From Candidatus Eiseniibacteriota bacterium (lineage in GTDB: Bacteria; Eisenbacteria; RBG-16-71-46; CAZAMP01): a DNA stretch of 64,000 nucleotides. Position numbers and translations under genes: made by a program. The notes beneath the pieces were generated by a model. That model had not been told where the DNA came from. It saw only the letters and a list, made by a program, of their open reading frames with translations, and ran no database searches. This document shows positions 1-64,000 of the stretch, one piece after another. Positions within the stretch are counted from its first letter, which is position 1, and the number at the start of each line of letters is the position of its first letter. The stretch spans positions 4,992,001 through 5,056,000 of the forward strand of contig OZ245046.1 of the NCBI GenBank assembly GCA_965224245.1, written 5' to 3'.

Positions 1-300
1 CCCGAGCCGGGGGCGATGATCGATCGCGCCGGGCTCGAGGACATGATCGACGCGCTCAAGATCGTGCTGAGTCTGGGTGGCTCGGAGACGATCTTCCAGG
101 GCACGAGCCAGATCACCGAGACGCCCACCGACGACTACGAGACCAAGATCAAGGTCGAGGACCCCGGGCTCAACAGCCTCGACGACGGAGACTACGAGGT
201 CATCTTCCGAGATCTCCGCGACGAGCTCGGCAACTTCGGCGACGAGGATCCCGGCACCGCCGGCATCCAGGAGATCAAATTCGATCTGAGGTTGAAATGA
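1..300 (+). CDS. C-terminal fragment of a probably secreted Ig-like-domain protein (5' truncated by window edge)
   Basis: Frame 1 is open from base 1 (PEPGAMID...) to TGA 298-300; acidic 'LDDGDYEV..LRDELGN' Ig-like pattern; the stop overlaps the next ATG (ATGA). Confidence 0.7.
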   Translation, partial: PEPGAMIDRAGLEDMIDALKIVLSLGGSETIFQGTSQITETPTDDYETKIKVEDPGLNSLDDGDYEVIFRDLRDELGNFGDEDPGTAGIQEIKFDLRLK

Positions 301-2927
301 TGACGCGACGACGAGTACCGACGCGCGCCTCCGAGCGCGCATCCACGGGAAGACGCGCGCACTGGCTGACGGCGGCGCTCACCGTCGTCGCGGCCGTCAC
401 GATCGGTGCGGTGACGCCGGGCGCGGGGCGCGCGGAGACCGAGGTCCGCTACACGAACATGATCACCGCGTACGAGGAGGGAGACCTCGTCCGAGCGCGT
501 GAGCTGGCCGGAGAGTGGCTCGCCACATTCACCGGCGAGTACGCCGAATCGGAGCAGGACGCTGATCGCGAGGGCGCGCTCGTCCGGCTCATGAGCACGG
601 TGCGCTCGATCCACGAGGCGGAGCTCGCGCTGGATCCGGCCGAGCGGCTCGCGATCGACGCGGACGTCATGACGGCGACGCGGGCGGCGATGACACTGAC
701 GCAGTCGGCGCTCGCGACCCTCGACGACGAGAAGACGTCCCAGAAGGCGTGGCTCCAGCGCGAGCTCGGCTGGACGGCGGTTTCGGTGATCCGGGCGCAA
801 AACGGCCTGGCGCCCCGGGCGGCGCTCGACGAGATCGCGGGCTCGTTCGCCGACGAGATGCAGCTCGTCGGCTTCGACGGGGTGGACGCCGCGCTGGCGC
901 CGCCGCCGGCGGTCGACGAGGGGCGGATCCTGGAGCTGGATGGTCCGGAGCGGGCCGCACTGCGCGCCGTCCTCGAGGACTACGTGCGCGGCCTCTACAT
1001 GGGACGAGCCGAGCTCGTGACCGCGACGACGTCGGCCGGATCCCCCGAAGTGGTGCGGCTGATCACCACCGTCCAGGCGGAGCAGCGGGCCAGGGGCATT
1101 CGCTCCGTCCAGTCGGTGGACCTCGCTCCGCCGGACGTGTCCCCGCTCCTCTTGCGCCGCACGGCGACCGATCGCTCGATCTACGTCGTGGGGCTACGGG
1201 ACGTCGCCGTGCGCGTCGAGCGCACCGACGGCGGTACCGAGAGCCTCGAGTGGGTCGACATGGTCCGCGTTCGGCGCGACGAGGCCGGCCGGTGGCAGGT
1301 CGTGCTCCCGGACGTGGACGCGATCGGATCGCCGGACGACACGGGCGCCTCCGGAGGGCTCCACCGTCGGCTGGCGTACACGGTAACCGGCCAGGTGCGA
1401 ACCCCGCTCACGGGGGGCTCGGCCACCGCGAACGATCAGCCCGTCCAGTACATCCGCGTGATCGTCATGGACGAGGAGGCGGGAGCCGACGAGGAACTCG
1501 CGCGCGGCTACACGACGTCGGCGGGATCGTTCTCGATCGCGGCCGAGGACACCTCCGAGGCGGCGGATCTCTACGTCGACATCGAGTACGTCGGTGACGC
1601 CGTGGACGGCCAGGAGGTCGAGGTGCGCGCCAGCGACGGAAACGCCGACCCGGACAAGGACACGATGGTCAACGGATCGGTCCTGACCGATCAGCCGGCG
1701 GGGACGGTCGCGCTCGACACCCTGCGCACGAGCACGCATCGCTCGACGGTCGTCTCGCACGGGACCCGCGCGTTCAAGTACCTCGACGGGCAGTACTCCG
1801 GGTACACGCTGGGGGAGAACCCGCGCTACGAGGCCACGTCGGGCACGGGCGGCAGCTACGTCACGTCGGACGGCGGCTACCTGCGCATCAGCCGGGACGA
1901 CTGGCGCGACCCGGGATCGGGGAACGCCCAGTACTCGGACATCCATCACGAGACCTGGCACTGGCTCTCGTACCGCACGTACGGCAGCCGGTGGCCGGAC
2001 TACGGCTGCTCGTGCAACCCCCACTACGCGAACAAGGAATGCTGTGAAGGCTTCGCGATGCAGGAGGGGAGCGCGCAGTACTTCGGCAACATCTCGGCGA
2101 TCGCGATGTTCGGCGGAGACGGCAAGACGAACCTCCCGGGCGTCGACACGTGGCGCGGCGAGGACGACACCGGCGACGACAACAGCGGCGAGATCGTCGA
2201 GGGCACGTTCACCCGGGGGCTGCGCAACCACGGCGAGCACCCCGGTGTGCTGGAGGCCTTCTGCTCGAAAGCACCCGACAACTGGGAGGAGCTCTACCAG
2301 GCGTACGGCGACGTGAAGGGCAAGACCTCGTCGGACATGAGCGATCTCCTGGACGAGATGGCGCTCAACGGCATCGTCTACACGCGGGGCAAGATCAACA
2401 AGTTTCTCCCCGAGGACGATCCCCCGGACATGGGACCGCCGGCGGACGGCAACGTGAAGGAGATCCGGGACGTCGTCTTCGTTCGCGGCGAGATCGAGCC
2501 CGAGATCGAAGCGCTCGCGAAGGCCGATCTCAACATCGCTCCGAACGCGAACGTCGTGGATCCCGACCAGAAGGACATCGGGTACAAGACGGCGGCCAGC
2601 GGGACCGGTGAGGACAACCCGCTTCCATCTCTCACGTTCGTGGGTGCGGTCGGATGGGCGTCGATGCTGATGTGGGACACGACCACGGCCGCCGACGGCG
2701 AGTACGACGTCGTCGTCAAGACGCGCATGAAGGACTACCAGTGGGAGGACACGCTTGAGCCGGACTTCACCGGTGACGCGACGGCCACGGTGAACACGAA
2801 CGAGAAGTGGCTCAAGACCCTCCAGACGTGGTTCAACCAGGACGACACGCCCACCGACGACAAAGAGGGCAAGGTGATCATCGACAACGCCGGCCCCGAG
2901 GTCGAGAACTTCAAACCAGAGCCGTGA
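297..2927 (+). CDS. Secreted multidomain protein with a gluzincin-like metallopeptidase domain
   Basis: Signal peptide (..AGRA|ET); HETWH (HEXXH) at 1947-1961 followed by EGSAQYF; Ig-like C-terminal part. Confidence 0.75.
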   Translation: MMTRRRVPTRASERASTGRRAHWLTAALTVVAAVTIGAVTPGAGRAETEVRYTNMITAYEEGDLVRARELAGEWLATFTGEYAESEQDADREGALVRLMSTVRSIHEAELALDPAERLAIDADVMTATRAAMTLTQSALATLDDEKTSQKAWLQRELGWTAVSVIRAQNGLAPRAALDEIAGSFADEMQLVGFDGVDAALAPPPAVDEGRILELDGPERAALRAVLEDYVRGLYMGRAELVTATTSAGSPEVVRLITTVQAEQRARGIRSVQSVDLAPPDVSPLLLRRTATDRSIYVVGLRDVAVRVERTDGGTESLEWVDMVRVRRDEAGRWQVVLPDVDAIGSPDDTGASGGLHRRLAYTVTGQVRTPLTGGSATANDQPVQYIRVIVMDEEAGADEELARGYTTSAGSFSIAAEDTSEAADLYVDIEYVGDAVDGQEVEVRASDGNADPDKDTMVNGSVLTDQPAGTVALDTLRTSTHRSTVVSHGTRAFKYLDGQYSGYTLGENPRYEATSGTGGSYVTSDGGYLRISRDDWRDPGSGNAQYSDIHHETWHWLSYRTYGSRWPDYGCSCNPHYANKECCEGFAMQEGSAQYFGNISAIAMFGGDGKTNLPGVDTWRGEDDTGDDNSGEIVEGTFTRGLRNHGEHPGVLEAFCSKAPDNWEELYQAYGDVKGKTSSDMSDLLDEMALNGIVYTRGKINKFLPEDDPPDMGPPADGNVKEIRDVVFVRGEIEPEIEALAKADLNIAPNANVVDPDQKDIGYKTAASGTGEDNPLPSLTFVGAVGWASMLMWDTTTAADGEYDVVVKTRMKDYQWEDTLEPDFTGDATATVNTNEKWLKTLQTWFNQDDTPTDDKEGKVIIDNAGPEVENFKPEP

Positions 2928-2959
2928 GAACGGCCGAGCGGAGACGAACGAAACCATGA
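2924..2959 (+). other. Bridging mini-ORF (VRTAERRRTKP*)
   Basis: GTG 2924-2926 overlaps the upstream TGA 2925-2927; its TGA 2957-2959 overlaps the downstream ATG 2956-2958. Confidence 0.5.
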
Positions 2960-5900
2960 CGACTCGACGACACACGACGCGAGGACGCTGGTTGACGTCG
3001 GTACTTGCCGGCCTCTCGACCGGTGTCCTGATCGGCGCCGGCTTCGCGCCCGGCGCGCTGGCCACGAGCCTCGAGGACGGCGTCGCCTGGCTGGAAGCCA
3101 ATCAGGACGCCTCGGGCCTCTGGAACGCAACCGGTGAAACACCGTTCCGCGACACGGCGTTCGTGACCGAGATTCTCGCGCGCTTCGGCACGCTGCCCGC
3201 CGTCCTGGCCGCCGGCGAGGCCGTGCTCGACGGCACGGAGGTCCAGTCGGTGGACTTCCGGGCCCGTCGTGTGCTGGCGCTCGCCTCGGGGAGCCTCCTC
3301 GACGCGGACGAGGTCACCGCGCTGGCCGCCGACCAGAACGAGGACGGCGGCTGGGGCTACGCGCCCGGCTACGCCAGCAACGCGCTCGACACGGGGCTCG
3401 CGCTCCGCGCCCTGAAGACCGCGGGCTACACGGGCGCCGCTCTGTACATCGCGGGCGCCGGCTTCCTCACCGGGACCCAGAACGGCGACGGTGGCTGGGG
3501 ACTCGTCGACGCCGATGCCAGCGACGTCTTCGTGACGTCGCACGCCGTGATCGCGCTGGCCGCGGTCGCCTCCGAGGTCTCGGTGGGCACCGAGATCACC
3601 GCGGGCGTGGACTGGCTCCAGACGCAGGACAACGGCGACGGTGGCTTCGGGCCCGCCGGCGTGAGCACGCCGTACCACACGGGACTGGCCATGGCGGCGG
3701 TGTTCCGCGACGAGCCGGCGGCCACCGAGCTCTCGGCGGGCAAGACGTACCTCGAGTCCATTCAGAACCCCAGCGGGAGCTGGACGGACGATGCCTACCA
3801 CACGGCGGCGGCCATCTTCGGCCTCAGTCAGGTGGGACCGGACCTCGAGATCACCTCGCCCGACATCGCACTCTCGGATCCGACCCCCATCGACGGCGAT
3901 CTCGTGACCGTCACCGTCACCGTGCACAACGCCGGTGTCGTGGACGCCGCCGACGTCACGGTGCAGCTCTTCGACGGCGATCCGTCGTCCGGCGGAACGC
4001 AGATCGGAACCGACGTGGTGGTGCCCCTGCTGGCCGCGGGCACGAGCACCGGCGTGGACTTCGACTGGGATACCACCGACCTCGGGGGGGACCACTTCCT
4101 CTACGCGCGGGTCGATCCCGCCGACGCGGTGTTCGAGCCGGACGAGCTCAACAACGAGGCCAACACGTTCGTGCACGTGTTCCTGCCCCCGAACCTCACG
4201 TTCGACCCCGACGGGATCACGTTCGACCCGGAGGCGCCGGAGGTGGGCGAGACCGTCATCGTCTCGATCACCGTGCGCAACGACGGCGAGACCGAGGCGG
4301 TCGACGCCTCGCTCCAGCTGTATCGGCTCCCGCTGGAGCAGGACGGCGACCTGGTCGCCCTGCTCGGCTCGCCTTACATCATCCCGTCGATCATTCCGGG
4401 GTCGCAGTTCACGCTGAACGTGAACATGGGCACCTACTTCAACCAGGAGCGCGACTACGATCTGATGGCGTGCGCCGACGAGGAGGACGCGATCCGCGAG
4501 GTCTCCGAGTTCGACAACTGCCACCAGGCCACGCTGTGGGTCGGTCCTCAGCCGTTCCCGGTGTCGATGGCGACCGGGCTCAACTTCCTGAGCCTGCCCG
4601 CCACCCCGGACGAGCCTCTTTTCGCCAACGAGGCCATCGCCGGCCTCCCGGGCGGTGACGAGGTGTCCGGCTGGAGCCGAGCGGATCAGCGCTGGCTGAG
4701 CGCGGTGCACGCCGGCGGTGGGGTCTACGTGGGCGAGGACTTCCCGATCCCGCTGCGCGACGGGTTCTTCGCACGCACGACGAGCCCGGGCACGTATCCG
4801 TTCGTCGGGCGCGCCCTCGGGTCGCACGACTGCACGTCGCTCGAGGTCGGGTTGAATGCGGTCTCGGTGCCGAATGCGGACGCGTGCTACACCGCATACA
4901 CGCTGATCGACGCCGTGACCGGAGCCGACGCGGCCTATCGGTGGGACGCCACGCTCCAGATGTGGGAGACCACGATCAAGACCGCGCCCGACACGTTCGT
5001 CGGACCGGACTTCGCGATCACCCCGGGGCACGCGTACTTCGTGCGAACGATCACCGCGGCCGACTTCTGCAGCGAGACGTGCACCGGTCCGATGCTGCCG
5101 GATCTCCGGGTGACGCCGAGCGACATCTTCTTCGACACGAACCCGGTGGGTGTGGGACAGCCCGTCGGCATCTACGTCAACATCGACAACATCGGCGAGG
5201 TGGACGTCACCACGCCGCGACTGGACATCTGGGCCGGCGACCCGGACGGGGGCGGCTCCCAGCTCCTGTCCGCGCCGCTCCCGGTGGATGCGCCGGCCGG
5301 CGGCTCGACGGGCTTCTGGGGCGGGACGTTCTCGTTCGGATCGCCCGGCACCATCGACATCTACGGCATCGCGGACTTTCTGGACGAGGTCCTGGAGTCG
5401 GACGAGACCAACAACCAGGCGTCGAGCCCGCTCATCGTGACCACGGCCAGCCGCCCCGAGGGTCCGGAGTCGTCCTCTGCCATCGCGAAGGCGGGCCCGG
5501 GCGCACGCCCGAGCTCGTCCGAGCCGGTGCTCACCGATCCCGTCCATACCGTGGTCGCTCCCGACGGCACGGACGTCACGTCTCGGGTGACATCCGATGC
5601 TCCGGCGAGCATCCAGGACGTCCTGGTGACGAACGTGACGAGCTCGTCGGCCACGATCACTTGGATCACCGACCGCGCCACGGTGGGATGCGTCCGGGCA
5701 GGCCGTTCGTCGCCGGCGCAGACGTTCTGCGAGCGAACCATCGCGGGTACGACGCACGCCGTCGTGGTGGAGGGACTTCGAGCCGACACCGAGCACGTCT
5801 TTGCGATCGTCGACGGTGACGCCGGGGTCGAGACCTCGGTCGACTTCGTGTTCCGGACCACACCGGTCGGTGCGGGCACGCCCGTGGCCCTCCACGGACG

Positions 5901-6528
5901 CCTGGTCGAGAGGGGCGCGGAAGACGGGTCGGACGGGGACGTGTCCGCCGGCGACGTCGGCGTCGCGCACGCGATCGTGAGCGCGGCGCTGCTGCGCGAC
6001 GGCGGTGGCTCCATTCCGCTGTCGACCCGGACCGCCTCCGACGGCTCGTGGTCGATGAACCTCGGGAACCTCAAGGACCCGGCCACCGGCGCGCCGCTCG
6101 GCGCACGAGTCGGTGATGCGGTGATCCTCAGGGCCCAGGCCGGACCGGAGCGGGTCGGTACCCAGCGGGTGATGATCGGTTCGCTCGACGTGATCGACGC
6201 CGGAACGCTGCGACTCGGTGCCGAGGACGTGCCGGAGACGACGCCCCCGGCGGCGTACTTCCTGGCCGCGAACCGGCCCAACCCCTTCACGTCGCAGACC
6301 ACGTTCACGTTCGGGCTGCCCGAGTCCGAGCTCGTGACGCTCGAGGTGTTCGACGTCCTGGGCCGCCGCATCGTGGAGCTCCAGCACGGCGAGCTTCCGG
6401 CGGCCACGCACGCGATCACCTGGGACGGCCGCGACCGATCGGGGCGGATCGTCCCCGCGGGGGCGTATTTCTATCGGCTGCGGGCCGGGTCCTTCACGCA
6501 GGTGCGAAAGCTCCTGATCGTGCGGTGA
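2956..6528 (+). CDS. Secreted prenyltransferase/squalene-oxidase-repeat protein with three CARDB domains, FN3-like domain and C-terminal FlgD-Ig/T9SS-like tail
   Basis: Repeats QNEDGGWG, QNGDGGWG, QDNGDGGFG, QNPSGSW; three 'PDL..N.G..E.DE.NN'-type CARDB units; tail 'NRPNPF..VFDVLGRRI..WDGRDRSG..GAYFYRL'. Confidence 0.85.
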   Translation: MTTRRHTTRGRWLTSVLAGLSTGVLIGAGFAPGALATSLEDGVAWLEANQDASGLWNATGETPFRDTAFVTEILARFGTLPAVLAAGEAVLDGTEVQSVDFRARRVLALASGSLLDADEVTALAADQNEDGGWGYAPGYASNALDTGLALRALKTAGYTGAALYIAGAGFLTGTQNGDGGWGLVDADASDVFVTSHAVIALAAVASEVSVGTEITAGVDWLQTQDNGDGGFGPAGVSTPYHTGLAMAAVFRDEPAATELSAGKTYLESIQNPSGSWTDDAYHTAAAIFGLSQVGPDLEITSPDIALSDPTPIDGDLVTVTVTVHNAGVVDAADVTVQLFDGDPSSGGTQIGTDVVVPLLAAGTSTGVDFDWDTTDLGGDHFLYARVDPADAVFEPDELNNEANTFVHVFLPPNLTFDPDGITFDPEAPEVGETVIVSITVRNDGETEAVDASLQLYRLPLEQDGDLVALLGSPYIIPSIIPGSQFTLNVNMGTYFNQERDYDLMACADEEDAIREVSEFDNCHQATLWVGPQPFPVSMATGLNFLSLPATPDEPLFANEAIAGLPGGDEVSGWSRADQRWLSAVHAGGGVYVGEDFPIPLRDGFFARTTSPGTYPFVGRALGSHDCTSLEVGLNAVSVPNADACYTAYTLIDAVTGADAAYRWDATLQMWETTIKTAPDTFVGPDFAITPGHAYFVRTITAADFCSETCTGPMLPDLRVTPSDIFFDTNPVGVGQPVGIYVNIDNIGEVDVTTPRLDIWAGDPDGGGSQLLSAPLPVDAPAGGSTGFWGGTFSFGSPGTIDIYGIADFLDEVLESDETNNQASSPLIVTTASRPEGPESSSAIAKAGPGARPSSSEPVLTDPVHTVVAPDGTDVTSRVTSDAPASIQDVLVTNVTSSSATITWITDRATVGCVRAGRSSPAQTFCERTIAGTTHAVVVEGLRADTEHVFAIVDGDAGVETSVDFVFRTTPVGAGTPVALHGRLVERGAEDGSDGDVSAGDVGVAHAIVSAALLRDGGGSIPLSTRTASDGSWSMNLGNLKDPATGAPLGARVGDAVILRAQAGPERVGTQRVMIGSLDVIDAGTLRLGAEDVPETTPPAAYFLAANRPNPFTSQTTFTFGLPESELVTLEVFDVLGRRIVELQHGELPAATHAITWDGRDRSGRIVPAGAYFYRLRAGSFTQVRKLLIVR

Positions 6529-6551
6529 GCGAATGGAGGGATCAACCATGA
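6525..6551 (+). other. Bridging mini-ORF (VSEWRDQP*)
   Basis: GTG 6525 overlaps TGA 6526-6528; its TGA 6549-6551 overlaps ATG 6548-6550, which has SD GGAGG at 6535-6539. Confidence 0.5.
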
Positions 6552-7534
6552 CACGGATCGAGATCGGCGCCACGCGGGGCGCGCTGCTCGCGGTCGTCGC
6601 GTCGGTGGTTCCGGCGCTCGTCGCGTCGGCGCAGACGATCGAGGACGTCGCCGCGTCGAATCTCTCTAGCACGGCGGCCGCCGTGACCTGGACGACCGAC
6701 GTTCCGACCGACGGCACCGTCAACTACGGCACCACCACGTCCCTGGGAGGCTCGTCGTCGGATCCCCGGCCCGACGACGACGTACATGCGGTCTCCCTGT
6801 CCGGGCTGGCCGAGGACACGCTGTACTACTACGAGGTCGTGTCGAACGGCGTGACCGACGACAACGGCGGTGCGTTCTACACGTTCCGGACCAGCGTGGT
6901 CGGGAGCGGCGTTCCCTACGTCGTCTACGGCGCGACGACGATGATGGACGGCACCACGCCGGCCGTGGACGTCATCGTGATGGTGACCGTGACCGGCGTG
7001 AGCGGGACGTCCTCGGCGCTGACGACCCTGTCCGACGCCGGAGGCAACTGGGCGCTGAACCTGGGAAACCTCAAAGAGACCTCGGACGGTCAGGCGTATG
7101 CCTACGCGGCCGGAGACGCGCTGGACGTCGTGGCCAGCGGAGCGGCCGACGGAGACGCCATCGCGGCGGAGACGATCAGCGGCTCGAGTCCGCAGCTGGT
7201 ACCCCCGCTCGTTCTGGGGGGCGCCCTGGCCACACCGGACGCCGGGGGGCGTCCGAGCGTGGCTCTGACCGGCGCACCGAACCCGTTTCGCGCGTCGGTC
7301 ACGCTGAGCGTCTCGAGCCGCGACCCCCTGGCGGAAGCCGAGCTCGAGGTTCTCGACGTCCGGGGGCGGCGCGTCCGCGTCCAGCGCCTCGGCTCGGTGG
7401 CGGTCGGGATCAACCACTTCGTGTGGGACGGTCGGGACGGCTCGGGAGTCGACGTTCCCGCCGGTGCGTACTTCTACCGGATCGTCCACCGCGACGGACG
7501 CACGCCAGCGGCTCGCATCACGCTGACGCGGTAG
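6548..7534 (+). CDS. Secreted FN3/purple-acid-phosphatase-N-like protein with FlgD-Ig tail (paralog of the previous gene's C-terminal third)
   Basis: Signal peptide; 'VTWTTD..VNYG..H.V.LSGL..DT.Y'; tail 'PNPF..WDGRDGSG..GAYFYRI'. Alternative ATG at 6533. Confidence 0.85.
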   Translation: MTRIEIGATRGALLAVVASVVPALVASAQTIEDVAASNLSSTAAAVTWTTDVPTDGTVNYGTTTSLGGSSSDPRPDDDVHAVSLSGLAEDTLYYYEVVSNGVTDDNGGAFYTFRTSVVGSGVPYVVYGATTMMDGTTPAVDVIVMVTVTGVSGTSSALTTLSDAGGNWALNLGNLKETSDGQAYAYAAGDALDVVASGAADGDAIAAETISGSSPQLVPPLVLGGALATPDAGGRPSVALTGAPNPFRASVTLSVSSRDPLAEAELEVLDVRGRRVRVQRLGSVAVGINHFVWDGRDGSGVDVPAGAYFYRIVHRDGRTPAARITLTR

Positions 7535-7562
7535 CCGGTACAGACCCGACGCAGGCGGGCGC

Positions 7563-7589
7563 CCGGACCGGGGGCGCTCGCCGGTCCGG
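7563..7589 (+). terminator. GC-rich hairpin after the secreted-protein operon (possible terminator or pause, no U-tract)
   Basis: CCGGACCGG-N9-CCGGTCCGG perfect 9-bp inverted repeat. Confidence 0.3.
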
Positions 7590-7745
7590 CCGGGGCTCGG
7601 ATCCCCGTGGCTCTCCGCCGCCATTCCCGCGTGGCAAGACGGCCCGAATCACCGGACTCCCGCCCCCCGCGGCCGTCCCGTCATCGAGGAAAACGATGGC
7701 CGACGCCTCTAATTCCCGCTGCCGAACGGGACGATAACTAGCGTC

Positions 7746-8345
7746 ATGAGCTCCCACCTCTCACGGCATGCATCCGGCCGTCGGACGAGCCGACTCCGGC
7801 CGGCGCGGCTTCTCGGGCTCGGTGCGTTGCTCGCGCTCCTTGCGCTGAGCGCCGGCCCGACGCCAGCCGTCGTGGCCGGGTCCGGCGAGCCGACGTCGGC
7901 GGAGCGTCGAACCGACTACATCCTGAACTGTCTCCGGTTCGTCCACTGGCCCGTCGAGCCCGACCACGCGATCGACGTCGTCGTGCTCGACGACGTCGAT
8001 CTCTCGGTGGCGCTTCGAAGAGCCGCGGAGACCCGGCAGGTGCGCGGCCACGACGTGACGGTGAGCACCGACCCGCGACTCGTCGAGCGTGGGCTCGCAG
8101 ACGTGGTGTTCGCGGCGGATCGATGCCCGCGAGCCGACGAGATCATCCGCGCCGCCACGTCGGGGACGCGCGCCGTCCTGACCATCGGAGACGGCGATGC
8201 CTTCACGAAGGCCGGCGGCATGCTCGCCCTCGTCCAGCGAGACGACGGCCTCGCCGTTCGTGTGAACATGACGGCCGTCATGCAGTCGGAGATCGAGATC
8301 TGCTCGCGGCTCCTCGTGGTCGCCGAGCTCGTGGAGAGCGAATGA
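7746..8345 (+). CDS. yfiR: YfiR-family periplasmic protein
   Basis: Signal peptide; '[12 protein letters not shown]', 'VLTIGDG..F...GGMLAL', 'VN......[10 protein letters not shown]' are YfiR hallmarks. Confidence 0.85.
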
Positions 8346-10726
8346 AGTTCCTCGCCACGCGCATGGCGGCGATCCCGTTCCGCCGAAAGATCCATGTTCT
8401 CGTCACCGCGACGAGCTGCGGCGCCCTCGCGCTGGCCTGCGCCAGCATGGCGATCCGCGACTTCATCAGCTACAAGACGGCGCTCGTGAACGAGCTGGAC
8501 AGCATCACGGCGATCGTCAGCCTCAACAGCACCGCCCCGGTGCTGTTCGACGATGCGCAGTCGGGAACCGAGGTACTGGACGCCTTGTCCGCCCATCCGT
8601 CGGTCATCTACGCGCGGCTCGTCCGCAGCGGGATGCGTCCCCTGGCCGAGTTCCGGCGTCACGACGCCGACACCTTCATCCCGCCGGCGCCCGGGAGACC
8701 GGGTCACGAGTTCACACCAAACCTGCTGATCATGCGTCGCGCGGTCATCTTCGACGGCGAGCAGATCGGATCTCTCATCCTGGTCTCGGACGTCTCGCCG
8801 CTCTACTACCGGATGCGCGGCGCCGTGCTCACGGCGCTCGTGGTGCTGGTCAGCGCGGTGGGGCTCTCGTTCATCCTCTCCACGCGCGCGCACTACATGG
8901 TCACCCGTCCGCTGATCGCGCTCGCGGACGCGGCCCGCCGGGTGTCGGCCAGTCAGGACTACGACGTGCGCGTGGAGCGAGCGGCCGACGACGAGATCGG
9001 CGCGCTGACCGACGCCTTCAACGACATGCTCGCGCGGATCAAGTCCACGAACGACGAGCTGACCCGTGCGCACGAGGAGCTCGAGCAGCGCGTCGCCGAG
9101 CGCACCAAGCAGCTCCGGGTGGCCAAGGAGTCGGCTCTCGAGAGCTCTCGCCTGAAGTCGGAGTTCCTGGCCAACATGAGTCACGAGATTCGCACGCCGA
9201 TGAACGGTGTGCTCGGCATGGCCAAGCTCGCGCTGGAGTCCGATCCGTCGCCCGAGCAGCGGGAGTACCTCAACTCGATCGTGGCATCGGGTCGATCCCT
9301 CCTGACGCTCTTGAACGACATCCTCGACTTCTCGAAGATCGAAGCGGGGAAGCTGGTCCTGAACACGGTCGCGTTCGACGTTCGGGACGTCATTCGCGAC
9401 GCGCTCAAGACCGTGGCGCCGATCGCGGCCCCACGACCACTCGACCTGCTGGGCGACATCTCCGCGGAGGTTCCGTCCACGGTGGAAGGAGATCCTGATC
9501 GGCTCCGTCAGATCGTGCTGAACCTCGTCGCCAACGCCACGAAGTTCACGAACGAGGGCACGGTCCTGGTGTCCGTCCGCTGTCTCTCCGAGCCATCCGC
9601 GTCGGTCGAGCTGGAGATCACGGTCAGCGACACCGGCATCGGAATCGCGCGAGAGAAGCTGGAGCACATCTTCGAATCCTTCACGCAAGCCGATGGATCG
9701 ATCACGCGCCGCTACGGTGGAACGGGCCTGGGGCTCGCCATCGCGTCGGGTCTCGTGACCGCGATGGGCGGCCGGATCCAGGTGGAGAGCGAGCAGGGGG
9801 TGGGGACCACGTTCTGTCTGACGATCCGGCTCGGCTGCGATCGGGCCGCCGTGAGCCCACCGAGCCGGCTGTCGCAACCCATCGACGTGCTCGTGGTGGA
9901 CGAGAGCGCGCCGCGCCGGCGGGCGATCGCGACCGCCGTCCGGAGATGGGGAGGCCGGCCCCTGTCGGTGGCGACGGCCGAGCGCGCACTCGGCGCCCTC
10001 GTCCACGGTCTCGAGTCCGGCCGGCCGTTCGACGTGTGCATCGTCAACGACAGGCTCCCGGACCAGAGCGCCCTCGGACTGGCCGAGCTCGTGCGCGTCG
10101 ACTCCGACTTCGACGATCTCGAGATGCTCTTCCTGCTCGGCTACGATAACCTGAATCTCGACGGACGCTACGCGAAGCTCTCGGTGAGCGGCTGGCTCAC
10201 CAAGCCGCTGCTCACGCACGAGCTGTTCGATCTCCTCGCGCCCATCGCGGCGCGACCGAGGCCATCGTCGCCGTCACGTCGACCGTGTCGGGTGCTGGTC
10301 GTGAGTGACCCCGCCAGGCTCCCGGTCATGCAACGCGCGTTCGAGCAACGAGGCCACTCCGTCCTGACGGCGAGCGACATCATGGACGTCGAAGGAATCC
10401 TCGCAGAGACGCAGGTGGACGCCGCGATCGTGGCCGCCGAGCCAGGCGGGGCGGTCGGCGGCCGGGACGTCCTCCGCGTGATCCGCGATGCAGACGACGC
10501 GTGCGGCGAGTGGACGCCGCTGATCCTCCTCGACGGCGCTCGTCCGGAAACCCCGCGCACGAGCACCGACGCGGCGGGCCTCCCGGGCGGCGACGCGCCG
10601 GCGACGGCGGACCGGACTCTCGACCCCGCGACACCGCCGACCCGACTCGTCGAGGCCGTCGTCGCGCTCGTCTCGGACCGAGCGAACGACGGCGATGGCA
10701 CGCGCGGGCCGCGCGCCGCCGCGTGA
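8342..10726 (+). CDS. Hybrid sensor histidine kinase (CHASE8-like periplasmic domain, HAMP, HisKA, HATPase, two degenerate receiver domains)
   Basis: ATGA overlap with yfiR; '[16 protein letters not shown]', '[10 protein letters not shown]', 'DTGIGI', 'GGTGLGL'. The ORF-track start at 8123 is rejected. Confidence 0.9.
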
Positions 10727-10737
10727 GTGACCGATGA
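10723..10737 (+). other. Bridging mini-ORF (VSDR*)
   Basis: GTG 10723 overlaps TGA 10724-10726; its TGA 10735-10737 overlaps ATG 10734. Confidence 0.5.
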
Positions 10738-12821
10738 CGTGGACACTGGGTAACTACACGCTTCTCGAGCGCCTCGGCTCCGGCGGTATGAGCGAGGTGT
10801 GGCTCGGACATCCGACCGGTCACCCGGATCTGGCGGTGGCGATCAAGACCGCGGTGATCGACCCGGCCACCCGCCGGTGGTTCGAGAACGAGGTGCACAC
10901 GCTGGCCGAGATCGATCACCCGGGCATCGTGCGCGTGCTCGACGCGAACGAGGCGGAGGGCCGGATCTACGTCGTGATGGAGTACGTGGACGGGCCCACG
11001 TTGCGGCGCATCCTCAGCCACCGGCGCCGGGGTCGTCGAGTAGAGGAGACGGCGCGCTGGGTCGAGCTTGATCGCGCCGCGTTTCGGCGGTGGGTCGTGT
11101 CCAAGGCGGCCGAGGTCGCCGACGCGCTGGCCGCGGTCCACGCCACCGGGCTCGCGCACCTCGACGTCAAGCCGGACAACATCCTCGTGGACGAGAGCGA
11201 TCGCGTCCGACTCATCGACTTCAACCTGTCGCTACGCGAGGATTCGCCGTCGGTCCATCACGTGGGCACACCGGCCTACATGAGTCCCGAGCAGGCGGCG
11301 CGCGAGCAGGCACCGACCCTGGACGCGCGGGCCGACGTCTTCTCGCTCGGGGTCGTGCTCTACGAGGCGCTCACCGGCGAGCGTCCCTTCGGACGCGGGA
11401 GCTCGGACGAGGTTCTCGAGCGTGTTCGGACCCTGAACCCGCCGGCCCCGAGCTCGCTGGTTCCCGACGTCCCGCCGGATCTCGACATCGTCGTGCGAAA
11501 GGCGATCCAGAAGCGCCGCGACGACCGCTACCAGACCGCGCACGAGCTCGCCGCCGATCTCCGGCGCGTGCTTCGCGGCGAGCCGGTGCGTGCGACCGCC
11601 CCGCCGGAGCGGTCCGCGGTGCGGGAGTGGGCGGCGCAAAATCGGGCCTGGCTGCGTCGGGGCGTCCTCGTGGCGGCGGCCGTGGCGGCGGTGCTCGGAG
11701 CTCGATCCGCGCGCGAGGCCTACGTCGCGTGGCGCTCGGTGCCGCTCGTCGCGGTCAGGGCGTTCGACACCGGGGGTACCGAGATCGAAGACGCGGGCGT
11801 GTACGCATGTCGACTCGATGATTTCGGACGCGAGCAGGGACCCGTGGAACGGCTGGGCGCGACGCCCCTGGCGGGCACCCGCGTGGATGCGGATCGCGTG
11901 CGCCTGTTGATACTGGACGGCGACGGTCGTGCGGCCGAGCTCGTTCGCGAGCTCGAGCGAAGCGGACGCACGACGTACGCCCGCGCCGTGCTGCGCGAGC
12001 CACCGACGCAGGCGATGGTGCGCATGCCGCCCACACGCGCGCGGTTGATGGTCAGCGCCGGGGAGTCCCCGGGACTGGATCCGTGGGCGGAGGCCGAGGT
12101 CGACGTCGAGGCGTTCTGGATCGACCGCTACGAGGTGACGAACGCCGAGTTCCGAACGTTCCTGGCCGACTCGAGCTGGTTCGCGATCACGCGGCACGGG
12201 CGGCCCGGGCCCCATCCGCTGTGGCCGGACTCTCTCACCCGCGCCTGGGCGATACGTCCCGTGCTCGCCACGTATGCGCAGGCCGCGCTGTACGCCGAGT
12301 GGGCCGGCAAGCGGCTGCCCACGGCGATCGAGTGGCAACGCGCGGCGCGGGGGGCGGAGGGTCGCCGCTATCCATGGGGAGACACCCCCGACGATCCTCC
12401 GGGATCTCGGGCCGTCTACGGACGCCCCAACGTCCGCGACATCGCGGGCGCGGCCGCCGCGGAGGGGACTGCCTCGGACCGGCCGCACACTCGCGACATC
12501 GATCGTGCGAACTACCTGATGCACGTCGCCCCGGCTCGATCGTTCGCCGACGGCGCCACCCCCGAGGGACTCCATCACATGCTCGGCAACCTCGAGGAAT
12601 GGACCGTGAGCATCCCGAGCGAGTGGTCCGACTCCGGTGTCGTCACGTTTCCCGACGAGCGGATCGTCCTGGGTGGCTCGTGGCCGATGGCGCGCCACGC
12701 GGCACGTCTGGACGTGCTGTCACCCGAGCTGATCGACAACGTGACACGCAACACGATCGGGTTCCGCTGCGTCAGAAGCGACTACGGATCCGGGGTGTCG
12801 TTGATCGCCTGGACGCGATAG
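10734..12821 (+). CDS. Ser/Thr protein kinase fused through a TM segment to an FGE-sulfatase (SUMF1-like) domain
   Basis: GSGGMSEV, VAIK, HLDVKPDN, DFN, GTPAYMSPEQ; 'FWIDRYEVTN', 'RLPTAIEWQRAARG..YPWG', 'MLGNLEEW', 'GFRC'. Confidence 0.9.
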   Translation: MTWTLGNYTLLERLGSGGMSEVWLGHPTGHPDLAVAIKTAVIDPATRRWFENEVHTLAEIDHPGIVRVLDANEAEGRIYVVMEYVDGPTLRRILSHRRRGRRVEETARWVELDRAAFRRWVVSKAAEVADALAAVHATGLAHLDVKPDNILVDESDRVRLIDFNLSLREDSPSVHHVGTPAYMSPEQAAREQAPTLDARADVFSLGVVLYEALTGERPFGRGSSDEVLERVRTLNPPAPSSLVPDVPPDLDIVVRKAIQKRRDDRYQTAHELAADLRRVLRGEPVRATAPPERSAVREWAAQNRAWLRRGVLVAAAVAAVLGARSAREAYVAWRSVPLVAVRAFDTGGTEIEDAGVYACRLDDFGREQGPVERLGATPLAGTRVDADRVRLLILDGDGRAAELVRELERSGRTTYARAVLREPPTQAMVRMPPTRARLMVSAGESPGLDPWAEAEVDVEAFWIDRYEVTNAEFRTFLADSSWFAITRHGRPGPHPLWPDSLTRAWAIRPVLATYAQAALYAEWAGKRLPTAIEWQRAARGAEGRRYPWGDTPDDPPGSRAVYGRPNVRDIAGAAAAEGTASDRPHTRDIDRANYLMHVAPARSFADGATPEGLHHMLGNLEEWTVSIPSEWSDSGVVTFPDERIVLGGSWPMARHAARLDVLSPELIDNVTRNTIGFRCVRSDYGSGVSLIAWTR

Positions 12822-14008
12822 CAGATGAACGCGAGCTCCCCGTCACCCTCGGACTCCGGCACGTCGGTCGTGGATCCGGCCGCCTGGAGCTCGGCATCGA
12901 TGATCGACGCATACTCCACGGCCACGTAGAGCCGATCACCCCGCATGGCCAGGAAGTCGCGCTCGGGGTCGCCCTCGCCGAAGAGGGTCACGACGTGGTC
13001 GAACCGGCCGTCCCGGTCGAACACGTCGAAGCGACCGAACGCCTCGGGCGTGAGCCCCTCCTGGCTCCGGCAGTGTCGCACCCAGAGCTCGCCCGGGCGT
13101 GGCGTGAACATCTCGACGATGGCCGGGGCGTCGGCTTCGATCTCGCTGGAGACGCCGGGCAGGCCGGCCGTCATGGCCTCGTAGTACGAGCCCACGTAGG
13201 CGCGCTCGAAGTCGTTTCGGCCTCGCGTCTCGAACTCCCTCTCGATGACGTGAGCCGGACGCCCGTCCGCGTGATAGACGTGAACCCGGTACGGCATCAA
13301 TGACTCGACCGCGTAGACGGTGCCGTCGGCGTCGAGCGCCCACCGCGAGTCGAAAGAGCTCCACTCCCGCTCACGCATGACGCCGCCGGCGAGAGCGACC
13401 GCGCGCGTGGCGCTCGTGTAGACCGCTGCGCGCGTGCCGTCGGGGTTCACGGCCACGAGATCGTGCGTCTGCTCGAGTCGCTCGTCGACCACCCGCTGGG
13501 TGTGCACGTGCATCACCGTGTGGCCGTGCTCGGCCCGCGTGCGCTGGACGTAGCGGTACCGGAACTCGCGGCGCATCGGCAGCTTCACGAGGCCCCGGTA
13601 CGTGCCGTCGGGTGCGAAGGCCTCGATCTTCGTGGGAACGGTCTGGAGGACGGCCAGATCGCCGTCCGGGGTCCAGTAGAGCTGCGTGGGATCGAGGAGC
13701 TCGCCCGGGCCTTCGCCACGGCGGCCGATCAGTCGCGAGACCTCGCCATCGGGCGTGACGACCATGACCCGAGCGTACGAGTAGTCGAGGAGATACGAGT
13801 TGCCGTCCTCGTCGACCTCGACCGCGTAGATCAGGCCGAAGTCGTCGTCGGCGTCGAGCCGCCACAGCTCCTCGAGCTGGATCGAGACGGGCTCGTGAGC
13901 CGGCGTGGCCGGGCTCGTGACCAGCGGAGCCTGGGGGGCTCCGGCCGCCGGCGCGATCAGGAGCAGGGTGGCGATTGCCGGGGTGATTCGAATGTGGTCG
14001 TAACGCAT
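12782..14008 (-). CDS. Secreted 6-bladed beta-propeller protein
   Basis: Signal peptide; 'LEELWRL..D.DGN.YLLD', 'IGRRGEGPGEL..P', 'FDVFDRDGRF'. Confidence 0.8.
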   Translation of the reverse strand: MRYDHIRITPAIATLLLIAPAAGAPQAPLVTSPATPAHEPVSIQLEELWRLDADDDFGLIYAVEVDEDGNSYLLDYSYARVMVVTPDGEVSRLIGRRGEGPGELLDPTQLYWTPDGDLAVLQTVPTKIEAFAPDGTYRGLVKLPMRREFRYRYVQRTRAEHGHTVMHVHTQRVVDERLEQTHDLVAVNPDGTRAAVYTSATRAVALAGGVMREREWSSFDSRWALDADGTVYAVESLMPYRVHVYHADGRPAHVIEREFETRGRNDFERAYVGSYYEAMTAGLPGVSSEIEADAPAIVEMFTPRPGELWVRHCRSQEGLTPEAFGRFDVFDRDGRFDHVVTLFGEGDPERDFLAMRGDRLYVAVEYASIIDAELQAAGSTTDVPESEGDGELAFICYRVQAINDTPDP

Positions 14009-14214
14009 GCACGCCCTCCGATGGATGGTGTCGTCGATCGCTCGATCGATTCGGATCTCGACGAGGACCGCAAACCTCGTGGGCGAGAGGAAAGCGGGGA
14101 AAATCTACCGCACGGCGGACGATGCTCCTCGACGGAATCGTTCGCGTGCGCGACCGAATAGCGCCTACCCTCGATCATGGACTGTAGCTCGTCCGGCGTG
14201 CTCCCGGCCACGAC

Positions 14215-15267
14215 TCATCCGGTGTTCTCGTGCCCGTGCCGCCGCGCGGACCGGACGGCCGGCGAGACGTCGCCGGCCAGCGACGTGCCCGCCCCGGCCG
14301 CGTCCACGACCGGCATCGCGCAGTCGGGGCAGATCTCGACCGTCAGCCGGAACGCCGAGCCGCACGCCGGGCACCACCCGCGCACGCCGCTCCCGAGGTC
14401 CGGCACGCGCATGACGCCCTCGACGTCGATCCCGAGCGCCGCGGCGGCCGCGCGCACGCGTCGCTCTCGGACGTTCCACAGCCGACGCCAACCCTCATCG
14501 GCCAGCCGGGCCCGGGCGATCGCGGCTCCCCATAGCTCACGGCGGACGACCGCGTCGCGGCGGTGGCCGCCGAACGTGGCCGCGGCCACGAGATGGGGAT
14601 CCGCATCCTCGTAGGCGTGTCGCAGGAGCCGTGTCGCCGCGTGATGCGTCGTCGGCGCATAGATCGCGAGCGCGACCACGGAGTCGACCGGCACACGCGC
14701 CGACGCGCGCCGGAGCCGCGCGACCAGCCGCCACGCCAGTGCGGCCGCGGTCACGTGAGCGATCACCACCAGCGCCATCACGACCTCGAAGACGCCCGGG
14801 ACATCGCGCGGTACCACGTAGAGCGAGACGGGAAGCGCGCTGACCGCCGTGACGAACGCGACCGTGCTCGCCCAGGTGGAGGCGCGCTCGGCGCCCGCGA
14901 TCGACTCCCGACGCTCGCGGAACGCCTCGAACGACGCGGGCTCCCGGACCTCCGCCGGCTCGGCACCGGCGGGAGCCGTCGCGTCGACGTATCTCGCGGG
15001 GTCGAAACGATCGGTGTCCCGGCCCGACGTGCTCGTGAACGTCCAGCGGGGATCGCCCTCCAGCGTGCGCGGAGGGGAGACGGCGTATCCGCGATCGAAC
15101 GGTGTCAGGCCGACGAGATGCCAGCCGCGTCCCGCGATCACTCCACCGGACGGACGGCGCACGACGAGGCGCCCGCGCCCGGTCACGCGGAAGATGCAGT
15201 CGGCGAGGAAGCCGGCGACGAGATAGGGATAGACCTCGGCGAACGCGACGAAGACCGCGTCGATCAC
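14215..15267 (-). CDS. Hypothetical membrane protein with C-terminal zinc ribbon
   Basis: Several hydrophobic segments; C-terminal CPACG..CPDC. Confidence 0.65.
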   Translation of the reverse strand: MIDAVFVAFAEVYPYLVAGFLADCIFRVTGRGRLVVRRPSGGVIAGRGWHLVGLTPFDRGYAVSPPRTLEGDPRWTFTSTSGRDTDRFDPARYVDATAPAGAEPAEVREPASFEAFRERRESIAGAERASTWASTVAFVTAVSALPVSLYVVPRDVPGVFEVVMALVVIAHVTAAALAWRLVARLRRASARVPVDSVVALAIYAPTTHHAATRLLRHAYEDADPHLVAAATFGGHRRDAVVRRELWGAAIARARLADEGWRRLWNVRERRVRAAAAALGIDVEGVMRVPDLGSGVRGWCPACGSAFRLTVEICPDCAMPVVDAAGAGTSLAGDVSPAVRSARRHGHENTG

Positions 15268-15329
15268 CGATCCGCCCGCCGATCCCGCCTGCGCCGATCC
15301 CGTCGCGCCGGTCGCGTCGCGCCGGTCAC
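15264..15329 (-). other. Bridging Arg-rich mini-ORF ([21 protein letters not shown])
   Basis: GTG 15329-15327 shares one base with the upstream TAG (TAGTG); its TGA 15266-15264 overlaps the downstream GTG 15267-15265. Confidence 0.45.
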
Positions 15330-16291
15330 TACGCGGTCGGCTCCGCGGGCTTCCGGCGGCCGGTCAGCGCCGCGATCAGACGCTTCGCCGCCGCGGCCAG
15401 CGCGACCAGACCGACCAGGAGGAGCTTGCCGGCCTTCTTCACCGCCAGCAGAAGCGCGCTGAACAGTCCGACCTTCGTGGCCGCCACCGCGGCACCGGCA
15501 CCGACGAGCGCGGCGAGGCCGTAGCCGGCCAGCTTGTCGCCCTGACGGTACTCGGCGTAGGTGTTCCCCGGGGTGTACTCGAACGAGTCGAGAATCGCGG
15601 CCATCTTCGGCAGCGTCTCGTCCATGGAGATGGGGTCGGTCACGAGCGTCACCGACGTGTAGCCGCCTCGACCGAGGAGTCGCACGTCGTAGTTGATGAT
15701 CTCCTCGCCACTGTCGGTCTCGGCCAGAAGCGCCCAGGTCAGGTCGTTGGTCACGGGGTCGTAGGCGGGTGCCTGGTACCAGCGGCGAACGTGCAAGGCC
15801 TCGAGCCCGTACTCGCGACGCGTCTCGTTCGCGGCCTCGGTACCGGCGATGTACGACTCCAGCAGGGCATCCGCGTCGATGTCGGCCTGATCCTCGTCGG
15901 TGACGTAGCCGACGTCGTCGAACTCGAAGTACAGCGACCAGTCCTCGTCCTCGGCGGTCGGGAACACCATCCCGAGCACGAGCAGATGAGAGGGGTTGCC
16001 CCACGACTCGAGAAGCGCCGCCGTCGTGGGACCGTCGGCGAAGGACTGACTCCCGGAGATCGCGATGTGCGCGAGATCCCGAAGCGGCATGACGCCGGGA
16101 CCCTGCACGAACGCGATCTGCGACCCACCGGCGGGTTCGGCCCCGGGGTCGTCCTGAGCGACCGCGACGTCCGGAAACGAGACGGCAAACAGGAAGACGG
16201 CGGCCAACGATCCGGCGCGGCTCGGCGGAATCCGGACCGCGGCGAGCGCGCGCCGCACGCGCTCGATCCCACGAGCGTCGGGAGTTCTCAC
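15329..16291 (-). CDS. DUF2167-family membrane-anchored protein
   Basis: 'GYV.D.D..DID.D.LL', 'W...P.YD', 'INY.VR.LGR.GY', 'GDKLAGYGLAALV'; GTG 16291 with AGGAG SD 7 nt upstream. Confidence 0.85.
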   Translation of the reverse strand: MRTPDARGIERVRRALAAVRIPPSRAGSLAAVFLFAVSFPDVAVAQDDPGAEPAGGSQIAFVQGPGVMPLRDLAHIAISGSQSFADGPTTAALLESWGNPSHLLVLGMVFPTAEDEDWSLYFEFDDVGYVTDEDQADIDADALLESYIAGTEAANETRREYGLEALHVRRWYQAPAYDPVTNDLTWALLAETDSGEEIINYDVRLLGRGGYTSVTLVTDPISMDETLPKMAAILDSFEYTPGNTYAEYRQGDKLAGYGLAALVGAGAAVAATKVGLFSALLLAVKKAGKLLLVGLVALAAAAKRLIAALTGRRKPAEPTA

Positions 16292-16471
16292 GTCGGTTCT
16301 CCTTGGGCAGCGAGCCACCAGGTCCGATACTCTACGCCATCGCGCACGTCGGAGCCGAGCCAAAAGTCAGACGACCGCGAGCTGGGCGAGGGTTTTCGAT
16401 CTGCCGATCCCGCAGGTAGGGGGAGCGAGCGGGAACGAGGCGAGCGACACCTGGAGGCAGCGGACGCGGCC

Positions 16472-16891
16472 ATGACGATCCGCCGAATGAGGACCGATCC
16501 GGAGGTGGAGGCGTGTCGAGAGGTCATGCGCGTGCTGCGCCCGCACGTATCCCGTGAGTCGTTCCTGTCGCGCGTGCGGGCCCAGGAGGCATCCGGATAC
16601 CGACTGGCCGCAGTCGCCGAGGACGACGCCGTCCGCGCCGTGGCCGGCTATCGCATCGGCGAGTGCCTCGCATGGGGTCGTTTCCTCTACGTCGACGACC
16701 TGGTCACCGATCCGGCGTCGCGCTCGCGCGGGTACGGCGCCGCGCTCCTGGACTGGCTGCGCGCCGAGGCCCGGCGAGAGGGCTGCTCCGCGCTGCATCT
16801 GGACTCGGGCGTGCAGCGCACCGACGCGCACCGTTTCTATGTGCGCGAGGGCATGACCCACACGAGCCATCACTTCGTCGAGGACCTCTGA
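16472..16891 (+). CDS. GNAT-family N-acetyltransferase
   Basis: 'LYVDDLVT..RSRGYG', 'LHLDSGVQRTDAHRFY'; GGAGG upstream. Confidence 0.9.
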   Translation: MTIRRMRTDPEVEACREVMRVLRPHVSRESFLSRVRAQEASGYRLAAVAEDDAVRAVAGYRIGECLAWGRFLYVDDLVTDPASRSRGYGAALLDWLRAEARREGCSALHLDSGVQRTDAHRFYVREGMTHTSHHFVEDL

Positions 16892-16892
16892 C

Positions 16893-17930
16893 GTGCCCGA
16901 CGAGCGACGCATCCGCCTCGACGACGACGCCCCCGCGATCGACGCACGCGATCCGTTCGGCCGGATCGTCACCGCCAGCCGCGACATGGCGGACGTCTGC
17001 CGGCGGGCTGCGATGGCGGCGCGCGTGGACCTCGCGACGATGATCGTGGGCGAGCGCGGCACGGGCAAGGAGCTGATCGCCCGGGCGATGCACGCGTCGA
17101 GCCCACGCGCGGCGCGGCCGTTCGTGGTGGTGGACTGCGCCGCGTTTTCGCCGGACGTGACGGCGCATCTTCTCTTCGGGCGAGCCGAGACGACGCCGGA
17201 CCCCGCAGAGCGGCCGCCGGCCGGCCTGCTCGCCGAGGCCGACGGCGGGACGCTCTTCCTCGACGAGATCCTCGAGCTGGACGTCGCCTCGCAGACGCGA
17301 CTGGTCGAGGCTCTAGACCGCGCCCGGACGCGTCGGCCCGGAGGCCCGGGCGGACGCGACGTCGACGCCCGCATCCTGGCCGCGACGAGCCGCGACCCGG
17401 GTCCGTCGATCGCGCGCGGCGCGTTCCGCCGGGATCTCCTCGCCCGCGTGAGCACGCTCGAGCTGCGCGTGCCCCCGCTTCGTCGGCGGCCCGGTGACGT
17501 CCCCGTTCTCGTCGATCACTTCGCGCGCCGGCACGCCGATGCCGACCACCGCGAGATCCGCGTGACCGAGAAGGCGATGGCGGTGCTCGAGTCGTGGACG
17601 TGGCCCGGCAACGTGCGCGAGCTCGAACAGGTCGTCGTACGCGCGGGGGCCGTCGCCCGCATCAGCGGGCGCGAGCGGATCATCGACGTGTCCGATCTCG
17701 CGCCGCTACTCACGCCCGGCGTCGCGCCGCCGGGGACGGCCGATGCCGCGCGGGACCAGAGCCCGGCCTCCGCCGCCTCACCGGCCGGGGCCACGCTCGA
17801 CGTTCACGAGCGGGCGCTGATCGAGGACGCGCTGGCCAGGGCCGAGGGCAACAAGTCCAAGGCGTCGCGCCTGCTCGGCATCCACCGGAACTCGCTGGCC
17901 CGCCGCATGGCACGCCTCGGCATCGGCTGA
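16893..17930 (+). CDS. Sigma-54-type AAA+ regulator with Fis HTH, lacking GAFTGA and a sensor domain
   Basis: GERGTGKE, TLFLDEI, WPGNVREL, HTH 'GNKSKASRLLGIHRNSL'. Confidence 0.85.
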   Translation: MPDERRIRLDDDAPAIDARDPFGRIVTASRDMADVCRRAAMAARVDLATMIVGERGTGKELIARAMHASSPRAARPFVVVDCAAFSPDVTAHLLFGRAETTPDPAERPPAGLLAEADGGTLFLDEILELDVASQTRLVEALDRARTRRPGGPGGRDVDARILAATSRDPGPSIARGAFRRDLLARVSTLELRVPPLRRRPGDVPVLVDHFARRHADADHREIRVTEKAMAVLESWTWPGNVRELEQVVVRAGAVARISGRERIIDVSDLAPLLTPGVAPPGTADAARDQSPASAASPAGATLDVHERALIEDALARAEGNKSKASRLLGIHRNSLARRMARLGIG

Positions 17931-17971
17931 GTCCGCCGACGGGCGCGACATGTAGAACCGCTCACCGGTCG

Positions 17972-18544
17972 TCACTCGTCGGTGGTCATGTCCCGGTGGA
18001 GGCGCGCGACGATGTAGCGCCAGTCGTAGTCGACCGTCCGAACCGACACGCCGAGCGCCGCAGCCGTCTCCTCGCGGGTGAGGCCCGCGAAGTACCGGAG
18101 CTTGACGATGTCGGCCTTGCGGGGATCGTCGGCCTCGAGACGGGACAGCGCCTGGTCCAGCGCGAGCATGTCCTCGACCGGAGCATCGACCGCCACGTCC
18201 ACGTCGTCGACGTCCAGCCGCTTCTGATCCCCGCCTCGCTTGAGGCTGGACTTCCGGCGTGCCTGCTCCACCAGGATCTGGCGCATCGCCTCGGCCGCGA
18301 CCGCGAAGAAGTGCCCCCGGCCGTTCCACTTGGGATCGGTCGCTCCGACCAGGCGGATGTAGGCCTCGTGCACGAGCGCCGTCGGCTGGAGCGTGTTGCC
18401 GGGCGGTACCTTGGCCATGCGCGAGCGCGCCAGCTTGCGGAGCTCCCCGTACACGAGCGGCAGCAGCTCGGACGCCGCCCGCTCGTCGCCCTGGCTCGCC
18501 GCGATCAGGACGCGGGTGATTGGACCCTTCGGTTCCTCTGCCAT
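17972..18544 (-). CDS. ECF sigma factor, TIGR02999/ECF43-like
   Basis: 'LLPLVYGELRKLA', 'TLQPTALVHEAY', 'HFFAVAAEAMRQILVEQAR', 'LRYFAGL..EETA..LGVS.RTV..DW'. Confidence 0.9.
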   Translation of the reverse strand: MAEEPKGPITRVLIAASQGDERAASELLPLVYGELRKLARSRMAKVPPGNTLQPTALVHEAYIRLVGATDPKWNGRGHFFAVAAEAMRQILVEQARRKSSLKRGGDQKRLDVDDVDVAVDAPVEDMLALDQALSRLEADDPRKADIVKLRYFAGLTREETAAALGVSVRTVDYDWRYIVARLHRDMTTDE

Positions 18545-18814
18545 GATCTCTCCGGAGCTAGCTCTTCAGAACGTCACCTTCAGGTGCACGCGGGACTCGG
18601 CGATCCTCGCGCGGCTGCCGATCTCGGCGGTTCGTTCGATCGACGTCGATCCTCCGGTCGTGCCCGGCGGCCGGCCCGCACGAGACCTTCGAGGATGGAC
18701 GCGAGTGCGAGCGAACGAGAGGATCATACCGCGTTTGGGGGGTCGGCACAGGCTCCGAGACCGAAGGCCGCCCGAACGCCCCGACGACCACCCGGAAACC
18801 GGTCCGCCCGACCC

Positions 18815-19552
18815 CTACGGGCGGGCGATTCGCCGGGGCTCGCCCGTGGGCTGAACGCCCTTCACGATGGTGGCGACGCCGTACCAGCTCGACCACCCGG
18901 CGGGATCGTCCACGTCGACGAACGGATCGTCACCCGCGTCGTGCGGCGCCGGAGCCGCGTCGGAGCTCGCGTCGTCGACGACGAGCGCGTAGAAGTCGTT
19001 CTCGGACTGGTACGCGTCCACGTCGGGCTCACCCTTGGCCGGACGCCCGCGGCGCATGCCGTCGTGATCGCGCACGTGCTCTCCCGCTCGGTCGCGCAGC
19101 GCGAGCGAGGTGCCGTCGACAGGAGAGCCTGGAGATTCGCCCCCCGCCGAGACCGGCGCGTCCACGATCGGAGGCGTGTCCACCTCGGCGAGGACGGGGG
19201 CGTCGGGTGAGGACTGACGACCCACGCCGATGCCGAGCCCGAACGCGGTGACGATGCTCGCGGCCAACGCGACCGGCCTCCACCAGGTTCGCGCACGGAG
19301 GTCGCCCGATGCCCGCGATGGCAGCGCGATCGGCTCGACCGGAGGCGTCGCCGACGGGGCACCCGCGTGGGCGGGATCCTCGGCGTCGGCCGCGCCGATC
19401 AGCCCGCGCGCCCGGAGCGCGGCGACGATGCGATCCTCCAGGTCCGGGGACGGGGCGTCGGCCGGCGTGCCCAGTGACTCGAACGCCGCTCGTTCGGCGT
19501 CGGTCAGGTGATCGGTGGGCTCGTGTCGTCGGTCAGAGTAGTCGTGGCTCAT
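18815..19552 (-). CDS. Putative single-pass anti-sigma factor
   Basis: Overlaps the sigma gene by 20 nt; 'PSPDLEDRIVAALR', one TM 'VALAASIVTAFGLGIGVG'. Confidence 0.6.
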   Translation of the reverse strand: MSHDYSDRRHEPTDHLTDAERAAFESLGTPADAPSPDLEDRIVAALRARGLIGAADAEDPAHAGAPSATPPVEPIALPSRASGDLRARTWWRPVALAASIVTAFGLGIGVGRQSSPDAPVLAEVDTPPIVDAPVSAGGESPGSPVDGTSLALRDRAGEHVRDHDGMRRGRPAKGEPDVDAYQSENDFYALVVDDASSDAAPAPHDAGDDPFVDVDDPAGWSSWYGVATIVKGVQPTGEPRRIARP

Positions 19553-20123
19553 GGGTTTCTCGTGCGTCTGTTTCCCGTGTGTCGTTCAGCCATGTGCGGA
19601 CCGCGCGCCTCGCGCGGCTCAGCTGGCTCTTCGAGGTTCCCGTCTCGATTCCGAGGAGCGACCCGATCTCCGCGTGAGTATACCCCTCGATGTCGTGCAG
19701 GATCAGCACCTCGCGATATCCCGCCGGCAGCCGGGAGATCGCCCGTTCCAGATCGATTCGACCCAGCGAGCCGTTCCGGGCCGGCGAGACCGGTCCGTCG
19801 AGCCCGTCCAGGGTGTCTCCATCGTCGCGTGCGCGGCGACGGATGGCCTCGCGGCAGCAGTTCAACGCGATCCCCGTCAGCCAGCTCGGGAGCGCCGACT
19901 CCCATCTGAACCCGGAGAGGCGCTCGGCGGCCCGGATCCACGTCGTCTGCACGATGTCCTCGGCGTCACGGCGCCGCCCGGCGGACATGCGAAGAGCGAC
20001 CCGGTAGAGAACGGGCGTGTGGCGTTGGTACAGGGCACGGAACGCACGTTCACACCGGTCGTTCAGAAACGACTCGACGAGTGATCGATCGCTGAATTCC
20101 GCGTGCAGCCCGGTATCCGCCAT
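19533..20123 (-). CDS. ECF RNA polymerase sigma factor (sigma-70 family)
   Basis: 'AF..LY.RH', 'DAEDIVQ', 'WL.GIA.N', 'LP.GYREV.IL..IEGY.HAEI...LGI..GTSKSQLSRAR'; start ATG 20123. Confidence 0.9.
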   Translation of the reverse strand: MADTGLHAEFSDRSLVESFLNDRCERAFRALYQRHTPVLYRVALRMSAGRRRDAEDIVQTTWIRAAERLSGFRWESALPSWLTGIALNCCREAIRRRARDDGDTLDGLDGPVSPARNGSLGRIDLERAISRLPAGYREVLILHDIEGYTHAEIGSLLGIETGTSKSQLSRARRAVRTWLNDTRETDARETHEPRLL

Positions 20124-20226
20124 GTGTGTCGTTCCGTCCACCCCCGTCGACCCGACCCCCGGTCGACCCGATCGCGTGTGTCGAGTCGTCCACCGGACAT
20201 GGAAAGACCCACGTCCGTGGGTGAGT

Positions 20227-20260
20227 GGGGAGAGGGGGGATGCTCGAGCATCTCCCCCCC
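20227..20260 (-). terminator. Hairpin downstream of the thioredoxin gene
   Basis: Palindrome GATGCTCGAGCATC (20239-20252) flanked by G and C runs; no U-tract. Confidence 0.3.
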
Positions 20261-20312
20261 GCCGTATCGTCGGCACGCTCTCGCGCACCGTCTCTCCGCT
20301 AGCGTCGTCCCG

Positions 20313-21509
20313 TTACTTCGACGCGAGCTGCTGCTGACGCAGCTCCTCCTCGAACCTCGAGGCCTGCTGTGTGAAGTACGGGTTGTTCGGATCCTCGGCG
20401 ATCGCCATCTGGATCAGCGTGACGGCTTCCTCGCAGTCGCCCTTCAGATTGCAGATCTCGGCCAGCGTGTCGTAGATGTTGGCCTTCTGCGATCCGGCCT
20501 CGGCCAGCGAGATGCCCTGGTTGGCGATCTCGTACGCCTCGTCCAGGTTGATCGCGTTCTCGAAGCACCACCACGCGAAGTTGTTGAGCTGGTTGGGCTG
20601 GGTCTCCCAGTCCTCGGGCATCGACGCGCGCTTGGTCTCCACGGCCTTGTCCACGTCGCCTTCCACGTGCAGCACGTAGTCCGCGGCGTACCAGTTGCGG
20701 TACTTGGCGATCTCCTTGCCCTCCAGGCCCTCGGTCCGGTCCATCGCGGCCTGGAGGTACGGCACGAAGAAGTCGTCGTCGCCGGCCTTGCGCGACAGCT
20801 CGCGGACGTTCCAGAGCACGCCGAACAGCCGGGCCTGCTCGCCGCCGGAGGTGCGCGCGAAGACCGCATCGGCGGCCTCGCCGACCTGGTCCAGCGTGAA
20901 GAGGCTGTGCTTGGCTCCGGTCGAGACCGCGGTGAAGTAGCCCCAGGTGTGGTCGGCGCGCCGATCGAGATTCATCGCCTGCTGGAAGTACGCGGCGGCC
21001 TCGGCGGCCATTCCCTCCGAGAGGCGGATCTTGGCGATCTTGGCCGCGTCGCCGGCTGACGGATGCGACGCGAAGCGAGTGAGACGCTCGGAGAGCGGGA
21101 TCATGTCGGCGACCGCGTGATCGACGCTCTCGACGAAGTAGTCGGCCTTCTTGAAGCCCATCCAGCGGTCCATCACCGCCCCGTCGGCGTTGGTCAACAG
21201 GAAGGTCGGGTAGTTGGTGACGTTGTACTGCTTGGCGATCTCCACGCCGTCGCCCTTCTCGGCGTCGAGCTGGACGAGGATGACCTTCTCGCCGAGCGCG
21301 GTGCGGAAGTCGGCATTCTCGTCGACCGCGGCGTCGAAGCTCTTGCAGACCGAGCACCACTCGGTGCCGACCTTGAACAGGACCGGCTTCTCGGTCTCCG
21401 CCGACTTGACCATGGCATCGGCGACCGAGAGTGAATGCGTACCGGCGGACACCCAGCCCGCCGTGGCGAGGCTGAGCGCGGCGAACGTGATCAGAGCACG
21501 GGTTCTCAT
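20313..21509 (-). CDS. Exported thioredoxin-family protein with C-terminal TPR repeats
   Basis: Signal peptide; WCSVC; 'YPTFL'; TPR 'LNNFAW..DTLAEI'. Confidence 0.85.
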   Translation of the reverse strand: MRTRALITFAALSLATAGWVSAGTHSLSVADAMVKSAETEKPVLFKVGTEWCSVCKSFDAAVDENADFRTALGEKVILVQLDAEKGDGVEIAKQYNVTNYPTFLLTNADGAVMDRWMGFKKADYFVESVDHAVADMIPLSERLTRFASHPSAGDAAKIAKIRLSEGMAAEAAAYFQQAMNLDRRADHTWGYFTAVSTGAKHSLFTLDQVGEAADAVFARTSGGEQARLFGVLWNVRELSRKAGDDDFFVPYLQAAMDRTEGLEGKEIAKYRNWYAADYVLHVEGDVDKAVETKRASMPEDWETQPNQLNNFAWWCFENAINLDEAYEIANQGISLAEAGSQKANIYDTLAEICNLKGDCEEAVTLIQMAIAEDPNNPYFTQQASRFEEELRQQQLASK

Positions 21510-21836
21510 GAGCGAGCAGTCCTTTCGAGTGGGGGCGAACGCCCTAAGTATATAAGCCAGAGGTTTTTGCGAGTGAGCTCAAATCGCACCGGACCCATGA
21601 CGAGTGCGACGGGGGGCGGCGTGGGCCGGGTTGATCGCCACCCCCCATCACTCGAGTCGCTAGGTTAGTGCACGGACGGCGCGCCAGGGTTGCACCGCTA
21701 ACGGAATACATTCCAGCTGGATATGGGTCGCGAGGAGCGGAGGCGCCTCGCGGCCCTTGGCCGATGTCCCCGGGTTTGCGACACTCCCCGATCGGTTGAC
21801 ACGAGTCGGTCCTCTCGAGCGAAAGGACTCGTCGAG

Positions 21837-24266
21837 GTGCGGATTCGAGCGCTCGTTCGGTGCAAGGCCGGGCTAGCCGGGCTGTCGGTCGCCACGCTCG
21901 CGGTCGTGTGGACCCCGGTCCCACGGGCCGCCGAGACGGGCACGGCGCCGGGGCGCGCCGTGCAGATCGGGGTCGTCATCGATGGCCCGGGTCCATTGAA
22001 CGAGCCGGTCTCCGCGCTGGTGCGGGACGCCATCGACGAGCTGTCCGGCGACACGTTCGACATCACCTATCCCATCTCCGCGACCCGGGTCGCCGACTGG
22101 AGCGCCGGGGGCGTCTCGGCCGCGCTCGACGCCGTTCTGGCCGATCCGGACGTGGATCTGGTCCTGGCCATGGGCGTCATCGCCTCCTACGACGCCGCTC
22201 GCCGGGGACCGTTGCCGAAGCCGGTCATCGCGCCGTTCGTGCTGAACTCCGGGGGCGACATCGTTCCCGACCCCGACGGCGCGTCGGGCATCCGGAACCT
22301 GAGCTACCTCCTGATGCCACGGACGTTCCGGCGAGACGTGGAGGCCTTCTCCGAGATCGTCGCGCTTCACGAGCTCGCCGTGCTGTACAGCGGACGCATC
22401 GCCCGCGCGCTACCGGACATTCCGGCCAACGCGGCCGAGACCCTCGAGGAGATGGGCATCCGGTTCGAGAGTGTGTTGGTGGAGGACGACACCCGGGCCG
22501 CGCTGTCGCGCCTGGACAGCCTGGGGACGATCGACGGGGTCTTCGTGATGCCACAGATCCACCTGCCGGTGGCGGAGATGCGCGAGCTGGCGGACGGGCT
22601 CGTCGCCCGCCGCCTGCCGAGCTTCTCGCTCCTGGGGAGACGCGACGTCGAAGCGGGCATCCTCGGAAGTCTGAATCCCGACATCTTCCCGCGTCTCGCC
22701 CGACGCGTCGCATTGCACGTGCACAACACGCTCCTCGGCGACCCTCCCTCCGAGATGAGCGTCGCGTTTGCAGCGGGCGAGCGGCTGACCGTGAACACGG
22801 GCACCGCGGATGCGATCGGACTCCCGCTGAGCTGGAGCATGGTCACCCAGGCCGACATCGTGAGCCCCGAGGCGGACGAGCGGGCACGCCGCGTGAATCT
22901 CGATCTCATCGTCGAGGAGGCGCTACGCGTGAATGCCGATCTCGACGCGGCCGCTCTCGCGGTGGACGCGGGCGCGGCCGACGTGTCGCGGGCGCGCTCG
23001 GCGCTCCTGCCCCGGATCGACCTGCGCGGAACGGGCGTCGTGATCGACGAGGATCGGGCCTCTCCACTGAGCGCCGCCGAGCGGACGATCACCGGCGCCG
23101 CCAGCGCCTCGCAGGTGATCTGGTCCGAGCCGGCGCTGGCCGACCTGGCCATCCAGCGCTCGCGACAGGAGCAGCGGGTCGCCGAGTACGACGCCGTTCG
23201 CCTCGACGTGGCCCAGGCCGCGGCGACCGCCTACTTCCGGGTGCTGCGCGCGTCGAGCCTCGAGCAGATCCAGAAGCGCAACGTGCAGCTCACCCGGTCG
23301 AACCTGGAGCTCGCCGAGGTACGCGAGCTGATCGGTCAGTCCGGTCCGTCCGAGACGCTTCGGTTCCAGAGCCAGCTCGCGAGCGACACGCGCGACGCGA
23401 TCGAGGCGAACTCGCGGCGAAACGTGGCCGAGATGGAGCTGAACCGGATCCTGAGCCGGCCCCTGGAGGAGCCGTTCGCGCCGGAGGACGAGTCGCTCGA
23501 GGGCCTGATCCGGGCGCTGCGCGAGTCGGGCCTGACCCGGTTCTTCGACAGCAAGGCCTCGTTCGCGGCATTCCGGGAGTTCATGGCCCGCGAAGCGGTG
23601 GATGCCTCGCCGGAGCTGGCGGCCCTGGATGCAGCCATCACGGCCCAGGATCGCGCGCTCTCGTCGGCGTCGCGCGCGTTCTGGTCGCCCACGCTGACTC
23701 TCGCCGGGGAGGTGGCCCACCGCTTCGACGAGTCGGGGGCGGGCACCGGAGATCCGCCCGCCGTGCTGGGATCGGCGCCCGACGACACCGACTGGAACGT
23801 CGCGCTCTCGCTGACGTTTCCGCTCTTCTCGGGCGGCGGCAAGCTCGCGGATCGTTCACGGGCGCATGGCACGCTGGCCGAGCTCCGCCGCCGGCGGGAA
23901 GCGACGGCCGAGCGCATCGAGCAACGGGTCCGAGCCGCGTTGCACCTCGCGGGCGCGTCCCACGCCGGTATCTACCAGGCCGACATCGCCTCCGACGCCG
24001 CCCGCCGGAGCCTCGACGCGGTCGTCGACGCGTACGGGCAGGGCGTCGTCTCCATACTGGATCTTCTCGACGCCCAGACGACCGCACGGGTCGCCGAGGA
24101 GCAGGCGGCGGCGGCCATCTACGACTTCCTCATCGATCTGATGGAGGCACAGCGCGCCGTCGGACGACTCTCGCTCTTCATCGATCCCGCCGAGCGCCGG
24201 TCGCTGATCGAGCGCTGCACGGCCTACTTCGATTCCCGGGGGCTCGCCGATCCGGGCCGACGGTGA
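21837..24266 (+). CDS. TolC-family outer-membrane efflux protein with N-terminal ABC substrate-binding-like domain
   Basis: C-terminal OEP repeats ('ARSALLPRI', 'Y.QG.VSILDLLDAQ'); about 340 aa alpha/beta N-terminal region; GTG 21837 with AAAGGA SD. Confidence 0.8.
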   Translation: MRIRALVRCKAGLAGLSVATLAVVWTPVPRAAETGTAPGRAVQIGVVIDGPGPLNEPVSALVRDAIDELSGDTFDITYPISATRVADWSAGGVSAALDAVLADPDVDLVLAMGVIASYDAARRGPLPKPVIAPFVLNSGGDIVPDPDGASGIRNLSYLLMPRTFRRDVEAFSEIVALHELAVLYSGRIARALPDIPANAAETLEEMGIRFESVLVEDDTRAALSRLDSLGTIDGVFVMPQIHLPVAEMRELADGLVARRLPSFSLLGRRDVEAGILGSLNPDIFPRLARRVALHVHNTLLGDPPSEMSVAFAAGERLTVNTGTADAIGLPLSWSMVTQADIVSPEADERARRVNLDLIVEEALRVNADLDAAALAVDAGAADVSRARSALLPRIDLRGTGVVIDEDRASPLSAAERTITGAASASQVIWSEPALADLAIQRSRQEQRVAEYDAVRLDVAQAAATAYFRVLRASSLEQIQKRNVQLTRSNLELAEVRELIGQSGPSETLRFQSQLASDTRDAIEANSRRNVAEMELNRILSRPLEEPFAPEDESLEGLIRALRESGLTRFFDSKASFAAFREFMAREAVDASPELAALDAAITAQDRALSSASRAFWSPTLTLAGEVAHRFDESGAGTGDPPAVLGSAPDDTDWNVALSLTFPLFSGGGKLADRSRAHGTLAELRRRREATAERIEQRVRAALHLAGASHAGIYQADIASDAARRSLDAVVDAYGQGVVSILDLLDAQTTARVAEEQAAAAIYDFLIDLMEAQRAVGRLSLFIDPAERRSLIERCTAYFDSRGLADPGRR

Positions 24267-24280
24267 GAAAGGGACTGCCC

Positions 24281-25375
24281 ATGAGACGCATGTACGCGCA
24301 CGTGATGCCGCTCCTGTCGCTCGGTCTCGCGGTCGCGCTCGCATGCGATCGTGAGGAGCCCGGGCGCGAGACGATCGTTCGTCCCGTTCGCTACGAACGC
24401 GTGTACTCGGGCGCCACGAGTCGTGTCCGGTCGTTCTCGGGAACCGCCCGAGCCAGCATCGAGTCACGGCTGAGCTTCAAGGTCGCGGGAACGATCGAAC
24501 GACTCAACGTGACCATGGGAGACGCCGTGTCGGCCGGCGACGAGATCGGCCACCTCGACGACGACGACTACCGGATCCGCGTGGATCAGACGTCGGCCTC
24601 GCTGGAGCAGGCCAAGGCCCAGGCTCGCAACGCGGAGAGCAGCTATCGCCGCACGCTCGGCCTGTACGAGAACAACAACGCGTCGCGTGATCAGCTCGAT
24701 GCCGCGCGCGCGGCCAAGGAATCGGCCGAGGCGCAGGTGCGATCCCTCGAGAACAGCCTGGAGCTCGCGCGTCTCCAGCTCAGCTACACGCGTCTGATCG
24801 CGCCGGTGACCGGGAGCATCATGTCGGCGCCGGTCGAGGTGAACGAGAACGTGCAGGCCGGTCAGACCATCGTCACGCTCTCCGCGGGCGCCGAGCCCGA
24901 GGTCGTCGTCGGGGTGCCGGAGATCCTGATCTCGCAGATCCGGGACGGCGCGCCGGTGACGGTCACGTTCGACGCGATCTCCGGCCGGCGGTTCGCCGCC
25001 GTCGTGACCGAGGTAGCGATCGCGCCGTCACCGGGCTCGTCCACGTTCCAGGTGACCGCGCGTCTCGAGGAATCCGATCCGGCCATCCGATCGGGAATGG
25101 CGTGCGAGGTCGCCTTCGAGTTCGAGTCCGCGCACCGCGACGGCTTCCTCGTGCCGCCCGTCGCCGTGCTGGAGGATCGTACCGGACGCTTCGTCTATGT
25201 CGTGGACATCGGCGAGGGCGACAGCGGCACCACCCGCCGGGTGAGCGTGGAGACCGGCGAGCTGACCTCCGACGGTCTCGAGATCCTCAGCGGCCTCACC
25301 GACGGCGACATCGTGGTCACGGCCGGGGTGTCCCGGATCACCGACGGCCAGACCGTCCGGCTCCTCGCGAACTGA
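24281..25375 (+). CDS. RND efflux periplasmic adaptor (MFP) lipoprotein
   Basis: Lipobox LAC; 'LSFKVAGTI', 'YTRLIAPVTG', 'GL..GD.VVTAG'. An in-frame GTG at 24263 overlaps the TolC stop. Confidence 0.9.
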   Translation: MRRMYAHVMPLLSLGLAVALACDREEPGRETIVRPVRYERVYSGATSRVRSFSGTARASIESRLSFKVAGTIERLNVTMGDAVSAGDEIGHLDDDDYRIRVDQTSASLEQAKAQARNAESSYRRTLGLYENNNASRDQLDAARAAKESAEAQVRSLENSLELARLQLSYTRLIAPVTGSIMSAPVEVNENVQAGQTIVTLSAGAEPEVVVGVPEILISQIRDGAPVTVTFDAISGRRFAAVVTEVAIAPSPGSSTFQVTARLEESDPAIRSGMACEVAFEFESAHRDGFLVPPVAVLEDRTGRFVYVVDIGEGDSGTTRRVSVETGELTSDGLEILSGLTDGDIVVTAGVSRITDGQTVRLLAN

Positions 25376-25395
25376 CCGCGAAAGGATTGACGTGA
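25372..25395 (+). other. Bridging mini-ORF with CTG start (LTAKGLT*)
   Basis: CTG 25372 overlaps TGA 25373-25375; its TGA 25393-25395 overlaps GTG 25392. Confidence 0.3.
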
Positions 25396-28300
25396 ACGTC
25401 ACCCGCGCCGCGATCGAGAAGAGCACCGTCACGCTGGTCGCGCTCACGTGTGTCGTGCTGGGCGGCCTGTCGGCGTACCGCACGCTCCCGCGCTCGGAGG
25501 ATCCGGGCTTCGTCATTCGCACGGCCCTCGTCCAGACCGTCTTTCCCGGCGCGAGCCCCGAACGCGTCGAGCTCCTCGTGACCGACAAGCTCGAGAAGGC
25601 GATCCAGGAGATTCCGGAGCTCGACTACGTATCCAGCACCTCGAAGACCGGCATCTCGATCATCTACGTGAACATCCTGGAGAGCGAGACGCACATGCGT
25701 CCCATCTGGGACGACCTTCGCCGGAAGGTCGAGCGGGTCAGGAGCGAGCTGCCCGAGGGCATCATCGGCCCCAGCGTGAACGACGAGTTCGGCGACGTCT
25801 TCGGTACCGTGATCACGATCGTCGGCGAGGGCTTCAGCTACGCCGAGCTGAAGAACGTGGCGGACGAGGTGCGCGACGAGTTCCTGCTCCTGCCCGACGT
25901 GGCCAAGGTGGATCTCTACGGTGCTCAGGACGAGCGCATCTTCGTCGAGTACAGCAACGCCCGTTTGGCCGAGCTCGGCATGTCGCCCCATCAGCTCCGG
26001 ACGGCGCTGTCGGGACTCAACATCATCATTCCCGGCGGCGAGATCCAGAGCGGCCGGGAGCGGGTGGCGCTCGAGCCTTCGGGCAACTTCCAGTCCGTGG
26101 ACGACATCCGTCGCTCGATCATCAACGTCCCCGGCAGCCGCGACCTGGTGTTCCTCGAGGACATCGCCGAGGTGACGCGCGGCTACGTCGATCCGCCCAC
26201 GGCGCGCGCGCGGGCGAGCGGCGAGAACGCGATCGCGCTGGCCATCTCCATGCGAGAGGGCGGCAACATCGTCGATCTCGGAGACCAGGTGCTGGCCACG
26301 CTGGATCGGATCGAAACCCAGTACCCGATCGGGATCGAGTTCGACCTGCAGCTCTTTCAGCCGCGGGAGGTATCGGAGATCGTCGACGGATTCGTGTCGA
26401 ACCTCCTCCAGGCGATCGGCATCGTGATGGTGGTGATGCTGTTCAGCCTCGGCGTGCGGACCGGGCTGATCGTGGCGAGCTTGATCCCGTCGGCGATGAT
26501 CCTGAGCCTTCTCGTCATGTCGGTGTTCGGGATCGGGCTCAATCAGATGTCGCTGGCGGCGCTGATCATCGCGCTCGGGCTCCTGGTGGACAACGCGATC
26601 GTCATGTCGGAGTCCATCATGGTCCAGATGACGGCCGGGAAGTCCGGCATCAGGGCCGCCGTGGACTCCGCGAGCGAGCTCCGCGTCCCGCTCCTGACGT
26701 CGTCGCTGACCACGGCCGCGGCGTTCATGCCCATCGCGCTGGCCGAGTCGGCGGTCGGCGAGTACACCGCGCCGATCTTCTACGTGGTCTCGATCGCGCT
26801 GCTCTCGTCGTGGGTGCTCTCTCTGACGATCATCCCGCTCTTCTGTGCCAAGGGCCTTCGTGTCCAGCCGACCGGGGCGAACGATGGAGACACGTTCGAC
26901 GGGCGATGGTATCGCCTCTACCGGTCGTGGCTGACCGGCGCGCTCGGAAGGCCGCTCGTGTTTCTGCTCGCGGTCGTCCTGATTTTCGTCGGCGTCATGG
27001 GGCTCATGCGGTTCGTGCCCAACATCTTCTTCCCGGGCAAGGACGTGACGTTCTTCACCGTGGAGTTCCAGTTTCCCACCGGTACGGACTTCCGGTACAC
27101 CGAGTCGGCCGTCCGGGACGTGGAATCCTACATGGGCGAGACCCTGATGGCGCCGGCCCCCGGCGAGCCCGGCATCCAGAAGTGGGTCACCTACGTCGGC
27201 GAGGGCGGGCCGCGGTTTCAGCTGCCCTTCAACCCCGAGCCTCCAAACCCCGGCTACGCGTTGACGGTGATCAACGCCACCAGCAAGCGCGACTTCGACC
27301 TCATCACCCCCGCGATCGAGACCTACTGCCGTGATCGATACCCGGACATGAAGACGACGATCACCGAGATCGCCAACGGTCCGCCGGTGGCCAGTCCGGT
27401 GGAGATCCGGATCCGGGGACGCGAGCAGGATCGCATCTTCGACATCGTCGACCGGGTCAAGGCCGAGCTGGCGTCGATTCCCGGCACCAAGAACATCGAC
27501 GACGACTGGGGCGTCCGCACCAAGAAGCTCGTCGTCCGCGTGGACCAGGCGCGTGCCCAGCGGGCCGGCATCAGCAGCCAGGATGTGGCGCTTTCCCTCC
27601 AGACGACCCTGAGCGGGCTCGAGCTCTCGCAGTACCGTGAGGGCGATCAGGTGATCCCGATCAGCCTCCGATCGGTGGAAGCCGACCGGCAGGATCTCGG
27701 CAAGCTGGAGAGCCTCAACGTGTACTCCCAGGCCACCGGGCGGGCGGTCCCGCTCAAGCAGGTGGCCGACGTCGAGATGGTCTGGGAGCCCTCGAAGATC
27801 CTCCGTCGCGATCGGCTGCCCACGGTGAACGTGTCTTGTCAGATCGACGAGAGCGTCACTGCGTCCGACGTGTTCACGGCGATCGCGCCCTGGCTCGAGG
27901 CACAGGCGCCGAGCTGGGGGCTCGGATACGGCTACGAGTTCGGTGGGGAAGCCGAGGCGTCCGTGACCGCGCAGGCGTCGGTCATGGCCAAGCTCCCGAT
28001 CGCGGCGCTGGTGATCGTGCTGCTCCTGGTCGCGCAGTTCAACAGCGTCCGCAAGCCGGTGATCATCCTGCTGACGATCCCGCTGGGACTGATCGGCGTG
28101 GTCATCGGACTCCTGGTGGCCGATTCGTACTTCGGGTTCATGACCTTTCTCGGGGTCATCTCGCTCTCGGGAATCGTGATCAACAACGCGATCGTGCTGC
28201 TCGACCGCATTCAGATCGAGATCGACGCCGGACTCGAGCCGGCGGCCGCGATCGTCGAGGCCTCGCAGCGCCGGCTGAGGCCGATTCTCCTGACCACGCT

Positions 28301-28472
28301 GACCACCATCGGCGGTCTGATCCCGCTCTGGATCGGGGGCGGCGCCATGTTCGAGACGATGGCGATCGCGATCCTGTTCGGGCTCTTCTTCGCCACCGGA
28401 CTCACGCTGGGGGTGGTGCCGGTACTGTACGCGGTCCTGTTCCGGGTGCGGGTCCGCAAGGCCGGAGCCTGA
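25392..28472 (+). CDS. RND efflux permease (AcrB/AcrD/AcrF family)
   Basis: 1026 aa; 'FPGASPERVE', 'GLLVDNAIV', 'GIVINNAIVLLD', 'RLRPILLTTLTT'. Confidence 0.95.
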   Translation: MNVTRAAIEKSTVTLVALTCVVLGGLSAYRTLPRSEDPGFVIRTALVQTVFPGASPERVELLVTDKLEKAIQEIPELDYVSSTSKTGISIIYVNILESETHMRPIWDDLRRKVERVRSELPEGIIGPSVNDEFGDVFGTVITIVGEGFSYAELKNVADEVRDEFLLLPDVAKVDLYGAQDERIFVEYSNARLAELGMSPHQLRTALSGLNIIIPGGEIQSGRERVALEPSGNFQSVDDIRRSIINVPGSRDLVFLEDIAEVTRGYVDPPTARARASGENAIALAISMREGGNIVDLGDQVLATLDRIETQYPIGIEFDLQLFQPREVSEIVDGFVSNLLQAIGIVMVVMLFSLGVRTGLIVASLIPSAMILSLLVMSVFGIGLNQMSLAALIIALGLLVDNAIVMSESIMVQMTAGKSGIRAAVDSASELRVPLLTSSLTTAAAFMPIALAESAVGEYTAPIFYVVSIALLSSWVLSLTIIPLFCAKGLRVQPTGANDGDTFDGRWYRLYRSWLTGALGRPLVFLLAVVLIFVGVMGLMRFVPNIFFPGKDVTFFTVEFQFPTGTDFRYTESAVRDVESYMGETLMAPAPGEPGIQKWVTYVGEGGPRFQLPFNPEPPNPGYALTVINATSKRDFDLITPAIETYCRDRYPDMKTTITEIANGPPVASPVEIRIRGREQDRIFDIVDRVKAELASIPGTKNIDDDWGVRTKKLVVRVDQARAQRAGISSQDVALSLQTTLSGLELSQYREGDQVIPISLRSVEADRQDLGKLESLNVYSQATGRAVPLKQVADVEMVWEPSKILRRDRLPTVNVSCQIDESVTASDVFTAIAPWLEAQAPSWGLGYGYEFGGEAEASVTAQASVMAKLPIAALVIVLLLVAQFNSVRKPVIILLTIPLGLIGVVIGLLVADSYFGFMTFLGVISLSGIVINNAIVLLDRIQIEIDAGLEPAAAIVEASQRRLRPILLTTLTTIGGLIPLWIGGGAMFETMAIAILFGLFFATGLTLGVVPVLYAVLFRVRVRKAGA

Positions 28473-28558
28473 GCGGCAGCGCGGGAGGTCGTCGCCGTCG
28501 TGGGCGGCGTCCCCGTCGTCGTCGGGCGCGGATCCGGGGACGAGCCGTCGACGCCGGG

Positions 28559-30412
28559 TCACGCGTCGAGGTCGAGGCGCTCCTCGCGCACGGGGCATTG
28601 CGGCTCGTCCCGCTCGGCGAGCACGCGGGTGATGGTCCGCGTCAGATCGGCGGCGGTGAACGGCTTCGCGATGAACGCATCGGCCGTCTCGTCGACCCGG
28701 TCGGTGTCTCGATGTGGGTAGCCCGACATGAACACCACCGGAACGTGGACGCCGCGAGCGCGCACCGCCTTGGCCAGATCGAAGCCGTCGCCGTCCGGCA
28801 TCACGACGTCGGTCAGGATCAGATCGATGTGATCGCGGTCGTCGTCGAGCAGTGCGAGCGCCTCCTGCATGCCGGCCGCGAGCAGCACCCCGAGCCCACA
28901 CGTCTCCAGCATGCGCCCGAGCAGGGTTCGCACGCTCGACTCGTCCTCGACCACGAGCGCCATCCGGGTCGCCCGGGTGCCGGGCGTCGCACGCACCGCG
29001 GCGTCACCGGCGGTGCGCTCGATCGCGGCGGGTAGCCTCACCGTGAACGTCGAGCCGGCACGCGGCGCACTTCGCACCCGGATCTCTCCTCCGAGCTGCT
29101 GGACGATTCCGTAGACCGTCGCCAGACCGAGACCCGTGCCCTGACCGATCTCCTTGGTGGTGAAGAAGGGCTCGAACACACGCTCCTGGGAGACCGGATC
29201 GATGCCGATGCCGTCGTCCTGGACCGTCAGCGAGACGAACGTGCGCTCGCCAGGCGCGGTCGGCTCGGTCGACCCGCCGGCGGACGTGGAGATCGCGATC
29301 ACGCCGCCGTCGGGCATCGCGTCCCGAGCGTTCAGAGCGAGGTTCAGCACGATCTGCTCGATCTGCCCGGGATCGGCCATGACGGCGACCTCGCGTGCGT
29401 CGAGCTCGAGGGTGATCGAGACGTCGTCCTCCACGAGCCGTTCCAGAACCTCCGCGACGTCGCGTACGACGGCGTTGAGGTCCACGCGCTCGGCCGGAAG
29501 AGGCTGGCGTCTGGCGAACGTCAGGAGCTGTCGCGTAATGGACGCCGCCCGCTCGGCCGCACGGCGGGCCTGCTCGAGAACCCGGGTGTTCGCGGTGGCG
29601 GAGGCGCCCTCGCGAGAAGCGAGGTCCAGCCCGCCCAGGATCACGGTCAGGAGGTTGTTGAAGTCGTGCGCGATCCCTCCCGCCAGTCGGCCGATTGCGT
29701 CCATCTTGTGGCCCTGGACGAGCTGCTGCTGGGCGTGCTCCAGCCGCTCCAGGCTCTCGCGAAGCTGCGCGTTCGCGGTCTCGAGCGCCAGACCGCGCGT
29801 GCGGAGCGCGTCCCGTAGACGCGCGTTCTGCAGGACACGCTCGAGGTGTCCGGCCAGAAGGGCCAGAAACGCTCCGTCCTCCCGAGAGGGCCGCGGCCTG
29901 AAGAAGCTGCCACGGCTCTCGGCCCTCTTCTGACCGGCCACGTACGCCACCAGGTCTCCATCGTCCAGGCGAAGCGGGACCACGAGCACCGAGCCGTCCG
30001 GCGACTCCGCCGATGACGAGACGAGCGGCGACGCCGGCGCGAGCGACGCCAGGTCGTACACGCCGGCCGCGGTCAAGGTGCCGATCCAGGCGGTGACCTC
30101 GGCGGTCGCGTTCCACGGTGCCGGCGGCACCTCGCCCACGATCACCCATCGATCCTCGGGATCTCGATGGGCGGCGGTGACGACGTCGAGGTCGAACGTC
30201 TCGGCGACGAGCTTCAGGGCGCGCGACATCAGGCACTGGCGCGTCTCCTCGACCGGGCTCTCCAGCACCAGCTCGCTCAGCGCACGGATGCGACCCAGCT
30301 CCCGGTCGAGCTGTCCCTGCGATCGCGAGAGTCGGTGCTCGGTCCGGACCAGCAGCTTGACCTGCTCGTGAAGACGCTCCGGATCGCCGGGCGAGGAGGA
30401 TCGCTCCGTCAC
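28559..30412 (-). CDS. Cytoplasmic hybrid histidine kinase (GAF-like, HisKA, HATPase, REC)
   Basis: 'GRLAGGIAHDFNNLL', 'NARDAMP', 'FFTTK..GTGLGL', 'LILTDVVMP'; GTG 30412 overlaps the FIST stop. Confidence 0.9.
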   Translation of the reverse strand: MTERSSSPGDPERLHEQVKLLVRTEHRLSRSQGQLDRELGRIRALSELVLESPVEETRQCLMSRALKLVAETFDLDVVTAAHRDPEDRWVIVGEVPPAPWNATAEVTAWIGTLTAAGVYDLASLAPASPLVSSSAESPDGSVLVVPLRLDDGDLVAYVAGQKRAESRGSFFRPRPSREDGAFLALLAGHLERVLQNARLRDALRTRGLALETANAQLRESLERLEHAQQQLVQGHKMDAIGRLAGGIAHDFNNLLTVILGGLDLASREGASATANTRVLEQARRAAERAASITRQLLTFARRQPLPAERVDLNAVVRDVAEVLERLVEDDVSITLELDAREVAVMADPGQIEQIVLNLALNARDAMPDGGVIAISTSAGGSTEPTAPGERTFVSLTVQDDGIGIDPVSQERVFEPFFTTKEIGQGTGLGLATVYGIVQQLGGEIRVRSAPRAGSTFTVRLPAAIERTAGDAAVRATPGTRATRMALVVEDESSVRTLLGRMLETCGLGVLLAAGMQEALALLDDDRDHIDLILTDVVMPDGDGFDLAKAVRARGVHVPVVFMSGYPHRDTDRVDETADAFIAKPFTAADLTRTITRVLAERDEPQCPVREERLDLDA

Positions 30413-31623
30413 GCACGGACCTCGTCGTAGAGCGCACACAGAACGACGGTGTAGTTGTGGTAGTACGGCCGGCTCCCGATCGGGGCGATCTCGCCGTAGG
30501 TGTGGAATCCGATCCACGGAACGTCCCGGCCGGCGGTGTTCTGTAGCGGACGCACGATGTGGTCGCTCGCCGAGCTCCCGAACAGGATCCGACCCCGCCC
30601 CGCGCAATCGAACTGGAACACGGCGACCGGCGCTCGATCACTCTCGACGTCCCAGATCTGTCGCACACATGCCTTGGCGCTCTCGGTGATGCGCTCCCGG
30701 TCCCGGCGCGTGATGCGGATGGTCTGGTCCTGCTGGATGCCGCCGCCCGGGAAGTGGAGCGCCCCGCTGGCCTGGTCGAGCTTCAAGGGCGTCCGGATGA
30801 CGTGCGTGCCGTAGGACGAGGCGCGGAGGCTTTCGGCGAGCGGGAGTCCCACGCACAGGTGGGCCATGCCCTCCGCGTTGAGGTCCGCCGGATCGCCGTC
30901 GAGATACTCCTTGAAGACGGCCCACGCGGGCTCGTCGTCGATCTCGATCACCCACTCCGCGTCGACCTTCGTGACGCGACGCTCCAGGCCGATCGGGGTA
31001 CAGCCGTGGCTCACCGCCACCCGGAGCGAGCCGCCGCGAACGAGCAGCGCCGACGCCGCGCCGGTGTGAACCTCGCCGTCGAGGTACTGGTACGTGCGGT
31101 CGAACGTCATCGCATCGCCGGACGTCCCGCCGACGATGATGGGGCAGCCGCCCTCCAGTCCGGTCTTGAGGCCGGCCAGAAACGACGTGCAGTTCCCACT
31201 CAGACCGTCGGGAAACACGAACATCCCCGTGATCCCGTCGAGATCGCGACCGACTCGCTCGGCCAGCTCGGTACCGGCGCCCGCGGGATCGGCCGCATAG
31301 CGGGTCGTGAGCATCGGCTCGAACGACAGCGTCCCGGACCGGATCGCCATGACGACGACCGCGTGCTCGCACTCGTCGGAGTGCGAGCGAGAGATGACGC
31401 CCTCGCCCGAGCAGCCCACGATCCGGGCGCTGCCCGCCACCCTGGCGACGCCGTCGAGGATCGCGCGCTGATCGTGACATGCGGTGGCGAACACGAGGCA
31501 CACGTCCGCCGGTCCATCCAGCGGACGGCAAGCCTCGCCGGCGGCCGCGACCGACGCCGCCCGGCTGTCGTCGTCGAGGCTCCGGCCTGTGCCGACGCGT
31601 GTGGTCACCTGGGTCCTCACCAT
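30409..31623 (-). CDS. FIST-domain (NosP-like) signal protein
   Basis: 'IVGCSGEGVI', 'IVGGTSGD', 'FDCAGR', 'GFHTYGEIAP..HNYT'. Confidence 0.9.
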   Translation of the reverse strand: MVRTQVTTRVGTGRSLDDDSRAASVAAAGEACRPLDGPADVCLVFATACHDQRAILDGVARVAGSARIVGCSGEGVISRSHSDECEHAVVVMAIRSGTLSFEPMLTTRYAADPAGAGTELAERVGRDLDGITGMFVFPDGLSGNCTSFLAGLKTGLEGGCPIIVGGTSGDAMTFDRTYQYLDGEVHTGAASALLVRGGSLRVAVSHGCTPIGLERRVTKVDAEWVIEIDDEPAWAVFKEYLDGDPADLNAEGMAHLCVGLPLAESLRASSYGTHVIRTPLKLDQASGALHFPGGGIQQDQTIRITRRDRERITESAKACVRQIWDVESDRAPVAVFQFDCAGRGRILFGSSASDHIVRPLQNTAGRDVPWIGFHTYGEIAPIGSRPYYHNYTVVLCALYDEVRA

Positions 31624-31678
31624 CGTGGGTCGCGGAGCTCGTGAGTGGCTCGACCGGGAAACGGCTCCATCATGATAC

Positions 31679-31707
31679 AAAAACGCCCCGGGGCGAACCC
31701 CGGGGCG
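31679..31707 (-). terminator. Rho-independent terminator of the VWA gene
   Basis: Minus strand CGCCCCGGGG-TTCG-CCCCGGGGCG-TTTTT. Confidence 0.85.
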
Positions 31708-31733
31708 CGATCGAAACGGACTCGAAGGTCGGC

Positions 31734-32684
31734 TCAGTCGTTGTACGTCGACTTGATGTGTCCCCAGCTGCTCTCGACGACGGGCGTGCCACCGCACTCG
31801 GAGCAGTCCTCGACGACGACGCCGCCGAGCGTCGAACACTGACCTTCGAGGACCTCGAAGCAATCGGTGTTGTCGACGCAGCACAGCTCGGTCCGGCCCA
31901 TGCCGACGCAGTTCAGGATGACCTGCTCGATGGCATCGGCCGTGCCGGCGCCGGAGGCGTCGGTCTCGCCGTACACGCCACCGGTCGTGGCCGCGTAGTC
32001 GGTCATGATCGAGACGATGTCGCCCGGATCACCGAACGTGGGCACGAAGAGGGCGCCGATCGCCACGCCGAGGCCGGCGGCCTCGAGCGCGCGCTGATGT
32101 GCGGCGACGTCGTCGACGCCGGCGACGTAGGAGTCGTCGCAGCCCGCCGGACGCGCGTCGGTCACGAGGATCGTCACCTTGCAGCAGTCGGCCCGGAAGT
32201 CGGCCGGATCGAAGTCACCGGAGACGGCGCAGACGGTGCCGCCGGGGTTGAACACCTCGCGAAGCGCCTCGTCCGACGCCTCGGGCTCGCCCACGCCACC
32301 GGTCGCGAACAGGGCCGCGATGCCGGCGGCCACGTCGGCGGTCGTGAACGTCATCGGAACGTCGACCTCGACGTCGTCCTTGAACGAGAGCAGCGCCGCC
32401 TGCGTGTCGCCGCAGGTGTCGTCGGCAAGCGTGAGGATGCTGGCGATGCCGGCCTTCACGTTGTCGATCGCGCCACCCATCGAGCCCGTGTCGTCGATGA
32501 CGAACACGAGGTCGATACACGTACAGTCGCCACCACCGTCTCGCAAGTCGTACCCGAAGTCGTGCGACGAGACCGAGCCCACGACCGGTCCCGCGGGACT
32601 GTCGTTCGGGCTGATCTCGGTTGCCGCCGCCGGCAGGGCCAGCGCCGCGCCGACGAAACAGCTGAACGCGATACGAAGTGTCAT
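31734..32684 (-). CDS. Secreted VWA-domain protein with Cys-rich linker and 'SWGHIKSTY' C-terminal tail
   Basis: Signal peptide; MIDAS 'DDTGSM'; 'ILVTDA'; 'CCVDNTDC..C..C..C'. Confidence 0.85.
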   Translation of the reverse strand: MTLRIAFSCFVGAALALPAAATEISPNDSPAGPVVGSVSSHDFGYDLRDGGGDCTCIDLVFVIDDTGSMGGAIDNVKAGIASILTLADDTCGDTQAALLSFKDDVEVDVPMTFTTADVAAGIAALFATGGVGEPEASDEALREVFNPGGTVCAVSGDFDPADFRADCCKVTILVTDARPAGCDDSYVAGVDDVAAHQRALEAAGLGVAIGALFVPTFGDPGDIVSIMTDYAATTGGVYGETDASGAGTADAIEQVILNCVGMGRTELCCVDNTDCFEVLEGQCSTLGGVVVEDCSECGGTPVVESSWGHIKSTYND

Positions 32685-32946
32685 GCCGCTACCTCTGAAG
32701 TTGAGACCCCATGTGCAGTCGGCGGTCGAGCTACGAGAGACCGCCGCACGTCGTTGAGCGCCGCGCTTCCCGGGCGCGTGCCGATCATCGTGACGGTGTC
32801 ACCGACTCCGCCAGCTGCAGCGGGTGCAGCTCGAAAGGCAGAGGATGACGCCAGTAGATGACAGCTCGGGTGAACGGAACCCAGAGACGCCCCATCGCAC
32901 CGAGAGGTCACGTCTGGGAGGAATCAGGCCCCGAACAACTTGCTAA

Positions 32947-32976
32947 AGTGTACGGGGTCGTTTGGGTCCTGGTCAA
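32947..32976 (-). promoter_or_regulatory. Sigma-70 promoter for the VWA gene
   Basis: Minus strand TTGACC-N18-TACACT in an AT-richer patch. Confidence 0.55.
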
Positions 32977-33271
32977 TTGGGGTTTCGTCGAGGATGCCGG
33001 CCCGGGTACCGGCGGCATGCCCACCCCGCAGGCCGGCCGGTGGTCGCCGCCGCCCAGACTCCCCGTGTGCGCCAACCTCAATCGGTGGAGTGACATACAC
33101 GGTAGGCGCCCCCCGCGCCCGATCCGTCGCATTCGAAGGGGGGTTCCCGTAGACTCGGGCACGCTCTCCGGGGGCGCGGTGCTCCCGGTCGAGATCGACC
33201 TCGGGCAGCGGCGTCGCCGGACGGCGAGAGCCGAGGCTCGACCTGCACGACCGAGTCCGAGGAACCCAGCT

Positions 33272-36200
33272 ATGTGGCGATCGGTGTTTTGCGTGACCGT
33301 GGCGGTGGCCGGCGTGGTGCTCCTGCCCGGGTGTGGGCCGGCGGGCGACGGACCCGAGCTCACGAGGCTCCGCAACCAGGCCAAGGCTCACTTCGAGAAC
33401 GGGGAGACCGCCGAGGCGATCGCGATCTTCCAGGACGTGCTCGCGTCGCCGGGCGCCACGCCCGAGGACGAGGTGAACCTCGGCAAGGCGTACTTCCTAG
33501 CCGGCGATCACGATCACGCGATCTCGATTCTCGAGCGCGCGCGAGAATCGCTCCCGACCCTGCCCGACATTCCGTACAACCTCGGAATCATGCACAAGCG
33601 CGACGGCCGCATCGACGACGCGATCGCCGAGCTCGAGCGGTTCCACGAGCTGGACCCGGGGTCGGTGCCCGGCACGTTCAACGTCGGCGTGCTCTACGCG
33701 CGCGCCGGGCGCAACGCCGATGCGCTGCTCGCGTTCGACCGCATCCTGGCCGCCGATCCCTTCAACGCGGCCGCTCACTATCAGCGGTTCACGGTGCTGC
33801 GCGCGCTGGGCCGCCGCGACGAGGCGCAGCTGGCGTTCGACCGGTTCGCGGAGCTGAAGGATCGCATTCCCGCCGAGCGCCTGGAGAGCGTCGCGCTCGA
33901 GGAGTCTCCGTACTTCGAGATCGCATACCGCGAGCCCGGCGACGCGGAGCCCGCGCGGATCGAGCCCATCATGCCGCCGTATACGCTGGGTTTGTCGGCG
34001 ACACCCGGGTCGGTGCCGCCGTTCGACGGCGCCACGGCCCTCGCCGCGGGCGACGTGGACGGAGACGGTGACGCGGACGTCGTCGTCGTGCATCGCGCCG
34101 CCGCCGGCGCGGCGGTGGCGACGGTCGTCCGGAACGACGGGGACGGCCGCTGGCTCGTGGCGCTGGATCTGACCGCTCCGGCCGGGGACGCCCACGGGCT
34201 CCGGCTCGTCGATCTCGACAACGACACCGACCTCGACGTGCTCGTGGTCTCCGCGCGCGGCGCGAAGCTCCACCGCAACGATGGCCAGGGCGCCCGCCTC
34301 TCGTTCTCCGATCAGACCGACGCCTCGCGCCTGGCGAACGCCACGGGCACCGCCGTCTCACTGGCCGACTACGACCACGACGGTGATCTGGACGTACACG
34401 TGTCCGGACACGCCGACGCGCTCTCGCGACTCTATCGAAACGGCGGCACGCCCGATCCGGCCACGCCGCCGGTGTTCGTGGACGTGACGGCCGAGGCTTA
34501 CCTGCCGAACCAGGGCACCGCGGGGCCGGTCTACCGCGACCTCGACGGTGACTTCGACACCGATCTGGTGGCGCTGAACGCGTCGGGCCGGGCGCGCGCC
34601 CACCGGAACGCGGGTCAGCAGGAGTTCCGGGCCGCGCCGTCCGAGGTGACTCCGTCCTCGCCGGCGCGGGCGCTGGCGTGTGACGACGTCACCGGTGACG
34701 GGTGGGCCGACGTCGTCCTCGCCACCGACGCGGGGCTCGAGGTGTTCGCCAACGCCGGGGAGGTCACGTTCACGGCCGCCGGCACGTTCGCGCTCGGCGG
34801 CGCGCCGCCCGACGACGCGACGGCCCCCGCCATCCTCGCGATGGAGCTCGTCGACCTCGATGCCGACGGCGATCTGGACGCGGTCCTCACGCGGGCCGGC
34901 GGCACCGTCGTCGCGATGCGAAACGACGGCCGGGGGTCGTTCGAGGACGTCACCGAGACGTGGGGCGTGACGGGCCTCTCCCTCGTGCCCACGCTGGCGG
35001 CGCCCGCCGTGTCCGATCTCGATGGGGACGGCACGCTCGATCTCGTGGGCGTCGATCCCGAGGGCGGGTTCGTCGTCTCCCGGGGAGCCGGTGGTGGCGC
35101 GAACGTCTGGCTCACGCTGGAGGGCGGCAAGAGCAATGCGAGGGGCGTGGGCTCGGTGGTCGACGTGCAGTCCGGGAGGCTGTTCACGCGGCGCACGGTC
35201 ACGGACACGCCGATGCCGATCGGGGTCGGCACGCACACCACGCTGGACTTCGTGCGCGTGCAGTGGCCGAGCTGGATCATCCAGAACGAGATCGACGTGG
35301 ACCTGACCGCGGAGAGACGAATCCACGTGAAGGAGAAGCCGGCGGCGCTCGGCTCGTGTCCCAGCCTCTATGCGTGGGACGGCGACGCGTACGTGTTCGT
35401 GACCGACGTTCTGGCCACCACGTCGCTCGGGCTCGCGCTGGACGGCGAGACACCGATGCCGTTCGACGACGAGGAGTTGATCCGCATCCCGACGGACCTG
35501 GCGGCCGTGACCGACGGCGAGCTCCAGTTCGTGATCACCGAGGAGCTCAACGAGATCGTCTACCTGGATCAGGTGCGCCTGCTCGTGGTCGACCATCCGC
35601 CGAGCGTCCGGGTGTACTCGAACACCATCCTCCGCGACGAGCCCTTTCCGCCGGCCGGCATCGTGGCCGTCAGACGCGAACGGCCGCCCTTCGCCGCCAC
35701 CGATCACACCGGTGCGGACTGCCTGACCGCGATCGGGGCGGTGGACGGCTTCTATGCGGCACCCTTCGAGAACGTGGGCCGCCAGTATCACGGGCTCGCC
35801 GACATGCACGCGATCGACCTCGAGCTAGGTCCGGCGACCGATCGATCGACGCTCGTGATGATCCTCCACGGCTGGATCGACTGGCCCGAAACGGCGACGT
35901 TCCTGTCCATCGCGCAGAACCCCGATCTGGAGCTGGTGCTGCCCACCGTGCACGCCAAGGGTGCGATCGGCTGGCGGCAGGTGCACGCGCCGTTCGCCGT
36001 GCAGGCGCTCAAGCCGAAAGACGTCGTGCTCGATCTCCGCGGTCGGTTGAACCCGGACGAGACGGTCCTCCGGATCGAGTCGAACCTCGCGTGCTACTGG
36101 GATCGGATCGCGCTGGCCGACGCCGTCGATGCCGAGCGGGAGACGGCCGTCGTCATCGTGGACCCGAGCCGGGCGGAGCTGAGCTTCCACGGCTGGTCGG

Positions 36201-36631
36201 CGCGCCGCCCACGGGACGCGAGCCCACTCACCACGTACGACTATCACCGCGTGGACCTGAAGGCGCCCTGGGCGGGCTCGACGGGGCGCTTCACGCGCTA
36301 TGGAGACGTGCTGCCGCTGGTCACGCTGCGCGACGACATCTACGCGATCCTGAACACCGGCGACGAGGTGCGCTTCGCGGTGTCGGCAACCGGTCTTCCC
36401 GAGGAGCATGCCGGCTGGGTGCGCGACTATTTCGTGTGGCTGGCCGGATTCGAGAAGCAGGCCGACTACGGCACGCTCGCATCGGGAACGGTGGAGCCGC
36501 TACCGTTCCGCGAGATGGACACGTATCCGTACGGCCCGGGTCAGGCGTATCCCGACGGTGACGCCCACCGGCAATACCTGGAGACGTTCAACACGCGTCT
36601 GGTCGAGCGCGCCGCTTCGCCTCCTCGATGA
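33272..36631 (+). CDS. Lipoprotein with TPR repeats, FG-GAP repeats and ASPIC/UnbV domain (CRTAC1-like)
   Basis: Lipobox LPGC; TPRs; many DxDxDGDxD repeats; 'SNARGVGS.V', 'VQWPS', 'GSCPSLYAWDG'; ATG 33272 with GAGGA. Confidence 0.9.
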   Translation: MWRSVFCVTVAVAGVVLLPGCGPAGDGPELTRLRNQAKAHFENGETAEAIAIFQDVLASPGATPEDEVNLGKAYFLAGDHDHAISILERARESLPTLPDIPYNLGIMHKRDGRIDDAIAELERFHELDPGSVPGTFNVGVLYARAGRNADALLAFDRILAADPFNAAAHYQRFTVLRALGRRDEAQLAFDRFAELKDRIPAERLESVALEESPYFEIAYREPGDAEPARIEPIMPPYTLGLSATPGSVPPFDGATALAAGDVDGDGDADVVVVHRAAAGAAVATVVRNDGDGRWLVALDLTAPAGDAHGLRLVDLDNDTDLDVLVVSARGAKLHRNDGQGARLSFSDQTDASRLANATGTAVSLADYDHDGDLDVHVSGHADALSRLYRNGGTPDPATPPVFVDVTAEAYLPNQGTAGPVYRDLDGDFDTDLVALNASGRARAHRNAGQQEFRAAPSEVTPSSPARALACDDVTGDGWADVVLATDAGLEVFANAGEVTFTAAGTFALGGAPPDDATAPAILAMELVDLDADGDLDAVLTRAGGTVVAMRNDGRGSFEDVTETWGVTGLSLVPTLAAPAVSDLDGDGTLDLVGVDPEGGFVVSRGAGGGANVWLTLEGGKSNARGVGSVVDVQSGRLFTRRTVTDTPMPIGVGTHTTLDFVRVQWPSWIIQNEIDVDLTAERRIHVKEKPAALGSCPSLYAWDGDAYVFVTDVLATTSLGLALDGETPMPFDDEELIRIPTDLAAVTDGELQFVITEELNEIVYLDQVRLLVVDHPPSVRVYSNTILRDEPFPPAGIVAVRRERPPFAATDHTGADCLTAIGAVDGFYAAPFENVGRQYHGLADMHAIDLELGPATDRSTLVMILHGWIDWPETATFLSIAQNPDLELVLPTVHAKGAIGWRQVHAPFAVQALKPKDVVLDLRGRLNPDETVLRIESNLACYWDRIALADAVDAERETAVVIVDPSRAELSFHGWSARRPRDASPLTTYDYHRVDLKAPWAGSTGRFTRYGDVLPLVTLRDDIYAILNTGDEVRFAVSATGLPEEHAGWVRDYFVWLAGFEKQADYGTLASGTVEPLPFREMDTYPYGPGQAYPDGDAHRQYLETFNTRLVERAASPPR

Positions 36632-37589
36632 GCGCCTTCTGGCCCTCGGTCGTGCGCTCGGCCGCCGTTCCGGCGCCGCGGTAGGCCGGTGCATTTTGGG
36701 TCGGATACAGCTCGGGGCGCCGGTGCGCGAGCATCGCGTGCCCGGATCGGCGCCCGCGCTCGTGACGGAGCGCCGCCAGGTCGATGGGCGCCACCACGAT
36801 CCGCTCGCCCGGCCCCGGGGACGCCTCGGCCAGGACGCGACCGTCGTAGTCGACGATCATGCTCCCACCGGGCCACGAGAAGGGCGGGTAGTGCCGGAGG
36901 CTCGCGCCCTGGTTCGCCGCCACCACGAACGCGGTGTTCTCGAGCGCGCGACAGCGATTGACCACCGTCCACCAGTCCATGGGCGCGGTGGTACCCCAGG
37001 GATCCATGTACGCCGATATCCGGATCAAGACGTCGGCCCCCTTCACGGCCAGCTCCCGCGTGACCTCGGGGAAGAGCCAGTCGTAGCACGTGGCCACGCC
37101 GAGGCGGCCGATGCTCGTCTCGACCACCGGCAACGGGTCGTCGGGGTAGTCGGGAAGGTCGTGGGGGCTCGCGTGCACCTCCCATGGGATCCACGGGTTC
37201 ACCTTCCGGTAGCGTGACAGGAGCGTTCCGTCAGGCCCCAGGAGGCACGTCGTGTTGAACACCGTGTCCGGCCAGCGGGCATCGACCTCGAGAAAGCTCC
37301 CGGTCTGGACGTGGATGCCATGAGTCCTGGCGCACTCGGCCATGCGCGCGACGTGCTCGTTGTCCACGGGCATCGCGAGCTTGTCGAGGAGCTCCTCGGC
37401 GCTGGGATAGACCGGCGCCGCGTGCGCGAACTCGGGGAACACGACGAGGCGTACGTCGTGAAACGGCGCGTAGCCAACGACGGCCTGCTCGACGAGCTGA
37501 ATCATGCGGGTGGTGTTGCGAGCCATGTCGCGACGATCGACCGGATTCGGACAGTCGACCTGGCAGGCGGCGGCATAGTAGCGATCCAC
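36588..37589 (-). CDS. Nitrilase/carbon-nitrogen hydrolase
   Basis: E-K-C triad: FPEF, YRKVNP, TCYDWLFPE. Confidence 0.9.
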   Translation of the reverse strand: MDRYYAAACQVDCPNPVDRRDMARNTTRMIQLVEQAVVGYAPFHDVRLVVFPEFAHAAPVYPSAEELLDKLAMPVDNEHVARMAECARTHGIHVQTGSFLEVDARWPDTVFNTTCLLGPDGTLLSRYRKVNPWIPWEVHASPHDLPDYPDDPLPVVETSIGRLGVATCYDWLFPEVTRELAVKGADVLIRISAYMDPWGTTAPMDWWTVVNRCRALENTAFVVAANQGASLRHYPPFSWPGGSMIVDYDGRVLAEASPGPGERIVVAPIDLAALRHERGRRSGHAMLAHRRPELYPTQNAPAYRGAGTAAERTTEGQKALIEEAKRRARPDAC

Positions 37590-37630
37590 GGGTCCTCCGG
37601 GTGCGGGCGAGAAGAGCGGCGCGAGGGATC

Positions 37631-37639
37631 ACCTTAGCA
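37631..37639 (-). promoter_or_regulatory. Extended -10 (TGcTAAGGT) for the nitrilase gene
   Basis: TGnTAnnnT about 40 nt upstream of the start. Confidence 0.45.
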
Positions 37640-37766
37640 GCGAGCCCCGAGCGGCGTCGATCCCGGGGCGCCGGTGCACTCCCGGGGATCGCGTCCGACT
37701 CGGCGTGGTCACCGGCCGGACTTCCGTCTAGACTGCCTCCACTTCCGCCGAGAGGGGGCCGAGTCC

Positions 37767-39254
37767 ATGCCGGTTCGCAGGTCGCTCGTATCGCTCGCGC
37801 TCGTGCTGTGGACCGGATGCCTGTCGCGAGCGTCCGACCCGATCCCGGCGGTCGGCGGGCGCGGGCCGGCCGACCTGGCACCGGGGCGCGACTCCGTGGT
37901 GCGCCTGGAGGACGGGACGCTCGCCATGCTGCCGTTCGCCCATCTCGCGCTCGACGCACTCCGGGAGTGCAGCGGCCTGGTTCGGCAGGGCGACGCGTTC
38001 TTCGCCCACAACGACAGCGGGGATGCGCCGGTGCTCTATCGCTCGACAACCCTCGACTTCGCCGCCGCCCGGACGCTTGCCGTGCCCGGTGCGAAGGCGC
38101 GAGACTGGGAGGACATCTGCACGATCGGCGACGACCTCCTCGTGTTCGACATCGGGGACAATCGCCGCGAGCGGAACGATCTCGTCATCTATCGCGTCCG
38201 CTATCGCGAGGCGAGGGGCGGGGAGCCCGGTCGGCTGGATCGGGTGGCGACGTACCCGATCGCGTATCCGAACGGCCGCCACGATGCCGAGGCGGGGTTC
38301 GCGATCGACGGCGTCGTCCACATCGTGTCCAAGGCGCGCGACGAGCGCGAGACGTTCGTCTATCGGTTCGACGTGCTCGAGGACGCGTCGGATCTGGCCT
38401 CCGGCATGCGGAACGTGCCTCGGCTGGTCGGCACCCTGGACGTCGGAGAGGGCGAGACCGTGACCGCGGGTACGTTCGATCCCGGCTCGGGCGAGGTGCT
38501 GCTCCTGACGTACTCCGCGGTGCTGGCGTACCCCGCGCACGCTCTCGCCGGCGCGCCGGCGACCCGCACCCGGATCTGGGCCCGGCAGTGCGAGTCCCTG
38601 TGCGCGGACGACGGACGCATCGTCATCACGAACGAGGAGCGGGACGTCTTCGTCGTGGACGCACGATTGCTCCGATCGTCGGCCTCGCTCTCGCCACCGC
38701 GTGCCCGCCTGACGCTGTCCGCGGAGGAGGCGACGCCGATTCCACTCCACGGCGCCGCGCCCGGGGACGCGCTGGGGTGGCGCCGAGAGGGCGACGCTCT
38801 CCACCTGCGGTTCGCGTTCGCACTCGACGACAGCGTAGCCGCGACGTCCATCGATCCCGTGCGGCTCGGGGGCGCGATCCTCTTCGTGTTCGGCGACGAC
38901 GAGACGACGCGGATCGGCGCCGGGCACGCGCTCGTGGCCGTCGGTCGGCGTCCCGACGGGACGTTTCACGCCTGGCGCGGTGACGGCGCCGGCGGGCTGG
39001 GCGCGCTGTCCCCGTTCGACGCCGCGGTGGTGACGGCCGCCGTGAGCGAAGGGTCCGGGTCACCCGTACTCGCGGGAGAGATCGTGCTCCCGCTCGCCGC
39101 CGTGGTCGAGGATCCCGACTCGTTCCTGTTCGACGCGCGCACGATCGGGCTGCGCGACGACGACGGACCGTACGTCTCGGGCCTCGGCTCATACTCGATG
39201 TATCGACCCTACACGTGGGCCGTCGTGCGCACGACGTCTCCCGTGTCCGGCTGA
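37767..39254 (+). CDS. Uncharacterised beta-propeller lipoprotein with C-terminal beta-rich domain
   Basis: Lipobox WTGC; 'ECSGL..HNDSG', 'DWEDI', 'DIGDN', 'DAEA'. Confidence 0.75.
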   Translation: MPVRRSLVSLALVLWTGCLSRASDPIPAVGGRGPADLAPGRDSVVRLEDGTLAMLPFAHLALDALRECSGLVRQGDAFFAHNDSGDAPVLYRSTTLDFAAARTLAVPGAKARDWEDICTIGDDLLVFDIGDNRRERNDLVIYRVRYREARGGEPGRLDRVATYPIAYPNGRHDAEAGFAIDGVVHIVSKARDERETFVYRFDVLEDASDLASGMRNVPRLVGTLDVGEGETVTAGTFDPGSGEVLLLTYSAVLAYPAHALAGAPATRTRIWARQCESLCADDGRIVITNEERDVFVVDARLLRSSASLSPPRARLTLSAEEATPIPLHGAAPGDALGWRREGDALHLRFAFALDDSVAATSIDPVRLGGAILFVFGDDETTRIGAGHALVAVGRRPDGTFHAWRGDGAGGLGALSPFDAAVVTAAVSEGSGSPVLAGEIVLPLAAVVEDPDSFLFDARTIGLRDDDGPYVSGLGSYSMYRPYTWAVVRTTSPVSG

Positions 39255-39321
39255 GCCGGCGGACGACCGGACCCGCCGACCGCGCACGGCCGCGCATTCG
39301 CCGTCGGAAGGAGTGTTGGAG

Positions 39322-39879
39322 ATGTTTCGCACGTTCGCGTGGGTTCTCGTGCTGGCTCAGCTGCTTTCGCCCGCGGCGGCGTCCGCGGAGGACAGGATCG
39401 GATTCGTGGACTCGGGGACCGTTCTCCAGCGTCATCCCGACCGACCGGCGGCCGAGGAGAGCATGCGCGCGTTCCGCGCGGAGCTCGATGCGCGCATGGC
39501 GGAGATGCGCGCCGAGCACACGTCGCGGGTGAACGCCTTCCGCGCCGCCCAGGACGCCGGCCAGCCCGATCAGGCGCTGTTCGACTCGGTCAAGGCGTAC
39601 GAGGAGCAGATCGACGCGTTTCTCGACGAGTCGCAGAGCGAGATCGAGCGCCGGGAGTCCGACCTGATGCAGCCCATGGTCGACGACGCCAACCGGGTCA
39701 TCGCGAGGATCGCCGAGGCCGAGGGGTTCACGTGCGTGCTCGACACGTCCAGCGGCGCCGTGGTCTACATTGACACCGCGAACGACATCACGATTCGCGC
39801 AATCCAGTCGCTGAGGGCCGAGGCCGAGGCCGAGTCCGCGGCGAGCCCCGGGTCGGACGAGGATGGCTCGGGGAGATAG
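39322..39879 (+). CDS. skp: OmpH/Skp periplasmic chaperone
   Basis: Signal peptide; 'IGFVD', coiled coil, 'IA..EGFT.VLD', 'DIT'. Confidence 0.85.
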   Translation: MFRTFAWVLVLAQLLSPAAASAEDRIGFVDSGTVLQRHPDRPAAEESMRAFRAELDARMAEMRAEHTSRVNAFRAAQDAGQPDQALFDSVKAYEEQIDAFLDESQSEIERRESDLMQPMVDDANRVIARIAEAEGFTCVLDTSSGAVVYIDTANDITIRAIQSLRAEAEAESAASPGSDEDGSGR

Positions 39880-39941
39880 CTCAGCTCGACCCCGGTCCAC
39901 CTGTCGCTCGTGCGGCTCGCGGGTCGGCGTCCCGGCGAGTG

Positions 39942-39950
39942 TGCTAGGAT
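39942..39950 (+). promoter_or_regulatory. Extended -10 (TGcTAGGAT) for the DUF6754 cluster
   Basis: TGnTAnnnT overlapping the in-frame ATG at 39949. Confidence 0.45.
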
Positions 39951-39990
39951 GCCCGGCGTCGCCGTTTCGCTCCTCACGCTGGAGGACCGA

Positions 39991-40881
39991 CTGAACACAC
40001 CTCGCATCCGCGCGCGCGTGCTGGGCATCGCGCTCGCCGCCGGCCTGACCACCGCCGCGCCGCCCGCCCTGGCCCAGGGCGAGGGCGAAGATCCGGCATC
40101 CGCCGAGGCGGCGACCGGCTGGTTCACGCCCAGCACGCTTCCCGTCGCGGTCGGCGTCGTGGTGTTCGGTTGTCTGGTGGTGGGCTTCGTGGGTCTGGCG
40201 CAACGCGGACAGAAGTTCTACATCCGGCGCATCCCGGGGCTGGAGGCGGTCGAGGAGGCGGTCGGCCGCGCCACCGAGATGGGACGCCCCATCCTGTTCA
40301 GCCCCGGTCTCGAGGTGATGGACGAGGTGGCCACGGTCGCCGCGATGAACGTGCTCGGCGAGGTCGCTCGCCGCGTGGCCAACTACGGAACCCCCATCCT
40401 GGTTCCGAACCGCGATCCGATCGTCATGACGGTCGCGCAGGAGGTGGTCCGAAACGCCTACCTGGCCGAAGGCGTACCCGATCGCTACCGATCCGAGGAC
40501 ATCTACTACACGACCCAGAGCCAGTTCGGCTACGCGGCCGCGGTCTGCGGCACCATGATCCGCGAGCGTCCGGCGGCGAACTTCTTCTTCGGCCGGTTCT
40601 ACGCCGAGAGCCTCGTGCTGGCCGAGACCGGCAACATGACCGGCGCGATCCAGATCGCCGGAACCGACGCCGATGCCCAGCTCCCGTTCTTCATCTGTGC
40701 GTGCGACTACACGCTCATCGGTGAGGAGCTGTATGCGGGGTCGGTGTATCTGTCGCGCGAGCCGCTGCTCCTCGGCGCGCTGAAGGCCCAGGACGTGGGC
40801 AAGCTCATCGTCATGATCCTCCTGGTGGTCGGATGCGCGCTCGCGGTGATCGGCGTCGACCTGCCCGCGATCGCGCAGTGA
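39991..40881 (+). CDS. DUF6754-like membrane protein (start uncertain: CTG 39991 or ATG 39949)
   Basis: 'IRRIPGLEAVEEAVGRATEMGRP', 'AESLVLAETG', 'QLPFFI.ACDYTLIGEELYA', 'LKAQD'. Confidence 0.8.
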   Translation: MNTPRIRARVLGIALAAGLTTAAPPALAQGEGEDPASAEAATGWFTPSTLPVAVGVVVFGCLVVGFVGLAQRGQKFYIRRIPGLEAVEEAVGRATEMGRPILFSPGLEVMDEVATVAAMNVLGEVARRVANYGTPILVPNRDPIVMTVAQEVVRNAYLAEGVPDRYRSEDIYYTTQSQFGYAAAVCGTMIRERPAANFFFGRFYAESLVLAETGNMTGAIQIAGTDADAQLPFFICACDYTLIGEELYAGSVYLSREPLLLGALKAQDVGKLIVMILLVVGCALAVIGVDLPAIAQ

Positions 40882-40901
40882 GAGGGGTCGATCGTCGATG
40901 A
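40878..40901 (+). other. Bridging mini-ORF (VRGVDRR*)
   Basis: GTG 40878 overlaps TGA 40879-40881; its TGA 40899-40901 overlaps ATG 40898. Confidence 0.5.
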
Positions 40902-41542
40902 AGACCACGCTCCCCCTCGTATTCGGGTTCCTGGTCGGGGTCGTGATGCTGATCCAGTACTTCACGCCAAGCCAGACCATGCTGACCGCCTACAACGAGA
41001 TCCTCGACTGGAAGCAGATCGTCATCGGCATGACGTTCATCCTGGGCGTGTACTCGTTGATGCAGTACCACGGCCGGAAGATCTCCGCGCGCCGGGAAGG
41101 CTGGGGCTACTCGGTGGTGGCGGTGATCGGCTTCGCGGCGATGGTGCTGCTCGGGGTGCTCAACGTGTTCAGTGACACCAAGCGGCCGTTCACGTGGATG
41201 TTCGACAACGTGCAGGCGCCGATGCAGGCCACGATGTTCTCGCTCCTGGCGTTCTACGTGGCGTCGGCGTCGTACCGCGCGTTCCGGGCCCGATCCGGCC
41301 ACGCGACGATGCTGCTGGTGGCCGGTGTCGTGGTCATGCTCGGCCGCGTGCCGCTGGGTGAGTACTTTGCGATCCCGGGTACGAATGCGAGCATTCCATC
41401 GCTGGCGGACTTCGTCCTCGACGTTCCGAATCTCGCGGCCAAGCGCGGCATTCTGATCGGTGTGGGGCTGGGCATGGTGGCCACCGCGATGAAGATCCTC
41501 CTCGGCATCGAGCGGACGTACCTCGGAAAGGGCAGTCAATGA
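40898..41542 (+). CDS. Polytopic membrane protein of the DUF6754 cluster
   Basis: About 5-6 TM segments; 'ATMFSLLAFYVASASYRAFRAR', 'KRGILIGVGLG..KILLGIER'. Confidence 0.85.
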   Translation: MKTTLPLVFGFLVGVVMLIQYFTPSQTMLTAYNEILDWKQIVIGMTFILGVYSLMQYHGRKISARREGWGYSVVAVIGFAAMVLLGVLNVFSDTKRPFTWMFDNVQAPMQATMFSLLAFYVASASYRAFRARSGHATMLLVAGVVVMLGRVPLGEYFAIPGTNASIPSLADFVLDVPNLAAKRGILIGVGLGMVATAMKILLGIERTYLGKGSQ

Positions 41543-41592
41543 CGCACGTAGGGGTCCGATCCCGGCCGCGCCGCGGTGGAGATCGACGATGA
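41539..41592 (+). other. Bridging mini-ORF (MTHVGVRSRPRRGGDRR*)
   Basis: ATG 41539 overlaps TGA 41540-41542; its TGA 41590-41592 overlaps ATG 41589. Confidence 0.5.
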
Positions 41593-42476
41593 CGAGCATC
41601 GCGGGACACGACGACCAGCGTCACGACGGCTTCGCCGATCGACTCCTCCATCTCGATCGGCGGATCATCTTCCTGTGCGTCGCGCTCGCGGTGATCATCC
41701 CCATCATCCGGCCCATCGGGATGCCCATCAAGTCGTCCAAGGAGGCCGAGGACTTCATCGCCGCGCTGGAGGAGGTGAAGCCCGGTGAGGTCGTGATGTT
41801 CTCGTTCGACTACGAGGCGGACGTGCGTGCCGAGCTGGACCCGATGGCGATCACCACCTTCCGTTACTGCTTCGACCACGACATCAAGATCGTCGCGTTG
41901 ACGAACTACGCCGGTGGCCCGGGCATCGCCGAGGCCGTGTACCGTCCCGCAATGGAGGAGTTCGGCAAGACCTACGGCGAGGACTTCGTCTTTCTCGGCT
42001 ACAACACCGACTGGCAGGGCACGATGCTCCGGATGGGCGAGTCCATCCGCGCCACGTTTCCGGCCGACCACTACGGAGCCCGCACCGACGGGATGTCCAT
42101 CCTCGACGGTGTCGACTCGTACGCCGACATCCCGCTCCTCGTGTCGGTGGCCGGCAGCGCGCTCGCCGAGTACTGGGCGATCTTCGCCGGAGGCAAGTAC
42201 CAGCAGAAGGTGATCACCGGCAACACGGCCATCCAGGCCATCCTCGTCTACCCGTACTACAACGCGGGGCAGATCTCGGGCTTTCTCGGCGGCCTGAAGG
42301 GCGCCGCCGAGTTCGAGAAGCTGGCCGGGTACTCCGGTGACGCGACCCTGGGCATGGACGCGCAGAGCACGGCGCACGGCCTGATGGTCGTGTTCATCCT
42401 GCTCGGCAACGTCGCGTTCTTCCTTCAGCGACGACAGCGCGGCCGCGATGCGCACGCGGGAGGATCGGCCACATGA
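41589..42476 (+). CDS. Membrane-anchored alpha/beta protein of the DUF6754 cluster
   Basis: N- and C-terminal TMs; 'PYYNAGQISG.LGGLKGAAEFE', 'MDAQS.AH'. Confidence 0.85.
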   Translation: MTSIAGHDDQRHDGFADRLLHLDRRIIFLCVALAVIIPIIRPIGMPIKSSKEAEDFIAALEEVKPGEVVMFSFDYEADVRAELDPMAITTFRYCFDHDIKIVALTNYAGGPGIAEAVYRPAMEEFGKTYGEDFVFLGYNTDWQGTMLRMGESIRATFPADHYGARTDGMSILDGVDSYADIPLLVSVAGSALAEYWAIFAGGKYQQKVITGNTAIQAILVYPYYNAGQISGFLGGLKGAAEFEKLAGYSGDATLGMDAQSTAHGLMVVFILLGNVAFFLQRRQRGRDAHAGGSAT

Positions 42477-43096
42477 ACGTCGAGAGCATCGGCGTCCTCA
42501 TCGCCGCCTTCTTCACACTGGCGATCTTCAGCTTCCTGTACCGGGAGAATCCCGTCTACCGCTTCGCCGAGCATCTCCTGGTGGGGGTCTCGGCGGGCTA
42601 CTACCTCGTGCAGTTCTGCATCGCCGCCATCTACCGCAAGCTCTACGTGCCGATCGCCGACGACGGCCACTGGACGCTCGTCTTCGGCGGGATCCTCGGG
42701 TTCCTGATGCTGTTCCGCTTCTCACGCCGCACGGAGTGGATCTCGCGCTTCTCCCTCGCCTTCTACGTGTCGGCGGGCGCCGGCTACATCATCCCGAACA
42801 TCCTGAACGCGCAGGTGCTTGAGCAGGTGCAGGCCTCCTTCCTGTCACCGGCGGGAACGGTGTCGGCCTGGGCCACCGTGAAGGAGCTCCTGATCGTGGT
42901 GGGCGTGCTGTCGATTCTCGTCTACTTCTTCTTCTCGAAGCCGCACAAGGGCGCAACCTCCGCGGTGGCGAAGGTGGGCATCGCGTTCCTGATGGTAGGC
43001 TTCGGCGCCTCGTTCGGCTACACGGTCATGGGACGCGTGACGCTCCTCATCGGTCGCATCACGTTCCTGCTGCGAGACGTCCCCCAGGCCTTCTGA
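42473..43096 (+). CDS. Polytopic membrane protein of the DUF6754 cluster
   Basis: 'TLAIFSFLYRENP.YRFAEHL.VGVSAGY', 'FLMVGFGASFGYTVMGR'; ATGA overlap. Confidence 0.85.
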   Translation: MNVESIGVLIAAFFTLAIFSFLYRENPVYRFAEHLLVGVSAGYYLVQFCIAAIYRKLYVPIADDGHWTLVFGGILGFLMLFRFSRRTEWISRFSLAFYVSAGAGYIIPNILNAQVLEQVQASFLSPAGTVSAWATVKELLIVVGVLSILVYFFFSKPHKGATSAVAKVGIAFLMVGFGASFGYTVMGRVTLLIGRITFLLRDVPQAF

Positions 43097-43151
43097 GTCT
43101 CCGCCCGACGGCAACCGCCCGCCGACCGCCGATCGCGACGACCGGCGCCGA

Positions 43152-46100
43152 TCACGGGGACGCGACCGTGAGCTTCTCGCGGGCCACGATCCGCCTGGCG
43201 TCGCCCGAGACGAACTCGAGTCGCACGAAGTAGACGCCCGCGGGCGCGGCACGTCCCGACGGCGTGCTCAGATCCCACACGACCGCGTGCTCGCCCCGCT
43301 CGACCGGTCTCGTGCCGGACGACCAGACGCGACGCCCGTCGACCGCGAACACGTCGACCACGGCCGATCCGTCGCCGGGCACCCGATAGTGGAGCCGGGT
43401 GGACGCCGAGACGGGGTTGGGACGCGACAGGAGCCACACGCCGGGGGACGTCGGCCGGGAGGCTGCGTCGGCGCGGGCAACCAGCTCGAAGCGATGTTCG
43501 CCGGGGTCGACGTCGAGCGAGCGAAGCGTGCCGAGATCCCACTCGATGCCCGTTCCGTCCTCGCGCAGCGTGACCGCGTGGCGGCCCGCCCCACCGCCGT
43601 CGAGCGCGAAGGCCAGCGTCGTGGGCCTCGACGCCGTCAGCGTGACCGTCCACGCGACGACGTCCGACGAGAGACCGGCGACGCTCTGCCGGTACCGCCT
43701 CGGCAGCGTTAGGGCAGGCGGGGAGTCGGGTCGACCGATCCAGAGATCCATCTCCTCGCCGGGAGCCGGGGGCGCGGCGGCACGATCCAGGGGATCCCAG
43801 TCGTCGCGCGCCTTCGCGTCCCGACCCAGGACGATCGTCCGGGTGGCGGCGTGCTCGGGCTCCGCCGTCCGCTCCCGTGCGGAGACGAGGACGCGTAGGG
43901 CCCACACCGCGCCGGTCGGCTCGGGAGCGCGGCCGACGGATCTCGCCGCCCCGGTGCCCACGACCTCCCCGGCCGGGATCATCAGCGTGAGGGGCCGCGC
44001 GACCAGGTTCAGCACCCAGCAGCCCGACGAGGCGGGAAGGTCGTCCGACATGACGTACGCGTCGCCCACGCGCTGGTACACGTCCTGACCGACGAGCGTG
44101 CCGGCATCGCTGAACGCGACCGGATCGCTGGCGCCGTCCCGGATCATCATCGCGTCGGGATCCACGAGCACGTCGTAGGCGGCGGGATTACCCACCATCG
44201 TCCAGTTGGATGGGAGGAGCGGGACCTCGAAGAAGCCCGGCTCCGCGGGCCAGCTCGTCGAGCCGAGGACCGACCACGGGTGAGACGTGCGTGTGGCGAG
44301 CCAGAACCCGGCGCCGGGCTCCACGTCGAAGGGCGTGGAGCCGTCCAGACGCTCGTACGCCGTCGTGATCCGGCGATGAAGGAACCAGGTCGTATCGCTC
44401 GACGGGCCGCCGAACACGGCCTCCAGCGCCGCGATCACGTCGTCGTCCTCGATGCCGATCGCCGGCAGTCCGATCATGTGGTGGCGGAGATCGCGATTGG
44501 GCGGCATGCCGGCGCCGGTCGTCACCGATGCGCGCCGAGGCGCGGCCGGTGTCCCGACCTGGAGCTCGCCGCCGTCGTCGATCGTCAGCGTCGCGACGTA
44601 CTCGAATCCCCGGATCGACGCGGACGCATCAACCGTCCAGTCCGGGCCGTCGAGCGTCATCTCCAGCGGGTCGCCGTACCCGTCCTCGCCGCCGAGTCGC
44701 CGGACGATCGACGCGGCGATGACCGACGCGGTCCCCACGTCGGGGTTCGGCAGCCTCATGACGACCCCTCCCGGGCCGGAGGTCACGGTGGCGTCGGCCA
44801 CGTCGACGGTCCTGACGCGGACCGACTCGGAGTAGCCGAAGTAGTCGACCGTGATCGTGGCCTCGCCGGCGGACACCCCCTCGAGCCGACCGGGCTCCAC
44901 CGAGACGACGCCGGGATCGGACGAGGACCAGAGGGCCAGTGCCGTGACGTCGGCCGTCCCGCCTCCGTCGAGCAGCAGGATCGCGTCGACCTCGGCCGTC
45001 ATGCCGACGGCGAGGTAGAGATCCGACTCGCTCAGCTCGAAGCCCACCGCGTCCTCGGCGATCACGGTGACGGTCACGGTGACGCCCGGCGAGACGTTGC
45101 CGGCCGCGTCGATGGCGGAGATGCGATACGAGTAGTCCTGATCGGTGATCAGGTCGGCGTGGTTGATCGTCGACTCCGTCGTGGTGAAGAAGATGAGCTC
45201 CTCGCCGTCGGCGAAGGACGTGGGCGGGGCGGATCCCTCCCTCCAGCGCACGACCGAGCCGACGGCGTCGGCGGGCAGGCTCCAGGTGATCGCGACCCCG
45301 TTGCCGCCGCTACGCGCGGTGACGTCGAACGGATCGGCGGGCGGCACGTCGTCGTCCTGCCGGATGGCCACGTCCCAGGGCTGCTCTCCGTCGGTGGCGA
45401 AGACCGTGGTCTGGGCATCGTCACCGCACGTCTGCACGTTCACGCGCTGCATGTCTCGATCGGCGAAGAACAGTCGGTCGCCGACCGGATCGTATGCCAC
45501 CCCCTCGGTCTCGGCCTGGGTCAAGAAGCACGCGTCGGACGAGTGGGACGTCCAGTCGCCCGTGATGTCGATGCGATGAATCGTGCCCTGATTCGCCGCG
45601 TCACGTTCGGTCCAGTAGAGCGTGCCCGCGATCGGATCGATGTCGATTGCCTCCACCTCCTCGGGGACGATGAGCGTCTTCGTGGTGGGCACCGCGTCGT
45701 CCAGGGTCGCGAGATCGATCGACGTGATCTGCCCGCCATCGGCGTGAGCCGAGCACCAGAAGATCCGGTTGCGCCAGAGATCGAGGGCGACGTCGTTGGG
45801 CTGGGTCGCCGTGCTGTCGACGATCGCGATGGGTGAGTGTCCGGCGTCCTGACCGTCGATGTGGCCGTAGAAGACGCCTCGGAACATCGGGTCGCTCGGA
45901 TTGCCGGCGTCGCACTGCGTACCGCCGCCGCGCGCGGCCCAGTAGACGCGCTGGCGGAAGGGGTCGACCGCCACGCCCTTGGCGCCGCACCAGTCGTACA
46001 GCAGGCGCCGTTCCCCGGTGCTCGGGTCGACAGTCAGAACCTCGTCCTCGCCGCGCTGGGTGACGAAGATCTGCCTAGTCAGGGGCTCCCACGCGATGCG

Positions 46101-47486
46101 CTGTGCGCTGGACAGGTCCTGAGCCAGGACGTCCGTGTAGCCGCGTCCGATCCGGGTGGCGCCGAGGAAGTTGCTCTCCGCGTCGCTGGGCGCGAGTCCC
46201 GTCCAGTAGACCGTCGCCGTGCCGCCTCCCGGCTCGCCGCGGGTGATCGTGATCGTGGACCGATACGGGCGGGCGACGCTCAGGTTGCCATCCTCGTCCT
46301 CGAAGAACAGCGCATACGAGACGACGTCATCCGCGGTGGGATGGACGACCTCGGTGGCGTCGTCGACGAAGAGCACGGCCGGCGCTCCCTCGAAGGGATT
46401 TCCCGGAGGTATGAAGCCCGGTCTCCACCGGATCACGGTGGTCGCCACCAGGCTCGTGTCCGGCGGTGCCGCCCAGCGAAGCCGGACCCCCGACGGCGTC
46501 GCGGCGCCCGAGGCGGCGAACACCCGCGGAGGCGGGCGCCGATCCAGCCGCTCGACGACGATGTCGCCCGGGAGCGACCCGTCCGGAAGCGCGTGGTCGG
46601 GCGTCGTCAGGACCACCGGTCCGGTCGCGTCCAGATCGGCCACGAGGATGGCCGGTGCGCTCGGACTGCGATCGGTCCAGTACAGTCGACGCGCCTCGGA
46701 GTCGATGAACAGGCCCCGCGGCGACGTGTCGCCCACGTCGTAGCGCGCGAACAGGACGGGTCCGCCGCTCCCGTCGGCCGCATGCGAGTAGATGCCCCTC
46801 CCCGAGCTCTGGGTCGAGGTCCAGAAGACGCGGTCGGACTCGGGGTCGTAGTCGACGTCCCAGATGACGCCCGCACTGGAGACGATCTGGGTGGAGCCAT
46901 TGGGATCGGTCCGCCAGATCGCCTGGACCGGCAGCTCCTTCTGACCCCAGTACAGCGCGTTGGTGCGAAGGTCGGCGACCAGCCCCCTGGGTCCGAGGAG
47001 GTCACCGACCACGGTGATCTGCCCGGTCCCGTCCGTGGCCCGGCGGACGACCGAGCCGAGTATGGGCGGCGAGGCGTCGTCCCGCCCGGTCTCCAGCCAG
47101 AAGACGTCTCCCCGGAAGCGGTCGACCGCGATCGCTTCGGGGTTTGCCGACTCCAGGAGCGGCGTGCCGAACGGCTCGTGCACGAACACGTCGGTCCCGG
47201 TCACCGGCGTGCGGTAGAGCGCGTCGGGGTTCGCACTCATCCAGTAGAGCATGCCGGAGCGCCGATCGAAGGCGAGCCCGTCGTTCGCGTCGCTGGCGAT
47301 CGCGGCGATTCCGAGAGGTGTGGTCGAGTCGTCCTCGTTGATCCGGTAGATCTCGTCGACGGCCGGATTCGCATCCACCCAGTAGATGTGGCGGCCGGTC
47401 TCGGCCTGTCCGCGCCCGGCGATCCCGATCAGAAGCGCGAGGGCGGCGTGCGCGGCGATGACGCGCGGACGTGTCGAAGCGGTCAT
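43152..47486 (-). CDS. Large secreted protein: two YWTD (LDLR class B-like) propellers each followed by FN3, then Big_2-like Ig and FlgD-Ig tail
   Basis: LYWMS, VFWLE, LYWGQ, VFWTS, LYWTD, VYWAA, IFWCS, LYWTE; 'WSSSDPGVVSV'; tail 'PNP..GVYFVRL'; SD GGAGGAGG. Alternative GTG at 47510. Confidence 0.85.
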   Translation of the reverse strand: MTASTRPRVIAAHAALALLIGIAGRGQAETGRHIYWVDANPAVDEIYRINEDDSTTPLGIAAIASDANDGLAFDRRSGMLYWMSANPDALYRTPVTGTDVFVHEPFGTPLLESANPEAIAVDRFRGDVFWLETGRDDASPPILGSVVRRATDGTGQITVVGDLLGPRGLVADLRTNALYWGQKELPVQAIWRTDPNGSTQIVSSAGVIWDVDYDPESDRVFWTSTQSSGRGIYSHAADGSGGPVLFARYDVGDTSPRGLFIDSEARRLYWTDRSPSAPAILVADLDATGPVVLTTPDHALPDGSLPGDIVVERLDRRPPPRVFAASGAATPSGVRLRWAAPPDTSLVATTVIRWRPGFIPPGNPFEGAPAVLFVDDATEVVHPTADDVVSYALFFEDEDGNLSVARPYRSTITITRGEPGGGTATVYWTGLAPSDAESNFLGATRIGRGYTDVLAQDLSSAQRIAWEPLTRQIFVTQRGEDEVLTVDPSTGERRLLYDWCGAKGVAVDPFRQRVYWAARGGGTQCDAGNPSDPMFRGVFYGHIDGQDAGHSPIAIVDSTATQPNDVALDLWRNRIFWCSAHADGGQITSIDLATLDDAVPTTKTLIVPEEVEAIDIDPIAGTLYWTERDAANQGTIHRIDITGDWTSHSSDACFLTQAETEGVAYDPVGDRLFFADRDMQRVNVQTCGDDAQTTVFATDGEQPWDVAIRQDDDVPPADPFDVTARSGGNGVAITWSLPADAVGSVVRWREGSAPPTSFADGEELIFFTTTESTINHADLITDQDYSYRISAIDAAGNVSPGVTVTVTVIAEDAVGFELSESDLYLAVGMTAEVDAILLLDGGGTADVTALALWSSSDPGVVSVEPGRLEGVSAGEATITVDYFGYSESVRVRTVDVADATVTSGPGGVVMRLPNPDVGTASVIAASIVRRLGGEDGYGDPLEMTLDGPDWTVDASASIRGFEYVATLTIDDGGELQVGTPAAPRRASVTTGAGMPPNRDLRHHMIGLPAIGIEDDDVIAALEAVFGGPSSDTTWFLHRRITTAYERLDGSTPFDVEPGAGFWLATRTSHPWSVLGSTSWPAEPGFFEVPLLPSNWTMVGNPAAYDVLVDPDAMMIRDGASDPVAFSDAGTLVGQDVYQRVGDAYVMSDDLPASSGCWVLNLVARPLTLMIPAGEVVGTGAARSVGRAPEPTGAVWALRVLVSARERTAEPEHAATRTIVLGRDAKARDDWDPLDRAAAPPAPGEEMDLWIGRPDSPPALTLPRRYRQSVAGLSSDVVAWTVTLTASRPTTLAFALDGGGAGRHAVTLREDGTGIEWDLGTLRSLDVDPGEHRFELVARADAASRPTSPGVWLLSRPNPVSASTRLHYRVPGDGSAVVDVFAVDGRRVWSSGTRPVERGEHAVVWDLSTPSGRAAPAGVYFVRLEFVSGDARRIVAREKLTVASP

Positions 47487-47506
47487 GCGTGTCACCTCCT
47501 CCGGGA

Positions 47507-48397
47507 TCACCAGCGCAGGATCCAGGCGATCGGTCCCAGGCCGGGCGGCGGCGGCGGGTTCGGGTCCAGGCGGTCGGGCTCTTGCTCCCCGTTCTTCTCG
47601 TCGCCCTTGAACAGAAGGTATCCGCCGACGCCCGCGGCGGCGACACCGGCCACGATCGCGACGGTCCTGAGGATGGAGGATCCATCCTCGTCGCTGGGCG
47701 TCACCAGCGTGACCGGGATCCTCTGCTCGCGCGCACCATCGATCGTGAACACGAGCGCGGCGGCGGCGGCGCCCACGACGTCGCTCGCGCCGGGTCCGGG
47801 CGTCACCCGCACCTCGGCGGCTCCCGACGCCGCGGTCCCGTTCCTCGGTGTCACCGAGAGCCAGGACGGAGGCGTCTGCAGCGACCAGGTGAACGCCCGA
47901 CCATCGGCCGACGCCAGCGTGAGCGTCCGGACGAGTTCGCCGTCCTCCCGATCACCGCGCAGCTCGAGGCTCTCGGGCGTGATCGTGACGCGGATGGGCC
48001 GGCTGGCGCGCGCCTCCTCGAGGAGCGAACGCTCGGTCATGCCGCCGGGCTCGGGCTGGAACGTGGGCAGCTCCTCCAGCAGCGCGCGGTACTCGGACAG
48101 GGCGCTCTCGCGATCACCCATCGATACGAAGATCTGCGCGCGGAGATCTCGAACCTCCGCGCGACACACCGGATCGAGCGACGAGAGATCCAGACCACGG
48201 ACGGTGTCGAGCGCGCGCTCGAACTGAGCTTCGTCGTAGAACAGCGAGACCGCGCGGGCGATGTCGGGGTCGCCGGCGGCGCAATCGTCGATGCGCGCGG
48301 CCGCCGCCGCCGTCGCGGACAGTGCGGCGACGCCGAGGGCGAGGCACGTGGTCTGCGCCCGCCGGCGGACGGTCGCGAGTCGTGTCGATGTCTGCAT
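47507..48397 (-). CDS. Exported TPR-like plus BACON-like protein with C-terminal hydrophobic Gly/Pro-rich tail
   Basis: Signal peptide; helical N-terminus; 'WS...PSWLSVTP..G'; 'VAIVAGVAAAGVGGYLL'. Confidence 0.75.
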   Translation of the reverse strand: MQTSTRLATVRRRAQTTCLALGVAALSATAAAAARIDDCAAGDPDIARAVSLFYDEAQFERALDTVRGLDLSSLDPVCRAEVRDLRAQIFVSMGDRESALSEYRALLEELPTFQPEPGGMTERSLLEEARASRPIRVTITPESLELRGDREDGELVRTLTLASADGRAFTWSLQTPPSWLSVTPRNGTAASGAAEVRVTPGPGASDVVGAAAAALVFTIDGAREQRIPVTLVTPSDEDGSSILRTVAIVAGVAAAGVGGYLLFKGDEKNGEQEPDRLDPNPPPPPGLGPIAWILRW

Positions 48398-48427
48398 GGC
48401 GACTCCCCGATCGGTGAGATCTCACCG

Positions 48428-51181
48428 TCAGTTGGCGATCATCCGGAACTCCACCATGACCGTATCACCCGGCGCCAGTCGCACGTCACCAAACTCGGGC
48501 TCCGACCGGTGGCCGTCGCGCGACACCGTGACGCGGTAGGGCCGCTCCCGCCACTCGAGCTCGAGGGCGGGCACGGGCGTGCGAATCGGTCCGCCGGCGC
48601 CGGTGAGCGGCTCACCATCGATCGACACCGGATCTCGTCCCCCGCTCACGATGCGGACGTAGCCGACGTCCGGCGTCGCGTCGAAGGTGATGGCCTCGAC
48701 GCCGCCGTCGACGGCGCGGACCGACCGCCTGGCCGGCGAGAACCGATGTCCCAGCTTGGAGACGGTGACGTCGATCTCGTCGTCCGTCGTCGTGACGTCT
48801 GCCCGGAACGGCAACCGAACGCTCTCGTAGAGTCGATCGCCGATCCGGACGTCGACGTCGGTGAGCCGGCCGGCGGCCACGCGAACGGTGAACGTCTTCT
48901 CGCGCGGGGTCGGCGGCACGTCCCGATCCCACGGCTTCTCGTCGAGCCGCACGTGGGTCGCGAAGTCCTGCCCGGGGTCGATGCGGATGGACGACGTCGA
49001 CGGCTCGAACCCGCTCTTGCCGACCTCGAGTCGGCCCTCCAGCCGCGCGTCGGTGTCGATCCGATAACGCTCGATGGGAGTGGTGCCCAGTGAGCGCCCG
49101 TCGAAGACGACGGAGGCGCCCGTCGGTGTGCTGGTCACGCTCAGGGTCACGTAGGTGCGGACGAGCTGGATCGGCGGTACGCGCGTGGCTCGACCCCCGA
49201 CGACGTCGATCGATCGCGTCTCCGCGCGGTAGCCGGCGTGCTCCGCTCGAACCGTGTACGTGCCGGCGGGCAGCGAGTCGACCGCACCGGCAGCCAGCGT
49301 GACGCCGGTCTCGACGATCCGAACGGTCGCGTCCCCCGGCGTCACCGCGACCAGGGCGATGGTGCCGACCGTGGAGGTGGGCGTCTGGATCTCCGCGTCG
49401 GGCCAGAGCGCCCAGACGCCGAGCAAGACGACCACGACCGCCGTGAGTGCGGCGGGGAGCACCCACCGGCGCCGAGCCGGCGCGGCCGGCGACCCGGGTG
49501 CCGTCCTCGCCGGCGCGACCACCGGCGTCGGCATCACCGGCGGTGCCGGCGACTCCGCGGTCGGACCCGGAGAGCTGCGCGACCTCGACGCGTCCGCCCC
49601 CGCGAGCGATCCCGATCCGGAGCGCGAGCCCGACCCCGGATCCGACCCGGACGCCGAATCCGTCCCGGACGCGAGACCCGTCCCCGTCGAGACGTCGGAC
49701 CCCGAATCGACACCGGTCCCGGACCCGAGATCCGCCCCCGACGTGACGTCGGACCCCGACGTGACGTCGGACCCCGACGTGACGTCGGACCCAGCTTCGA
49801 CATCCGACCCGGTGTCGCTCGTGCCCGGTTCCGATCCGGGTCGTGAGCCCGATCCGGGGTCGGACTCGGGGCGAGACGACGACGTCGGCGTCCTGGCCAC
49901 GATCGTCGGATCGTCGTCCGCCTCGGGTGTCGGCAGTGGGGTCGGCGTGAACTGCGTGGCGTCGTCGTCCACCGTCGTCGAGCGAGAGGCCGCACTGGAC
50001 CTGAGCGTGACGTCGGGGTCCACCTCCACGCCGGTATCGAGCAGGTCCCCGACGCCCGAGTCCTCGATGATGCGCGTCTCGTCCGGAGTGAGAACCTCGC
50101 GCAGGTCCTGAACGTTCTGCCGGCGCAGCATCTGCCGGATGTCGTTCATGACCGCCATTGCTTCCTCGTTGCCCTTGTCCACGTACAGCACGACGGTGAT
50201 CGCCTTGAGGGCGTCGATCGCCTTGCGCTCGCCGAACGCGATCAGGTTGTGCGCCTTGTACAGGTATCGCCTGGCCACCTGCCGCCGCATCGCGCCCGAG
50301 ACCCCGAGAGGATCGCGCACGAACTCCTCGAGCAGTCTCCGGCGGCGCGGGATGTTCAGTCCGTCGACGAAGCGTTCCATCCACTCCCGGACGTCGCCGG
50401 TATCCGCCGGCCGACCCGAGGGCTCCTTGGCCAGGAGGCAGTGCACGAACTCGCTCAGCTCGGGGGTCACGAGCGGATTCCGTTCGTCGAGCCGTACCGG
50501 CTCGTCCCGCACGATCGCGGTATGAATCGCGATGGCGGATCGCCCCTGGAACGGGCGCTGGTTCGCAAGGAGCTGGTACGCGATGACGCCGAACGCGAAC
50601 AGGTCGGCGCGGAAGTCGACCTCGTCCGACACGATCTGCTCGGGGGCCATGTAGGCCGGGGTGCCGAGACTCTGACCGGTCGACGTGACGTTCGAGACGT
50701 CGATCGTGGACTTGGCCAGGCCGAAGTCACCGATCTTGGCCACACCGTCGCGTGAGATGAGAATGTTCGAGGGCTTGAGATCGCGGTGCAGGACACCCCT
50801 CGCGTGCGCCACCTCGAGTCCGCGCACGATCTGGAGCAGGAGGAGCGATGCGACCTCGAGCGGCATCGGCGACACCGACTTGATCATCTGATCCAGCGTC
50901 GGTCCGTCGACGAACTCGAGCACCATGAACGGCGGCCGATTGGAGCGAGAGTACTCGATGACGCCGACGATGTTCTCGCTGTGGAGTCCCGCCGCCGATC
51001 GGGCTTCGATCTCGAAGCGCTTCAGGAACTCCTCGCCGTCCGCCAGGTGCGGGTGGATCGTCTTGACGGCGCGGACGGCACCGATCGACAGCTGCCGGGC
51101 CGCATAGACGGTCCCCATCGCGCCGTGATCGATGCGTCGGAGAATCTCGTAGCCGGGAATGTCGGGAAGGTCGTTGGACAT
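48428..51181 (-). CDS. Transmembrane Ser/Thr kinase with extracytoplasmic PEGA domains
   Basis: HRDLKPSN, DFG, GTPAYMAPEQ; TM; 'S.P.GA.V..DG..LG.TP'; start ATG 51181. Confidence 0.92.
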   Translation of the reverse strand: MSNDLPDIPGYEILRRIDHGAMGTVYAARQLSIGAVRAVKTIHPHLADGEEFLKRFEIEARSAAGLHSENIVGVIEYSRSNRPPFMVLEFVDGPTLDQMIKSVSPMPLEVASLLLLQIVRGLEVAHARGVLHRDLKPSNILISRDGVAKIGDFGLAKSTIDVSNVTSTGQSLGTPAYMAPEQIVSDEVDFRADLFAFGVIAYQLLANQRPFQGRSAIAIHTAIVRDEPVRLDERNPLVTPELSEFVHCLLAKEPSGRPADTGDVREWMERFVDGLNIPRRRRLLEEFVRDPLGVSGAMRRQVARRYLYKAHNLIAFGERKAIDALKAITVVLYVDKGNEEAMAVMNDIRQMLRRQNVQDLREVLTPDETRIIEDSGVGDLLDTGVEVDPDVTLRSSAASRSTTVDDDATQFTPTPLPTPEADDDPTIVARTPTSSSRPESDPGSGSRPGSEPGTSDTGSDVEAGSDVTSGSDVTSGSDVTSGADLGSGTGVDSGSDVSTGTGLASGTDSASGSDPGSGSRSGSGSLAGADASRSRSSPGPTAESPAPPVMPTPVVAPARTAPGSPAAPARRRWVLPAALTAVVVVLLGVWALWPDAEIQTPTSTVGTIALVAVTPGDATVRIVETGVTLAAGAVDSLPAGTYTVRAEHAGYRAETRSIDVVGGRATRVPPIQLVRTYVTLSVTSTPTGASVVFDGRSLGTTPIERYRIDTDARLEGRLEVGKSGFEPSTSSIRIDPGQDFATHVRLDEKPWDRDVPPTPREKTFTVRVAAGRLTDVDVRIGDRLYESVRLPFRADVTTTDDEIDVTVSKLGHRFSPARRSVRAVDGGVEAITFDATPDVGYVRIVSGGRDPVSIDGEPLTGAGGPIRTPVPALELEWRERPYRVTVSRDGHRSEPEFGDVRLAPGDTVMVEFRMIAN
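49736..49792. repeat. 18-bp tandem repeat, three copies (encodes GSDVTS)
   Basis: CCCCGACGTGACGTCGGA three perfect copies inside a Ser/Gly-rich linker. Confidence 0.9.
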
Positions 51182-51410
51182 GCGTGGAACATCTCGCGAC
51201 TGCCGTCTCGGGAGCGAGCCCGAACGCACGCGTGCGATCCGAGCTGACATACGATATCACATTGGGAGGGCGAGCGTTCCGGGGAGACCGGGGAATGGGC
51301 AGGGGCTCGTCGGAGGGGAAGCCGCTGCGGATGGAGACGACTGGGAGCCGGGATGAACGCGGCCCCACCCGCAGCGAAACGGGTGAAACGTGGGGATCGG
51401 CGACCGCGGA

Positions 51411-52355
51411 TCAGTCGACCACGGTCAGCCTCGCGGTCTCCGCGACGTGTGATCCAGCGACGCGGACGAAGTAGACGCCGGGCGCGAGCGCGTTGCCGCG
51501 CGAGTCCCGGACGTCCCAGTGCACCACGCCCCCGGGCGTCGACGTCTCGAAGCGGTTGACCAGGCGACCGGTCACGTCGAGCACGCGCACCGACACGGGT
51601 TCGTCCGACGCGAGCCCGAGCGAGATCGTCCCTCCCGCCCGCACCGGATTGGGTCCGAGCGTGATCGGCGTCGTCCCCGGCTGGTGGGCCGGGACCGCCA
51701 CGACGGTCTCGAACGTACCGGCGACGTAGAAGTCACCCGTGGCGATCGTGTCGGTCCCCTCGAAGGCCTGACCCCAGCCCGACGACGTCAGCGTCATGAT
51801 GTAGGTCTCGTACGGCTCCAGAACGAACGTCTCGTTCACGGTGAGCGACTGATCGGCTCCCGCAGGGGCCGCGTGGAGCATCGTCCCGTCGGGGCCGACC
51901 AGGATCAGCGTGACGCCCCCGTTCCCGCCCTGAGAGAGCCCTCCGCCGATCTGGAGAACGGTCGTCTCGGTCACCGTGAAGTCCATCCGGAACGCGCTCA
52001 GCCCGAACGCCTCGGCGAACATCTCGGGATTCGCCGGATCCGCCGTGGCGTCGCCGAAGCTGTTGCCGGCCAGGAGGAGCATGTTCCCGGTCAGCTCGGA
52101 GTGCTGGCTCGCCTGCGCGTTGCCCGAGCCGTCGGGAAGCGACAGGAACTTCTGGGCGGGTGGCCCGAAGAGTCCGCCCTCGGTGCTCTGATGCTGGTCG
52201 AAGTCGGTCAGGAAGTCGGTGCCGTCGAACAGGTTCACGAAGGCGGCGGTCTGGCGATCGAAGGCGAGCGGAACGACGTCGGCGCGTGCGGAGACGGACG
52301 CGACGACGCCCAGCAGGATCGCGACAGGCACACGGCGACAGAGCATCGAGGGCAT
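51411..52355 (-). CDS. Secreted beta-rich protein with FlgD-Ig/T9SS-like tail
   Basis: ATG 52355 with GGAGG; signal peptide ARA|D; tail 'GPNP..LDVTGRLV..WD.RDSRG..PGVYFVR'. Confidence 0.8.
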   Translation of the reverse strand: MPSMLCRRVPVAILLGVVASVSARADVVPLAFDRQTAAFVNLFDGTDFLTDFDQHQSTEGGLFGPPAQKFLSLPDGSGNAQASQHSELTGNMLLLAGNSFGDATADPANPEMFAEAFGLSAFRMDFTVTETTVLQIGGGLSQGGNGGVTLILVGPDGTMLHAAPAGADQSLTVNETFVLEPYETYIMTLTSSGWGQAFEGTDTIATGDFYVAGTFETVVAVPAHQPGTTPITLGPNPVRAGGTISLGLASDEPVSVRVLDVTGRLVNRFETSTPGGVVHWDVRDSRGNALAPGVYFVRVAGSHVAETARLTVVD

Positions 52356-52613
52356 GGTTCCTCCGGTTCGACACGGGTGGTCCGGCTCAGGTCTACCGTG
52401 GAGACGCGAGGTCGCGGGAGAATGATACCGCGTACCGGAAAGCACCGGCCGGGCCACCCCATCGGACCGCCCCTGGACCGGGGCGCCGGTGTGTCGAGTG
52501 CCGCCGGCGAGTGATCGCGGGATCGACGCTGGATGTCCATCGTGATATAGGGGTAAGAGATACGGGCAGTTCCGGCGCATCGGTGCCCGAGAGCCGGAGA
52601 GCGAGATCGAGAC

Positions 52614-53525
52614 ATGATGACCGAACTCGGCATTGGCCTCCTCGGCGTGGCGCTCGGCATCGCCGCCGGCCCCCGGCTGCGCGCGCTCGTGCGCCGCGTG
52701 GCCCGCGACCGCGGCGGCGACCCCACGACGCCGCCCGGCGGCTCCCAGCGCCGGATCCATCTGGTCGGGCCCCCGACCGACGAGAGCGAGCACCTGGACA
52801 AGATGGCGGCCATCGGCATGCTCGCCGCCGGGATCGCCCACGAGATCAAGACGCCGCTCGGCGCGGCCACGAGCATGCAGGAGACGCGAAAGCGCGCCCA
52901 GACGAAGCTCCTGGCCGCGGTGGAGAACGGCGACGACGAGACCGACGAGGACGGGTCGGCCAAGCTCCTCGGCATCATCGGCGACGCCGACGAGGTGATC
53001 GACACCGCACTCGAGCGCGTGGCCGCGATCGTGAACGAGCTGCGGCAGGTCGCCCGTCACGAGGCGTCCGAGCCCGAGCGGCTCGACGTCACCGAGCCCA
53101 TCGAGAGCGCGCTCACCCTGGCCTGGCACAAGCTGAAGGGACGGGTGACCATCGAGCGGGACTTCGCCCCCCGCGCGGACGTGATCGGGCATCCCGGCAA
53201 GCTGAGTCAGGTGTTCCTGAACCTCTTCGTGAACGCCGCGCAGGCCATCGAGGACTCGGGGACGCTTCGCATCACCGTGACGCGGGACGAGAACCGCGTC
53301 CGGGTCGACGTCACCGACACCGGTAGCGGGATCGATCCCTCCCGGCTGGATGCGATCTTCGAGATGGGCTTCACGACCAAGTCGGCCGCCGAGGGTACGG
53401 GTCTCGGTCTGGCGATCTCCCGCCGGATCGTCGAAGCGCACGGCGGGACGCTGTCGGTGTCGAGCGCACCGGGCACGGGATCCACGTTCACGGTCTCGCT
53501 CCCCGCCGCGGACTCGGTGGCGTGA
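52614..53525 (+). CDS. Histidine kinase with a single N-terminal TM and no evident sensor domain
   Basis: 'GIAHEIKTPLG', 'NLFVNAAQA', 'DTGSGI', 'FTTK..GTGLGL'. Confidence 0.9.
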   Translation: MMTELGIGLLGVALGIAAGPRLRALVRRVARDRGGDPTTPPGGSQRRIHLVGPPTDESEHLDKMAAIGMLAAGIAHEIKTPLGAATSMQETRKRAQTKLLAAVENGDDETDEDGSAKLLGIIGDADEVIDTALERVAAIVNELRQVARHEASEPERLDVTEPIESALTLAWHKLKGRVTIERDFAPRADVIGHPGKLSQVFLNLFVNAAQAIEDSGTLRITVTRDENRVRVDVTDTGSGIDPSRLDAIFEMGFTTKSAAEGTGLGLAISRRIVEAHGGTLSVSSAPGTGSTFTVSLPAADSVA

Positions 53526-56263
53526 GGGTCCTCGGCCGGATCTTCCCCGTTCGACCCGACGAGATCGCGCTCGTGACGCTGATGGCGGCGGGGTACGGGG
53601 TCGTCCTGATGACCCAGTACTTCCTGAAGCCGGCGCGCGACGCGATGTTCCTGATCGCGCTGAGCCCTTCGCAGCTCCCGATCGTGTTCATGTTGACCGC
53701 GCTGATCGCCGCGCCGGTCGCGTCGATCTTCTCCCGCGCGAGCCGGTCGACGTCGCTGCCGCGACTGGTCGTCCGGACGTTTCTGACGTTGACGGCGAGC
53801 ATCCTGGGGCTGCGTGCGCTGCTCTCGTTCGATTCCCCGTGGGTCTACTACCTCTTCTACGCATGGGTCGGCGTCTTCGGCGTGCTGTCGACGTCGCAGT
53901 TCTGGCTTCTGGCCGGCGCGGTGTTCGACGCCTCGCAGGCCAAGCGCCTGTTCACGTTGATCGGGGCCGTGGGCATCCTGGGGGCGATCCTGGGAGGTGA
54001 GGCCACGCGCTGGTGCGTCGAGTCGCTGGGCGTGTCCACGCCCGATCTCCTGTACGTGGCCGCCGGGCTGTGCGGCACGGTGACGCTTCTGATCCTCGCC
54101 GTCCGGCGGACGGCGCCGAGCGATCTCGGCCGGGCCCCGCGACGCGCCACCGACGACGGCGAGGACACCCGCGCAGGCCGGCTCTTCTCCACGATCAGGC
54201 GATCGCGGCACCTCCAGCTGACGGTGGGGATCATCGCCGCCGCGATCCTCACCGGCACGTTCGTGGACTACCTGTTCAAGACGCTGAGCTACGAGGCGAT
54301 CTCGAACGAGGACGGGCTCACCGCGTTTCTCGCGCGCTTCTACTCCACGGTGAACATGGCCTCGCTGCTCCTTCAGCTCCTGGCCACGAACGCGGTGCTT
54401 CGCCGCTTCGGGGCGGCCGGCGCGCTGGCCATCTTGCCGGTGCTGCTGACGCTCGGCGGGATCGGTGTGCTGATCGTGCCCTCCCTGATGGCGGTGAGCC
54501 TGCTGCGTGGCAGCGACATGGCGCTCAAGTACTCGCTGGACAAGACGGGACGGGAGCTGCTCTTCCTGCCGGTCCCGATCGAGCTCAAGCGCCGGACGAA
54601 GCTCTTCATCGATCTCTTCGTGGACAGGTGGTTCCGGGGCTTCGCCGGCCTCCTCTTGCTGGTGATCACGACCGCGCTGGGCGGTCGCTCGGTGGCGCTC
54701 TCCATCGTGATCGTCGTCGCGGCCGCGGTGTGGCTCGTGCTCGTCGTGCGCATGCGCTCGGAGTACCTCGAGTCGTTTCGGCGTGCGATCGAGCGCCGCG
54801 AGCTGGACCTGAGCGACGTCCCGCTGAACCTCCGCGAGAGCGCGGCGGTGAACTCGCTCCTGACCTCGCTGGACAGCGAGAACCCACGTCAGGTCGTCTA
54901 TGCGCTGGAGACGCTGCGATCGGCGGCGGGCGTCGATCTCGTGTCGCGGGTCGGTGCGCTCCTGTCGCATTCCACTCCGGACGTGCGCGCCGCGGCGTTG
55001 CGGGTGCTGATCGAGAAGGGTGACGGGAGCTGGCGGGCCACCGTTTCGGAGCTCCTGGAGGACCCGGATCCCGTGGTGGGTCGCGAGGCCGTTCGCTACC
55101 TCGTGGAGCACGGGGACGACGCGACCGAGCTGCTGGACGAGCTGCGCGGGGCCGGATCGCCCGCCGTCGTGGACGCGACGTGGGCCTACCTCGCGGCGTT
55201 CGGCTCCTCCGCGGTCTGCGACGCGCTATCGGACGACGCGCTCGAGGTGAGTATCGGCGCGGTCGGTCGCGCGCGCGACGTCCACGTCGCCTGCGTGCTC
55301 GGTCGCCGTACCCAGGCCGGCGACACGACCCGGCTCGAGACGCTCCTGGACCACACGGACCCCGACGTGGTTCGCGCGGTGCTCGCGAGCATCGGTCGCC
55401 GGCGACTCCTGTCGATGTACGCCCGGGTCGAGGCGGCGCTCGCACGGCGCGCGGTCCGGCCCGCGGCCCGCGAGACGCTGGAGGCGTTCGGCGCGGAGGC
55501 GGTCCCGCTGATCGCCGGGGGGCTGGCGGACCCCGCGCGGCCGCTGATCGTGCGCCGTTCGCTCGTGCGAGCCCTGGGCGAGATCGTTGAGCCCACGGCG
55601 GCCGACGCCCTCCTCGACGCGCTCCGGGATGGTGCGCCCGAGCTCCGGGGGGACGTGCTCCGCGCGCTGAACGTGCTCCGGACCGCCGATCCCCGTCTCG
55701 CGTTCGAGCCGCGGGTCATTCGCCAGGCGATCGATCGCGAGATCGCGCTCTCCGAAGCGGCGCTCACCACCGCGCCCCTGTTCGCGAGCCCGTCCAGCGA
55801 GCCCGAGCGGTTGTTCGCACGGGCGCTCGGGGAGCGCGCGGCCGCCGCGCGCGGCCGCGTGTTCGAGCTCCTGGCGCTCGAGTTCCCCGTCCGGGACATT
55901 CGCAACGCGGCGCTCGCCCTGATGAGCGAGTCCCGCGAGACGCGGGCCAACGCCCGGGAGTTCCTCGAGCAGCTGCTTCCAGTCGATCTCCGGGCACCCA
56001 TTCTGAGAGTCGCGCGCGGAGCCAGGCGCGTGGCGGAGCGCGACCCGAGTGCCGGCCGCCCCGCGCCCCGCGCGGCGGAGCGGGAGGCGGCGCTCTCGTT
56101 CTACCTGGCCGGCGAGGATGCCTGGCTGAAGAGCTGCGCGCTCCTGGTGAGCGCCGAGATGCCGACAGACGTGCTGCGCGAGCTGGGTCGGCGCGCCCGG
56201 TCCGATCCGTCTCCGATGGTCCGCGAGACGGCTGCTCTGGTGACGGCCGCGGGCTCGGAGTAG
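53522..56263 (+). CDS. Npt1/Npt2 (NTT/TLC)-family nucleotide transporter fused to HEAT repeats
   Basis: 'LKPARDAMF', 'SQFW.LA..FD..QAKRLF', 'ELLFLPVP..KRRTKLFID'; about 12 TM followed by HEAT repeats. Confidence 0.88.
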   Translation: MRVLGRIFPVRPDEIALVTLMAAGYGVVLMTQYFLKPARDAMFLIALSPSQLPIVFMLTALIAAPVASIFSRASRSTSLPRLVVRTFLTLTASILGLRALLSFDSPWVYYLFYAWVGVFGVLSTSQFWLLAGAVFDASQAKRLFTLIGAVGILGAILGGEATRWCVESLGVSTPDLLYVAAGLCGTVTLLILAVRRTAPSDLGRAPRRATDDGEDTRAGRLFSTIRRSRHLQLTVGIIAAAILTGTFVDYLFKTLSYEAISNEDGLTAFLARFYSTVNMASLLLQLLATNAVLRRFGAAGALAILPVLLTLGGIGVLIVPSLMAVSLLRGSDMALKYSLDKTGRELLFLPVPIELKRRTKLFIDLFVDRWFRGFAGLLLLVITTALGGRSVALSIVIVVAAAVWLVLVVRMRSEYLESFRRAIERRELDLSDVPLNLRESAAVNSLLTSLDSENPRQVVYALETLRSAAGVDLVSRVGALLSHSTPDVRAAALRVLIEKGDGSWRATVSELLEDPDPVVGREAVRYLVEHGDDATELLDELRGAGSPAVVDATWAYLAAFGSSAVCDALSDDALEVSIGAVGRARDVHVACVLGRRTQAGDTTRLETLLDHTDPDVVRAVLASIGRRRLLSMYARVEAALARRAVRPAARETLEAFGAEAVPLIAGGLADPARPLIVRRSLVRALGEIVEPTAADALLDALRDGAPELRGDVLRALNVLRTADPRLAFEPRVIRQAIDREIALSEAALTTAPLFASPSSEPERLFARALGERAAAARGRVFELLALEFPVRDIRNAALALMSESRETRANAREFLEQLLPVDLRAPILRVARGARRVAERDPSAGRPAPRAAEREAALSFYLAGEDAWLKSCALLVSAEMPTDVLRELGRRARSDPSPMVRETAALVTAAGSE

Positions 56264-56272
56264 CATCCCGCC

Positions 56273-56695
56273 ATGCTCACCGTGATCGAGAAGGTCATCC
56301 TGCTTCAGAACGTGGACCTGTTCCGCGAGGTGCCCACCGAGGAGCTGTCGCTGCTGGCGACCATCGCCGAGGAGCGTTCGTTCCTGGAGGGAGACATCAT
56401 CTTCCGGGAGAACGACGCGGCCAACGCGCTCTACCTAGTGATCGACGGTCGCGTGCGCCTCCACCAGGACACGCGCGAGATCTTCGTGGCCGGTCCGCGC
56501 GATCCGTTCGGGACCTGGGCGCTGTTCGACGACGAGCCTCGCGTGGTCACGGCCACCGTCATCGCCGACGCCCGGCTCCTTCGCGTGGACCGGCGTGACT
56601 TCGTGGATCTCCTGGCCGACAACGTCCAGATCGCACAGTCCTTGATCCGAACGGTCGCGCGCCGACTACGCGCCTTGGCGGGCCGCGTTTCGTGA
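56273..56695 (+). CDS. Stand-alone cyclic-nucleotide-binding domain protein
   Basis: 'EKVILLQ.V.LF', 'IFRE.D..LYL..DG.V', 'FG.WALFDDEPR'. Confidence 0.9.
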   Translation: MLTVIEKVILLQNVDLFREVPTEELSLLATIAEERSFLEGDIIFRENDAANALYLVIDGRVRLHQDTREIFVAGPRDPFGTWALFDDEPRVVTATVIADARLLRVDRRDFVDLLADNVQIAQSLIRTVARRLRALAGRVS

Positions 56696-56713
56696 GCGCC
56701 GCCGGATCCGGTG

Positions 56714-56722
56714 TGGTAGAGT
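56714..56722 (+). promoter_or_regulatory. Extended -10 (TGgTAGAGT), possible internal promoter
   Basis: TGnTAnnnT in the gap before the response regulator. Confidence 0.35.
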
Positions 56723-56818
56723 CTCCGCTCGAAACCAGCTGCATCAACCAGCAGCCGGACACGAAGGCCCCAGGCGGATCAGCCACGGCGCAGGTCGCGG
56801 TGGCCCACGACGAGGCCC

Positions 56819-57295
56819 ATGACCACCGACAGCTCGTTGATCGTCGTCGTCGACGACGAAGACATGGTGCTGACGAGCCTCGAGTCGTTCCTGTCGCTCG
56901 AGACCGAGTACGACGTCCACACGTTCCGATCCCCGGACGCCGCGCTCGCGTTCGCGCGCGAGCACGAGGTCGACCTCGTGATGTCCGACTACCTGATGCC
57001 GGAGATGGACGGGATCACCCTCCTCGGGAAGTTCAAGGAGATCCATCCGTCGGCGCCTCGCATTCTCCTCACCGGATACGCCGACAAGGAGAACGCGATC
57101 AAGGCGATCAACGAGGTCGGGCTGTTTCAGTACATCGAAAAGCCGTGGAACAACGCCGATCTCCTGATCATCCTCCGCAACGGACTCGAGCGACACCGTC
57201 TGATGAAGACGCTGGACGAGAAGATCGACGAGATCAATCGCGCGTACGGACAGCTTCAGGGCCTCCAGAAAGACATCCTGAAGACGTTCATCTAG
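56819..57295 (+). CDS. Response regulator (REC plus short coiled coil)
   Basis: VVDDE, SDYLMP, LTGY, KPW all intact. Confidence 0.92.
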   Translation: MTTDSSLIVVVDDEDMVLTSLESFLSLETEYDVHTFRSPDAALAFAREHEVDLVMSDYLMPEMDGITLLGKFKEIHPSAPRILLTGYADKENAIKAINEVGLFQYIEKPWNNADLLIILRNGLERHRLMKTLDEKIDEINRAYGQLQGLQKDILKTFI

Positions 57296-57306
57296 GAGTC
57301 ACGGCC

Positions 57307-58668
57307 GTGGATGTCAGACGATCGGTTCGACATCGGAGAGGCACCGCCCCGGGGGCGAGCACGAGCCCGTTTCCGATCCGCCCGCGAGTGCGCGTGCGGT
57401 CCCGCCGAGCGGCCGCCCACCGGATGGTGTCCGTGGTGGCCGGCCTGTCCGCGGGCGTTGCCATCCACGCCGAGGCCATGGACATCAGCGAGCTCTACAT
57501 CAGTGGCTTCGTCAGTCAGGGCTACGTCAACACGAGCGAGAACGACTTTCGGCTACCCAACGCCACCGAGGGGACGTTCGACTTCAACGAGGCGGCCATC
57601 GCCGTCTCGGTCATGCCGAGCCCTCGCTTCCGGGTCGGGATCCAGTTCACCGCACGCGACTTCGGCGACAATGGCAACAACCAGGTCATGCTGGACTGGG
57701 GATACGGCGACTTCCGCTGGCGGGACGAGCTGGGCATTCGCGCGGGCAAGGTCAAGGTCACCTGGGGGCTGTTCAACCATCTTCGTGACCTGGACTTCGC
57801 GCGCACGTCGATCTTCCTGCCGCACAGCGTCTACAACGAGGACCTGCGCGACTTCGCGCTCGCGGTGCAGGGCGCCTCGATCTATGGAAATGCGTGTGGC
57901 GGCGAGACAGGTAACCTCGACTACGAGGTCTACGCCGGCGCCTACAACGTACCCGATCCGGATCAAGGGCTCTGGAACACCGAGTGGCGGTACGCGGGGC
58001 AGCAGATCGCGGCCGCATTCGAGGGGATGGACGGAATCGCCGGCGCGCGCTTCGGGGGTGTTCTCGAGCCGAGCGTCCACTTTCCGTGGGCGATCGGCGG
58101 GTCGTTGTTCTGGAACACGCCGGTGGTGGGTCTTCGCGTGGGTACCAGCTGGATCAGGACCGAAGCCGAGGGGTCGGCCCGCCTCATCTTCGATCTGGAG
58201 CTCGAGAACGACGACGGGACCATCGACCAGACCCGCACCGACGTCGTGACGCGTTTCGAGTCGCACGTCGATCAGCTGGCGGTGCACTCGATCGAGTACG
58301 TGCACGGCCGCCTGGCGTTGTCCGCGGAGTATTACCGTGAGGTCATCGGCTATCCCGCGTCCGACGGGTGGTACGCGATGGTCGGCTACGAGCTGACGGA
58401 CTGGCTGACACTGGGCGGGTACCGCGCGGTCTCCCATCGAAACATCCACGATCGCGACGGCACGAAGTCCGCCACCGAGGAGGAGCCCGCCGAGGCCTGG
58501 TACCTGAAGGACTGGACGGCCACGGCGCGGGTCGACATCCTCGACAACTGGCTGGTGAAGCTCGAGTACCATCGGATGCACGGCCTCGGCTTCCTGGAAC
58601 GGGCGCTCGCCGGGGAGGGCGACGCGGACTGGGACATCCTCGCCGTGAAGAGCACGGTGCACTTCTAG
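57307..58668 (+). CDS. Outer-membrane beta-barrel (porin-like); start GTG 57307 or ATG 57424
   Basis: 'GF.SQGY', 'LDWGYGD', 'GIRAGK', amphipathic strands, C-terminal Phe. Confidence 0.8.
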   Translation: MDVRRSVRHRRGTAPGASTSPFPIRPRVRVRSRRAAAHRMVSVVAGLSAGVAIHAEAMDISELYISGFVSQGYVNTSENDFRLPNATEGTFDFNEAAIAVSVMPSPRFRVGIQFTARDFGDNGNNQVMLDWGYGDFRWRDELGIRAGKVKVTWGLFNHLRDLDFARTSIFLPHSVYNEDLRDFALAVQGASIYGNACGGETGNLDYEVYAGAYNVPDPDQGLWNTEWRYAGQQIAAAFEGMDGIAGARFGGVLEPSVHFPWAIGGSLFWNTPVVGLRVGTSWIRTEAEGSARLIFDLELENDDGTIDQTRTDVVTRFESHVDQLAVHSIEYVHGRLALSAEYYREVIGYPASDGWYAMVGYELTDWLTLGGYRAVSHRNIHDRDGTKSATEEEPAEAWYLKDWTATARVDILDNWLVKLEYHRMHGLGFLERALAGEGDADWDILAVKSTVHF

Positions 58669-58682
58669 TGGGGAGGCTCGAC

Positions 58683-59123
58683 GTGCGAAGCTTCGCCAGA
58701 CTTCTCGCCGTGCTGCTGGCGGTTCTCGTCCTCACTCCGTTCGATCCGGTCACGTCGGTTGCGTCGGCCGAGGTTCACCTGATCGCACACCCGTCGGTGC
58801 CGGACGACACCCTCGCGGTCTCCGACGTACAGCGAATCTACCTGGGCAAGCGCAGCCGCTGGAGCGATCGATCCGCGGTCGTGCCCTCGATGCTGTCCGG
58901 CGGCGACGTGCACGAGACGTTCGTGTCGGAGATGCTGGGCCGGTCGGTGAGCCGGTTCGACAGCTTCTGGAAGCAGGCCGTCTTCACCGGGAAAGGCATC
59001 CCGCCGAAGTCGTTCGACAGCGAGGAGGCGATCCTCGCGTTCGTGGCCTCGACCCCCGGCGCGATCGGATACGTGTCCGACACCGTCCAGGTGGACGGCG
59101 TTCGGATCATCGTCGTCGAGTAG
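58683..59123 (+). CDS. Small periplasmic binding-protein-like protein (phosphate-ABC-SBP-like)
   Basis: 'IYLGK..RW', 'W...VFTGKG.PP', 'VA.TPGAIGYV'; GGAGG SD. An in-frame GTG at 58668 overlaps the porin stop. Confidence 0.85.
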   Translation: MRSFARLLAVLLAVLVLTPFDPVTSVASAEVHLIAHPSVPDDTLAVSDVQRIYLGKRSRWSDRSAVVPSMLSGGDVHETFVSEMLGRSVSRFDSFWKQAVFTGKGIPPKSFDSEEAILAFVASTPGAIGYVSDTVQVDGVRIIVVE

Positions 59124-59125
59124 CC

Positions 59126-59140
59126 GTGGAGCTCGCGTGA
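59126..59140 (+). other. Bridging mini-ORF variant (VELA*)
   Basis: GTG begins 2 nt after TAG 59121-59123; its TGA 59138-59140 overlaps GTG 59137. Confidence 0.35.
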
Positions 59141-61185
59141 AGTTCACGCACAAGATCTTCCTGATGCCGCTCCTGGCCGCGGTGGCGTTCGCCGTCGTGT
59201 TCATGGTCGTGCGTCGAGGCACGAACGACGATCGTGCGCTCCTGGCCCAGGTCGAGGGCGGCAACTTCCGTGAGTTTGCGCTGGGTCTCCACCTCGAGCG
59301 CACGGTGCTCCAGATCCGCCAGATCCTGCTCAACGCCACCTACCTCGAGGAGATCGCCGAGATCGAGGAGGCGGACACCTACCGCGAGATCTTCACCGGG
59401 CTGATCGCCGCCGGACGCGCGGAGCCGCTCGTCGACCACCAGACGCTGGATCGCCTGGAGGGTGCGTTCCTCGAGTACTACGACCTGGCCCGATCCACCA
59501 CGGTCGATCTGATCGAGAAGGGATACGACAAGCTGGAGGAGGACGACTACGCACGCTTCGCCCAGAAGGTCGAGCGCGAGGAGGCGCTCCTGGAGGAGCT
59601 GAGACGGGTCACGCAGGCCAACGACGCGGGGATGAAGCGCGCGTTCGACACGATGTGGGAGCAGCAGGAGCGGCGGGCCCGCAGCGTCCACGTGACCATC
59701 GTCCTCGCGCTGCTGACGCTGGTGGCGCTTTCGCTGGGAGTGATCGCGTCGGTGGTCCGGCCGCTCCGTTCGATCACGCGCGCCACGGAGGCCATCGCCG
59801 ACGGCAAGCTCGACGAGACGATCGATTACCGTTCCCAGGACGATCTCGGACGTCTCGCGGGGTCGTTCAGATGCATGCAGCAGAGCCTGAGCGACGAGTT
59901 CGAGCGGCGATCCCGGGCCGAGAGCGCGCTTCGCCTCAGCGAGGAGCGGCTGGAGCTTGCGTTCCACGTGGCGTCGGACGGGCTCTGGGACTACGACGTG
60001 CCGAACGAGTCGCTGTACATGAGCCCGCGGTTCTTCGAGCTGCTCGGCTACGAGCCCGAGGAGCTGGGCGATACCATGCGGATGATCCAGGAGATCACCC
60101 ATCCCGAGGATGCAGCGGAGACCGAGGCGGCGTACGTGGCCCATCTCCGTACCGGGGAGCCGATCGACATCGAGCATCGCGTCCGGCGCAAGGACGGAAC
60201 CTGGTGCTGGATCCACGTTCGCGGCGAGGTCGTCGAGAACGATCTCCGGGGCCGTCCCCGGCGCAGCATCGGCGCGTGCACCGACATCACCTTGCGCAAG
60301 GAGGCCGAGGAGCAGCTCGCGATCGCGCAGCAGGAGCTCGTGGACGCCGCCCACAGCGCCGGGATGGCCGAGATCGCGACCAGCGTCCTCCACAACGTCG
60401 GCAACGTGCTGAATGCCGCGACCACGTCGGCCGGTGTCCTTTCGCGGACGCTGGCACAGTCCAGGGTGAACACGCTGGTCCGGCTCGCCGACGTGGTCCA
60501 CGCACACGCCGAGGACTTTCCCGAGTACGTGAGGAACGATCCCCAGGGGCGAAAGCTCCCGGGCTTCCTCGGGCAGCTGGCCGAGGTCGTGGCCGGCGAG
60601 TGGAAGCGTCTCGGCGAGGAGGTGGCCAACATCACCAAGAGCCACGACCACATCAAGGACATCATCGCCATTCAACAGAGCTACGCCGGGGTCTCGGGCG
60701 TCACCGAGGACGTGTCGCCCACGGTGCTCATCGAAGACGCCGTCCACCTCCTGGGGGCGTCGTTCGAGCGCCACCACATTCGCTTCTCGGTCGACGCCGA
60801 TCCCACCCTGCGCTCCATCCGGGTCGAGAAGCACAAGGTCATGCAGATCCTGATCAACTTGCTCAAGAACGCTCGCGACGCCCTCAAGGAGCACGGCGGG
60901 GAACGACGGATACTCGTGCGGGTGGATCGCAAGTCGGACTCCGAGATCACGATATCGGTGGTCGACAACGGGATCGGGATCTCCGCCGAGAATCTCGAGC
61001 GCGTGTTCACGTACGGCTTCACCACGAAGCCGGACGGACACGGGTACGGTCTTCACGGCAGCGCCAACGCGGCCCGCGAGATGGGTGGGTCGTTGACGGT
61101 GTCCAGCGACGGACCCGGGCGGGGAGCGACGTTCACGCTGACGCTGCCCAGGAACGAGGACACCGTGACGAGGAGGCGGGCGTGA
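59137..61185 (+). CDS. Sensor histidine kinase (periplasmic helical domain, HAMP, PAS, HisKA, HATPase)
   Basis: Two TMs; PAS 'GLWD..HPED'; 'VLHNVGNVLN'; 'FTTKPDGHGYGLH'. Confidence 0.92.
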   Translation: MKFTHKIFLMPLLAAVAFAVVFMVVRRGTNDDRALLAQVEGGNFREFALGLHLERTVLQIRQILLNATYLEEIAEIEEADTYREIFTGLIAAGRAEPLVDHQTLDRLEGAFLEYYDLARSTTVDLIEKGYDKLEEDDYARFAQKVEREEALLEELRRVTQANDAGMKRAFDTMWEQQERRARSVHVTIVLALLTLVALSLGVIASVVRPLRSITRATEAIADGKLDETIDYRSQDDLGRLAGSFRCMQQSLSDEFERRSRAESALRLSEERLELAFHVASDGLWDYDVPNESLYMSPRFFELLGYEPEELGDTMRMIQEITHPEDAAETEAAYVAHLRTGEPIDIEHRVRRKDGTWCWIHVRGEVVENDLRGRPRRSIGACTDITLRKEAEEQLAIAQQELVDAAHSAGMAEIATSVLHNVGNVLNAATTSAGVLSRTLAQSRVNTLVRLADVVHAHAEDFPEYVRNDPQGRKLPGFLGQLAEVVAGEWKRLGEEVANITKSHDHIKDIIAIQQSYAGVSGVTEDVSPTVLIEDAVHLLGASFERHHIRFSVDADPTLRSIRVEKHKVMQILINLLKNARDALKEHGGERRILVRVDRKSDSEITISVVDNGIGISAENLERVFTYGFTTKPDGHGYGLHGSANAAREMGGSLTVSSDGPGRGATFTLTLPRNEDTVTRRRA

Positions 61186-62564
61186 ACGACCCGACGGCCC
61201 GCAACAACCGGATCCTGATCGTGGACGATCAGGAGCAGATCCACGCCGACTACCGGAAGATCCTGGTCCTGGAGGACGTGGCCACGCGCGAGTTCGTCTC
61301 GGCGGAGGCCGACTTCTTCGGCGAGGCCGCGACCACGCGATCGCTTCCGGAGTACGAGATCGAGTCCGCGTACCAGGGGACCGAGGCCGTCGATCTCATC
61401 GAGGCCGCCTGTGCGGCCCGCCGGCCGTACGCGATGGCCTTCATGGACGTTCGCATGCCCCCCGGCATCGACGGCGTCGAGACCACACGACGGGTCTTCG
61501 AGGTCGACTCCGAGATCCAGATCGTGATCTCCACCGCCTACGCGGACTACGCCTGGGAGGACATCTACGGCGAGTTCGGCTCGAACGATCGGATGCTGTT
61601 TCTCCGAAAGCCGTTCGACACGGTGGAGGTTCACCAGGTCGCGAGCACGCTCACCGAGAAGTGGACGCTGGCACGACGGGCCAACCTCCGGCTCGACGAG
61701 CTGGAGTCACTCGTGGAGCAACGCACGAGCGAGCTGGAGCACGCGCTCTCCGATCTGAGGACGGCCCAGGCACAGATCGTCCAGGCCGAGCGCATGAGCG
61801 CCATCGGGAAGCTGGTGGCCGGCCTGGCCCACGAGCTGAACACGCCGCTCGGCGTCCTACGATCGGCGTTCGACGTGACCGAGCGGAGCGTGTCGATCAT
61901 CCGGGGCGCCGGAGCCACGCCGGGAGACGAGGGCGCGCCGATGGTCGCAGGCGGCATGGCGATCTCCGACACCGAACGCACGCGACGGGTGGAGAAGGCG
62001 TGGGCGGCCCTGACGCAGAACCAGCGCATGGCGGCCGAAGCCACCGAGCGCGTGTCCGAGCTCGTCGGCGAGCTGCGGAGCTTCAGTCGCCTGGACGAGG
62101 CCGAGAAGCAAGAGCTCGACCTCCGAGACGCGCTGGACAACACGCTCAACGTGCTGCGCGCGAGCATCCCCGATCGCGTGGAGATCGTCCGCGAGTACAC
62201 GGACACACCCCGGGTGACCGCTCACGCCCGTGAGCTGAACCAGGTCTTCCACAACCTGATCACGAACGCGGTTCGTGCCGTGGACGGCGACGGGCGCATC
62301 ACCCTCCGCGTCGCGCCCGACTCGTCGACCGGGGAGGTCGTCGTGGTCGTCGAGGACACCGGCCGCGGCATTCCCCCCGAGAGGCTGGCCACGCTCTTCG
62401 ACGTACAGTTCTCGGCCAGCTCCCGGGTCAAGATGGGGTGGGGGCTCGCGATCGGCCACCAGATCCTCCAGCGGCACGGAGGCTCACTCACCGCCACGAG
62501 CCGCCCCGGCGTGGGAAGCGCGTTCACGGTCCGATTGCCGGCGACGTCGGGCTGGACGGTCTAG
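61182..62564 (+). CDS. Hybrid REC-histidine kinase
   Basis: GTG 61182 overlap with AGGAGG SD; 'ILIVDD', 'FMDVRMPPG', 'HELNTPLG', 'DTGRGI'; atypical G2 box 'KMGWGL'. Confidence 0.9.
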   Translation: MNDPTARNNRILIVDDQEQIHADYRKILVLEDVATREFVSAEADFFGEAATTRSLPEYEIESAYQGTEAVDLIEAACAARRPYAMAFMDVRMPPGIDGVETTRRVFEVDSEIQIVISTAYADYAWEDIYGEFGSNDRMLFLRKPFDTVEVHQVASTLTEKWTLARRANLRLDELESLVEQRTSELEHALSDLRTAQAQIVQAERMSAIGKLVAGLAHELNTPLGVLRSAFDVTERSVSIIRGAGATPGDEGAPMVAGGMAISDTERTRRVEKAWAALTQNQRMAAEATERVSELVGELRSFSRLDEAEKQELDLRDALDNTLNVLRASIPDRVEIVREYTDTPRVTAHARELNQVFHNLITNAVRAVDGDGRITLRVAPDSSTGEVVVVVEDTGRGIPPERLATLFDVQFSASSRVKMGWGLAIGHQILQRHGGSLTATSRPGVGSAFTVRLPATSGWTV

Positions 62565-63268
62565 AAGCGTCCCGGGTACAGAACGTCGATCGCCAGCGAG
62601 AAGGCCGGGCGTACCAGGAACTGCGACAGCCGCCACGCCAGGAACAGACCCACGAACGCGATCGGACCGCCCCGCATGAACTCGTTCACCGCCCGGGCGC
62701 GATCGTCGGAGAGGAACAGCCCCAGGACGGTGATGCCGTCCAGCGGCGGTACGGGGATCAGATTGAACACGCCCAGCCACAGGTTGAGCGCGAACAGGAT
62801 GCTGAGACCGATGGCCAGCGGGTGGGGGGCGCCGGGCTCGGGTCCGGCGACGATCGAGACGAAGCTGATCGTGTTCGGCATGCTCAGCGCACCGGTCATG
62901 ATCAGTGCGCGGATCAGGATCCCCACCACCACCACGATCGCGAAGTTGGCCAGAGGTCCGGCCAGCGCCATCCACGCGGCGCGACGGGGATGGCGATACT
63001 GCCAGCGCGCGTCGAACGGCGCGCTCGCCCACCCGATCATGAAGCCCATCCAGAGATAGCTGACGATGGGGACGATGATCGTCCCCAGCGGCTCGCGCCG
63101 CATGTGGGGCATCGGATTCAGGGTCAGCGAGCCCGCGGCGTACGCGGTGAGGTCGCCGCCGCGCTTCGCGGCCCACGCGTGCGCGGCCTCGTGGCACGTG
63201 AAGGAGAACAGGAAGCACACGTACCAGATGATACCCAGGGCAACGATGTTCGGATCGTAGGCGTCCAT
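62561..63268 (-). CDS. Site-2 protease (M50 family)
   Basis: HEAAH, 'ALAGPLAN', 'FNLIPVPPLDG'. Confidence 0.92.
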   Translation of the reverse strand: MDAYDPNIVALGIIWYVCFLFSFTCHEAAHAWAAKRGGDLTAYAAGSLTLNPMPHMRREPLGTIIVPIVSYLWMGFMIGWASAPFDARWQYRHPRRAAWMALAGPLANFAIVVVVGILIRALIMTGALSMPNTISFVSIVAGPEPGAPHPLAIGLSILFALNLWLGVFNLIPVPPLDGITVLGLFLSDDRARAVNEFMRGGPIAFVGLFLAWRLSQFLVRPAFSLAIDVLYPGRF

Positions 63269-63289
63269 GCGTGAGATCCTAATCTCGCG

Positions 63290-63298
63290 TGCTATGAT
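63290..63298 (+). promoter_or_regulatory. Extended -10 (TGcTATGAT) for glgC
   Basis: Near-consensus TGnTATaAT about 100 nt upstream of the start. Confidence 0.5.
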
Positions 63299-63402
63299 CC
63301 GCCAGTCCTATGCTGCGGTGTCCATCGAGCACGCCGTCCGACAGCGGGAGACGGCGACGGTGGACGACATGCATTCCCGGGGGAGCCGTCGTGGGTCAAT
63401 GG

Positions 63403-64000
63403 ATGGACCGGGTCGGAGACGTCATCGTGGTCATCCTCGGTGGCGGCCGCGGAATGCGGCTCGATCCGCTCACCCGGATGCGAAGCAAGCCGGCGGTGCC
63501 CATCGCGGGCAAGTACCGGCTGATCGACATCCCGATCAGCAACTGCATCCACTCCCAGATGCGCCGCATGCTCCTCCTGACCCAGTTCAACTCGATCTCG
63601 CTGCACCGTCACATCTCGTCCACGTACAAGTTCGACCCGTTCTCGCGGGGCTTCGTCGAGATCGTGGCCGCTCAGCAGACCCCGGAAGGACAGCGGTGGT
63701 TCCAGGGCACGGCCGACGCCGTCCGACAGAACCTCCACCTCATTCGCGAGCTGCGCGGCGACCGCGTGCTGATCCTGGCCGGTGACCACATGTACCGCGC
63801 CGACTACCGGGAGATGCTCTTCGATCACCTCGAGCACGACGCCGACATCTCCATCGCCGTCTACCCGTGTGGTCGCGCCGAGATCGCCGGCTTCGGCGCG
63901 GTTCGCGTGGACGAGAGCGGCCGGATCGTCGAGTTCCGCGAGAAGCCAAAGGACGATGCGGCGCTCGCGGGCATGGAGGTGGCCGACTCGCTGCGCGCCA
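63403..64000 (+). CDS. glgC: Glucose-1-phosphate adenylyltransferase (3' truncated by window edge)
   Basis: 'ILGGGRGMRLDPLT..RSKPAVPIAGKYRLIDIPISNC', 'WFQGTADAVRQN', 'GDHMYR', 'FREKP'. Not in the ORF track because no stop falls in the window. Alternative GTG at 63391. Confidence 0.95.
   Translation, partial: MDRVGDVIVVILGGGRGMRLDPLTRMRSKPAVPIAGKYRLIDIPISNCIHSQMRRMLLLTQFNSISLHRHISSTYKFDPFSRGFVEIVAAQQTPEGQRWFQGTADAVRQNLHLIRELRGDRVLILAGDHMYRADYREMLFDHLEHDADISIAVYPCGRAEIAGFGAVRVDESGRIVEFREKPKDDAALAGMEVADSLRA

Follow-up and report, generated by a model that had tools for sequence, protein, structure and literature searches.

Four consecutive plus-strand genes, called A, B, A' and B' here, encode a set of membrane proteins that seems to be a membrane machine of a new type, since the set is strongly conserved, is found in many phyla and in several copies per genome, and has a single ATPase-like partner encoded elsewhere. 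As the best explanation, to which we give a probability of roughly 45%, we propose that the four proteins are an exchangeable inner-membrane module of a widespread machine with a shared pair of soluble proteins, one GlmL-like and one of 374 aa (p374), and that this module is probably energised in trans. The genes were studied in a window of 64,000 nucleotides from a Candidatus Eiseniibacteriota bacterium (contig OZ245046.1, positions 4,992,001 to 5,056,000), and all coordinates without a locus name refer to that window.

Gene order, junctions and distribution

Gene A ends at 40881 and has three in-frame start candidates, GTG at 39910, ATG at 39949 and CTG at 39991, among which the choice is uncertain; the CTG, which is preceded by GGAGG, is where an earlier sequence-only reading had begun the gene. 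It is followed on the same strand by gene B (40898-41542, 214 aa), gene A' (41589-42476, 295 aa) and gene B' (42473-43096, 207 aa). All four are real genes, and their third-position GC lies between 0.89 and 0.94. Scans of 39000-43600 returned no promoter-like site and one terminator-like site (39104), and shuffled sequence yields as many of the latter.

The sequence-only reading had described the cluster as fully translationally coupled, by two relay ORFs and one ATGA. The ATGA overlap between A' and B' (42473-42476) is present as claimed, and both small plus-strand ORFs exist. The first (40878-40901, GTG to TGA, 7 codons) overlaps the gene A stop with its GTG and the gene B ATG with its TGA, while the second (41539-41592, ATG to TGA, 17 codons) forms an ATGA with the gene B stop at one end and with the gene A' start at the other. 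However, A and B are separated by 16 nt and B and A' by 46 nt, both gaps have a Shine-Dalgarno-like stretch of their own (GGGG/GGAG, read by eye), and a bridging ORF was found in only 2 of the 78 junctions with 8-120 nt gaps at related loci. One of these two is in L001, the closest relative, which has a 13-codon counterpart of the 17-codon ORF at its B-A' junction. Judging from these sequences, bridging ORFs are not conserved as a feature of the family, and a functional role of the mini-ORFs is purely putative.

The four genes nevertheless co-occur tightly. Of 79 related loci from many phyla, 67 have A, B, A' and B' side by side in this order, which is more than chance; among the remaining loci, nine end at a contig edge, two are interrupted and one (L033) has A alone. 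These loci come from Eisenbacteria, WOR-3, Poribacteria, Zixibacteria, Ignavibacteria, Scalindua, Nitrospirota, Cloacimonadota, Fermentibacteria and others, and their junctions are mostly of -4 to +10 nt. The host genome carries four complete paralogous clusters, of which the window cluster is one. Within the phylum, DUF6754 matches were found in 109 of 121 genomes, with one to nine matches each (94 of the 103 high-quality genomes), and 14 control (model) genomes had none.

Predicted topology and fold of the four proteins

The cluster had been presented as a four-gene DUF6754 complex. The four consecutive ORFs bear this out as far as the gene count goes, but only protein A matches DUF6754: B, A' and B' match no Pfam (E<=0.01) or NCBIfam model (0 families each), so this is not a four-gene DUF6754 set. 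The match of protein A to PF20539 is strong (375.7 bits against a gathering score of 27 bits, E 1.2e-112, residues 69-317) and covers 249 of the 257 profile positions. Homologues of A across phyla are 46-64% identical to the window protein, and an alignment of 48 sequences has 45 invariant columns, with many invariant charged residues within the DUF6754 domain. A literature search on DUF6754, PF13941 and TIGR01319 found no publication in the library searched.

As the earlier reading had it, A and A' are predicted to be bitopic and B and B' polytopic, but the predictions place one soluble domain on each side of the membrane. Protein A would have a signal-peptide-like N-terminus, a short outside stretch, a TM helix at about 77-97, a Rossmann-like domain at about 108-283 and a second TM helix at about 299-318, and its K+R bias (6.1 on the domain side vs 1.6 opposite) predicts that the domain is cytoplasmic. 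In protein A', TM helices at about 26-42 and 262-280, the second of which bears invariant His263 and Asn274, flank a Rossmann-like domain at about 49-247; here the bias (6.9 at the termini vs 3.1) predicts both termini inside and the domain outside. Protein B has six predicted TM segments with its N-terminus inside (hydropathy; K+R 10.7 vs 4.5), and protein B' has about six, with an N-terminus that is weakly predicted to be outside (4.2 vs 5.8). When 8000 candidates were scored, 6230 relatives of B were retrieved at E<=0.001, and 119 of the 120 listed lacked any Pfam domain. In the ESM Atlas, B and B' fall into unnamed clusters only, some of them labelled Bacillota, Chloroflexota or Bathyarchaeota, which we treat as leads only.

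The outside parts of these proteins vary from homologue to homologue. DUF6754 is always C-terminal in A homologues with variable outside N-termini, whose N-terminal part may contain Fn3, BamB-like propeller or RGI-lyase beta domains, and the loop of B' at about residues 113-135 carries large domain insertions in homologues (EF-hand or PsbU/HHH_3). An A'-like domain occurs in the outside part of two A homologues, P0086 and P0080; the former consists of an A' domain, a TM helix and DUF6754 (E 9e-29) and is thus a natural A'-A fusion. A'-B' fusions were found in 6 of the 120 long B' homologues listed. Such highly variable outside parts next to a constant cytoplasmic domain are typical of receptors, and with several paralogues in each genome they could suggest a transmembrane sensor, in which the outside domains on A and on the B' loop would bind signals and the cytoplasmic domain would relay them to the GlmL-like protein and p374. 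We consider this very unlikely, as no known output or transmitter domain was matched in Pfam or NCBIfam, the window protein A is almost devoid of an outside domain, and four conserved membrane subunits exceed what known sensors need.

The sequence-only reading had also taken the layout as pseudo-symmetric, with similar C-termini in A and A'. The strings quoted for these C-termini are both present, but they are mere lead-ins to a TM helix. BLASTP gave best E values of 0.92 for A vs A' and 1.1 for B vs B', and hhalign comparisons of 48-sequence profiles gave probabilities of 0.5% and 1.6%, respectively. At the level of sequence comparison, then, homology is undetectable within either pair, and together with the opposite predicted sides of the two domains this leaves the pseudo-symmetry unsupported in the form proposed. 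In the AF2 models of A (pLDDT 83.6) and A' (pLDDT 94.0), two TM helices enclose a helix and six beta/alpha units in both proteins; going by these models, a generic Rossmann-like fold so placed is all that A and A' have in common.

Fold searches with the two soluble domains returned generic Rossmann-class matches only, flat at Z 8-10. At Z>=8 there were 201 and 46 chains for the two domains, hundreds of unrelated Rossmann proteins, with 1kjn ranked first or close to it in each case (Z 9.8 for 133 residues, Z 10.1 for 137). Both domains align at this level to RCK/KTN, sirtuin, transhydrogenase dIII, MTH777 and GT-B half-domains, with 3-16% sequence identity and no sequence-level match to solved chains, and no GxGxxG follows the first strand of either domain in the sequences as read by eye. 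Searched against solved structures by sequence, A, B and B' found no chain at E<=1, and the best match for A' had an E of only 0.11. The PADLOC-DB defence models gave 0 families at E<=0.1 for all four proteins. No ATPase, redox or transporter family matched them in Pfam or NCBIfam, in agreement with the earlier observation that such motifs are lacking, and the conserved set is unlike known transporter, enzyme or defence families by all of these searches (Pfam, NCBIfam, solved structures and PADLOC-DB).

Some of the fold matches could be read as those of a membrane enzyme or assembly complex for an envelope glycan or lipid, with the Rossmann-like domains being catalytic or carrier-binding. GT-B half-domains are among the matches (LpxB, Z 10.2; MurG, Z 9.2; PseG, Z 9.4), PimA matches A' in Foldseek with an E of 4.7e-4, and the invariant charged residues of the DUF6754 domain would suit an enzyme. 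Envelope genes also occasionally lie nearby: a Skp/OmpH gene upstream of the cluster in the window, a YaeI/LpxG-like phosphoesterase gene after the L085 cluster, and LpxK, Wzi and PMT-type genes near some loci. However, OmpH was found in none of the 79 related loci, and the 16 loci whose surroundings were compared have different neighbours, with none conserved beyond the GlmL-like/p374 pair. The fold matches are flat and cover one Rossmann half only, and an outside domain would have no nucleotide-sugar donors. Such an envelope enzyme therefore seems to us quite unlikely. The neighbours are unrelated housekeeping genes and give no hint of a substrate.

A single-copy soluble pair encoded elsewhere

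In the locus L085, a GlmL-like gene (L085:5731-7584) and p374 directly precede a paralogous cluster, and in genomes with a single copy of the cluster the core operon likewise begins with this pair. The pair adjoins the cluster in 7 of the 79 loci, where the GlmL-like proteins are 42-70% and the p374 proteins 48-54% identical. The membrane family and the pair co-occur almost perfectly: 108 of the 121 genomes of the phylum have both, 11 have neither and 2 are discordant, and the pair is present in 5/5 genomes of other phyla. Both of its genes are single-copy in the host genome and in these five genomes, which carry one to six DUF6754 copies, and they remain single-copy whether the genes are adjacent or dispersed. 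The host pair lies about 3.55 Mb from the window cluster on the same contig, and the window cluster, like most clusters, has no ATPase gene alongside. We infer that the window cluster uses this distant pair in trans from a co-occurrence seen in genomes that are related to one another and do not count as independent samples. Counting against such a machine are G083, a genome that is 98% complete and has DUF6754 with p374 absent at E<=1e-10, and the locus with A alone.

The GlmL-like protein matches PF13941 end to end (414 bits against a cut-off of 27, E 9e-124), falls below the NCBIfam GlmL cut-offs (NF040745, 223 vs 475 bits; TIGR01319, 162 vs 204) and has a C-terminal extension of roughly 130 aa. 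No solved structure was matched by its sequence. The partner p374 belongs to no named family and is highly conserved (68% mean column identity in 6 sequences). It has a weak match to the RnfC_N barrel-sandwich domain, below the cut-off (E 4.6e-4); the best match of its profile to solved structures was RraA, with an E of 0.024, and comparison to the A and A' profiles gave no relation (probability 0.1%). In several genomes the open frame at p374 extends to about 1000 aa, which suggests GlmL-p374 fusions.

Since this pair is found in the core operon and co-occurs with DUF6754, the proposal that the complex is ATP-independent has become doubtful: a gene resembling GlmL-family ASKHA ATPases opens that operon and goes with the membrane genes genome by genome. 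We nevertheless weighed a stand-alone, ion-coupled transporter or channel, in which the path would be formed by B and B', with A' tethered outside as a binding domain and A regulating from the cytoplasm in the manner of RCK/KTN domains. The two six-TM proteins of roughly 210 aa, the missing ATPase gene beside the window cluster and most others, and several paralogues per genome, which would suit several substrates, are consistent with it, as are matches of A and A' to RCK/KTN gating domains and lobes of sugar-binding proteins, within the same flat range. It would, however, leave the co-occurrence with the pair unexplained; Fn3 and propeller domains as large as those on A homologues are unusual for a permease subunit; and searches of Pfam, NCBIfam and PDB sequences gave no likeness to transporter families, the fold matches being generic. 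We therefore regard a transporter of this kind as unlikely.

It seems to us highly improbable that the four proteins anchor the actin-fold GlmL-like protein to the membrane for a role in the cytoskeleton or in division. The ASKHA fold family of that protein, a paralogous cluster 2.3 kb after ftsZ in the host genome and a bactofilin gene near one locus are compatible with it. However, ftsZ was not beside any of the listed DUF6754 matches in eight other genomes compared by eye (136 further matches lie outside that listing), and nothing points to polymerisation of GlmL proteins. A literature search on GlmL as an actin-like membrane protein found no paper, and a broader one on GlmL gave no relevant title among the matches listed.

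Proposed mechanism and comparison with known systems

In the exchangeable-module explanation that we prefer, A, B, A' and B' would form one hetero-oligomeric inner-membrane module, made up of the cytoplasmic DUF6754 domain and variable outside N-terminal part of A, the six TM segments of B, the outside Rossmann-like domain of A' and the about six TM segments of B'. The other two components would be the single-copy, soluble GlmL-family ASKHA (actin/Hsp70-fold) ATPase-like protein and p374, which would dock on the very conserved cytoplasmic DUF6754 domain and drive a conformational cycle via a 16-helix membrane core to the outside domains. The result would be a machine that uses nucleotides to translocate something or to transmit force and whose membrane modules are exchangeable, with both ATP use and a cargo being presumed. 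The collinearity, strong conservation, paralogy and fusions of the genes, their co-occurrence with the soluble pair and their variable outside parts all speak for this explanation.

A bolder form of this proposal, which we hold to be doubtful, is a new superfamily built of inverted halves, with A+B holding a Rossmann-like domain in the cytoplasm and A'+B' a like-folded domain outside. An actin/Hsp70-fold engine of the GlmL type would stand in place of a P-loop or rotary ATPase, and one such engine would serve up to nine exchangeable modules with differing outside domains. If true, energy would be coupled to transport or force transmission at the inner membrane of bacteria by a principle that is new, and GlmL-family proteins would act outside B12 enzymology as well. 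The system is near-universal in one phylum, common in many poorly known phyla and strongly conserved, and working out its function would annotate thousands of "hypothetical" genes. It would also provide an entry into the envelope biology of uncultured bacteria related to the FCB and PVC groups, and might show a new route by which an ATPase fold in the cytoplasm is coupled to extracytoplasmic events.

Among described families, PF20539 covers protein A only, not B, A', B' or the soluble pair, and has no function attached. GlmL proteins are known as accessory proteins of B12 mutases and are not known to energise membrane proteins, which counts against the proposed role. The partner protein matches PF13941, a model of the GlmL/MutL accessory proteins of glutamate (methylaspartate) mutase, end to end, but it scores below the NCBIfam cut-offs for GlmL proper, TIGR01319 included, and goes with membrane genes and not with a B12 mutase.

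The four proteins also bear a loose likeness to Rnf/Nqr complexes, which have six-TM subunits of opposite orientation: two six-TM subunits of roughly 200 aa, a bitopic subunit with an outside domain, and the weak RnfC_N match of p374. We rejected a relation to Rnf/Nqr (PF02508), as B and B' have no Pfam match and hhalign gave 0.1% and 0.4% against a crude, poor-quality alignment of ORFs of 163-478 aa from 12 loci. Unlike Rnf/Nqr, neither B nor B' has an invariant cysteine, and only 22 of 41 genomes in the phylum were found to have Rnf/Nqr at all.

In group II ECF transporters and some ABC permeases, an energising module or ATPase is common to many membrane partners, and the proposed arrangement would resemble these shared energising modules. 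As there, a single component stands against several membrane modules; here it is one soluble component per genome against one to nine modules, scattered or in tandem. The family has no sequence relation to either system, and its putative engine would be of the ASKHA fold and not a P-loop ABC ATPase.

The four genes and their junctions

Four adjacent membrane-protein genes on the forward strand, designated A (39910-40881, 323 aa counted from the first GTG), B (40898-41542, 214 aa), A' (41589-42476, 295 aa), and B' (42473-43096, 207 aa), have a third-position GC of 0.89-0.94, matching that of the real genes around them. An OmpH/Skp gene (39313-39879; Pfam E 1.1e-20) lies upstream of A, and a convergent gene for a 1452-aa protein (43152-47510, reverse strand) lies downstream of B'. 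The latter protein looks secreted, retrieved only faint Pfam matches (LDL-receptor class B repeat and DUF3869), and is similar to proteins in the related loci L001 and L070 over its C-terminal 70 residues. Also encoded in the window are a 940-aa Ser/Thr protein kinase with PEGA and CarboxypepD_reg domains (48428-51250, reverse strand) and a 913-aa protein (53522-56263, forward strand) in which a TLC ATP/ADP-transporter/MFS-like membrane part (E 8e-14) is joined to HEAT repeats.

The sequence-only reading had described a four-gene DUF6754 set. That label fits A alone, which matched Pfam DUF6754 (PF20539) with 375.7 bits; B, A', and B' retrieved no match in Pfam, NCBIfam, or PADLOC. Searches by sequence against solved chains gave no match (best for A', E 0.11), the system could not be shown to belong to any characterised family, and a literature search, with subscription journals outside its coverage, found no mention of DUF6754, PF13941, or TIGR01319.

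At 39991, the start proposed earlier for A, a CTG follows GGAGG, and A would carry a textbook signal peptide if translated from there. In-frame alternatives are ATG 39949 and GTG 39910, and the homologs do not fix the start because their N-termini vary. A gap of 16 nt with a GAGGGG stretch separates A from B, a gap of 46 nt with a GGAG stretch separates B from A', and the ATGA overlap claimed for one junction is present at A'-B'. Two "relay ORFs" had been claimed as well, and both exist on the forward strand as mini-ORFs of 7 codons (GTG 40878 to TGA 40901) and 17 codons (ATG 41539 to TGA 41592), each overlapping the preceding stop and the following ATG. They may be termination-reinitiation relays, or may be due to chance in GC-rich DNA. 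Stop-start bridging ORFs were found at only 2 of 78 junctions with 8-120 nt gaps in related loci, one of these, at B-A', belonging to the closest relative (L001:7425-7466), and the relay ORFs are thus a local curiosity rather than a family trait.

Conservation, copies, and fusions

A scan covering one genome for each species yielded at least 613 pattern matches, and 596 of the 613 listed code for A relatives. The 79 best loci were compared, and these include Eisenbacteria, WOR-3, Poribacteria, Zixibacteria, Ignavibacteria, Edwardsbacteria, Stahlbacteria, Fermentibacteria, Cloacimonadota, Scalindua, Nitrospirota, and one Desulfuromonadaceae genome. The expected co-occurrence of the four genes was borne out, with A-B-A'-B' contiguous on the same strand in 67 of the 79; two more are interrupted, yet contain all four genes. 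The contig ends less than 3 kb after A in nine loci (1.4-1.7 kb downstream of A is without B in two of these, L004 and L019), and in one, L033, A stands alone with 6 kb of downstream DNA without B, A', or B', so orphan copies of A exist. The genome with this lone DUF6754 gene (L033:5653-6777) has a full cluster elsewhere, at L006. Most junctions in 47 clean loci fall between -4 and +10 nt. Compared with their counterparts in the window, the proteins of the various phyla are 46-64% (A), 34-61% (B), 31-59% (A'), and 39-62% (B') identical. A tree groups the window's A with L001 and L002, both from Eisenbacteria, as well as with L003 and L005 (support 100/98).

The module is real, self-contained, and multiplied within genomes, and natural fusions join its parts. 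Four DUF6754 loci are present in the window's genome (6.94 Mb, 97% complete), the other three likewise with B, A', and B' in order. DUF6754 was found in 109 of 121 genomes of the phylum, with 1-9 matches each, in 94 of the 103 of high quality, and in none of 14 control genomes; the counts over 121 include one unpublished genome (G015), for which the depositors' permission is needed before publication. Tandem clusters occur, for example at L073, L074, and L077 and in the genomes G122 and G125. Among 120 listed long homologs of B', six (P0265, P0275, P0279, P0320, P0340, and P0341) have an A' part ahead of B', and an A' domain is joined to A in P0086. A list of 120 long A homologs included none with a B part, and in these proteins the A match is followed by 10 residues at the median. 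Scoring of 8000 candidates gave 923 longer relatives of A at E<=0.001, and in all 15 scanned against Pfam DUF6754 is C-terminal, preceded by 0-1200 residues with Fn3, BamB-like PQQ propellers, or an RGI-lyase beta domain.

Fold class and predicted topology

The AF2 models of A and A' are confident (pLDDT 83.6 and 94.0, respectively). In each, a helix and six beta/alpha units lie between a first TM helix and a second, long one. Searches by fold with both retrieved flat Rossmann-class matches only (Z 8-10), with the MTH777 structure 1kjn near the top in both cases (Z 9.8, rmsd 3.4, 133 residues and Z 10.1, rmsd 3.0, 137 residues), and RCK/KTN domains, sirtuins, transhydrogenase dIII, and GT-B halves behind it. 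On these predicted models, the matches point to a generic fold class common to A and A' and carry no information on function.

Orientations were predicted from alignment-averaged K+R counts near the membrane. The domain of A is predicted to be cytoplasmic (6.1 vs 1.6), B to have six TM helices with its N-terminus inside (10.7 vs 4.5), and A' to have both termini inside (6.9 vs 3.1), which would place its domain outside; B' shows a weak bias for an outside N-terminus (4.2 vs 5.8). Two independent observations agree with these predictions, namely that A'-like domains occur in the N-terminal, outside part of A homologs (P0086, E 9e-29; P0080, hhalign 99.2%) and that in B' homologs 170-290 aa are inserted into the loop at around residues 113-135, in some cases with PsbU/HHH_3 or EF-hand domains. 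Seven B' homologs (P0267, P0270, P0274, P0309, P0350, P0354, and P0359) have an EF-hand or PsbU/HHH_3 inserted between TM 4 and TM 5.

Homology was not found between A and A' (BLASTP best E 0.92; hhalign probability 0.5%) or between B and B' (best E 1.1; 1.6%), the profiles holding 48 sequences each. As their domains are predicted on opposite sides of the membrane, A and A' would form no same-side pseudo-symmetric pair and, if related at all, would be inverted relative to each other.

The GlmL-like/p374 pair and a possible nucleotide-driven machine

Genes for a GlmL-like protein and for p374, a soluble protein of 374 aa, directly precede one paralogous cluster of the window's genome (L085:5731-8718, the same as G000:C1:1480772-1483714). 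The GlmL-like protein (617 aa) is a GlmL/MutL-family ASKHA protein (PF13941, E 9e-124, below the NCBIfam GlmL cut-offs), and its gene is single-copy in this genome, on the same contig about 3.55 Mb from the window cluster. No family could be assigned to p374: its RnfC_N barrel-sandwich match is weak only, and its profile has an RraA-like stretch (E 0.024). About 9 kb past this paralogous cluster, also on G000:C1, lies a topoisomerase VI subunit A/Spo11-type gene (L085:16948-17922, reverse strand; PF21180, E 3e-60).

Among the 79 loci, seven have the pair next to the cluster, with identities of 42-70% (GlmL-like protein) and 48-54% (p374), and p374 adjoins DUF6754 in genomes with a single DUF6754 copy, such as G001, G005, and G008. 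In seven genomes (G001, G002, G004, G005, G031, G063, and G113), the frame at p374 extends to about 1000 aa, which suggests GlmL-p374 fusions. Present in 109 of the 121 genomes of the phylum and mostly single in each, p374 occurs together with DUF6754 in 108, neither is found in 11, and 2 are discordant, counts that are no statistical test since the genomes are related but imply that DUF6754 and p374 were lost together several times. The 11 genomes with neither (G025, G026, G033, G037, G045, G055, G057, G061, G072, G097, and G117) are 85-96% complete and belong to several genera. One discordant genome (G083, 98% complete) has DUF6754 only, and the other (G114, 88% complete) has only a partial p374 match. 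In five genomes of other phyla (G121-G125), the GlmL-like and p374 genes are each single-copy in all five, with 1-6 copies of DUF6754; in G122 and G125 the genes lie side by side, and in G121 and G123 they are scattered. The p374 match on the Poribacteria chromosome (G121:C1:4594426-4595540) is in two pieces with a TAG inside, which may reflect a frameshift, gene breakage, or misassembly.

A strongly constrained four-gene module in partnership with the GlmL-like/p374 pair is, in our judgment, highly probable, and the link to this pair makes the finding better than first thought. Tentatively, we further propose an ATP-driven machine in which the four proteins would form one complex, the GlmL-like/p374 pair would dock on the DUF6754 domain, and nucleotide turnover would drive transport or transmit force to the outside domains. 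Taken together, the module, its partnership, and this machine make up our preferred reading, to which we assign a probability of about 0.45. A stand-alone ion-coupled transporter is rather unlikely, an envelope enzyme or assembly complex somewhat less likely still, a sensor improbable, and a cytoskeletal anchor very improbable. What had been observed earlier is confirmed in part. The earlier interpretation likewise has partial support: a membrane complex of unknown class is supported, the complex itself being what the four proteins would probably form, whereas the "ATP-independent" and "pseudo-symmetric" parts are not. A relation to Rnf/Nqr was not found by Pfam search or by a crude hhalign comparison. 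The likeness of our preferred reading to Rnf/Nqr part lists is one of analogy, as is its likeness to transporters with a shared engine, such as group II ECF transporters and those with shared ABC ATPases.
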